Shown here: piece by piece, positions 1 through 32,000 of the stretch
Position numbering within the stretch: the first letter of the stretch is position 1
How the letters are laid out: each line of letters starts with the position of its first letter
The notes under the pieces: generated by a model
What the model saw: only the letters and a program-made list of their open reading frames with translations
Database searches by the model: none
Told to the model about the DNA's origin: nothing
Made by a program: the position numbers and the translations under genes
Source: an uncultured Actinomycetes bacterium
GTDB taxonomy: Bacteria; Actinomycetota; Actinomycetes; S36-B12; CAIYMF01
DNA: 32,000 bases
Assembly: GCA_963843975.1 (NCBI GenBank)
Contig: CAWJMG010000003.1
Coordinates: 2,550,001 to 2,582,000, forward strand
Direction of reading: 5' to 3'

Positions 1-681
1 ATGCTCGACGCGGTGCAGCCCGATGTCGTCATGATCATCCACTGGTTCGGGTGGGTCGATCCCGCCGTGGCGACTCTCGTCGAGCTGGCACGCGGAGCGG
101 GAGCGCTCGTCCTGGAGGACCAGGCGCACTCGATGCTGACCGACCTCGTCGGGCGCGGCGCCGGGCGATGGGGGGACGCCTCCGCCGTGTCGGTGCACAA
201 GTCACTGCCGCTTCCGGGCGGGCTCCTCATCTCCCGCAGAGCCGTGGCGGGAGCCGTCGCGATGGACGGCGTCGACGTCACGTTCGAGGAGGAGCCGGGG
301 TTCACGGCATCCGAGCTGGCCACGACGTCCGAGCGCCGACGACGACTGGCCGCAGATGGCATTGCGCTCCTGTCCCGGGGCCTCGCACCCCTCGCCCCTC
401 TTCGACGCACGCTCCCGGACGACGTCGTGCCCATGAACCTCCCCGTGCTCGTGCCGCCGAGCGAGCGGCAGCGCCTGTACGAGGAGATGAACGCCTCGGG
501 TGTGCGCGTGGCCTGCCTCTACTACCGGCTCGGGCCGGGCATCGACCCCGAGCAGCACCCGGCGTCCCGATGGCTGTCGGAGCGGCTGATGAACATCCCC
601 CTCGACTCGGCGACCGAGCAGGCGGGGATCTCGGGGATCCTGCACGACCTCGCCCGCAGAGCCCTGCGTGAACATGCTTGA
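1..681 (+). CDS. DegT/DnrJ/EryC1-like PLP-fold sugar-modifying enzyme, C-terminal part (5' end lies outside the window)
   Basis: Open reading frame from base 1 to TGA at 679-681. Peptides LEDQAHS and SVHKSLPLPGG resemble the aminotransferase-fold active-site region. GC3-rich codon usage. Overlaps the next gene by 14 nt. Confidence 0.5.
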   Translation: MLDAVQPDVVMIIHWFGWVDPAVATLVELARGAGALVLEDQAHSMLTDLVGRGAGRWGDASAVSVHKSLPLPGGLLISRRAVAGAVAMDGVDVTFEEEPGFTASELATTSERRRRLAADGIALLSRGLAPLAPLRRTLPDDVVPMNLPVLVPPSERQRLYEEMNASGVRVACLYYRLGPGIDPEQHPASRWLSERLMNIPLDSATEQAGISGILHDLARRALREHA

Positions 682-1697
682 GGCCCTGCGCGCCTCGAAC
701 GCGGACGAGCGCGCACGCTGGGTCGCCCTCATGCGTGAGTGGTCGGGTTCGTCCCCGGCGTGCTTCCCGTCGTACCTCGAGCTCTTCGCCCGACCCGACG
801 AGGAGCCGACGTTGCTCGCCCTCGAACGGGACGGCCAGCGGGCGGTGCTGCCACTTCTGCTGCGCCCGATCCCGGGTCCAGCGCAGGCCCGGGACGCCGT
901 GGGGCCGTATGGCTACGGGGCGAAGCTTCGACACCGGGGACGGGTCGCCCCGCGCGGAGTTCTGGGAGGGAGCCCGGTCGTGGCTCGCCGACAACGATGT
1001 CGTGAGCACCGTGGTTCGGCTGCCCGTGGTGGACGGCGCGCCACCGTGGCCGTTCGCCCGGCACGAGGTCGGGAGCAACATCGTCCGGGACATCAGGCCG
1101 TGGGCCGAGCTCTGGGCCGACATGGACCACAAGGTGCGCAAGAACTACAACCGCGCAGTTCAATCGGGGCTTACGGTCGGGTTCGGCCGGCTCGAGATGC
1201 TGGACGACTTCCTGCCCGTCTACCTCGCGACCATGGCCCGGCGCGAGGCCGCGGAGGCGTTCCACCTCGACGCCCAACGGCTGGGAGCCCTTCTCGACGA
1301 GATCGACGGCCGATTCGTCGTGGCCGTGGCCAGCCACGACGGGCGACCGCTCGCCGTCGAGCTGTGCCTCGTCGACGGTCCGACCGCCTACTCCTTCCTC
1401 GGGGGAACGCTGGAGCAGGGCTTTCCCTTGCGCGCCAACGACTACCTGAAGTGCGAGATCTTCCGCTGGTGCGAGGGCAACGGTGTGCGGAACTTCGTGC
1501 TCGGCGGCGGCCTGGGCGGCCAGGAGGACGGCATCTACCGCTACAAGAAGAGCTTCGCGCCGCACGGCTCGACCGGCTTCTCCATCGGCGAGTGGAGGGT
1601 CCGGCCCGAGGACTACGACCGGCTGGTCGCCGACCGGGCGGCGCGCGAGCCGGGATGGTCGCCCCCACCCGGGACGCTCCCCTCCTACCGGGGATGA
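668..1697 (+). pseudogene. FemAB-like / BioF2-like GNAT acyltransferase (PF13480-type), interrupted by a +1 frameshift near 917-929
   Basis: The N-terminus (MNMLEALRASNADERARWVALMREW...DAVGPYGYG) is in the frame of ORF 668. The remainder (SFDTGDGSPRAEFWEGARSWL...KVRKNYNRAVQSGL...IYRYKKSFAP) is in the frame of ORF 678. Length is 1030 nt, which is 3n+1. The shift lies at GGGCGAAGCTTCG. Confidence 0.7.
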
Positions 1698-1863
1698 CCC
1701 CCCAGCCCGCTCCGCAGAGTCACGGTGCCGAAGATCTCATCACTCACCGCGCTTCGGACATAGCCGAGAGTTAGCGTTTCGAGGGCCAGGCGGGTTACCG
1801 TCTCGGCGGGCACGGGGGGTGCTCACGCCACCCAGGGCGCAGGCCAAGATCACCGGGGGAACG

Positions 1864-3739
1864 GTGCTGAAGAACCAGGCAGTCCGGCATGCCGCACAGG
1901 CCACGATCGACGCACTCATGTGGGTCGGCGCGGTCATTTTGGCGACGGCGGCGAGGTACGAGTTCGACCTGACGGGCATCCCGCGGTCCTCGATCCTCGC
2001 CATCGGGGCCCTCTCGGCGACGGTCGGGCTGCTGAGCGGCCTCGCGCTCGGGCTGTACGAGGGCCGCTACGTGTACGGGAAGCTTCGAGCAGGTCCGAGC
2101 GGTCGGGCTCGCGGCGTTCGTGACCACGAGCGTGATGCTCGCCGTGCTGTCCTTCCAGGACAACCGCATCGTCCCCCTCGGCGCCATGCTCATGGCCGGC
2201 GCAGGTGCGCTCGCCCTCACCCTCTTCGTCCGCACGATGATCCGCACCTACCGTGACCGCGCCCGCCGGCCTGCCCCTGGCGCTGCTCCCGTGCTCGTGT
2301 TCGGTGCCGGCGAGGCCGGCCAGCAGCTCATCCGCAGTATCCAGCGCGACCGGCACAGCCGCTACCGGGTCGTCGGCGTTCTGGACGACGACCCGACCAA
2401 GCAGCGCCTGCGCATCAGCGGCGTCCCTGTCGTCGGCACCGGGGCGTCCCTCGCGAAGGCGGCCGCTTCGCGCGGCGCCGAGACGCTGATCGTCGCCGTC
2501 GGCCGGCTGGGCGCGACGACCGTCGCCGACCTCGCCGAGCAGGCGACGGCGGCGGGGGTCGACGTCAAGACGATCCCCACCCTCGCCGAGCTGGTCGGCG
2601 AGGTCGACTACCGCGACGTGCGCGATCTCGACGTGGCCGATCTGCTGCGCCGCGATCCCATCCACACCGACCTCACCGGCATCCACAGCCTGATCCGTGG
2701 CCGCCGCGTGCTCATCACCGGCGCCGGCGGCTCGATCGGCTCCGAGCTGGCCCGCCAGATCAACCAGCTCGGCCCGAGCGCCCTCGGGCTGCTCGACCGC
2801 GACGAGTCGGCGCTGCACACCCTCGACCTCAGCCTGGGCCGCCGCGGCCTGTTCGTGGAGGAGGGCCCGATCCTGGCCGACCTCCGCGACCGCGACGGCA
2901 TCTTCGCGGTGTTCCGCGAGTTCCGGCCCGAGATCGTCTTCCACGCGGCGGCGCTCAAGCACCTGCCTCTGCTCGAGCGCTTCCCTCACGAGGCGCTGCT
3001 CACCAACATCGACGGCACCCTGAACGTGCTCGACGCCGCCCGCTCGGTCGACGTCTCGGTGTTCGTGAACATCTCCACCGACAAGGCAGCCGACCCCTGC
3101 AGCGTCCTCGGCTACTCCAAGCGCATCACCGAGTGCCTCACCGCGGCCGCCGGCGCAGGCACGACCGGCGACTACGCCTCCGTGCGCTTCGGCAACGTAC
3201 TCGGGAGCCGCGGCTCGGTGCTGCACGCGTTCGCGGAGCAGATCGACCGGGGCGGCCCCGTCACGGTCACGCACCCCGACGTCTCGCGCTACTTCATGAC
3301 CATCCCCGAGGCCGTGCAGCTCGTCCTGCACGCGTCGACGATGTCGGGCAACGGGCGGGCGCACGTGCTCGAGATGGGCGAGCCTGTCCGCATCTATGAC
3401 GTCGCGCGCCAGCTGATCGCGCGCTCCGGCCGCGACATCCCCATCCAGATCACGGGGCTGCGTCCGGGTGAGAAGCTCGCGGAGCGGCTGTTCGGCGTGA
3501 ACGAGCGACCGCAGGAGACCCAGCACCCACTCGTCTCCTCCGTGGCCGTCCCGTCGCTGGACCGCTCGCTGCTCAGCCGGCTGCACACGTGCACGACCGA
3601 TGCCGAGCTCGTCGAGGCCCTCGACCTGCTCGTGCTCGAGCTCTCGACGAACATCGGTTGCCCGGACGGCGAGTTCCACTCGTCTGCGCTCGACGGGCTC
3701 GAGTCCAGCACCTCGTCCGCACGACGCGTGAGCCTGTAG
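1864..3739 (+). pseudogene. Membrane-anchored nucleoside-diphosphate-sugar 4,6-dehydratase (CapD/PglF/WbpM family), interrupted by a +1 frameshift near 2077-2086
   Basis: The N-terminal TM region (VLKNQAVRHAAQATIDALMWVGAVILATAARYEFDL...GLYEGRYVYG) is in the frame of ORF 1483. The remainder (SFEQVRAVGLAAFVTTSVML...VLITGAGGSIGSEL...STDKAADP...RFGNVLGSRGSV) is in ORF 2120-3739. Length is 1876 nt, which is 3n+1. The GTG start at 1864 is inferred. Confidence 0.75.
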
Positions 3740-4861
3740 ATGTCCTTCCGGATCTACCTCTCCCCTCCGGACGTCGGCGACCTCGAGAAGCAGTACGTCC
3801 TCGAGGCTCTCGACTCGGGCTGGGTCGCTCCGCTGGGCCCGCACGTCGACGCCTTCGAGTCCGAGCTCGCGGCCGCCGCCGGCGTCGGGCACGCCGTCGC
3901 CCTGTCGTCCGGCACGGCCGCCCTCCACCTCGCCCTGATGGGTCTCGGCGTGAAGCCGGGCGACGACGTCGTCGTACCCACGATGACCTTCGGCGCCACG
4001 GCCTTCGCGGTGACCTACGTCGGCGCCAACCCGGTCTTCCTCGACTCCGAGCGGCAGAGCTGGAACCTCGACCCCGACCTGCTCGTGGCCTTCCTCGACG
4101 ACCGTGCGCGCACCGGCACGCTGCCCGCCGCGGTCATCTCCGTCGACGTGTTCGGTCAGGCGGCCGACTACGCGCGCATCGAGGCGGTGTGCGCCGCCCA
4201 CGGGGTCCCGCTGCTCGAGGACGCCGCGGAGGCCCTCGGCGCCACCTGCGACGGGCGCCCCGCGGGCGGGTTCGGCGCCGCCGGCGTGTTCAGCTTCAAC
4301 GGCAACAAGATCATGACCACGAGCGGCGGCGGGGTGCTCGTCTCGGACGACGCGGAGCTCGTGAACCGCGCGAGGTACCTCGCGACGCAGGCGCGCCAGC
4401 CGGTGCCCTGGTACGAGCACACCGACATCGGCTTCAACTACCGGATGAGCAACGTGCTCGCCGCCCTCGGACGCGCCCAGCTGCAGCGTCTGCCGGGGAT
4501 GATCGACGCACGCCGGTCGCACCGCGCGACGTACAGCGAGCTCCTGTCACCGCAGGGCATCACGGTCGTGCAGGACGCTCCCTGGGGCCGCGGCAACAGC
4601 TGGCTGAGCGTGGCGATCCTCCCCGACGCCGAGCTGCCCACCCGCGTCAGGGAGCGCCTCGCCGCGGAGGGCATCGAGTCGCGGCCGGTGTGGAAGCCCA
4701 TGCACCAGCAGCCCGTGTTCACCTCGGCCGACTCGTCGCTGAACGGCAACGCCGACGACCTGTTCGCCCGCGGGCTCTGCCTGCCGAGCGGCAGCGCTCT
4801 CACGGACCAGCAGGCTCGCGAGGTGGCGTCCATCGTCCTAGCCGCCGTCGAGAGTGGATGA
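3740..4861 (+). CDS. DegT/DnrJ/EryC1/StrS-family aminotransferase (PglE/WbpE-like UDP-4-keto-6-deoxy-HexNAc 4-aminotransferase)
   Basis: Intact 373-aa ORF. ATG follows directly after the upstream stop. Family motifs: SSGTAALHLAL, LEDAAEALGA, FSFNGNKIMTTSGGG (PLP lysine), GFNYRMSNVLAALG. Confidence 0.85.
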   Translation: MSFRIYLSPPDVGDLEKQYVLEALDSGWVAPLGPHVDAFESELAAAAGVGHAVALSSGTAALHLALMGLGVKPGDDVVVPTMTFGATAFAVTYVGANPVFLDSERQSWNLDPDLLVAFLDDRARTGTLPAAVISVDVFGQAADYARIEAVCAAHGVPLLEDAAEALGATCDGRPAGGFGAAGVFSFNGNKIMTTSGGGVLVSDDAELVNRARYLATQARQPVPWYEHTDIGFNYRMSNVLAALGRAQLQRLPGMIDARRSHRATYSELLSPQGITVVQDAPWGRGNSWLSVAILPDAELPTRVRERLAAEGIESRPVWKPMHQQPVFTSADSSLNGNADDLFARGLCLPSGSALTDQQAREVASIVLAAVESG

Positions 4862-4918
4862 TCAGCAGAGGCACTTCGCTGCACCAGCCCTCGCCAGCCC
4901 CGCACTTCGGAGAACTCC

Positions 4919-5947
4919 ATGCATGACGTCATCCCCGGCTCGACCGTGCTCATCACCGGGGGCACCGGGTCGTTCGGATCCACCATGGTGCGCCGGCTGC
5001 TCGCGCGCGACGTCGCGCAGGTGCGCATCCTGAGCCGCGACGAGGCCAAGCAGGACGACATGCGACGCCACCTCGCCGACCCGCGGGCGCGCTTCTACGT
5101 GGGCGACGTCCGCGACCGGAACTCTGTCGACGACGCCATGCGCGGTGTCGACCGCGTGTTCCACGCCGCTGCCCTCAAGCAGGTGCCGTCGTGCGAGTTC
5201 TTCCCCGAGCAGGCCGTGCGCACCAACGTCGAGGGCAGCCGCAACGTCATCCACTCGGCCGCCGCCGCTGGCGTGAAGTCCGTGGTGTGCCTCAGCACCG
5301 ACAAGGCGGTCTACCCCATCAACGCGATGGGCATGACGAAGGCCCTGATGGAGAAGACGGCCCAGGCCTTCACCCGTAACAACCCCGGGTCGGCGACCGT
5401 CGTCTCGATGGTCCGCTACGGCAACGTCATGTACTCGCGCGGCTCGGTGATCCCGTTGTTCGTCGAGCAGATCCGCAGCGGCAAGCCGCTGACGCTGACC
5501 GATCCCGACATGACGCGCTTCCTGATGTCGCTCGCCGAGTCGGTCGCCCTCGTCGAGTACGCGTTCACCCACGCCGAGCCCGGAGATCTCTTCGTCCGCA
5601 AGGCCCCTGCCAGCACCGTCCGCGACCTCGCCGTGGCCGTCGCCGAGCTGCTCGGCGTCGAGCCCGACCTGCGCGTGATCGGCACCCGTCACGGCGAGAA
5701 GCTCTACGAGACGCTGCTCAGCCGCGAGGAGATGGTCAAGGCCGAGGACCACGGCGAGTACTTCCGCGTGCCGCTCGACGCCCGGTCGCTCGACTACGGC
5801 CTCTACTTCGACAAGGGAGGCCAGGAGGTGCAGACGTACGACGACTACACGTCCCACAACACCGAGCGCCTCGACGTCGAGGGCACCAAGAACGTCCTCC
5901 TCGCCCTGCCCGAGGTGCAGCAGCTCGTCGCGGAGTCCGCGAGGTGA
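4919..5947 (+). CDS. fnlA: UDP-N-acetylglucosamine 4,6-dehydratase/5-epimerase (FnlA/CapE/WbjB family), first step of UDP-L-FucNAc synthesis
   Basis: Intact 342-aa ORF. Motifs: LITGGTGSFG, HAAALKQVPSCEFFP, STDKAVYPINAMGMTKALMEK, VRYGNVMYSRGSVIPLF. GGAGAA ribosome-binding site upstream. Confidence 0.8.
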   Translation: MHDVIPGSTVLITGGTGSFGSTMVRRLLARDVAQVRILSRDEAKQDDMRRHLADPRARFYVGDVRDRNSVDDAMRGVDRVFHAAALKQVPSCEFFPEQAVRTNVEGSRNVIHSAAAAGVKSVVCLSTDKAVYPINAMGMTKALMEKTAQAFTRNNPGSATVVSMVRYGNVMYSRGSVIPLFVEQIRSGKPLTLTDPDMTRFLMSLAESVALVEYAFTHAEPGDLFVRKAPASTVRDLAVAVAELLGVEPDLRVIGTRHGEKLYETLLSREEMVKAEDHGEYFRVPLDARSLDYGLYFDKGGQEVQTYDDYTSHNTERLDVEGTKNVLLALPEVQQLVAESAR

Positions 5948-7069
5948 GGATCGTCGTCACCGGCGCGCACGGGTTCCTGGGCTGGCACGTCCGGGCGGCC
6001 CTGCGCGCGCGCAACACCGACGAGGTCGTGGCCGTCGGCCGTGAGCCTCGACGGCGACCCGGCAGCTCTCGACGCGCTCGTCACGGGTGCGGACGCCGTC
6101 CTGCACCTTGCGGGCGTGAACCGCGCAGAGGACGACGAGCTGCGCGGCACCAACGTGCGTCTGGCCCGGTCCCTGACCGATGCGCTCGACCGCACGGGCT
6201 CGCGTGCACGCGTCGTCTACTCCGACTCGATCCAGGCAGGCAACGGCACGGCGTACGGCGACGGCAAGGCTGCGGCCGCTGGGCACCTCGGCTCGTGGGC
6301 GGCCGAGGCCGGCACCGAGGTCGCCGACGTCCGGCTGCCCAACCTCTTCGGGGAGCACGGCAGACCCGGTTACAACTCGTTCGTCGCCACGTTCTGCCAT
6401 GCCCTGGCCACCGGTGGCCAGCCGACGATCGACGTCGACCGCGAGGTGCCGCTGCTGCACGCGCAGGACGCCGCCGACCACCTCATCGATGCGCTCACGG
6501 GCGGGCCGGACGTCGTGGGGCCGGCCGGCACCCCGAAGACCGTCTCGGCGGTGCTGGCGGCGCTCACGTCGTACCGCGACCTGTACGCCAAGGCCGAGAT
6601 CCCGGACATCGACGACCCGTTCGACCTCGCGCTGTTCAACACGTTCCGGTCGTACCGCTTCCCCGGGATGTTCCCCTACGAGCCGACCGTGCACGCCGAC
6701 CAGCGCGGCGAGCTCTTCGAGGTGCTGCGCGCCCACCGCGGCCAGGCTCAGGTGTTCTGCAGCTCATCCGTCCCGGGTGCGGTGCGCGGGAACCACTTCC
6801 ACCGCCGCAAGGTGGAGCGCTTCCAGGTGCTGCGCGGCGAGGCCGTCATCGCGCTGCGCAAGGTGCTGACCGACGAGACCGTGGAGTTCCGGGTCTCGGG
6901 CGACACGCCTTCGCTCGTGGACATGCCGACGATGTGGTCGCACAACATCACCAACGTCGGCGACACCGACCTGCTCACCCTCTTCTGGACCGCGGACCTC
7001 CTCGACCAGGCGAACCCCGACACCTATCCGGACGTCGTGGAGCAGCCGGGCCCAGCAGGGACCACGTGA
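5944..7069 (+). pseudogene. fnlB: FnlB/CapF-like bifunctional SDR + C-terminal cupin enzyme (UDP-L-FucNAc pathway reductase/epimerase), interrupted by a +1 frameshift near 6043-6049
   Basis: The GTG start overlaps the fnlA stop (GTGA). The N-terminus MRIVVTGAHGFLGWHVRAALRARNTDEVVAVGRE is in the frame of ORF 5944. The remainder (LDGDPAALDALVTGADAVLHLAGVNR...cupin part RGNHFHRRKVERF) is in ORF 6041-7069. Length is 1126 nt, which is 3n+1. Confidence 0.7.
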
Positions 7070-7114
7070 GCGACGTGACCGACCTACCCGAGGCTCGGAG
7101 AGGCGGCCGTACCG

Positions 7115-8402
7115 GTGCCCGCTCTGGGCGGCCGGCAGGCGGTTCTCGCGACGGTCGCGGCTCGCGGGTTCGCGATCGCGGCGACCTTCGCCCTCTCGGT
7201 CGTCGTGGCGCGCTCCCTCGGGGTCGCGGGAGCGGGCACCTACTTCGCGCTGCTCGCCGTGGTCACGCTGTTCGCGGGCATCGGACGATGGGGCACCGAC
7301 ACTCTCGCGCTCAAGACCGTGGCTGCAGCGGGTGCGAGCTCACGGTCGGCCGCCTGGACACTCGTCGCGCTCGGCACTGCTGTGTCGACCGCGCTGTGCC
7401 TCGTCCTCGTGGTCGTCGCGCCGCTGCTGCTCGGGCGGGTCTTCGATCCCTCCCCGTCGTCGACCGCGATCGTGCTCGCCGTCCTCAGCATCGTCCCGAC
7501 ATCGACGTACCTCGGAGCCGCCGGGATCCTGCGCGGCTCCGGTCGCGTGGCCGAGGGTGCGATGGCCGAGCCTCGGCTCGACGCCGACGCTGGCCACTCT
7601 CGCCATCCTCGGCCTGTCAGGTACGACCGGCGTGGACCTCACCGCCGTCTTCGCCTGCTACCTCGGAGCAAGCGTCGCCACCGCCGCCTGGTCCCTGCTG
7701 GCGGCGCGGTCCGCGCTGGCAGATCGGCCTCGGGGCCTGGGTGAGGCGCGCGCGACGTTCACGCGACGCAACGCCCCGAACCTGTCCTCGATCTGCGGCA
7801 GCGCGACGCTCTTCTACGCCCTCACCTGGGCACCCGTCATCGTTCTGGGTCTCGTGAGCAGCGCCGACGAGGTCGGCTATCTCGCAGCTGCGACCAGGAT
7901 CGCGGCGTTCGTGTCCCTCGCCGCCGCCATTCAGGTCACGTACCTCGCTCCGCGCTTTGCAGCACTGCACGCGTCCGGTCGCATCGACGACCTCAACCGG
8001 CTCGCGGGGCGGTCCGCCGCCCAGGCCGTAGGAGTCGGAGCCGTCCCGGCGGTGGTGATCCTTCTGTTCCCCGAGTGGTGCCTGCACATCTTCGGCAGCG
8101 ACTTCGCCTCGGCCGCCGAGCCGCTGCGGATCCTCGCGGTCGGTGCGGTCGTGGTGTGCGCCCTCGGCCAGCCACTGATCATCATGGTCACCTGCGGCTA
8201 CGAGCACACGGCGCTCGCACTGACCGCGGCAGCGGTCGCGGTCGCGGTGGCGCTCATGCTTGCGGTCGGCGGCACCTTCGGCGCCACCGGTGTCGCGATC
8301 GTGACGGCCGTCGTGACCATCGCCTACGGGCTGGCGGCCTCATTGGTTCTGAGGGCGCGGGCAGGGATCGCACCGTGGATGGCGACGCAGTGGAAGGGCT
8401 GA
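7115..8402 (+). pseudogene. wzx: Wzx-like polysaccharide flippase (polysaccharide biosynthesis/MOP superfamily), interrupted by a +1 frameshift near 7568-7574
   Basis: Hydrophobic multi-TM sequence runs in ORF 7115 up to ...GILRGSGRVAEGAMAE. It then continues in the frame of ORF 7332 (LGSTPTLATLAILGLSG...). Length is 1288 nt, which is 3n+1. Confidence 0.65.
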
Positions 8403-8406
8403 CCCG

Positions 8407-9648
8407 ATGACTCCTACGCCGGCAGGCCCGCGCGTCCTCATGATCACCGGCACGTTCGCCACCCCGTCTGGCCAGCCCTGGCTCATGGACGACCTCGCCC
8501 ACGCGATGGCCGACGAAGGCGCCACGGTGGACGTGCTGGTCTTCGAGTCCCGCACACCGCGACCGCGCACCGGCTGGGTTCAGCTGACGCCGTCCATCCG
8601 CTACATGAGCCTCGGCCTCGAGCAGCCGCGTCGTCCGGGCCGCCTCGGCGCGGCCACCACGCACACGTCGAACATGGCAGCGATGCACCGCGCCGCCTGG
8701 CGCGCGGTCAAGGACGAGCGCTACGACCTCGGCCTGTACACCTCGATCGGGACGCTGGCGGGCGGCTTCCCCGGCCGTCTGCGAAAGCACGGCGTCGTCC
8801 GGCACCTCGGCTACATCCTGTGGGACTTCTTCCCCCGCCATCATCGGGAGATCGGCAGTCTGAGCGGCCCCGTCACGAGGCTCGAGCCCGTCCTCAAGAG
8901 GGTGGAGCGCGCGTCGTTCGCGCGGGCCGACTCGATCGTGCTCATGAGCACCGCGAACGAGTCCTTCCTCCGGGCCTACCACCCCGGTGTGGACGCGACG
9001 ATCGTCATCTCCCCACCGTGGGCGAGGGAGGACGAGGGCCCGCTCGACGACAGCGCACGGGTCGCCGCCCCGTTCACCGTGGTGTGCGGCGGTCAGCTGA
9101 CGCACGGACGCGGCATCGAGACCCTCATGGACGCCTCGGAGCTCCTCATCGCCTCCGGCGACGACGTCGAGATCGAGGTGTACGGCTGGGGCCCGGACAG
9201 CGAGCGGCTCAAGGCCGAGGCAGCGCAACGACGGCTCACGAAGGTGCACATCCGCGACGGGCTACCGCGGAGCGACTACCGCAAGGTCCTCATGAGGTCG
9301 CACGCCGGCGTGACCGTCAACGTCCCCGGCGTCAGCATCCCGACGTTCCCCACCAAGATCTCGGACTACTGCCTCGCGGCGCTGCCGGTCATCGCCTGCC
9401 TCGAGGAGTCGACCGATGCGGGCACCGTCCTCGAGGAGGCAGGTGCTGGTCTTTCGGTGCAGGTGGGGGACGCCGAGGCGCTCGCCGAGGCGATCCGGAC
9501 CGTCCGACGCGAGTGGGAGTCAGGAGCCTGGGCGGAACGCTCGCGGGCATCCCGCCATCTGTACGACGTGCACCTGAGCGCGGCGGTCGCCGCGCGACGC
9601 ATGCTGGCTGCGGCCATCGACGATCCGGGGGAGAGACACCATGGCTGA
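8407..9648 (+). CDS. GT4-family (group 1) glycosyltransferase, WbuB-like (candidate L-FucNAc transferase)
   Basis: Intact 413-aa ORF. GT-B C-terminal pattern (FTVVCGGQLTHGRGIETL...FPTKISDYCLAALPVIA). Sits next to the fnl genes. Confidence 0.7.
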   Translation: MTPTPAGPRVLMITGTFATPSGQPWLMDDLAHAMADEGATVDVLVFESRTPRPRTGWVQLTPSIRYMSLGLEQPRRPGRLGAATTHTSNMAAMHRAAWRAVKDERYDLGLYTSIGTLAGGFPGRLRKHGVVRHLGYILWDFFPRHHREIGSLSGPVTRLEPVLKRVERASFARADSIVLMSTANESFLRAYHPGVDATIVISPPWAREDEGPLDDSARVAAPFTVVCGGQLTHGRGIETLMDASELLIASGDDVEIEVYGWGPDSERLKAEAAQRRLTKVHIRDGLPRSDYRKVLMRSHAGVTVNVPGVSIPTFPTKISDYCLAALPVIACLEESTDAGTVLEEAGAGLSVQVGDAEALAEAIRTVRREWESGAWAERSRASRHLYDVHLSAAVAARRMLAAAIDDPGERHHG

Positions 9649-11029
9649 GGGCCGTGTGCACGAGCGAGGGGGCCCCGAGGGGGGCGCACCGGCCGCTGAG
9701 GGGGGTTCGGGGCGTGGTCGCATCTGGCCGCTCGACCTGTGGCAGTGGCTGGTCGTCGGCTCGTTCCTGGCGAGCCTGGTCCGGTCATCGGTTCCCCTGG
9801 CGCCGTACCCGCGGGCCGTGTCGGGTCTGCTCGTCGTCCAAGCCGCCCTGCTCGCCCTTGCCGTGCTCGCCGCCTGGCGCGGGCGAGGGAGCATCGCCTT
9901 CCGCCCGCCCACGCCGGTCCTCGTGCTCGCAGCCTTCGGTGTGTTCGCTCTCGTGTCCGCGCTCTGGAGCATCCGACCCTCGGTATCGGTCGCCCAGGCG
10001 GCAGCCGTGCTGTACATCGCCGCGTTCTTCGCCGCCACGTGGACGTGGCGCTGGCGGGAGGCCGGTTCCGCCTCCCGCGACGTCGACGTGGCCTTCTGGG
10101 CCGTCGTCGCGGTGACCGTCCTCGGACTCGCGCTCGCCACGCTGCGCGTCTCCTGGGTGATCGGCGACTACTACCGCTTCATCGGGCTGACGAGCAACGC
10201 CAACTACGCGGGCATGATCGCGGGGATGATGGTTCCAGTCGGCTACTGGCACGTCGTACGCGACCGGCTCTCGGCCCGCTCCTCATGGGCTATCGCGACG
10301 GCTGTTCTCTGCCTCTCCATCGCCCTCAGCGGATCCCGCGGAGCGGCGGTTGCCACGGCAGTCGCCGTGGTCCTGGTCCACGTCCTCGCGCGCAGCGGCT
10401 GGCGGCAGCTCCTCGCCCTGGTCCTCACCACCGTCGGCGCCTACGTGGTGTTCCGCCTCCTGTTCGTCCTCGGTGGCTTCCTCGCAAGCCTCACCGCCTC
10501 GACGGGGTTCCTCCCAGGTGGCGGGTCAGGAGGCCAGGGCGGCGGGATCCCCGACTCCCTCGGTCGTGTCGGGGAGACTGCCACCGACATCACCTCGGGA
10601 AGGCTCGACATCTACCGCATCCTGGGTGGGGCCTGGCTCGAGCAGCCCTGGGGCGGTTGGGGGTACGGGACCACGCAGCACCTGGGAAGCACACAGGGCC
10701 TCTCCGCCCACAACATCTTCCTTCTGGTGCTCGTCGAGCTCGGCGTGGTCGGTCTCGGCCTGTTCCTCTGGTGCCTGGGATCGATCGCACGGACCGGTCG
10801 GATTCACGCTGCCCCAGGGCTCGCAGTCGCCGGTGTGACGGTCGTGCTCATGGAGCTCACCGAGTCGTCGATCCTCGGTTTCGGCGGTCCCAACGCTTTG
10901 CTGGCCTGGGTCATCCTGTTCGGCTGGGCGGCCGAAGGCCTCGCCTCGCGGCGCGGCCGAGGCCCGGAGACAGCCGGGGCCACCGGAAGTCCGTCGCCGC
11001 AGGCAGTGCCCGACGGAGTGCCAGAATGA
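9641..11029 (+). CDS. O-antigen ligase/polymerase-like membrane protein (Wzy_C domain)
   Basis: Intact 462-aa ORF whose ATG overlaps the GT stop. At least 10 hydrophobic segments. Wzy_C-like SGSRGAAVATAVA and periplasmic-loop WGGWGYG...AHNIFLLVLVELGVVG. Confidence 0.65.
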   Translation: MAEGRVHERGGPEGGAPAAEGGSGRGRIWPLDLWQWLVVGSFLASLVRSSVPLAPYPRAVSGLLVVQAALLALAVLAAWRGRGSIAFRPPTPVLVLAAFGVFALVSALWSIRPSVSVAQAAAVLYIAAFFAATWTWRWREAGSASRDVDVAFWAVVAVTVLGLALATLRVSWVIGDYYRFIGLTSNANYAGMIAGMMVPVGYWHVVRDRLSARSSWAIATAVLCLSIALSGSRGAAVATAVAVVLVHVLARSGWRQLLALVLTTVGAYVVFRLLFVLGGFLASLTASTGFLPGGGSGGQGGGIPDSLGRVGETATDITSGRLDIYRILGGAWLEQPWGGWGYGTTQHLGSTQGLSAHNIFLLVLVELGVVGLGLFLWCLGSIARTGRIHAAPGLAVAGVTVVLMELTESSILGFGGPNALLAWVILFGWAAEGLASRRGRGPETAGATGSPSPQAVPDGVPE

Positions 11030-11084
11030 CCTGCGTCGCCCGGACCGGATGGGACGGGCACAGAGTCGAGGAGCGAGACACGCC

Positions 11085-12194
11085 GTGAAGGTCATGACCG
11101 TGGTCGGAACCCGGCCCGAGATCATCCGGCTCTCGCGCATCATCGCCCGGTTCGAGGACTCGTTCGACCACGTCCTCGTGCACACCGGGCAGAACTGGGA
11201 CTTCCGGCTCAACGGCATCTTCTTCGACGAGCTCGGGCTGCGTGCACCGGACCACGTCTTCGAGCCCGACACCAGCTCGCTGGGCGGGCTGCTCGGCGAC
11301 GTGCTGCGCCACACCGAGGACGTCATCGCGCGCGAGCGCCCAGACGCCTTCGTCATGCTCGGCGACACCAACAGCGGCATCTCAGCGGTGATGGCCAAGC
11401 GCATGCGCATCCCCGTCTACCACCTCGAAGCCGGCAACCGCTGCTTCGACGAGAACGTCCCCGAGGAGATCAACCGGCGGATGTTCGATCACCTCGCCGA
11501 CTTCAACCTCGTCTACACCGAGCACGCCCGCCGCAACCTGCTCTCCGAGGGCCTGCACCCCCGCCGGATCCTGCTCACAGGCTCACCCATGCGTGAGGTG
11601 CTCGAGCACTACCGTCCGCAGATCGATGCCTCCGACGTGCTGGCCCGCACCGGCCTGACCCCCGAGGGCTACGTCCTCGTGAGCGCCCACCGCGAGGAGA
11701 ACGTCGACAAGCCGGCGAGGCTGCGCGCGCTGCTCGACTGCCTTGTCGCCGTACGGGACCGATTCGGGCTGCCGGTCCTGGTCTCCACCCACCCGCGCAC
11801 GCGCAACCGGCTGGCCGAGCTCGACACGGCGACGGACCTGGAGGGCATCACCTTCGCCGAGCCGTTCGGGTTCCACGACTACAACCACCTGCAGATGAAC
11901 GCGTTCGCGGTGCTGTCCGACAGCGGCACCATCGCCGAGGAGTCCTCGCTCCTGCGCTTCCCCGCCATCACGCTGCGGTCCTCCATCGAGCGGCCCGAGG
12001 CGCTCGACACCGGATCGATCATCATGACCGACCTGCGGCCCGAGAGCGTCGTGGACGGCATCGTCGCTGCGCGGACCGACGGCGCGCTCACCGCGGTGCC
12101 GCGCGACTACGAGATCGACGACTGCAGCATCCGGGTGCGCAACTTCATCCTGTCGACGGCCCGGGAGAACGCGCGGTGGTCGGGCCTGCTGTGA
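11085..12194 (+). CDS. fnlC: Non-hydrolysing UDP-N-acetylglucosamine 2-epimerase (FnlC/CapG/WbjD, WecB family)
   Basis: VKVMTVVGTRPEIIRL, VHTGQNWD, HLEAGNRCFDENVPEEINRR, LSDSGTIAEES. GTG at 11085 is preceded by GAGGAGCGAG. The ORF track starts at 11049, but that N-terminal extension looks non-coding. Confidence 0.85.
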   Translation: MKVMTVVGTRPEIIRLSRIIARFEDSFDHVLVHTGQNWDFRLNGIFFDELGLRAPDHVFEPDTSSLGGLLGDVLRHTEDVIARERPDAFVMLGDTNSGISAVMAKRMRIPVYHLEAGNRCFDENVPEEINRRMFDHLADFNLVYTEHARRNLLSEGLHPRRILLTGSPMREVLEHYRPQIDASDVLARTGLTPEGYVLVSAHREENVDKPARLRALLDCLVAVRDRFGLPVLVSTHPRTRNRLAELDTATDLEGITFAEPFGFHDYNHLQMNAFAVLSDSGTIAEESSLLRFPAITLRSSIERPEALDTGSIIMTDLRPESVVDGIVAARTDGALTAVPRDYEIDDCSIRVRNFILSTARENARWSGLL

Positions 12195-12281
12195 CGATGG
12201 GCTCAGGCCCGCGATGAAACCAGTCGGGGCGCCCATACGTCCTCTCACAGGACGACCAGCACCGCACCACCGCCTTCCACG

Positions 12282-14229
12282 ATGACGGGTGACATGAGCA
12301 CCGAGCAGGATCCGAGCGCCGTCGCGCCGTCCCCTGCACGTATGCGGGTGACCCGGCGCGGCCTGCTCCTCGCAGGTCTGGTGCTGCTGGCCACCCTGAT
12401 CCTGGCGCCGCTCGTGTCGATCCTGGTCGTCAAGGTGTCTGCCTCGGCGGCGCAGGACCGGCTGGCGTCCGCCCAGGAGGCTCTGACCTCGGGTGACCTC
12501 GGCGGTGCGCAGGAGGCTGTGGCCTCGGCGCAGCGGGACGTCTTCGTGCTCGGGGCCGCCGCCGGCTCGGGCCCCATGCGCCTGCTCGGGGCCCTGCCTC
12601 CGACCTCCGACGCGGTCACCGACCTCGACCACATGGTCGTCGCCATCCAGCACATCACCGCCGCCAGCGCCTCAGCCGTCGGTGCCTACACCGCGGCGAG
12701 CGGCGACGAGCCCGGCACCCCGGCGCTCTTCGCCGACGGCCGCGTGGCCGTCGACCAGCTGCCCGGGTTCTCCCGCACCGTCGACTCGGTCGATGCCGAC
12801 CTCGCGGCCGCTGTGGCGGCGCTCGACCAGGTGCGCCCTGAGCCCGAGGGCCTCGAGTCGATCGTCAACGCCCGGAACGACGCCGTCGACCAGCTCGCCC
12901 CCCTGCAGGACACGGTCACCCGCGTCCGGGCACTGATCCCGCTGCTGCCCGGGGCCCTCGGCGACACCACGCCGCGCCGCTACCTCGTCACCATGCTCAA
13001 CGAGGGCGAAGCTTCGGGCCAGCGGCGGCGCGCCCTTGGCCGTGGCCGTGATCGAGTTCCGCGACGGTGCCTTCAGCATCCCCTTCAAGGGCGCGGTCGC
13101 CCAGATCCCGTGGCCCGGCGTGGGCACCCGCAACGGCGTGCTCCGGTGGAAGGGCGCGCCGGCGAGCCCGTGGAACTGGGACGGCGGCGACCGCGTGGAC
13201 CGGTTCGCCAACTCCAACTTCCACCTCGACTTCCGTTCGGCCGGCTACGACATGGCCGGCGCCTGGGAGGCGGGCAACTACGGCAAGGTCGACGGCGTCG
13301 TCGCCCTCGACGTCACCTCGCTCGCGGCCATCCTCCGCGCGACCGGGCCGATCCCGGAGAGTCCGTACGGCGAGCTCACTGCGGACAACATCGGGCAGAA
13401 GCTGCTCATCGACGCCTATCGGCAGTACGCCGACGACCAGGTCGCCCGCCAGACGGCGAACCAGATCATCGTGTCGGCCGTCTTCGAGCGCCTCACCCAG
13501 GCCGGGACCGCGCTGCAGGTCGCGACCGCGCTGGCCGATGTGGCGCCGGGTCGGCACGTCCAGATGTGGATGCGCGATCCCGCCCTCGCACAGCAGGTCC
13601 ACGAGCTCGGCCTCGACGGCTCGCTCAGCTCGACCGCGGTCGACCACGCGGGTCTCTACGCCCAGAACGGCAACAGCAGCAAGGCCGACATCTTCCAGAA
13701 CCGGCGCCTCACGGTCGACGCCACCCTCGCCGCCGACGGCTCGGCCGAGGTGACCCAGACCTGGCACGTCGTGCAGGCCGTGCCCAACGAGCTGCTCGGC
13801 CCAGACAAGACCGGCTATCTCTCGAGCTGGCTGGACGGCAGCTGGTTCCTGCTGCGACCGTCAGGCGCGACCGGCACGCGCGTGACCCGGCCGGACGGAT
13901 GGACGCTGGGACGCTGGCCCGACGGCGGCACGTGGGTGGACGACGGCTACGGCCAGCAGGTGCAGCGCCTCGAGGGTGCGATCGCACCCACGCAGGGTGT
14001 CGAGCTCATGGTGCGCTACCGCCTGCCGGCAGGCACGTTCTCCGGCGCGGACGGTGCCCTGCGGTACCAGCTCACCGTCGAGCCGCAGGCCATCTACGGG
14101 CCTGCCCAGGCCGAGGTGACCGTGCGCGGCCCCGGAGGCGAGGCCGTCACGCAGACCCAGGACCTGGACCGCCAGATCACCTTCTCGATCGACGTCCGCC
14201 AACCGGTCGGCGCTGCGACGACATCCTGA
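12282..14229 (+). pseudogene. DUF4012-domain membrane-anchored protein, interrupted by a +1 frameshift at 13008-13014
   Basis: N-terminal TM segment (LLLAGLVLLATLILAPLVSILVV) and coiled region are in ORF 12282 up to PRRYLVTMLNEGE. It then continues as LRASGGAPLAVAVIEFRDGAF... in the frame of ORF 13036. Length is 1948 nt, which is 3n+1. Confidence 0.7.
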
Positions 14230-14269
14230 CGACGCCTACGATGGATGCACCACAGATGGGGGAACCTGT

Positions 14270-15631
14270 ATGACCCGCGCGACCGCTACTGCCCGCCCGC
14301 GGCACCGCCGCACCAGTCTCGTCGGCGCGGCAGCGCTGGCCACCGCGGCACTGACCCTGCAGGTCACGGGCGCACTAGCCCCCGCTGAGGCAGCCTCAAG
14401 CGGGGTGCAGGTGCCGGGAGCGTTCTTCGGGATGCACGCGGCCCGCGTCGACGGCACCCTCGATGCCGACCAGAAGGCGGGCCTGGCCAAGTCCTCCGGC
14501 ATCGGTTCGATCGAGCTCCTGTCCAACGGGTCGGAGTGGGCGACGGTGGAGCCCGTGGAGGGCGCACCCACCTACACCGTCTTCGACCAGGCGATCGCAA
14601 ACGCGACAGCGGGTGGTGTGAAGGACATCAACGTCGTGCTCACGGGCACGCCGCAGTGGGCGGCAGCGAACGCACCGCGCGCCGGCGAGCCGTCCCCCGG
14701 CTACTCCTCCCCGCCCGCCGCAACTGCGAAGTGGTCGGCGTACGTCGCGGGCATCGTGAACCACTGCGTCAGCGTGCCCGCGTGCAAGGCGAACGTGAAG
14801 TCGTTCCAGGTCTGGTCCGAGGCCAACCTGCCGAGCCGCTGGAACGGCACGGGCGACCAGCTCGCCGCCCTCACGAAGCTAGCGCAGCTGAAGATCGCCG
14901 CGGCGAACACCGCCAACGGCACGAAGTTCAAGGTGATCGCGGCCAGCACCACCCTGCGCCTGCAGGGGCTCGGGGCCGGGACGTTCTACTCCAACTACCT
15001 CAAGGGCCTCAAGGCCCGCGGGTGGCCGGTCGACGTGTTCGCGTTCCACGGCTACCCCAAGGCGAGCGGCACCCCCGTCAACCGGCAGAGCCTCATCGCC
15101 TACTACAAGAACATCCTCAAGGCGGCGGGCGCCCCGACCAAGCCGCTCTGGGACGGCGAGGTCAACTACGGCGTGCCCGGCCCGGGCACCGACCCGTACC
15201 GCGCCCTCGACAACGCGACCGGCGCCGGCTACATCGCTCGCACCTACCTCGACAGCCTGCGTCTCGGCATCGCGAGGGTGTACGTCAGCGCCTGGCAGCC
15301 CGACGACGGTCCCGGCTACGGCGTGACGTTCTACCCGACCAAGCCCGGGGCCACGGCGCTGAAGACGACCTACGGCTGGCTCGCGGGCAAGTGGTACCGC
15401 GGCTGCACGACGAGCACGACCAGCGTCGGCAAGCTCGTCACGTGCAAGGTCTCGGTGACGATGTCGCCGGGCAGCTCGTCGGCGACCATCGCCTACAGCG
15501 AGGGCGGCCTCCGCAAGGTCACCGTGCCCGCCAACGGCAAGCGCAAGTGCACCCTGCTCAACGGCTGCACCACCGCCAAGCCGGGCACCTCCGTCTACGT
15601 CGGCCAGTCCCCGGTCTGGTTCGGCCCCTGA
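14270..15631 (+). CDS. Secreted (Tat-type signal) TIM-barrel clan GH-A-like glycoside hydrolase
   Basis: N-terminus RPRHRRTSLVGAAALATAALTL...APAEA is a twin-arginine-like signal. FQVWSEANL resembles the WNEPN acid/base motif, and WDGEVNYG is a candidate nucleophile strand. Intact 453-aa ORF. Confidence 0.5.
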   Translation: MTRATATARPRHRRTSLVGAAALATAALTLQVTGALAPAEAASSGVQVPGAFFGMHAARVDGTLDADQKAGLAKSSGIGSIELLSNGSEWATVEPVEGAPTYTVFDQAIANATAGGVKDINVVLTGTPQWAAANAPRAGEPSPGYSSPPAATAKWSAYVAGIVNHCVSVPACKANVKSFQVWSEANLPSRWNGTGDQLAALTKLAQLKIAAANTANGTKFKVIAASTTLRLQGLGAGTFYSNYLKGLKARGWPVDVFAFHGYPKASGTPVNRQSLIAYYKNILKAAGAPTKPLWDGEVNYGVPGPGTDPYRALDNATGAGYIARTYLDSLRLGIARVYVSAWQPDDGPGYGVTFYPTKPGATALKTTYGWLAGKWYRGCTTSTTSVGKLVTCKVSVTMSPGSSSATIAYSEGGLRKVTVPANGKRKCTLLNGCTTAKPGTSVYVGQSPVWFGP

Positions 15632-15634
15632 CGA

Positions 15635-15680
15635 TTCGGTGGTGAGGATCCGCAGCAGAGTGCGGATCCTCACTACCGAA
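15635..15680. terminator. Bidirectional intrinsic-terminator-like hairpin between convergent genes
   Basis: TTCGGTGGTGAGGATCCGCA (15635-15654), loop GCAGAG, TGCGGATCCTCACTACCGAA (15661-15680). This is a 20-bp stem with one G-U position. It lies 4 nt after the plus-strand stop and 7 nt after the minus-strand stop. Confidence 0.7.
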
Positions 15681-15686
15681 CCGGAG

Positions 15687-16496
15687 TCAGTCGGTGAGGG
15701 TGCCGGCTCGGTCGGCGGCGCGGACGAGCGCGGCCTGACGCAGAGCGGTCCAGAGCAGCACGCGGTCGTGGCCGTGGCCGTCGTCGTCCTCCGGGTGCCA
15801 CTGCACACCGATGGCCCACGCGGTCGGGTGCTCGACGCCCTCGACGACGCCGTCGTCGGCGACGGCCGCGAGCCGAAGCTCTGGCGCGACGTCGCCGACC
15901 GCCTGGTGATGGCCTGAGCGCACGATCCACTCGCGCTGGCCGAGGATCGCAGCGAGGCGCGTGCCCTCCTGCACCGTCACGTGCTCGTCGATGAAGAGCC
16001 CCGACGCGTAGTCGCCCTTGTGCAGGTGCCACGGGTCGAGGTCGGGCACGAGCGATCCGCCGAAGGCCAGGTTGAGCAGCTGCGAGCCGCGGCACACGGC
16101 GAGCACCGGCAGGTCGGCCTCGACCGCGGCGCGGATCGCGTCCATCGAGAAGAGGTCGGCCTCGGGGTCGACGCCGTACTCGTTCGGCACCGGCCCGGGG
16201 ACGCCGTACAGCTCCGAGTCGACGTCGCCGCCGCCCAGCACGAGCAGCGCATCGGCGTCGAGCACCTCGTGCGGCGGGGGCAACGGGGCCGAGGTGTCGA
16301 CGAGCCGCCAGTCGAAGCCGAGCTCGGCCAGCTCCTCGAGCGCCACGCGGGTGAAGCGCCGCACGAGGTCGGCGACGTGGTCGTTCATGTCCGGGAAGTT
16401 CAGCGACACCAGGACGTTCACGCGCGGCCCCGTGCGAGGGCCGGCGTACGACGGGGCGACCTCGGACTCGAGGACGACCGGGCTGCTGGAGCTCAT
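15687..16496 (-). CDS. Class I glutamine-amidotransferase-fold gamma-glutamyl hydrolase (peptidase C26, PuuD-like), copy 1
   Basis: 269-aa ORF. LAVCRGSQLLNLAFGG (nucleophile Cys) and GVQWHPE (His/Glu). The ATG overlaps the upstream stop (ATGA). Confidence 0.8.
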   Translation of the reverse strand: MSSSSPVVLESEVAPSYAGPRTGPRVNVLVSLNFPDMNDHVADLVRRFTRVALEELAELGFDWRLVDTSAPLPPPHEVLDADALLVLGGGDVDSELYGVPGPVPNEYGVDPEADLFSMDAIRAAVEADLPVLAVCRGSQLLNLAFGGSLVPDLDPWHLHKGDYASGLFIDEHVTVQEGTRLAAILGQREWIVRSGHHQAVGDVAPELRLAAVADDGVVEGVEHPTAWAIGVQWHPEDDDGHGHDRVLLWTALRQAALVRAADRAGTLTD

Positions 16497-17215
16497 GCGC
16501 TGGCACGTGCCTTTCCGGTGCGGGCGCGCGCGTCGTCGACGAGCGCGTCGAACAGGGCCTGCTGACGGTGTGCCAAGTGGGCGTCGTCCTCAGGATGCCA
16601 CTGCACCGCCAGGACGGGTGCATGCGCATGGGCGAGCGCCTCGACGCACCCGTCGTCGGCGCGGCCAGTCACGCGCAGCCCGAGGCCGAGCCGGTCGACC
16701 GCCTGGTGGTGGTACGACGACACGCTCACGCGGTCGGCGCCGATGACCTCGGCGATGCGCGCACCCGGCTCGAACGTGACGTCGTGGAAGGCGTTGCGGT
16801 GCAGTCCCTCCGGGTCGTCCAGGTGCTGCACGAGCGTGCCGCCGAGTGCCACGTTCAGCGCCTGCATCCCGCGGCAGATCGCGAGAGTCGGCACGCCCAG
16901 CTCCACGACGGCGCGCAGCACGGCGAGATCAGCCGCGTCCTGCACGGCGTCCGGCTCGTCCGTGCTGTCGTGGCGTTCGTCGTCGCCGTACGCCGACGGG
17001 TCGAGGTCTCGACCGCCCGGCACGAGCACTCCGTCGAACGCGCCGATCCGCCCGACGACCTCGCGCGGGTCGTCCGGCGCGAGCAGCAACGGCTCGCCAC
17101 CCGCGCGCAGCACGCATTCGGCGATGCGCTCGGCCATCACCAGCCCCGAGCGACGGAGGCCGTCGACGCGGGGCGAGCGCAGGGCAGGCACGGCGATGAG
17201 CGGACGTCCCCTCAC
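16493..17215 (-). CDS. Class I glutamine-amidotransferase-fold gamma-glutamyl hydrolase (peptidase C26, PuuD-like), copy 2
   Basis: VRGRPLIAVPA...LAICRGMQALNVALGG...AVQWHPE. GTG at 17215 overlaps the upstream stop (GTGA). The 541-aa ORF in the track is an artefactual upstream extension. Confidence 0.75.
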   Translation of the reverse strand: MRGRPLIAVPALRSPRVDGLRRSGLVMAERIAECVLRAGGEPLLLAPDDPREVVGRIGAFDGVLVPGGRDLDPSAYGDDERHDSTDEPDAVQDAADLAVLRAVVELGVPTLAICRGMQALNVALGGTLVQHLDDPEGLHRNAFHDVTFEPGARIAEVIGADRVSVSSYHHQAVDRLGLGLRVTGRADDGCVEALAHAHAPVLAVQWHPEDDAHLAHRQQALFDALVDDARARTGKARASA

Positions 17216-17922
17216 GCGGCGCCTTGGCCGAAGGGGTACTCCAGCGACGGGAGCCACTGCTGCCAGACCTCGGCGTGCCGTCCGTCCGCGATGACGGTCG
17301 CGAGGGCGGCGTCGATCTCGTCGCGCAGCTCCGGCCGGTCCTTCGCGACGCCGACGCCCCACCGGTTTCCGGTGCGCACGGTGAACGCGAGGGAGAACCG
17401 CGGGTCGTCGTCGAGCGGCACGAACACCAGGTCGTCGTCCACGACACCGTCGACCTCGCCGCGCTCGAGCGCACCGAGCATGTCGCCGAACACGTCGCCG
17501 CTCTCCCCGCCGAAGGCGACCGTGACCGCGCCCGGGAACGTCTCGGCGAGCGCCATGTTGGTGCTCCCCGTGATGGCACCGATGCGCAGACCGGCGCAGT
17601 CCTCCGGCGACCGGATCGCGCTGCCGGCACGGACGAGCAGGCCCTCGTGGAAGACGCCGTACGGACGGGTGAAGTCCACCAGCTCCTGACGCGAGGGGAT
17701 GATGCTCTGCCCGCACCAGACGGCGTCGGCCTCGTGCCGCTGGACCGACGGGATCATGTCGTTCCACGGCACCATCGCCCACTCGACCGTGCGGCCCATC
17801 ACCGAGGCGACCAGCGCGGCCACCGCGGGCTCGTAGCCGTCGCGGACGATGCCGTCCGGGCTCTTGGTGAACAGCGGCGGCGCGTCGGCGTCGAGGCACG
17901 CGAGCCGGAGCACGGCGCTCAC
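17212..17922 (-). CDS. Family-3 solute-binding-protein-fold (PBPb) protein with no signal peptide or lipobox
   Basis: VSAVLRLACLDADAPPLFTK...WNDMIPSVQ...LRIGAITGSTNMALAE...VDGVVDDD. GTG at 17922 overlaps the GS-like stop (GTGA). There is no hydrophobic N-terminal segment. Confidence 0.65.
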   Translation of the reverse strand: MSAVLRLACLDADAPPLFTKSPDGIVRDGYEPAVAALVASVMGRTVEWAMVPWNDMIPSVQRHEADAVWCGQSIIPSRQELVDFTRPYGVFHEGLLVRAGSAIRSPEDCAGLRIGAITGSTNMALAETFPGAVTVAFGGESGDVFGDMLGALERGEVDGVVDDDLVFVPLDDDPRFSLAFTVRTGNRWGVGVAKDRPELRDEIDAALATVIADGRHAEVWQQWLPSLEYPFGQGAA

Positions 17923-19302
17923 GGGATCGCCTGCTCGTAGCGGGCCTGCTCCCAGTCGGTGACGGCCGCGCAGAAGCGCGCCCACTCGTCCGACTTGAGA
18001 TCGACGAGCAGTGCGGACAGGTCCGCACCCAGAGCGTCGCGGACGACGTCGTCCTTGCGGAAGGCGGTGATCGCATCGGCCAGCGTGAGGGGCAGCGGCT
18101 CGAACTGCGTCGCCTCACCGTCGTACGAGCTGCCGACCGTGGGGGCGCCCGGGTCGAGCTTGTTCGCGAGGCCGTCAGCGGCTGCAGCGATGATCGCGGC
18201 GTGCGAGAGGTACGGGTTCACACTCGCATCGGGCAGCTTGTACTCGAGGCGCCCGTTGGCAGACAGCCGCACGGTGCAGGTCTTGTTGTCCATGCCCCAG
18301 TTGATCTGCGACGGCGCGAACTGCCCGGAGTCCCAGTAGCGCTTGTAGGAGTTCACGGTCGAGCCGTTGATCAGCATCGTGCCCGCGGCGTGGCTGAGGA
18401 TGCCGCCAAGGGCGTGCTGGCCCTCGTCGGTGAGGTGCAGCTCGGTGCGGCCGGGCTCGGCGAGGATGTTGACGTCGTCGCGCCAGAAGCTGACGTTGTG
18501 GTGGCAGCCGTTGCCCATCATCCCGGTGGCCGGCTTGGGCATGAAGCTCGCGACGAGGCCGAGCTCGCGCGCCACCTGCTTGCAGATCTGCCGGTAGACC
18601 ACGAGCCGGTCGGCGGTGAGGTCGGAGTGGTCGTACATCCAGTTGAGCTCGAGCTGGCCCGGGTCCTCGTAGTCGCCCTCGATCATGTCGAGGCCGAGGG
18701 CCTGCGCGTAGCGGATCACTCGCTGGTAGACCGGGCGCATCTTCTCGAGGTTCTCGACGTGGTACGCCGGGCTCGATCCGGGCGCGAAGTGCACCTCGAG
18801 CCCCGGACCCTTCCACGTCATCTCCGGCTCGCATCCTGAGCGCATGTGCAGGCCGGTGCTCGCGGTGAACTCGGCATGCACACGCTTCATCGCGCCGCGG
18901 CTGTCGGTGGCGAGGCGCTGGCCGCCGACCTCGGGCAGATGCTCGGGCTCGTAGATCTGGGTGAAGAACCGCGCGACCGTGGTGTCCCACGGCAGGACGG
19001 CGAAGGTGTCGAGGTCGGGCATCGCGGTGAACTCGGCCGCGTGCACCCCGCCGCCGAGCAGGTTGCCCGCGCGGTCCGACTGCAGGTCGGAGATCGCGGT
19101 GCGGTGCAGGTTGACGCCGCGGTCGAGGTTGCGCCGCAGGTGCTTGGCCGGCACCACCTTCCCGATCACGCGCCCGGTCACGGTGACGCCCTGGTAGTAC
19201 ACGAACTCGACGCCTGAGCTTCTCGATCGTCCGTGCGATCTCGTCGACCTGGGCCGCGTCGGCGTTCGCCTCGCGGTGCTGGTCGAGCGGGGTCTTCGAC
19301 AT
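17919..19302 (-). pseudogene. Glutamine-synthetase-family gamma-glutamyl-amine ligase (PuuA/GlnA3/GlnA4/IpuC-like), interrupted by a +1 frameshift near 19214-19226
   Basis: N-terminus MSKTPLDQHREANADAAQVDEIARTIEK is in the frame of ORF 18175-19461; ATG at 19302 with a GAGAGGA ribosome-binding site. The remainder (GVEFVYYQGVTVTGRVIGK...FMPKPATGMMGNGCHHNVSFW...NSYKRYW) is in the frame of ORF 17919. Length is 1384 nt, which is 3n+1. Confidence 0.75.
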
Positions 19303-19336
19303 AGGGATCCTCTCGGGGCGGGACTGGACGACGGGT

Positions 19337-20551
19337 TCAGACGAGCTGGGCGGCGTCGAGCACCAGGGCGCGGTGCTCGGCGTGCCGGGACACGGGGATG
19401 TTGACGAGGAGGGCGCCGACCGTGGCGCCGCCGCGGCGGTAGAGGACGGCCGTTCCGGCACCGAGGTCGGCCAGCGAGCCCTCGACCACCTCGACCGAGT
19501 CGGCGAGGGCCGGCGCGCCGAAGCTCTGCAGGCGCAACCCGAACTGGTCGCTCCAGAACGCCGGCAGCGGGGTGAAGGACGTGTCCGGCACGGATTCGCC
19601 GGCGAGATGGGCCACCAGGGTCTCGGCCGCGCGCTTCGCCGTGTCGCCGGGGATGGACCAGTGCTCGACGCGCCGCGGCACGTCGTCGTACCTCGGGTTG
19701 GGGAACCGCGCGATGTCGCCGACGGCGACGACGTCGTGCCGGCCCTCCACGCGCAGGTGGTTGTCGCAGAGCAGGCCGTCGGACAGGTCGAGGCCGTTCC
19801 CGTCGAGCCACTCCACGTTCGCGTGCGACCCCACCGACTCCACGACGATGTCGGCCTCGATGGGCGAGCCGTCGTCCAGCAGGACGCCGGTCACGCGGCC
19901 GTCGGCGCCGAGCAGCTCGGCGACCCCCTGCCCGGTCACGAAGCGGACGCCCGCCCCGCGGTGGTGCGCCAGCAGCGCCGAGCCGACGTCGGGGCCGACC
20001 CCGCGGACCATCGGCACCGGCAGAGGCTCGACGACGGTGACCGAGCACCCGAGCGACTGCAGGGTGGACGCCGTCTCGCAGCCGATGAACCCGCCGCCTA
20101 CCACGACGGCACGGACACCGGCACGCACGTCGGCCCGCAGCGCCGCGGCGTCCTCAACGGTCCTGACGACGTGCCGACCACCGGCCGGGTCGAGTGCAGG
20201 GAGCCGGCGCGGGCGCAGCCCGGTGGCCGCGACGAGGGCGTCGAAGCGGAGGACGGCGCCGTCCGACAACGCCGCCGTCCCCCGCTCCAGCGAGGTCGCG
20301 GTGACCGAGACCCCGAGCCTCCAGTCGAGCTCCTCGACGCTGACGCGCCGACGGAACGCGAGCGAGGACACCAGCGACGGGACGTCGTGATGCGGTCCCG
20401 AGAGGGCCTCCTTCGAGAGCGGAGGCCGGTTGTACGGCGGATGCGGCTCGGCACCCACGACGGTGATCGAGCCGTCGAAGCCCTGGGCGCGGAGCTGCTC
20501 GGCGGCACGCAGGCCCCCGAGCGAGGCCCCGACCACGAGGACGGACGGCAC
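19337..20551 (-). CDS. FAD/NAD(P)H-dependent ferredoxin reductase (putidaredoxin-reductase-like)
   Basis: 404-aa ORF. VLVVGASLGGLRAAEQLR (FAD GxGxxG), VVVGGGFIGCETAS (NAD fold), YNRPPLSKE. Confidence 0.8.
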   Translation of the reverse strand: MPSVLVVGASLGGLRAAEQLRAQGFDGSITVVGAEPHPPYNRPPLSKEALSGPHHDVPSLVSSLAFRRRVSVEELDWRLGVSVTATSLERGTAALSDGAVLRFDALVAATGLRPRRLPALDPAGGRHVVRTVEDAAALRADVRAGVRAVVVGGGFIGCETASTLQSLGCSVTVVEPLPVPMVRGVGPDVGSALLAHHRGAGVRFVTGQGVAELLGADGRVTGVLLDDGSPIEADIVVESVGSHANVEWLDGNGLDLSDGLLCDNHLRVEGRHDVVAVGDIARFPNPRYDDVPRRVEHWSIPGDTAKRAAETLVAHLAGESVPDTSFTPLPAFWSDQFGLRLQSFGAPALADSVEVVEGSLADLGAGTAVLYRRGGATVGALLVNIPVSRHAEHRALVLDAAQLV

Positions 20552-20555
20552 GGCG

Positions 20556-20744
20556 TCAGTCCTCGATGAAGATCGCCTGCACAGGGCAGACGTCCATCGC
20601 GTCCTCGACCTGCTGGCGCAGGGAATCGTCCGGCGCGCCCTCGAAGACGAGCTTGCTGTTCTCGTCCATCTGGAAGACGGCCGGCGCTGCGATCGCGCAC
20701 TGGCCGTGGTCCTGGCACAGGTTCATGTCGACGACGACCTTCAT
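20556..20744 (-). CDS. Small [3Fe-4S]/[4Fe-4S]-type ferredoxin, P450 redox partner
   Basis: MKVVVDMNLCQDHGQCAIAAPAVFQMDENSKLVFEGAPDDSLRQQVEDAMDVCPVQAIFIED, 62 aa. CxxxGxC...CP cysteine pattern. The ATG overlaps the P450 stop (ATGA). Confidence 0.8.
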   Translation of the reverse strand: MKVVVDMNLCQDHGQCAIAAPAVFQMDENSKLVFEGAPDDSLRQQVEDAMDVCPVQAIFIED

Positions 20745-21982
20745 GCGCGTGCCTCCGAAGCCGTGGGGGTGAACAGGAGGGGGAGCTTGGTGGGGCCGGT
20801 GTTGCCGGAGTACGGCAGCCACTCGGAGCCCGCGCCGACCCGGAGGTCGGGCATGCGCGCGGCGAGGATCGGCAGGGCCACGGACATGTCCATGCGGCCC
20901 ACGAAGTGGCCGAGGCAGTGGTGGGCGCCGCCGCCGAAGCCGAAGTGCGGCGTGCGCCCTTCGACGGTGATGTCGAAGGCCGGGCTCTCGACGGCGTCGG
21001 GGTCGGTGCCGGCCGACTCGGAGAACAGATGGATCGTCGTGCCGGCGGGGATCTGAAGGCCCTCGAACTCGAAGTCGTCGAGCGCCTCGCGGGTCACCCA
21101 GGTGACCGTGGGGGCGACGCGCATGACCTCCTCGACCGCGGCCTTGCCGAGATCGGGGTTGGCGCCCAGGAGCGCCCACTGGTCGGGGTGGTCCGCGAAG
21201 GTCTGCATCGCCAGGCTCAGCTGGTTGCGCGTGGTGTCGAAGCCGCCGAAGACCATGAGCGCCATCGAGTTGCGCAGCTCGGTCGCCGAGAGCCTCTCGT
21301 CGTCGCGCTGCGCCTGCACGAGCGCGGTGGCGAAGTCGTCGCGGGGCTTCGCCGTGCGGTCGGCGATCACCGCGTCGCAGTAGGCGAAGAGCTCGGTCAG
21401 CGCCGCCTCGATCTGCGGCAGCTCCTCCTGGAACGTGACGCCCATCGCCAGGCCGATGGTGGCCGACAGGCTCGCGATCTGCGGCCAGTCCTCCTCCGGC
21501 AGACCGAGCAGGATCGCGATGACGCGGGCGGCGTACGGCTCGGCGAACTCCGCGACGTACTCGCACTCGCCGGTGGGCGCGAACCCGTCGACCAGCTCGT
21601 TCGCCAGCGCGACGAAGCGCGGCGAGAGGGAGGCGAGGGCACGCGGCGAGAAGGCCGGGTTGAGCAGGCGGCGCAGGCGGGCGTGGTCCTCGCCCTCCAT
21701 GTTGAGCAGCCAGCCCGCCCACCACTCTGCGAACGGCCCGGTCACGCCGTTGTGCGCGGGCCAGGCCCAGCTGCCCTGGCGCAGGCGGCGGTCCTTGATG
21801 AGCCGGTTGACCTCGTCGTAGCGGAGCACGGCGAGGCCGTACGGCGTCCGCGCGCACCAACCCTCGGCACGGGCCTCACGGACGGCGTCGGACTGGACCG
21901 AGAACGACGGGTCCGAGACGGGGAGGTACGGGAGCTCGTCCCACGACAGCGGGGCTGCAGGCGCGATGGGGATGGAGGTCAT
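20741..21982 (-). CDS. Cytochrome P450 monooxygenase
   Basis: 413-aa ORF. Heme-thiolate loop FGFGGGAHHCLGHFVG, EXXR element (EEVMRVAP) and I-helix-like MVFGGFDTTRN. Confidence 0.9.
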   Translation of the reverse strand: MTSIPIAPAAPLSWDELPYLPVSDPSFSVQSDAVREARAEGWCARTPYGLAVLRYDEVNRLIKDRRLRQGSWAWPAHNGVTGPFAEWWAGWLLNMEGEDHARLRRLLNPAFSPRALASLSPRFVALANELVDGFAPTGECEYVAEFAEPYAARVIAILLGLPEEDWPQIASLSATIGLAMGVTFQEELPQIEAALTELFAYCDAVIADRTAKPRDDFATALVQAQRDDERLSATELRNSMALMVFGGFDTTRNQLSLAMQTFADHPDQWALLGANPDLGKAAVEEVMRVAPTVTWVTREALDDFEFEGLQIPAGTTIHLFSESAGTDPDAVESPAFDITVEGRTPHFGFGGGAHHCLGHFVGRMDMSVALPILAARMPDLRVGAGSEWLPYSGNTGPTKLPLLFTPTASEARA

Positions 21983-21989
21983 GCGTTAA

Positions 21990-22018
21990 AGCATTGACCT
22001 CATATGTTTTCCTGTCAA
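21990..22018 (-). promoter_or_regulatory. Candidate sigma-70-type promoter giving a leaderless P450 transcript
   Basis: On the minus strand: TTGACA (22018-22013), 17-nt spacer, AATGCT (21995-21990). The -10 element ends about 7 nt before the ATG at 21982. This is the most AT-rich stretch of the window. Confidence 0.35.
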
Positions 22019-22032
22019 GACCTCGCGACGAC

Positions 22033-22770
22033 CTACGTCGACGGTGTCAGGACGAGAGTCCAGCCGAGGTCGGCCACGACGGGCAGGACGACCACGTCGG
22101 GGAGGGGGCCTCCACCGTCGGCCTCGAGCCGCACGCGGGCGCCGGTGGCGAAGTGCGGGGTGTTCGCCGTGACCACGCGCCGCTCGTGGTTGAGCAGCGC
22201 TGCGCGCGACGGGATGCGGCGCAGCACCGGCAGCAGCTCGGACTCGAGGTGCGCGAGGGCCACATCAGCACCCGCGACTCCGGCGAACGCGTCGCCGACC
22301 ACGACGGGGATGGCGAAGGTGAGGGCGAAGCGGTCCGCGCCCCGGTAGTCGAAGTACGGCCCGCCGACCATGCGCCGACCCTCGTCGCGCGGCACCCGGA
22401 ACCACTCCATCTCGGGGTAGTCGTACGGGTCGTCGCTCGTCGGATCAATGTCGAGCAGCAGCGCCTCCGGAGCACCGCCCGGGGCGAGCTGACGCCACTC
22501 GAGGTGGCGCTCGCGATCCGCCAGGTAGCCAGGCTCTAGGACGATGCCCGCACCGACCAGCAGCGTGTCGTCCGTGAGCGCGTGCTCCGCGAAGGGGCGC
22601 ACACCGAGGAGGTCGTCGCTCGTCACGCGGCCGGTGCGCGAGGCGGCTGACGCGATCGAGGCGAACGTCTCCGCGACGGGCGCGAGCTCCTCGAAGACAC
22701 GCTCCACCGGCGCCGCGAGCTCGTGCGCCGCCTGCCGCATCTCGTCCGTCACAGCCTGGTCACCGGCCAC
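22033..22770 (-). CDS. Stand-alone Cache (dCache_1-type) ligand-sensor-domain protein with no TM segment or output domain
   Basis: 245-aa ORF. DPYDYPEMEWFRVPRDEGRRMVGGPYFDYRGADRFALTFAIPVVVGDAFAGVAGADVALAHLES matches the Cache core pattern (Y-D-Y..W-F...PY.D...G....T.A.PV.....GV.G.D..L). Confidence 0.65.
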   Translation of the reverse strand: MAGDQAVTDEMRQAAHELAAPVERVFEELAPVAETFASIASAASRTGRVTSDDLLGVRPFAEHALTDDTLLVGAGIVLEPGYLADRERHLEWRQLAPGGAPEALLLDIDPTSDDPYDYPEMEWFRVPRDEGRRMVGGPYFDYRGADRFALTFAIPVVVGDAFAGVAGADVALAHLESELLPVLRRIPSRAALLNHERRVVTANTPHFATGARVRLEADGGGPLPDVVVLPVVADLGWTLVLTPST

Positions 22771-23518
22771 CGGAATCCCCTCCGTGCAGCTCGATGCGAG
22801 CCTCGATCAGCTTGTGCGTGTTGGCTTCCACGTGCTGCTCCGCCAGGGTGCGGGCGAGCGTGGAGTCCTCCCGCGAGATCGCCAGCGCGATGGCGTGGTG
22901 CTGCTCGGCAGCCTTGCGCGCGTCCTCGTCGGTGGCTCCCGGGAGCCACAGGAGCACGCCCAGCTCGGCCTGCAGCGACACCTCGGCCCGGGTGAGCCGT
23001 TCGGACGCCGCGGCCACCGCCACCTCGATGTGGAACCGGGTGTCGGCCCGCGTGCGGTCGCCGACGCCGACGGCCTCCTCGACGCGCCCGGCCAGCGAGA
23101 GCAGCCGGCGGACGTTGTCGGTCGACGCGCGCGACGCCGCGAGCCTCGCCGCCGCGCCTGACACGGCGGCCAGCTCGTCGCCGGCGTCACGCAGGTCGCT
23201 GACGGACAAGGCCGCCAGCTGCGCCCGCAGCACGGCCTTGGTCGGGTCACCGGGCGCGCGTACGAAGCTGCCGCCGTTCCGGCCGCGCTTGGTCTCGACG
23301 AGGCCCTGCTCGCGCAGGCTCGCCAGCGCCTCGCGCAGCGTCACGGTCGAGACGCCCAGCTGGGCCGACAGCTCGGTCTCGCTCGGCAGCTGCTCGCCGT
23401 CCGAGAGGAGTCCGAGCGCCACCGACTCGGTGATGCGCTGGATGACGGCGTCGGTGCGCCCGCCGGAGATGAGCGGCGCGAACACGGTCGTGCGCGCGGA
23501 CACCCGTCCGTCGGCCAT
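22760..23518 (-). CDS. GntR-family (FadR/FCD subfamily) transcriptional regulator
   Basis: Winged-HTH region LPSETELSAQLGVSTVTLREALASLREQGLVETKRGRNGGSFV, followed by an all-helical FCD-like C-terminal domain. The ATG at 23518 (MADGRVSARTT) is preferred over the 23593 start in the track. Overlaps the Cache gene by 11 nt. Confidence 0.8.
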   Translation of the reverse strand: MADGRVSARTTVFAPLISGGRTDAVIQRITESVALGLLSDGEQLPSETELSAQLGVSTVTLREALASLREQGLVETKRGRNGGSFVRAPGDPTKAVLRAQLAALSVSDLRDAGDELAAVSGAAARLAASRASTDNVRRLLSLAGRVEEAVGVGDRTRADTRFHIEVAVAAASERLTRAEVSLQAELGVLLWLPGATDEDARKAAEQHHAIALAISREDSTLARTLAEQHVEANTHKLIEARIELHGGDSGGR

Positions 23519-23649
23519 GCCGCCCCTCCCGAGGTGATGCGAGCGTCCCGGCCACGTGTCGGGCAGATGACGAGCCGGACCCCAGCGTGACATGCGGGGG
23601 TCCAGGGTTTCGGTCCGGCACCAGTATCCAAGGTCAGCCTCAGAAAGTC

Positions 23650-23678
23650 TTGTGCAATGACCTATGAAGGTTTAGGTT
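23650..23678 (+). promoter_or_regulatory. Candidate promoter of the permease gene
   Basis: TTGTGC (23650-23655), 17-nt spacer, TAGGTT (23673-23678). AGGAGA ribosome-binding site at 23741-23746 before GTG at 23751. Inverted hexamers AGGTCA (23631-36) and TGACCT (23658-63) flank or overlap the -35 element. Confidence 0.3.
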
Positions 23679-23750
23679 TTGCCCCCATCGCCCTCCCCCG
23701 GCGTGCCCCCGTCGCCGAGCCCTTCGGCCCGACGTTGTTAGGAGACCTAG

Positions 23751-25262
23751 GTGAGCGAGTCCGCCGCGCACCACGACGAGGACGCCGCGCGCCTCGCCGC
23801 GCTTGGCTACACCTCGGAGTTCAAGCGGGACATGAGCCTCTGGGCGAACTTCTCGCTCGGCTTCACGTACCTGTCGCCCGTCGTGGGCATCTACTCCCTC
23901 TTCGCCTTCGCCCTCGCGACCGGCGGCCCGCCCATGATCTGGTCGCTCGTGATCGTGGGCGTCGGCCAGTTCCTCGTCGCGCAGGTCTTCAGCGAGGTCG
24001 TCGCGCAGTACCCCGTCGCCGGCGGCGTCTACCCCTGGGCCCGTCGCCTGTGGGGCAAGAAGTGGGCCTGGATGACCGGTTGGGTCTACCTGATCGCCCT
24101 GCTCGCCACGATCGCGTCGGTCACCTTCGGCGCCGGCCCGTACGTCGCGGCCGTCCTCGGCATCGACGCCAGCGTCGAGAACGCGATCTGGTGCGCCCTC
24201 GCCCTCCTCGCGATCGCGACGGCGATCAACTTCGGCGGCACCAAGGTGCTGTCGTACGCCGCCATCGCCGGCTTCACGGCCGAGATCATCGGCGCGCTCG
24301 TCGTCGGCGTCTGGCTGCTGCTGTTCCACCGCGAGCAGAGCTTCAGCGTCCTGTTCGACACGTTCGGCACCCAGGGCGACGGCTCGTACCTCCCGGCGTT
24401 CGCTGCTGCGGCCCTCATCGGCGTGTACCAGTACTACGGCTTCGAGGCGTGCGGCGACGTCGCGGAGGAGGTGCCCGACCCGGGCATCCGCATCCCGAAG
24501 TCGATGCGCCGCACCATCTACATCGGCGGTGCTGCCGCGACGTTCGTGTGCCTGTCGCTGATCCTCTCCGTGACCGACATCAACGCCGTCATCTCCGGCG
24601 ACGACGCCGACCCCGTCGGCACGATCCTCACGAACGCGTTCGGCGAGACCGGCTCGAAGATCGTCCTCACGGTCGTGCTGCTCTCGTTCCTGTCGTGCGC
24701 TATGAGCCTCCAGGCCGCGGCGTCCCGCCTCGCCTACTCGTACGGCCGCGACAAGATGATCATGGGCTCGGGCCTCTGGTCGAAGTTCTCCCAGACCCGC
24801 CACGTCCCGCCGTACGCACTGCTGCTGGCGGCCGTGATCCCGGCTCTGATCGTGATCAGCGCGAAGTTCTCGACCGATGCGCTCACGAAGATCATCAGCT
24901 TCGCGGCGCTCGGCATCTACATCGCGTTCCAGATGGTCGTCCTCGCTGCGCTCCGTGCCCGGTTCAAGGGCTGGAAGCCCAGCGGCAAGTTCCAGCTCGG
25001 CGCGTGGGGTCTTCCGATCACCGTTCTGGCCCTCGTGTACGGGATCATTGCGATGATCAACATGGCGTGGCCGCGCACCCCGGACGCGTCGTTCGTCGAC
25101 AACTACATCGTCGCGATCTCCGCGGTCGTCGTGATCGGCATCGGTCTCGTCTACATGGTGATCGCCAAGCCCTACGACCGGGGCGACGCGCCGCACGGTG
25201 ACGCGATCGACGCCGGCACGTGGGAGCACGACCACAAGGTCCACACGATCGAGTCCATCTAG
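23751..25262 (+). CDS. APC-superfamily amino acid/amine permease
   Basis: Intact 503-aa ORF with about 12 hydrophobic helices. FSLGFTYLSPVVGIYSLF and QYPVAGGVYPWARRLWG are typical of APC permeases. Confidence 0.8.
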   Translation: MSESAAHHDEDAARLAALGYTSEFKRDMSLWANFSLGFTYLSPVVGIYSLFAFALATGGPPMIWSLVIVGVGQFLVAQVFSEVVAQYPVAGGVYPWARRLWGKKWAWMTGWVYLIALLATIASVTFGAGPYVAAVLGIDASVENAIWCALALLAIATAINFGGTKVLSYAAIAGFTAEIIGALVVGVWLLLFHREQSFSVLFDTFGTQGDGSYLPAFAAAALIGVYQYYGFEACGDVAEEVPDPGIRIPKSMRRTIYIGGAAATFVCLSLILSVTDINAVISGDDADPVGTILTNAFGETGSKIVLTVVLLSFLSCAMSLQAAASRLAYSYGRDKMIMGSGLWSKFSQTRHVPPYALLLAAVIPALIVISAKFSTDALTKIISFAALGIYIAFQMVVLAALRARFKGWKPSGKFQLGAWGLPITVLALVYGIIAMINMAWPRTPDASFVDNYIVAISAVVVIGIGLVYMVIAKPYDRGDAPHGDAIDAGTWEHDHKVHTIESI

Positions 25263-25297
25263 GCAGAGCCTGGGCGGAACCCCCGCAGGAGGAGCCG

Positions 25298-27123
25298 GTG
25301 CACGAGATCGCCGGCTTCCTGCGGGGGTTCCCGCCGTTCGAGGGGGCGGCCGACGACGTGCTCGACGCCGTCGTCGACGCCACCGAGATCGAGTTCTTCC
25401 ACCAGGGCGCGTGGATCCTGCGCGCCGGCGAGGCCAACGACGGCTTCGCGCACGTGGTGCGCACCGGCCACGTCGAGCTGATCGACTCCGGCCGCGTCAT
25501 CGACGTCATCGGGCCGGGCGACCTGGTCGGCCTTCCCTCGCTCGTGAGCGACCTGCCGCCCGGGCTCGACGTACGCGCCGCCGAGGACGTGCTCGCCTAC
25601 CGCATCCCCGCCGACGCCTTCCTGCCGCTGCTGGCTGGTCGCAGCGGCCTGCGCTTCCTCGCCCGAACCGTGCGCGACCGCACCCCTGCGCTCCCCTCCG
25701 AGCAGCTCACCGAGACCGCCGTCGAGCAGGTCGGCTCCCTCGCGCGAACCGCCGTCGTCGTGACACCAGGGACGCCGATCGGCGACGTCGTGCGCGGGAT
25801 GCGGGAGCGCGACGCCTCCTGTGCCCTCGTCCGCGGCGACGACGGCGTGCTCGGCATCGTCACCGACCACGACCTGCGCAACCGCGTGCTCGCCGTAGGC
25901 CTCGAGCGCGCTCGCCCATCGGCGCCGTCGCGACGTCGCCGGCCCGCACCACCACCCCCGACCAGACGGCCGACGACGCCGTGCTCGCGATGCTCGCCCA
26001 CGGCATCCGCCACCTCCCGGTCGTCGCGGCCGACGGCACGGTGGTCGGCGTCCTCGAGGACGTCGACCTCCTCGCTGCCCAGAGCCGTACGCCGGTGCGC
26101 GTGCGCCGAGCGATCGCGCGCGCGACCACGCCGGGCGAGCTCGTCGAGGTGGCGCAGGCCATCAGGCCCTCCGTCGTCGGCGCCGTCCGCGCGGGCCACC
26201 CGGCGGCGACGGTGAGCACCACGCTCTCGACGCTCCTCGAGGCGGTCGTGGCCAAGGCCGTCGAGCTGCACGTCCGCGAGCGCGGCGTGCCGCCCAAGGC
26301 CTTCGCGTGGTTGGTGACCGGCTCGGTCGCCCGCCGCGAGGCCGTGCTCTCGAGCGACCTCGACTCCCTCATCGCCTGGGAGGGTGACGACGACGACCAG
26401 CCCACGAAGACGTGGATGCGTGCGCTCGCCGCCGACGTGCTCGTCACCCTCGACGCGTGCGGCCTGTCGCACGACGACAACGGCGTGCGCGCGGACGACC
26501 CTCGGTTCTCCCGCTCGGTCGACAGCTGGTTGGACGCCGTCCGCACCTGGGCCACGGACCCCACCGTGGGCCAGGCCGACATCTACCTGGCCACGCTCAT
26601 GGACGCACGACCGGTGTGGGGCCACGGCTCGTGGACGCCGGTGCAGGACGCCGTCGTCGCAGCGCACGGACGGCGGTACGTGCGCAGCGCGCTGCACCGC
26701 GTCGCCACCGGGCTGCGTCCGCCGACGGGCTTCGTGCGGGACCTCGTGATCGAGGACTCCGGCGAGCACGCCGGCACGCTCGACCTCAAGCGCGGCGGCT
26801 TCATGCCCGTCGTCGCGATCGGACGCTACCTCGAGGCGTTCGTACCCGGCCCGCTCACGTCGTCGACCGTCGACCGCGTGCGGGCCGCTGCCGTCCGCGG
26901 TGCCATCTCCGACGAGGACGCGCGCGACCTCGTCGACGCGTTCGACGTCGTGCAGACGGAGCGGCTCGAGCACCAGGTGGCACAGCTCGGCGCGGGCGAG
27001 ACGCAGGACGACCACGTGCGTCCCGACTCGCTCACGACGCTCGCGCGCCGCGGGCTGCGCGACGCGTTCCGGGTCGTGACGCGCGTGCAGAAGGCGCTGC
27101 CGCCGCCGGACCTGCAGCCATGA
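25298..27123 (+). pseudogene. cNMP-binding + tandem CBS + DUF294 putative nucleotidyltransferase, interrupted by a -1 frameshift within 25904-25917
   Basis: GTG at 25298 follows AGGAGG. The cNMP and first CBS part (FLRGFPPF...GIVTDHDLRNRVLAVGLE) is in the frame of ORF 25220. The remainder (SPIGAVATSPA...HLPVV...WLVTGSVARREAVLSSDLDSLIAWEG, a GS...D.D NTase motif) is in the frame of ORF 25198. Length is 1826 nt, which is 3n+2. Confidence 0.75.
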
Positions 27124-27755
27124 CCTCCTGGCGCGACACGCACTTCGCCGTGGTCGACGTCGAGACCACAGGGCTCGACGCCGCAGTCAGCGAGGTGCTG
27201 AGCATCGGGATCGTCGACGTCGTGCACGGGCGCGTGCAGGTGGGGTCGGCGTACTACCGGGAGGTCCGGCCGCGGGTGCTCCCCGCCGCCGACACGGTCG
27301 TGATCCACGGAATCCGGCCGGTCGACGCCGCGTCGGGCGACGACCCCGACGTGGTGGGCCGCGAGGTGGTCGAGCGCCTCCGCGGCCGCGTCCTGGTCGC
27401 GCACGTGGCGTGGGTCGAGCGGGCGTTCCTCGGCGCCTGGCTCGGGCCGCTCGGATGGCAGGTGCCGAAGGACGTCGTCGACACCGACGTCCTCGCGCGG
27501 CTCGCCCTCGCGCGTTCGGGCGGCCCGGTCATGGACGGCCACATCCGGCTGGGAGCGGCGGCCGCGCGCTACGGCCTGCCCGAGCAGGGTCGGCACCAGG
27601 CCCTCGGTGATGCGCTGACCACGGCGCAGCTGCTGCTCGCGCTCGCGAGCGCGGCGGGCGATGACGGCGAGCCGACCGTGCGCGACCTGCTCTCGGCCGA
27701 TCATCGGCTGAAGCGGGCCCGTCTCGCGCGACGGCTGCGACCGATCAGGAGTTGA
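27120..27755 (+). CDS. DEDDh-type 3'-5' exonuclease (DnaQ/Pol III epsilon-like)
   Basis: The ATG overlaps the DUF294 stop (ATGA). Exo I FAVVDVETTGLD and Exo III HQALGDALTTAQLL are present. The Exo II region LVAHVAWVERAFL is atypical. Confidence 0.75.
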   Translation: MTSWRDTHFAVVDVETTGLDAAVSEVLSIGIVDVVHGRVQVGSAYYREVRPRVLPAADTVVIHGIRPVDAASGDDPDVVGREVVERLRGRVLVAHVAWVERAFLGAWLGPLGWQVPKDVVDTDVLARLALARSGGPVMDGHIRLGAAAARYGLPEQGRHQALGDALTTAQLLLALASAAGDDGEPTVRDLLSADHRLKRARLARRLRPIRS

Positions 27756-28592
27756 GGAGCGCGAGCGCGGTCACGCCGCCCACGACGAGGGCGACGCCCA
27801 GGATCTGCAGGCGCCCCAGGCGTTCGCGGTAGACGACGTACGCGATGACCGCGGCGAACGTCGCGAACTGCGAGGCCAGCACGGAGGCGACGGCCACGCT
27901 GTCGCGCGCCGCGAACGCGAACGCCACGAAGCCGCCGACCTCCATGAGCCCCGTAGTCACGACGTACGGCGCCGCCGCGCGGTTCATCCGCAGGCGCCCC
28001 GTGACGGCCAGCGGAACCGCGAGGAGCACGACACCCGCCAGCCGGGGAGGCAGGGACGCCCACGCCACGGGCAGGTCGCCGCTGAGTCGACCGATCGAGT
28101 AGAGCGCGAGCCCGAAGACCACGGCGCCGCAGGTCGCGAGGAGAACCGCACGCACCGGGCGCTCGTGCTCGATGGGGGCGGGGTCGGGAGCCACCGAGGA
28201 GACGACGACGCCCACCACGATGACCGCGAGCGCCAGCACCACGAGCGGCGCGATCGACTCGCCGAACACCGACGACACCACGGCCGCCACCGCCCCCTCG
28301 GTCGCCACGACCGGTGCGACCAGGCCCACCTTGCCGACCTTGAGCGCGGCGTACGCGAAGAGCAGACCCCCGACGTTGCCCAGGCCTGCGAGGCCGAACC
28401 ACAGCAGATTCGTGCCGCTGAGCTCGCCGGGACGCCGCCGCCGAGCGCGAACGGCAGCGTCAGCACGAGACCGATCAGCATGGCCCAGGCGACGACCGAG
28501 TACTGGTCGAGGACCTTCACCGATCGCGACGACGACACCGTGCTGACCGACCAGGCCAACGCGGTGGTCAGCCCGAGCACGACGGCGATCAC
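27745..28592 (-). pseudogene. EamA/DMT-family transporter, interrupted by a -1 frameshift within about 28420-28445
   Basis: N-terminus MIAVVLGLTTALAWSVSTVSSSRSVKVLDQYSVVAWAMLIGLVLTLPFALGGGV is in ORF 27984-28592. The remainder (PGELSGTNLLWFGLAGLGNVGGLLFAYAALKVGKVGLVAPVVATEG...) is in the frame of ORF 27745. Length is 848 nt, which is 3n+2. Confidence 0.7.
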
Positions 28593-28637
28593 GCCGTCAT
28601 CCTGTCGGACGTCGTCGAGCGCCCGACGCCCGGGCGA

Positions 28638-30125
28638 TCACGCCTGCTCGGCCTCCGCCCTCGCAGCTCGCTTCGCAGCCTTGCGCCGACGTCGGCGGCG
28701 TACGAGGCCCTGGACCGCGAGGACGATCAAGGCCACGACCGCGATCCCGACGGCCCAGCGCGTGAACGGGAAGCCGACCCGCTCCGGCAGCGGTGCGTCG
28801 ACGGCGTCGGACGCCGGTACGCCGAGCGACACCACGACCGCCGCATGGTCGGTGGGCAGGCACGCGCCGGACGAGGGGATCGTCACGTCCATCGCCGCTG
28901 CGGCATCCGCGGCGTTCCCCACCTGCGAGTGGGTCGTGCAGTCCCAGGTGTCGCCGGCGCGCGGCCAGTCGTTGCCGACCAGCCGCGCCTCGATCGCCGA
29001 GACGCCGTTGCGGGTGAAGACGTAGTCGAGCCGGTCGGTCATGCCGTAGGGGTTCCCCATGGCCTGCGCCGCCCTCAGCCGCTCGAGGTCGGGCCCGGCG
29101 AGCAGCGCGCTCGCACCCCAGCTGAGGTTGAGCGGGTCCTTCGCGTCGGGTCCGGCGTCGGCGAACCCGCCGCCGACCATCGTCCAGTAGGCGCTGCACG
29201 TGGTGTCGGTGCCGGACTGCGTCGGGCAGTCCCCGGTCGCCTCGGGCTGGCCGCCCGGGTTGTCCCCCGGCGGACGCGGATCGCGCGGGTCGCTGTTGAA
29301 GTCGCCCATGACGACCAGCGGCATCGTCACGTCGGCGAGGTCGCGCACGAGCTGCTGCGCCTGGATCGCCGACGCCGGGATCGCACCCGCCTTCCAGAAC
29401 GCCTCGAGGTGCGTGGTCACGAAGCGCACCGGCGTCGCACCGATGCGGATGTCGGCCCACGCGTAGCCGCGCTGCACCTCCATGAGCACCGGCACGATGG
29501 AGGCCGCGTTCTCGTACTCGACCGTGCCTGCGGCGAGCACCTGGCCGGCGAGGTCGGCGCGCACGGCGAGCGCGTCCGCGATGGTGAAGCCGCAGTCGGC
29601 CTCGTCGGTGCCGAAGAGCGGCTGGAACGTCTCAGGGTCGACCACCGTTGTGAGGCGCGGGATCGCGGGGATCGAGTAGCCGGTGTTGAGCGCCTTCTGC
29701 CCGCCCGCCTCGGCGATCACGTACGGCGTCCCCGCAGCCGCGGTCGCATCGAGGAACTGCTTGGTGAAGTCGTAGACGACGGTGGTCGGTGCGAATGCGG
29801 ACGGCCGGCACTCCCAGGTGGTCGCCTCCTGGATGCCGATCACGGCGGGTCGCGCACCGACGGCCTCGGCGGCCAGCACCGGCGCGCGGGCGGTGAAGTC
29901 CGTCGCCGCCACCTGCGACCACATGTCCTGCGCCGCGGCCGGGAGGTCGGGCAGCAGCTTCAGTGCGCTGCTGACGTCGGCGCCGAGGTAGAGGTTGCGC
30001 GTCATGACGACGAGGTCGTCGTCCGCCGCCTGGGCCGGTGCGGGCAGGGCGAGTGCGGACGCCGACGCGACGAGGGCCACCAGCCCGAGCCTCACGAGAC
30101 GACGGTCGCGGGACCTGTCGGCCAT
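28638..30125 (-). CDS. Secreted endonuclease/exonuclease/phosphatase (EEP)-family protein with a C-terminal TM anchor
   Basis: Start MADRSRDRRLVRLGLVALVASASALALPAPAQA is a signal peptide. EEP-like VMTRNLYLG, IGIQE, VVMGDFNSDP and DHAAVVVSL. The C-terminus WAVGIAVVALIVLAVQGLVRRRRRRKAAKR is a TM segment with a basic tail. Confidence 0.65.
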   Translation of the reverse strand: MADRSRDRRLVRLGLVALVASASALALPAPAQAADDDLVVMTRNLYLGADVSSALKLLPDLPAAAQDMWSQVAATDFTARAPVLAAEAVGARPAVIGIQEATTWECRPSAFAPTTVVYDFTKQFLDATAAAGTPYVIAEAGGQKALNTGYSIPAIPRLTTVVDPETFQPLFGTDEADCGFTIADALAVRADLAGQVLAAGTVEYENAASIVPVLMEVQRGYAWADIRIGATPVRFVTTHLEAFWKAGAIPASAIQAQQLVRDLADVTMPLVVMGDFNSDPRDPRPPGDNPGGQPEATGDCPTQSGTDTTCSAYWTMVGGGFADAGPDAKDPLNLSWGASALLAGPDLERLRAAQAMGNPYGMTDRLDYVFTRNGVSAIEARLVGNDWPRAGDTWDCTTHSQVGNAADAAAAMDVTIPSSGACLPTDHAAVVVSLGVPASDAVDAPLPERVGFPFTRWAVGIAVVALIVLAVQGLVRRRRRRKAAKRAARAEAEQA

Positions 30126-30207
30126 GCAGCACCACCCTGTGCGACGGAGCGGCACGACCGCGCGCCCCGGCCGGACGCTAGCAGCGCAGGACGCAGCGAC
30201 GCGCGGC

Positions 30208-30669
30208 TCAGTCGGCCGCGATCCAGGGCCAGGGCTGGCGACCGGTCTCCCGCGCACCGAGGTCGGCGTCGGGGCCGCCCGAGTGCCGCATCACCCAGGC
30301 CTGCGGCGTCATCGGGCGGTAGCGGTGCTCGCCGCCGCGGACGACGACCACGTCGCCGCCCTCCACCGCCACGGTCACGATCCCGGACGGCGTCACGAAC
30401 TGCATCAGCCCGAGGCCGCTGCGCACGGTGTGCGCCTCGTCCTGCGCGTTGACGTGCCAGGCGCCCATGCCCTCGAGGGCGGCCGCCTCGTCCGCGGGCG
30501 GGTCGGCCGTCACCTCGGCGCGCACCCCTCGCTCGTCCGGCGCCAGCACCGCCGCCACGACGTCGTCCTCGGACTCCGCGGCGTGCACCTCGGTGCCGAT
30601 CGTGGCGAGCAGGGCCAGGGCCGCGGCGTCGCCGAGGGGCTGGCCGTCGGGGCCGAGGAAGGACGCCAC
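30208..30669 (-). CDS. Small cupin-fold protein, acireductone-dioxygenase (ARD)-like
   Basis: GTG at 30669 with a GGAGGT ribosome-binding site. WHVNAQDEAHTVRSGLGLMQF...VEGGDVVVVRGGEHRYRP aligns by eye with the ARD pattern H.H...E.R....G.GLF...GD.I.VP....H. Confidence 0.35.
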   Translation of the reverse strand: MASFLGPDGQPLGDAAALALLATIGTEVHAAESEDDVVAAVLAPDERGVRAEVTADPPADEAAALEGMGAWHVNAQDEAHTVRSGLGLMQFVTPSGIVTVAVEGGDVVVVRGGEHRYRPMTPQAWVMRHSGGPDADLGARETGRQPWPWIAAD

Positions 30670-30843
30670 GGGAGACCTCCGGGTGCGGGGACGATGCCCG
30701 CTGATCCTCCCCCAGAGCCGCCCTCACGTCGAGGTCCCGTCCCGCCCGGGGACGGGCTAACAGCCCGAGGAGCGAGCATCGGCCCAGGTCAGAGGCTCGC
30801 CAGCGGCCCGATCGGGTGGGCACAGGAGGTTAACGCAGGTAGG

Positions 30844-30873
30844 TTGACATGGGTAACTGAATGCGGTTAACGT
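30844..30873 (+). promoter_or_regulatory. Candidate promoter of the MMPL gene, embedded in GGTTAAC-like repeats
   Basis: TTGACA (30844-30849), 18-nt spacer, TAACGT (30868-30873). AAGGAG ribosome-binding site at 30904-30909 before ATG at 30915. Confidence 0.35.
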
Positions 30874-30914
30874 AGCGCCGTTCACTCCCGCCGTCTTCCC
30901 CACAAGGAGCAGTC

Positions 30915-32000
30915 ATGACCACCACGACCACGACCCCCCGGGGGTCCCGTCCGGGGTGGTTCGACCGCCTCGGCGCCTTCGCCGTCCGCCGGCGCCGCCT
31001 GATCCTCGTGCTCTCCGTCGTCGGCGTCGTCGTGGCGGCCGTCGTCGGCGGCGGGGTCTTCTCCCGCCTGTCCTCCGGCGGGTTCGACGACCCCGGCTCG
31101 GACAGCGCCCTCGCCGCCGACCAGCTCGTCGACACCTTCGACGCCGCCCCGGCCGACCTCGTGGTCGTCGCCCGGTCGGCCGCCGGATCGTCGGTCGACG
31201 ACGCGACCGTGGCCGCTGCCGGCCAGGCGCTCGCGGCCCGGCTGGCCGCGGAGGTCGACGTCACCGACGTCGTCAGCTACTGGCAGACCGAGGCGCCGTC
31301 GATGCGCAGCACCGACGGGACGCTCGCGCTGATCAGCGCCCGTCTCGCCCTCGACGGTGACGCGCTCCAGAATCGCGCCGGCGAGATCGCCGGCGAGCTG
31401 AGCGGCACCACGCCGGACGGCGTCCTCGACGTGCGCGTCGGCGGTGCTCCGGTCACGTTCGACGCCGTCGGCACCACGATCGAGAAGGACCTCGCCCGGG
31501 CGGAGGGCATCGCCGTCCCCATCACGATGCTGCTGCTCCTGCTCGTCTTCGGCACGCTCGTGGCGGCCGGCCTGCCCGCGATCATCGGCGCCGTCTCGGT
31601 CGTCGGCTCCTTCGCCTCGCTCTGGGTCATCACGCAGTTCACCGACGTCTCGATCTTCGCAATCAACCTCGTGACCGCCCTCGGCATCGGCCTCGGCATC
31701 GACTACGCCCTCTTCATGGTCACGCGGTTCCGTGAGGAGCTCGCCCGCGGCCACGACACCGAGACCGCGGTCCGACGCACCGTCCGCACCGCCGGTCGCA
31801 CCGTCGTCTACTCCGGCATCACCGTGGCGATCTCGCTCGCGGCCCTGCTGGTCTTCCCGCAGTTCTTCCTGCGCTCCTTCGCCTACGCCGGCATCGCGAC
31901 CGTCGGCCTCGCGGTGATCGCCGCGGTCGTGATCCTGCCCGCCGCGCTCGCCGCGCTCGGCCCGCGCGTCAACCGCTTCCGCGTCCTCAAGTCCACCACC
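30915..32000 (+). CDS. MMPL-family (RND superfamily) membrane transporter, N-terminal part (3' end lies outside the window)
   Basis: Translated by hand and absent from the ORF track because there is no stop in the window. MTTTTTTPRGSRPGWFDRLGAFAVRRRRLILVLSVVGVVVAAVVGG...GGAPVTFDAVGTTIEKDLARAEGIAVPITMLLLLLVFGTLVAAGLPAIIGAVSVVGSF...ALGIGLGIDYALFMVTRFREEL. Confidence 0.85.
   Translation, partial: MTTTTTTPRGSRPGWFDRLGAFAVRRRRLILVLSVVGVVVAAVVGGGVFSRLSSGGFDDPGSDSALAADQLVDTFDAAPADLVVVARSAAGSSVDDATVAAAGQALAARLAAEVDVTDVVSYWQTEAPSMRSTDGTLALISARLALDGDALQNRAGEIAGELSGTTPDGVLDVRVGGAPVTFDAVGTTIEKDLARAEGIAVPITMLLLLLVFGTLVAAGLPAIIGAVSVVGSFASLWVITQFTDVSIFAINLVTALGIGLGIDYALFMVTRFREELARGHDTETAVRRTVRTAGRTVVYSGITVAISLAALLVFPQFFLRSFAYAGIATVGLAVIAAVVILPAALAALGPRVNRFRVLKSTT

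Follow-up and report, generated by a model that had tools for sequence, protein, structure and literature searches.

Consensus errors that are bound to a short motif and mediated by base modification have been documented in nanopore genomes (PMC10687267, PMC11610573). In Listeria, the nanopore consensus displayed systematic errors at motifs such as GCAGC and GCTGG (PMC10687267), and methylation-induced errors were likewise encountered in Klebsiella outbreak genomes (PMC11610573). Within the Actinomycetota, m5C methylation of GRGCYC, a motif containing GAGCTC, has been described in Propionibacterium freudenreichii (PMC11649196).

The stretch of DNA analysed here, 32 kb in all and hereafter termed the window, comes from a single 2,758,296-bp contig, as is typical of a long-read assembly. 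The one-base changes that we found in it resemble the nanopore modification errors in being tied to one short motif (RAGCTY), in having survived polishing, in hitting only some copies of the motif and in being absent from close relatives. The published nanopore errors are also absent from orthogonal data; the window was checked against relatives and against contigs of the same strain. The published errors are mostly substitutions (PMC10687267), whereas those in the window are mostly one-base indels that split genes; moreover, both the nanopore platform and the modification are putative in the present case. In common with SacI/BanII-type methylation, the errors of this high-GC actinobacterium fall chiefly on GAGCTC (six of nine sites). 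Unlike such methylation, however, GAGCTT/AAGCTC is also affected (three of the nine window sites and the error in a Logan contig), and this form lies outside both GAGCTC and GRGCYC.

Frame-Breaking Sites and Their Motif

The initial annotation had drawn attention to the hexamer AAGCTT, stating that it occurs only three times in the window and that each copy coincides with a +1 frame change. An exhaustive scan recovered the same three copies (923-928, 2080-2085 and 13009-13014) and no others. The one to two copies that had been expected by chance are too many, as shuffled sequences gave a mean of 0.59, with three or more copies in only 1 of 100 shuffles. The sequence context was described correctly: GAAGCTTCG encloses all three copies, GGGCGAAGCTTCG is common to those at 923 and 13009, and the perfect 10-bp palindrome CGAAGCTTCG at these same two sites is created by the extra A. 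The frame indeed shifts by +1 at every copy, from phase 2 to 0 at 923, from 1 to 2 at 2080 and from 0 to 1 at 13009, with the Pfam matches of the three genes divided between two frames. The unexpanded GAGCTTCG that had been reported on the minus strand is also present, at 15874.

Six further frame-breaking sites, at 6047, 7093, 7572, 19220, 25909 and 28425, had been missed. Since they are of the same origin, they change the interpretation of the AAGCTT pattern. The window thus has nine such sites in eight genes (Table 1), all of them at a true GAGCTC or GAGCTT, i.e., RAGCTY: the three AAGCTT sites derive from an underlying GAGCTT, the six others from GAGCTC. The sequence-specific process that had been postulated is thereby borne out. 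Pure one-base indels account for eight of the nine sites, while the ninth (25909) combines a substitution with a lost base. An extra A, giving GA[A]GCTT, is found at 923, 2080 and 13009 and recurs in minus-strand form at 19220; the added base is a C or G at 6047, 7572 and 7093, and a single base is lost at 25909 and 28425.

Table 1. Frame-breaking sites in the window (1-9), very probably consensus errors, and one control site
Site	Position	Strand	Reading in the window and true reading	Gene
1	922..930	+	GA[A]GCTTCG, true GAGCTTCG	GNAT/FemAB-like acetyltransferase (674-1697), broken
2	2079..2087	+	GA[A]GCTTCG, true GAGCTTCG	CapD-like NDP-sugar epimerase/dehydratase (1864-3739), broken
3	6043..6050	+	GAGC[C]TCG, true GAGCTCG	CapF-like SDR/cupin (5944-7069), broken
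4	7089..7096	+	CGAG[G]CTC (minus strand GAGC[C]TCG), true CCGAGCTCGG	Wzx-like flippase (7066-8402), broken at N-terminus
5	7568..7575	+	GAGC[C]TCG, true CCGAGCTCGG	Wzx-like flippase, second break
6	13008..13016	+	GA[A]GCTTCG, true GAGCTTCGG (E-L-R)	DUF4012 (12282-14229), broken
7	19216..19222	-	GAGCT[T]C on the plus strand, GAGA[A]GCTC on the coding strand; true GAGCTC	GlnA-like (17919-19302, -)
8	25901..25917	+	CTCGAGCGC-GCTCG, true CTCGAGCTCAGCTCG	cNMP-binding/CBS/DUF294 (25298-27123), broken
9	28420..28428	-	GAGCTC-GCC, true GAGCTCCGCC (one C lost)	EamA transporter (27745-28592, -), broken
Control	20783..20788	+	GAGCTT, right in the window; mis-assembled in contig L096 (GGGGAAGC-TGG)

The motif is sharply delimited. 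Errors fall at 9 of the 49 RAGCTY sites versus none of the 82 other AGCT sites (Fisher p = 8.7 × 10−5); RAGCTY, present in the window as GAGCTC and as GAGCTT/AAGCTC, covers about 1% of it, and roughly one motif copy in five is in error. Bare AGCT and GAGCT were rejected as the motif, since 54 CAGCTC/GAGCTG and 18 CAGCTG sites are error-free. The longer GAGCCTCG was likewise rejected as a deterministic signal, because only three of its eight copies in the window are erroneous, the other five being genuine and shared with relatives. A blunt cut at AG^CT with one added nucleotide would explain 6047, 7093 and 7572 and leave the GA[A]GCT class unaccounted for. The local context gccGAGCTCggc is right at 16320 and wrong at 7568, which fits marginal consensus calls and not a deterministic biological process. 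Correction of the window leaves no AAGCTT at all. Hence, the hexamer that the deposited sequence shares with HindIII restriction-modification systems is very probably made by error, and the HindIII-type (AAGCTT) methylase proposed earlier is not indicated, the true sequence being GAGCTT at the three sites.

Restored Genes and Comparison with Related Sequences

Nine single-site corrections restore eight genes without internal stops and with 87-100% identity to relatives. The restored products are the acetyltransferase (340 aa, after deletion of one A), the CapD-like (624 aa), CapF-like (374 aa), Wzx-like (444 aa, after both repairs), DUF4012 (648 aa), GlnA-like (460 aa), cNMP-binding/CBS/DUF294 (608 aa) and EamA (282 aa) proteins; seven of these lengths equal those of relatives, the exception being the CapD-like protein, with 625 aa in the relative. 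The GC3-phase coding signal is undiminished on either side of every shift. For the three AAGCTT genes, the peptides that had been predicted upon deletion of one A proved correct. At exactly these positions relatives are one base shorter, and their genes are intact, with lengths of 340, 625 and 648 aa.

Metagenome relatives with about 92% DNA identity, collinear with the window over 13.7 kb, have all genes intact. Over this span, the comparison gave exactly six coding one-base gaps, all representing extra bases of the window at RAGCTY, and these six changes are absent from L081-L084, L089 and L095. Thus, at site 1, L081 and L082 (92% relatives) read CGA-GCTTCGAC within an intact gene; at site 2, L081, L082 and L089 read GGCA-GCTTCGAG; at site 3, where the window moves from phase 1 to 2, relatives read GCGAGC-TCGAC; at sites 4 and 5 they read CCCGAG-CTGGGAG and GCCGAGC-TCGGC, respectively; and at site 6, L081 and L095 are one base shorter. 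The repaired N-terminus of the flippase, VSDVTDLPELGEAAV, is identical to that of L081, and the complete repaired protein shows 97.5% identity to it. The sites at 923, 2080, 6047, 7093 and 13009 were judged in this manner against relatives of 89-92% DNA identity and not against the same strain.

More distant homologues, obtained by a scan of GTDB species representatives, have at most 78% amino-acid identity and were used for alignments of the junctions, not for DNA comparison. The junction at site 2, [GA]-S-[FLIY] and mostly GSFEE, is kept in all 22 homologues inspected out of the 27 that span it, with G-S-F-E/D conserved over it among CapD homologues. At site 6, the restored stretch had been likened to a DUF4012 family motif; N-x-x-E-x-R/K/F-A/P-x-GG is indeed kept in 23 of 23 retrieved homologues, with RASGG in most, and the N-x-x-E-x-R...GGAPL-type stretch spans the junction in all 23 (RASGGAPL in most).

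Three contigs were assembled independently from run ERR12037365, which may be the read set behind the genome; the contigs would then be independent of it in method only and not in data. They match the window with 99.97% identity across 21.8 kb. Just five loci differ, all of them RAGCTY (7572, 19220, 20783-7, 25905-9 and 28425), with no difference outside RAGCTY in the 21.8 kb compared. Three of the window changes are cleanly covered by these same-strain contigs and absent from L093 and L096, so that intact GlnA-like, CBS/DUF294 and EamA genes are present there. The extra T at site 7, which removes the first 27 codons of the GlnA-like gene, is missing from L096 (99.965% identical) as well as from L091, an 87% relative, and the repaired product has 100% identity to that of L096. 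Site 8 (one substitution and one lost base) and site 9 each divide the domains of their gene between two frames in the window, and L093 holds both genes intact at 608 and 282 aa. L094 begins exactly at site 5 (7572) with a third variant, GCTTCGG; its left end is the only Logan contig end that coincides with a motif site, so that coincidence of contig ends with the motif was given no weight. At a tenth motif site (20783), where the window is correct, L096 has an indel of its own, and a 413-aa P450 gene kept in the window and in L091 is lost in L096. Hence, both assemblies err at RAGCTY but at different copies, which indirectly points to a read-level problem. Scans of metagenome_contigs, by protein and with a DNA pattern in which one base at site 7572 was optional, gave no match, and neither did exact-protein look-ups of the DegT, epimerase and CapE genes of the window and of the fragment P0002.

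Origin of the One-Base Changes

We conclude with high confidence that the three AAGCTT copies and the six further sites are errors of the deposited consensus at RAGCTY and are not in the DNA of the organism. Their cause is probably a DNA modification in the long-read data. A putative methyltransferase with RAGCTY or GAGCTY specificity, its gene lying in another part of the 2.76-Mb genome, would modify the motif. The modification would in turn interfere with base-calling when native DNA is read on a long-read platform (probably nanopore), and polishing would correct the resulting miscalls only in part. The errors themselves consist of a duplicated base inside RAGCTY or of a base lost or miscalled at or beside the motif. 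Gain of an A or T converts GAGCTT to GAAGCTT, creating a false HindIII site, and gain of a C or G converts GAGCTC to GAGCCTC; each such error shifts the frame and splits a real gene. An RAGCTY or GAGCTY specificity, with its SacI-like core, would fit as the modification target. No methyltransferase domain was detected in the window ORFs scanned, and the literature searched yielded no RAGCTY specificity; the error pattern points indirectly to an RAGCTY/GAGCTY base modification in this lineage, which may be one so far undescribed. Of the two candidates offered by the initial annotation, consensus or base-calling error is the best explanation, albeit with a different motif, AAGCTT being the product of the error and not its target.

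Alternatively, the changes could be genuine indels arising from motif-targeted mutation, for instance error-prone joining of ends cut by a SacI-like enzyme or another RAGCTY nuclease, which would make the genes true pseudogenes or the population heterogeneous. Mutagenic Ku/LigD end joining exists in Actinobacteria, the motif specificity is also compatible with a nuclease-driven process and the third variant of L094 at 7572 could mean real heterogeneity. Nevertheless, nine breaks in 32 kb extrapolate to about 780 genome-wide, and they affect conserved genes (the GlnA-like enzyme, a transporter and a signalling protein) that show no decay: they contain no stops, keep their GC3 signal and are 87-100% identical to their relatives. 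Further, three of the changes are missing from the near-identical same-strain contigs, which show a different change elsewhere, at a tenth copy of the motif, and the varying position of the insertion within the motif, together with one substitution, is unlike the outcome of one cleavage geometry. We therefore consider this origin very unlikely and, by the same measure, give little credence to RAGCTY self-restriction with error-prone end joining as a source of population heterogeneity in this uncultured Nanopelagicales-like actinobacterium.

Less probable still is a generically noisy assembly, in which random residual indels would be linked to AAGCTT/GAGCTY by coincidence. One frameshift per 3.6 kb does mark the sequence as poorly polished; however, the nine errors of the window and the single error of the Logan contig all lie on the motif, none lies in the G/C homopolymers that are abundant at 71% GC and there are zero off-motif differences in the same-strain comparison.

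Template-switch mutagenesis at quasi-palindromes, reportedly described by Ripley and by Lovett, was the second candidate of the earlier reading, whereby insertions would perfect CGAG/CTTCG into CGAAG/CTTCG. The extra A at 923 and 13009 does produce a perfect 10-bp palindrome, CGAAGCTTCG, but only these two of the nine changes perfect an inverted repeat. Three destroy perfect palindromes, namely the extra bases at 7093 and 7572, which disrupt the 10-bp CCGAGCTCGG, and that at 6047, which disrupts GAGCTC, and at 25909 and 28425 a base is lost. Contradicted thus by six of nine sites, and with a loopless 10-bp palindrome making a poor hairpin and the class-identical change at 19220 absent from the same-strain contigs, this mechanism has a negligible likelihood, slightly below that of random noise.

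Some of the sites superficially resemble known +1 frameshift sites, in that a slippery codon in the P-site precedes a rare Arg codon. Nonetheless, programmed +1 ribosomal frameshifting of the prfB/Ty1 kind at CUU-CGA or CCU-CGA, regulating the polysaccharide cluster, for which one might cite the upstream frame (AAG CUU CGA at 923 and 2080, CCU CGA at 6047), is refuted because it is neither conserved (no shifted orthologue in 80+ loci or among 23 DUF4012 homologues, and unshifted genes in the same-strain contigs) nor consistent in phase (GAA GCU UCG at 13009, the motif on the strand opposite to the gene at 7093 and two sites requiring the opposite shift).

Consequences for the Genome and Its Annotation

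There are, accordingly, no HindIII sites, programmed frameshifts or pseudogenised polysaccharide cluster in this region; the pattern is an artefact and not biology. It matters for quality control, as a public single-contig genome of 2.76 Mb has about one false frameshift per 3.6 kb in the window. By extrapolation, split genes would number on the order of several hundred, spreading truncated proteins into databases, where the fragments P0002, P0124 and P0273 are already present. A simple correction rule follows, namely to inspect, wherever a reading frame breaks, each 7- to 9-mer derived from RAGCTY.

AAGCTT Copies and Frame Changes in the Window

The initial annotation had reported three AAGCTT copies in the 32-kb window, each within the same 9-mer and at a +1 frame change, with a 13-mer shared by the first and third. 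This pattern is genuinely present in the deposited sequence. There are exactly three copies (923, 2080, and 13009), all embedded in GAAGCTTCG, and GGGCGAAGCTTCG is common to 923 and 13009; dinucleotide-preserving shuffles yielded a mean of 0.59 copies, with three or more in 1 of 100. Translation in three frames, together with a GC3 phase plot, showed the +1 change at each copy, the coding phase passing from 2 to 0, 1 to 2, and 0 to 1, respectively, and Pfam placed the Acetyltransf_6/FemAB, Polysacc_synt_2/CoA_binding_3, and DUF4012 domains 3′ of the respective shifts. Beyond these, GC3 plots and Pfam scans detected four additional genes split between frames, and DNA comparison later added two breaks, giving nine sites in eight genes in total.

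Frame-breaking sites, same-strain contigs, and neighboring features (square brackets, extra base in the window; for 924–7572 and 13009, relative to the 92% relatives)
Window position	Feature	Window sequence	Comparison
924	Acetyltransf_6/FemAB gene	CGA[A]GCTTCGA	
2081	CapD-like gene	GGA[A]GCTTCGA	
6047	CapF-like SDR/cupin gene, split near 6040 (GC3 plot/Pfam)	TGAGC[C]TCGA	
7093	Wzx-like flippase, second break (DNA comparison)	CGAG[G]CTCGG	
7572	Wzx-like flippase, split near 7570 (GC3 plot/Pfam)	CGAGC[C]TCGG	window GCCTCGG; L094 GCTTCGG (at its third base); relatives GC-TCGG
13009	DUF4012 gene	CGA[A]GCTTCGG	
19220	GlnA-like gene, N-terminus broken (DNA comparison)	GAGCT[T]CTCG	extra T relative to L096
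20783–20787	P450 gene	GGGGGAGCTTGG	L096 GGGGAAGC-TGG
25905–25909	cNMP-binding/CBS/DUF294 gene, split near 25900 (GC3 plot/Pfam)	GAGCGC-GCTCG	L093 GAGCTCAGCTCG
28425	EamA transporter, split near 28420 (GC3 plot/Pfam)	GAGCTC-GCC	L093 GAGCTCCGCC
7570–11459	same-strain contig L094		99.974% identity
13752–22431	same-strain contig L096		99.965% identity
22749–32000	same-strain contig L093		99.968% identity
1–15631	complete surface-polysaccharide cluster		
4919–5947, 5944–7069, 11049–12194	CapE/CapF/2-epimerase trio		
14270–15631	453-aa protein without Pfam match		
15687–22000	operon-like run, minus strand		conserved in L090–L092
28638–30257	Exo_endo_phos-family gene, minus strand		

Intact Genes in Relatives and Same-Strain Contigs

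A search with the repaired CapD protein sequence recovered three informative matches. One, P0002 (534 aa, 100% identical), is the source genome's own truncated CapD product, encoded on one contig of 2,758,296 bp; the remaining matches are two full-length relatives, 92% and 87% identical. The 92% relatives, the JGI metagenome contigs L081–L084, are collinear with window 1–13743 at 92.3% DNA identity and carry unbroken genes throughout (340, 625, 374, 444, and 648 aa). Their gapped DNA alignment with the window has only 12 gap openings. Six are one-base coding gaps with no offsetting gap nearby, and in all six the extra base is on the window side; the others lie between genes, keep the frame (a 3-bp indel), or cancel each other as a pair within a divergent stretch. 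Two more relatives (L089 and L095) gave the same result. Further, the junctions are spanned by single alignments in 27 CapD-like, 60 CapF-like, and 1 DUF4012 loci, and by 23 of the 23 DUF4012 proteins retrieved. Alignment of homologs showed G-S-F-E/D to be conserved across the CapD junction and an RASGG-type stretch across the DUF4012 junction, with N-x-x-E-x-RASGGAPL in most homologs. All eight genes are restored by deleting one base at seven sites, inserting one base at another, and making a two-change repair at the ninth; they then have plausible start codons, no internal stops, and lengths as in relatives. The products are 87–97.5% identical to those of the roughly 92% relatives and match the same-strain contigs at 100%.

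These same-strain contigs, three from the Logan assembly of run ERR12037365 that possibly share the source genome's reads and would then be independent in method only, cover 21.8 kb and differ from the window at only five loci. At 19220, 25909, and 28425 they encode unbroken proteins of 460, 608, and 282 aa, respectively. The reverse holds at 20783, where a 413-aa P450 gene kept in the window and in the 87% relative L091 is broken in L096, which has its own indel and substitution at a GAGCTT site (its positions 7030–7040), destroying the gene. Thus, both assemblies err at this motif, each at copies of its own, which indicates that the trouble arose with the reads and not with the organism. The left end of L094 (1–7, window 7570–7576) coincides exactly with the error site at 7572 and carries a third variant; this start possibly marks a graph break from discordant reads.

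The Error-Prone Motif

The corrected window contains 35 GAGCTC, 14 GAGCTT/AAGCTC, and no AAGCTT, the last in agreement with the chance expectation of 0.59: AAGCTT is the product of GAGCTT with a duplicated A. RAGCTY is wrong at 9 of 49 sites, compared to none of the 82 other AGCT sites, which include 54 CAGCTC/GAGCTG and 18 CAGCTG (Fisher p = 8.7 × 10−5). The error is stochastic per motif copy, since gccGAGCTCggc is correct at 16320 yet wrong at 7568. The original observation is confirmed and extended, and the feature is an artefact; the systematic consensus error at a methylated AAGCTT proposed in the initial annotation was right in kind, with RAGCTY as the motif instead.

Its alternative, quasi-palindrome template switching, fits 923 and 13009 and no other sites, and we reject it: at both 7093 and 7572 the extra base disrupts a perfect CCGAGCTCGG palindrome, and two further sites have lost bases. 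Real pseudogenes or nuclease-driven mutagenesis would mean roughly 780 breaks per genome, yet signs of decay are absent, and the same-strain contigs contradict this explanation. Programmed +1 frameshifting fails because the codon phase of the motif differs between sites, as does its strand relative to the gene, because the shift would have to run the other way at two sites, and because no orthologs are shifted. Random assembly noise cannot explain why 10 of 10 errors fall on about 1% of the sequence.

A Probable Origin in Base Modification

The indels are specific to the motif and absent from the independent assemblies and the relatives, and errors occur in both assemblies. We infer base modification at RAGCTY/GAGCTY as their cause: modified native DNA would have disturbed base-calling on a long-read platform, most likely nanopore, and polishing would have left residual consensus indels at the modified motif. 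This is suggested by the source being a single 2.76-Mb contig, by documented modification-mediated nanopore errors bound to motifs (PMC10687267; PMC11610573), and by methylation of GAGCTC-containing motifs in Actinomycetota (PMC11649196). In the published nanopore cases, however, substitutions predominate over indels. The literature searched yielded no RAGCTY specificity, and none of the scanned window ORFs showed a methyltransferase domain. The finding is of use for quality control and hints indirectly at RAGCTY modification. Truncated products of these errors are already in public collections (NCBI/ENA) as P0002, P0124 (377 aa), and P0273 (395 aa), the first two as cluster representatives.

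Surrounding Genes

The polysaccharide cluster codes for two DegT-type aminotransferases, GNAT, CapD-like, Wzx, a GT4, Wzy, and DUF4012 proteins, along with a CapE/CapF/2-epimerase trio resembling the Staphylococcus aureus cap5/8 EFG genes for UDP-L-FucNAc. The 92% relatives share this gene order; in the 87% relatives, the flank on the upstream side of CapD differs and an additional GT4 gene lies between DegT and CapE. For the Wzy-like gene, the called length is 403 aa in L081 and L083 and 462 aa in the near-identical L082, perhaps because of a different start site or an indel. The operon-like run comprises two Peptidase_C26/GATase genes, a family-3 solute-binding protein, a GlnA-like gamma-glutamyl ligase, ferredoxin reductase, ferredoxin, and P450, and suggests a catabolic pathway for amines or xenobiotics that depends on gamma-glutamylation. 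The Exo_endo_phos-family gene, a 539-aa ORF called at 495 aa in L093, is missing from the corresponding place in L090 and L091, two of the 87% relatives with conserved synteny; it is an insertion, at strain or species level, that separates the EamA gene from a gene for a 153-aa hypothetical protein.

Follow-up and report, generated by a model that had tools for sequence, protein, structure and literature searches.

The window analysed here, a 32,000-nucleotide stretch of a contig from an uncultured Actinomycetes bacterium, carries what is probably a cassette for the catabolism of small cyclic secondary amines (pyrrolidine, piperidine or morpholine type), in which the amine would be tagged, oxidised and then untagged. 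Judged by protein identity and gene order, the cluster is an orthologue of the pipR-pipA locus of Mycolicibacterium smegmatis mc2 155. Its minus-strand core reads, from upstream to downstream, a PipA/MorA-type P450 (20741-21982; Pfam p450, E=8e-23), a small 62-residue ferredoxin (20556-20744; Fer4_13 and Fer4_15), an FAD/NAD(P)H ferredoxin reductase (19337-20551; Pyr_redox_2, E=8e-52, with Reductase_C), a GS-like glutamate-amine ligase predicted to be a gamma-glutamyl-amide synthetase (17919-19302; Gln-synt_C, E=1e-70), a cytoplasmic protein of the SBP_bac_3 fold (17212-17922; SBP_bac_3) and two Peptidase C26/PuuD-family hydrolases, paralogue a (16493-17215; Peptidase_C26, E=7e-51) and paralogue b (15687-16496; Peptidase_C26, E=1e-39). 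Pfam matches and coordinates bear out this order as an earlier note on the same DNA had given it. The conserved locus reaches upstream past the span reported there, to a soluble Cache/PDC-domain protein (22033-22770; MCP-like_PDC_1) and a GntR/FadR-type regulator orthologous to PipR (22760-23518; GntR and FCD), both on the minus strand, and to a divergent, plus-strand APC-family amino-acid/amine permease (23751-25262; AA_permease_2).

The earlier note had described the core as a single translational unit, and this holds in part. The four 4-nt overlaps that it listed are present: ATGA at 20741-20744, where the ferredoxin start overlaps the P450 stop, GTGA at 17919-17922, where the SBP start overlaps the ligase stop (a -4 nt overlap that recurs in 44 of 79 loci), GTGA at 17212-17215 and ATGA at 16493-16496. 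Translational coupling does not extend to every junction, however, because the reductase starts with GTG 4 nt past the ferredoxin stop, and reductase and ligase lie 34 nt apart, with a separate ribosome-binding site, GAGAGGA, in the space between them. The operon does end at a strong hairpin, GC-rich and without assigned strand (15633-15682), with a folding energy of -45.2 kcal/mol and a z-score of -7.07; none of 200 shuffles folds as well. It sits exactly between two convergent stop codons, has no T tract and is probably a bidirectional terminator. Colinearity with a close relative (locus L003) stops at this hairpin; the genes flanking the relative's locus encode Fe-ADH, BVMO-like and SDR enzymes.

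At the other end, an alignment of the upstream regions of 13 loci delineates a promoter/operator element immediately 5' of the P450 gene (21983-22018, minus strand). TTGACA (22013-22018) is followed after 17 nt by AATGCT (21990-21995) and, 7 nt further on, by the ATG, an arrangement that predicts a leaderless P450 mRNA. The promoter was not called by a generic consensus scan; every genus in the alignment shares the TTGACA and a palindrome next to it. A candidate operator, AGGTCAATGC, lies at 21991-22000 and overlaps the -10 element; the exact 10-mer is found only there and at 23654-23663. Further upstream, the Cache gene overlaps the stop codon of the regulator, whose own start was set by comparison with L003, by 11 nt, and no N-terminal transmembrane segment was found in the Cache protein.

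The pipR-pipA genes were reportedly described by Poupin et al. in 1999 as serving piperidine and pyrrolidine utilisation in M. smegmatis. We take the window cluster to correspond also to the morABC-orf1' operon of Mycobacterium sp. HE5, with orf1' GS-like, which Sielaff and Andreesen are said to have described in 2005 in connection with morpholine; like the window, the mor operon presumably carries a ferredoxin reductase. The M. smegmatis locus has the same order of permease, GntR regulator, Cache, P450, ferredoxin, GS-like ligase, SBP and two C26 genes, and the encoded proteins are identical to those of the window at 75% (permease), 51% (regulator), 35% (Cache), 58% (ferredoxin), 70% (ligase), 59% (SBP), 52% (C26 a) and 50% (C26 b) of positions. 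The P450 shares 65-68% identity with PipA (67.5% in one comparison), a level of around 65% that does not in itself fix substrate specificity. The 90% cluster of the M. smegmatis regulator contains AAD28343.1, which stems from the same submission as the pipA paper and is numbered next to pipA itself (AAD28344.1). The two loci also differ: the window has a reductase gene that M. smegmatis lacks, and it has neither the IS element upstream of the P450 gene nor the PucR, aminotransferase and acyl-CoA genes downstream; its promoter is predicted to be leaderless, its operator sequence is different and its ligase ORF is frameshifted. PipA and PipR are described as serving the use of piperidine and pyrrolidine (PMC9477822, PMC2018728). 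The amine that the earlier note had left open is therefore indicated, at the level of its class, by the orthology to pipR-pipA, and the substrates are likely to be cyclic secondary amines. The novelty implied in that note does not stand either, as the cluster belongs to a widespread, known pip/mor-type system.

How widespread the system is emerges from a survey of 80 species-level actinobacterial genomes seeded on the ligase, in which 67 or 72 loci had enough flank. The P450 gene adjoins the ligase gene in 66 of 67 loci, the SBP gene was found in every case (72 of 72), and 66 of 72 loci have one or both C26 hydrolases. These counts support the earlier proposal that the P450 system works as a unit with the ligase and hydrolase genes. 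Cache genes occur in 66, permease genes in 64 and ferredoxin genes in 59 of the 67, and a reductase accompanies 47 of them; the recurrent cassette, seen in about 66 of the 67 genomes, comprises a divergent permease, GntR regulator, Cache, P450, ferredoxin, sometimes a reductase, GS-like ligase, SBP and C26. This arrangement is far beyond chance and recurs across dozens of genera. The association of P450 and cassette still holds on a plasmid of Ruegeria that carries a P450 of 55% identity, and is gone for P450s of 51% and 48% identity. Sixteen of the 52 loci with both hydrolases have a gap of about 1.5 kb between them, and in the two examined the gap holds an aldehyde dehydrogenase (ALDH) gene: the Streptomyces enzyme (L019) is PuuC-like (598 bits, with PuuC its best match), and the Nocardioides enzyme (L042) resembles succinate-semialdehyde dehydrogenases. 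The best reading of the cassette is a gamma-glutamyl pathway, because P450, SBP and C26 genes are conserved neighbours and an ALDH gene lies between the hydrolase genes in these two loci.

A study of Gulosibacter read adjacent 'glutamine synthetase' genes as serving ammonium assimilation (PMC9477822), and the GS-like and amidotransferase-like genes of the window could likewise be devoted to general nitrogen assimilation and merely adjoin a P450 operon. This is hardly credible given the near-universal adjacency with its 4-nt overlaps, hydrolases of the PuuD type rather than synthase subunits, and a ligase that falls short of the GlnA equivalog cut-off (216 versus 429 bits). The ligase also stays below the cut-offs for type III/GmaS (280 versus 470) and PuuA-type enzymes (200 versus 650), so that by no NCBIfam cut-off does it qualify as a true glutamine synthetase; no Gln-synt_N domain was detected in a Pfam search. 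Its nearest solved relatives are the glutamate-methylamine ligases (gamma-glutamylmethylamide synthetases) 9qur and 7cql, and its homologues are uniformly 456-475 residues long.

In the window, the ligase ORF is interrupted by one extra A (+1) at 19220/19221, in codon 28: a DNA alignment has GAGAAGCTC in the window and GAGAGCTC in relatives whose ligase protein is 98% identical. Taken at face value, the ORF that begins with the ATG at 19302 enters the wrong frame, and if the frameshift were real, the operon would be a recently inactivated remnant and the pathway dead in this strain. We regard this as very unlikely. Past the frameshift, the protein is 97.7% identical to that of a relative despite a DNA identity of only 87.8%, which points to selection on the ligase until very recently. 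Single-base indels of a similar kind also occur in EamA and DUF294, both of them conserved genes no more than 13 kb away, and the interruption is therefore likely to be an assembly error.

The catalytic motifs of the P450 and of both hydrolases are intact. The P450, presumably a member of the CYP151 family, has the heme motif FGGGAHHC356LG (Cys356), EXXR at 285 and GGFDTT in the I-helix at 246, and 150 of its residues are at least 97% conserved among 76 orthologues. The ferredoxin has only three cysteines, in the pattern CxxHxxC...CP, and is probably of the 3Fe-4S type. The Cys-His-Glu triad is kept in both hydrolases, as Cys114, His207 and Glu209, all conserved, in paralogue a and as Cys135, His234 and Glu236 in paralogue b, which has a divergent N-terminus of about 80 residues and is 40% identical to a. 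PuuD is the best NCBIfam match of both, paralogue a scoring 80 bits against a cut-off of 266. Each paralogue forms a separate orthologous series across genera, and some lineages retain a or b alone. The SBP-like protein has neither a signal peptide nor partner ABC genes; its top solved matches are Gln/Arg and Glu/Gln binding proteins, and the positions that clamp an alpha-amino acid, R78 and D162-164, show at least 95% conservation. We propose that it may bind glutamate or gamma-glutamyl compounds.

The tag, oxidise, untag logic has been published for the Ipu pathway of Arthrobacter aurescens TC1: a GS-like ligase and a GATase-type hydrolase are encoded next to a three-component P450, whose substrate is given as gamma-glutamyl-isopropylamide (PMC6776027). 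This logic is common to the window and the Ipu systems of Pseudomonas sp. KIE171 and of the Paenarthrobacter aurescens TC1 plasmids pTC1 and pTC2; the order checked in TC1 (GATase-type hydrolase, P450, ferredoxin, reductase, IpuC) matches the layout reported for the window. The identities are low (P450 28.6%, ligase 27%, reductase 34%, hydrolase 38-40%), so that there is no family-level homology; the Ipu cluster has no SBP-like gene and no Cache/GntR pair, its regulator is AsnC-type, and the primary amine that it serves is hydroxylated on a methyl group and not beside the nitrogen. With P450 and ligase only 27-29% identical, Ipu is on this comparison an analogue rather than a relative of the window cluster. 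The same divergence tells against a tag-oxidise-untag route for another amine, be it an Ipu-type acyclic alkylamine or some other natural amine, for which PipA orthology would not be predictive. The P450 identity to PipA short of near-identity, the use of methylamine by the ligase's nearest solved relatives and the enzymes flanking L003 would suit such a substrate; we nevertheless consider it distinctly unlikely, as the window genes, regulator included and reductase excepted, are syntenic with the pip locus, and the near-invariant P450 residues argue for a shared substrate type.

Closer in descent is the RDX degradation island on pGKT2 of Gordonia sp. KTR9, whose xplR-cache-P450-(GS-like::xplB)-xplA region has counterparts of the window genes in unchanged order, at identities of 45% (FCD regulator), 35% (Cache), 64% (P450) and 67.6% (GS-like). 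There, the GS-like match breaks off near residue 361 and continues into the gene for the XplB reductase, with XplA coming next; this copy is disrupted by xplAB and has lost its SBP and C26 genes. The P450 and fusion genes presumably go by the names cyp151C and glnA-xplB. The E. coli Puu pathway (PuuA, PuuB, PuuC, PuuD) resembles the proposed route in its gamma-glutamyl tag, oxidation to an aldehyde, ALDH step and C26 hydrolysis. No window protein attains the Puu equivalog cut-offs, the three-component P450 takes the place of the PuuB oxidase, and the window substrate would not be a diamine. Proteobacterial pip genes of Pseudomonas sp. KU43P, said to encode a gamma-glutamylpiperidide synthetase (PipA) and a P450 (PipBa/Bb/Bc) for a tag-first route from piperidine and pyrrolidine, would match exactly the mechanism proposed for the window.

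A rival reading puts oxidation before tagging. In that order, the P450 would attack the free cyclic amine, which is the view of the classical literature on MorA and PipA; ring opening would give a primary amino-aldehyde or amino compound for the ligase to glutamylate, and a Puu-like ALDH and PuuD would finish. With reference to Sielaff and Andreesen (2005), PMC9477822 reports in vitro oxidation of free morpholine by recombinant MorA supplied with its ferredoxin and reductase, and this disfavours an obligate gamma-glutamyl substrate for the P450. The characterised GS-like ligases named in PMC11335346 act on primary amines, and the literature searched yielded no experiment in which an actinobacterium gamma-glutamylates a secondary amine. 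PuuC-like and PuuD-like enzymes are compatible with either order. Free secondary amines reportedly tend to ligate the heme iron in MorA spectra, which counts against oxidation first; omega-aminoaldehydes would moreover cyclise spontaneously to imines, making their capture by the ligase chemically awkward, and the Ipu precedent tags first. Overall, oxidation before tagging appears unlikely, and we infer that the tag comes first.

In this tag-first cassette, the APC permease would import the amine, and the PipR-like GntR repressor, possibly with the Cache-domain protein, would release the promoter located directly before the start codon of the P450 gene. The ligase would combine ATP, glutamate and the amine into a gamma-glutamyl amide and thereby remove the basic nitrogen. 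The P450, fed by the 3Fe-4S ferredoxin and the reductase, would hydroxylate the carbon beside the nitrogen, and the resulting carbinolamide would open to a gamma-glutamyl-omega-aminoaldehyde; as the product of an N-acyl hemiaminal, this aldehyde should be unable to re-cyclise to an imine. An ALDH, encoded within the operon in the Streptomyces and Nocardioides relatives, would oxidise it; the window operon contains no ALDH gene, and the enzyme would have to be encoded elsewhere in this genome. Finally, the PuuD-type C26 hydrolases would release glutamate together with GABA or 5-aminovalerate.

On the minus strand, the P450 gene (20741-21982; p450 domain) is followed by genes for a three-cysteine ferredoxin of 62 aa (20556-20744), a ferredoxin reductase (19337-20551), a glutamine-synthetase-like (GS-like) ligase whose reading frame is interrupted (17919-19302), a protein of the SBP_bac_3 fold (17212-17922) and two Peptidase_C26 proteins, C26a (16493-17215) and C26b (15687-16496). 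The seven-gene order put forward for 15687-21982 in an earlier note is therefore the one found here. The description as one coupled operon holds for the four 4-nt overlaps quoted, all of which are present in the sequence, but not for the ferredoxin-reductase and reductase-ligase junctions, which are short spacers. The strong hairpin said to end the operon does lie after the last gene (-45.2 kcal/mol, z = -7.07); it was recognised by folding instead of by a generic terminator scan, which returned nothing. The conserved locus reaches further upstream than the span reported earlier: a soluble Cache/PDC-domain protein (minus strand, 22033-22770) is encoded directly upstream of the P450, followed by a regulator with GntR and FCD domains (minus strand, 22760-23518) and by a divergent APC permease (23751-25262). 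The window is actinobacterial DNA with a GC content of 68-75%, and Rfam and tRNA scans of it gave no matches.

By every sequence criterion tested, the cluster belongs to pipA/mor, a gene family that is known and very widespread, and nothing about the window is new in kind. The ten-gene arrangement recurs at the locus of Mycolicibacterium smegmatis mc2 155 that holds the P450 PipA, with identities between the two loci of 75% for the permease, 51% for the regulator, 35% for the Cache protein, 65-68% for the P450, 58% for the ferredoxin, 70% for the ligase, 59% for the SBP-like protein, 52% for C26a and 50% for C26b. Both loci have a PipR-type GntR/FadR regulator gene upstream of the P450, a small ferredoxin gene directly 3' of it and, following the redox-partner genes, one for a GS-like protein. 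The P450 itself is 67.5% identical to PipA over 394 aa by blastp (65% by tblastn); P450s more than 55% identical are by the usual nomenclature rule assigned to the same CYP subfamily, and the window P450 lies above this threshold relative to PipA. We take its family to be CYP151, and the structures 3p3l and 3p3o to be those of AurH.

The M. smegmatis regulator groups in a single 90% cluster with AAD28343.1, listed as 'regulatory protein' from strain mc2 155; AAD28344.1 is pipA, and PipA and MorA have been described as hydroxylases of N-heterocycles (PMC9477822). This regulator, MSMEG_6700, has been named as controlling piperidine and pyrrolidine metabolism (PMC2018728), and for M. smegmatis the two papers are the source for induction by, and growth on, piperidine, pyrrolidine or morpholine (PMC9477822, PMC2018728). 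The earlier note had regarded the amine substrate as unknown; for the amine class this did not hold, since the family has a known one, the cyclic amines of pipA/mor.

A survey with one genome per species and the ligase as seed returned 336 relatives, the best 80 of which were retained (65-91% identity), from Kineosporia, Streptomyces, Actinomadura, Nocardioides, Intrasporangium, Mycolicibacterium and many MAGs. Components were counted among these best 80 of 336 wherever a locus had enough flanking sequence (67 or 72 loci). The P450, the regulator and the Cache protein were each present in 66 of 67 loci, the permease in 64, the ferredoxin in 59 and the reductase in 47 of the same 67; the SBP-like protein was encoded in all 72 loci, at least one C26 hydrolase in 66/72 and both in 52/72. 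The sole exception to the P450 association is a second copy in Mycolicibacterium chlorophenolicum (L075), a block of ligase, SBP and two C26 genes repeated within one genome, with a ferredoxin present and no P450, regulator or permease detectable upstream. The link between P450 and ligase is still present on a plasmid of Ruegeria sp. SCSIO 43209 (L088, 7983-17023), where the P450 is 55% identical; P450s that are 51% and 48% identical lack it, their gene contexts being unrelated. The Ruegeria locus, an alphaproteobacterial variant under an Lrp/AsnC regulator, encodes two GS-like proteins, a type 1 amidotransferase and a 2Fe-2S ferredoxin, together with a complete ABC transporter that has an SBP of its own.

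A further copy is found on plasmid pGKT2 of Gordonia sp. KTR9 (L002, 4068-11079), with identities to the window of 45% for the FCD regulator, 35% for the Cache protein, 64% for the P450 and 67.6% for the ligase. In this copy the ligase match breaks off near residue 361 and runs into genes for RDX degradation, annotated as an FAD oxidoreductase and as a P450 of 552 aa; this copy lacks the SBP and hydrolase genes. Because these RDX genes lie inside a homologous pip-type cluster, the xplAB island appears to have landed in a cyclic-amine operon or to have taken over its regulator and promoter. The KTR9 genes are presumably those named cyp151C and glnA-xplB.

The interruption of the window ligase traces to one extra A at 19220/19221, where DNA alignment gives GAGAAGCTC in the window and GAGAGCTC in a relative; the closest ligase homologue, 98% identical, reads ...ARTIESSGVEFVYYQ..., and homologue lengths are uniformly 456-475 aa among the matches listed. 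Codons 1-28 are therefore out of frame with the remaining 431. The window is colinear with its closest relative (L003) across 13 kb at 87.8% DNA identity, and downstream of the shift the two ligase proteins are 97.7% identical, which argues for purifying selection on the ligase until very recently. Single-base indels of the same kind occur in an EamA transporter gene near 28421 (28421-28431) and in a cNMP/CBS/DUF294 nucleotidyltransferase gene near 25910 (25906-25912), and all three indel sites, within 13 kb, adjoin GAGCTC- or GCTCGAG-like strings. This pattern suggests three assembly errors rather than three pseudogenes, and for the ligase in particular an assembly error is more likely than a real pseudogene.

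Colinearity with L003 (13615 onward) stops exactly at the C26b stop codon (window 15687) and the hairpin. The genes of the relative beyond this breakpoint encode an Fe-ADH, a flavoprotein of BVMO-like type, a second GS-like protein (28% identical), SDRs and a further FMO; in their place the window has a convergent gene for a secreted protein, family unknown (14270-15631). Long plus-strand ORFs overlap in two frames (12282-14273 and 13036-14229), with gene-like third-position GC in the 12937-14229 frame only and no Pfam match, and the region 12282-14273 may hold another frameshifted or mis-started gene. Window positions 1-12194 are taken up by a gene cluster for surface-polysaccharide biosynthesis that has no connection with the operon (two DegT-type aminotransferases, a FemAB-like acetyltransferase, two Polysacc_synt_2 dehydratases, a glycosyltransferase, a Wzy-type ligase/polymerase and a UDP-GlcNAc 2-epimerase).

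The ligase falls under the cut-off of every NCBIfam equivalog tried, with 216 bits against 429 for GlnA (TIGR00653) and 200 against 650 for GGputSyn (PuuA); GmaS (TIGR03105) is nonetheless the top-scoring model (280 bits, cut-off 469.6), and the best solved relatives are glutamate-methylamine ligases (GmaS structures 9qur and 7cql). Gln-synt_N was not detected in the 431-aa in-frame translation, a query that begins after the first ~29 residues, nor in any of the 120 full-length homologues among the matches listed; PF00120 alone was found in each case. A true glutamine synthetase (GSI, GlnA) was rejected on the HMM score under the equivalog cut-off and the absence of a recognisable Gln-synt_N. 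PuuD is the best family match of both C26 proteins, at 80 and 72 bits against a cut-off of 266. Their Cys-His-Glu triads (C114/H207/E209 in C26a, C135/H234/E236 in C26b) are at least 97% conserved in orthologues. The two are 40% identical and each forms a separate orthologous series. Nocardioides lineages retain b alone and several Actinomadura a alone or neither, which suggests that the two hydrolases have overlapping rather than strictly sequential roles.

More than 1.2 kb separates the hydrolase genes in 16 of the 52 loci having both, and both of the loci of this type that were examined hold an aldehyde dehydrogenase gene in that gap, whose product in Streptomyces (L019) has PuuC as its best family match (598 bits) and in Nocardioides (L042) is succinate-semialdehyde dehydrogenase-like. 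Judged by predicted gene products, the combination of ligase, aldehyde dehydrogenase and PuuD-type hydrolase is the Puu scheme with a P450 in place of the oxidase. By NCBIfam cut-offs the window proteins are not equivalogs of E. coli PuuA and PuuD. The isopropylamine (Ipu) pathway of A. aurescens TC1 likewise combines a GS-like ligase, a three-component P450 and a GATase-type hydrolase in one cluster (pTC1, CP000475 annotation; PMC6776027), and its gene order of GATase, P450, ferredoxin, reductase and IpuC matches that of the window. The proteins themselves are distant (27% identity for the ligase, 28.6% for the P450), and orthology to Ipu was rejected because the pTC1 proteins are only 27-40% identical; by this comparison, the cluster resembles Ipu in its presumed working and stands outside the Ipu family. 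The earlier proposal that the amine is tagged with glutamate, oxidised and untagged was thus right in spirit, but the design was already known from Ipu, and the gene family is known and very widespread.

The SBP-like protein resembles Gln/Glu-binding proteins, and R78 and D162-164, at the positions of the alpha-amino-acid clamp, are at least 95% conserved. The protein lacks a signal peptide and a lipobox, its N-terminus beginning directly in the mature fold. Since an open-frame test says little in DNA of 72% GC, a hidden upstream signal peptide was judged by the distance between SBP start and ligase stop; the two coincide in most of 79 loci, with an identical 4-nt overlap in 44. ABC permease and ATPase genes are absent from the locus, and a role as a transporter component was rejected on the lack of signal peptide and ABC partner genes. 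A gamma-glutamyl amide is an N5-substituted glutamine, and it is therefore reasonable to regard the SBP-like protein as a putative binder of gamma-glutamyl intermediates.

The start of the Cache gene overlaps the regulator stop by 11 nt, and the Cache protein accompanies the PipR-like regulator in 66 of 67 genomes. Together they may form a two-protein ligand sensor; no role for the Cache partner of PipR was found in the literature examined. In the window and close relatives, a promoter directly abuts the P450 start (TTGACA-17 nt-AATGCT-7 nt-ATG) and there is no Shine-Dalgarno sequence, which implies a leaderless P450 mRNA in these genomes. In the cross-species alignment, other genera retain TTGACA, with a palindrome (ACTCTAGnnCTAGAGT) spanning the -10 element and then a normal leader; it was only through this alignment that the promoter was recognised, a generic sigma-70 scan having returned nothing. 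The 10-mer AGGTCAWTGC occurs at exactly two sites in the 32 kb, one over the -10 element (21991-22000) and the other between the regulator and permease genes (23654-23663), with ~0.04 exact matches expected by chance from base composition. The promoter elements and the recurring 10-mer therefore point to a regulated promoter of its own for the unit from P450 to C26b, and on this reading of the sequence the regulator and Cache genes are a separate unit.

In the proposed pathway, the amine would be imported and gamma-glutamylated, the P450 would hydroxylate the carbon beside the nitrogen, and the resulting carbinolamide would open to a gamma-glutamyl-aminoaldehyde, which would be oxidised before glutamate is removed last to give GABA or 5-aminovalerate. 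Work on Pseudomonas KU43P is said to involve a gamma-glutamylpiperidide synthetase. Gamma-glutamylation before oxidation is the order we infer as probable, because Ipu provides a precedent (PMC6776027) and a nitrogen held in an amide can no longer close the ring on the aldehyde. Two points count against it: oxidation of free morpholine by reconstituted MorA has been reported (as cited in PMC9477822), and the characterised GS-like ligases named in PMC11335346 use primary amines. The reverse order, oxidation first and tagging afterwards, we consider unlikely. The family-wide evidence speaks for gamma-glutamyl intermediates as the probable substrates of the classical P450s for morpholine and piperidine. 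A more far-reaching version, rather doubtful at present, is that throughout the PipA/MorA family, the classical morpholine and piperidine enzymes included, the co-encoded ligase makes a gamma-glutamyl tertiary amide that is the true P450 substrate. The signal-less SBP-fold protein, translationally coupled to this ligase, would then be its obligate cytoplasmic partner, either as a specificity subunit or as a carrier that hands off gamma-glutamyl intermediates. If true, the textbook view in which the P450 attacks the free amine directly would be revised, and a transporter-type binding protein would gain a soluble intracellular role.

The main value of the analysis lies in correct annotation. A 'glutamine synthetase', a 'glutamine-binding periplasmic protein' and a 'glutamine amidotransferase' beside PipA-like P450s are to be read as one amine-catabolic cassette and not as genes for nitrogen assimilation or transport; a 2022 Gulosibacter study took the adjacent ligase for ammonium assimilation (PMC9477822). 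The family-wide survey makes the question of whether the classical P450s act on the free amine or on the gamma-glutamyl amide directly testable in M. smegmatis, and it points to two conserved accessory components, one the SBP-like protein of the cytoplasm, the other the Cache-domain protein that accompanies PipR.
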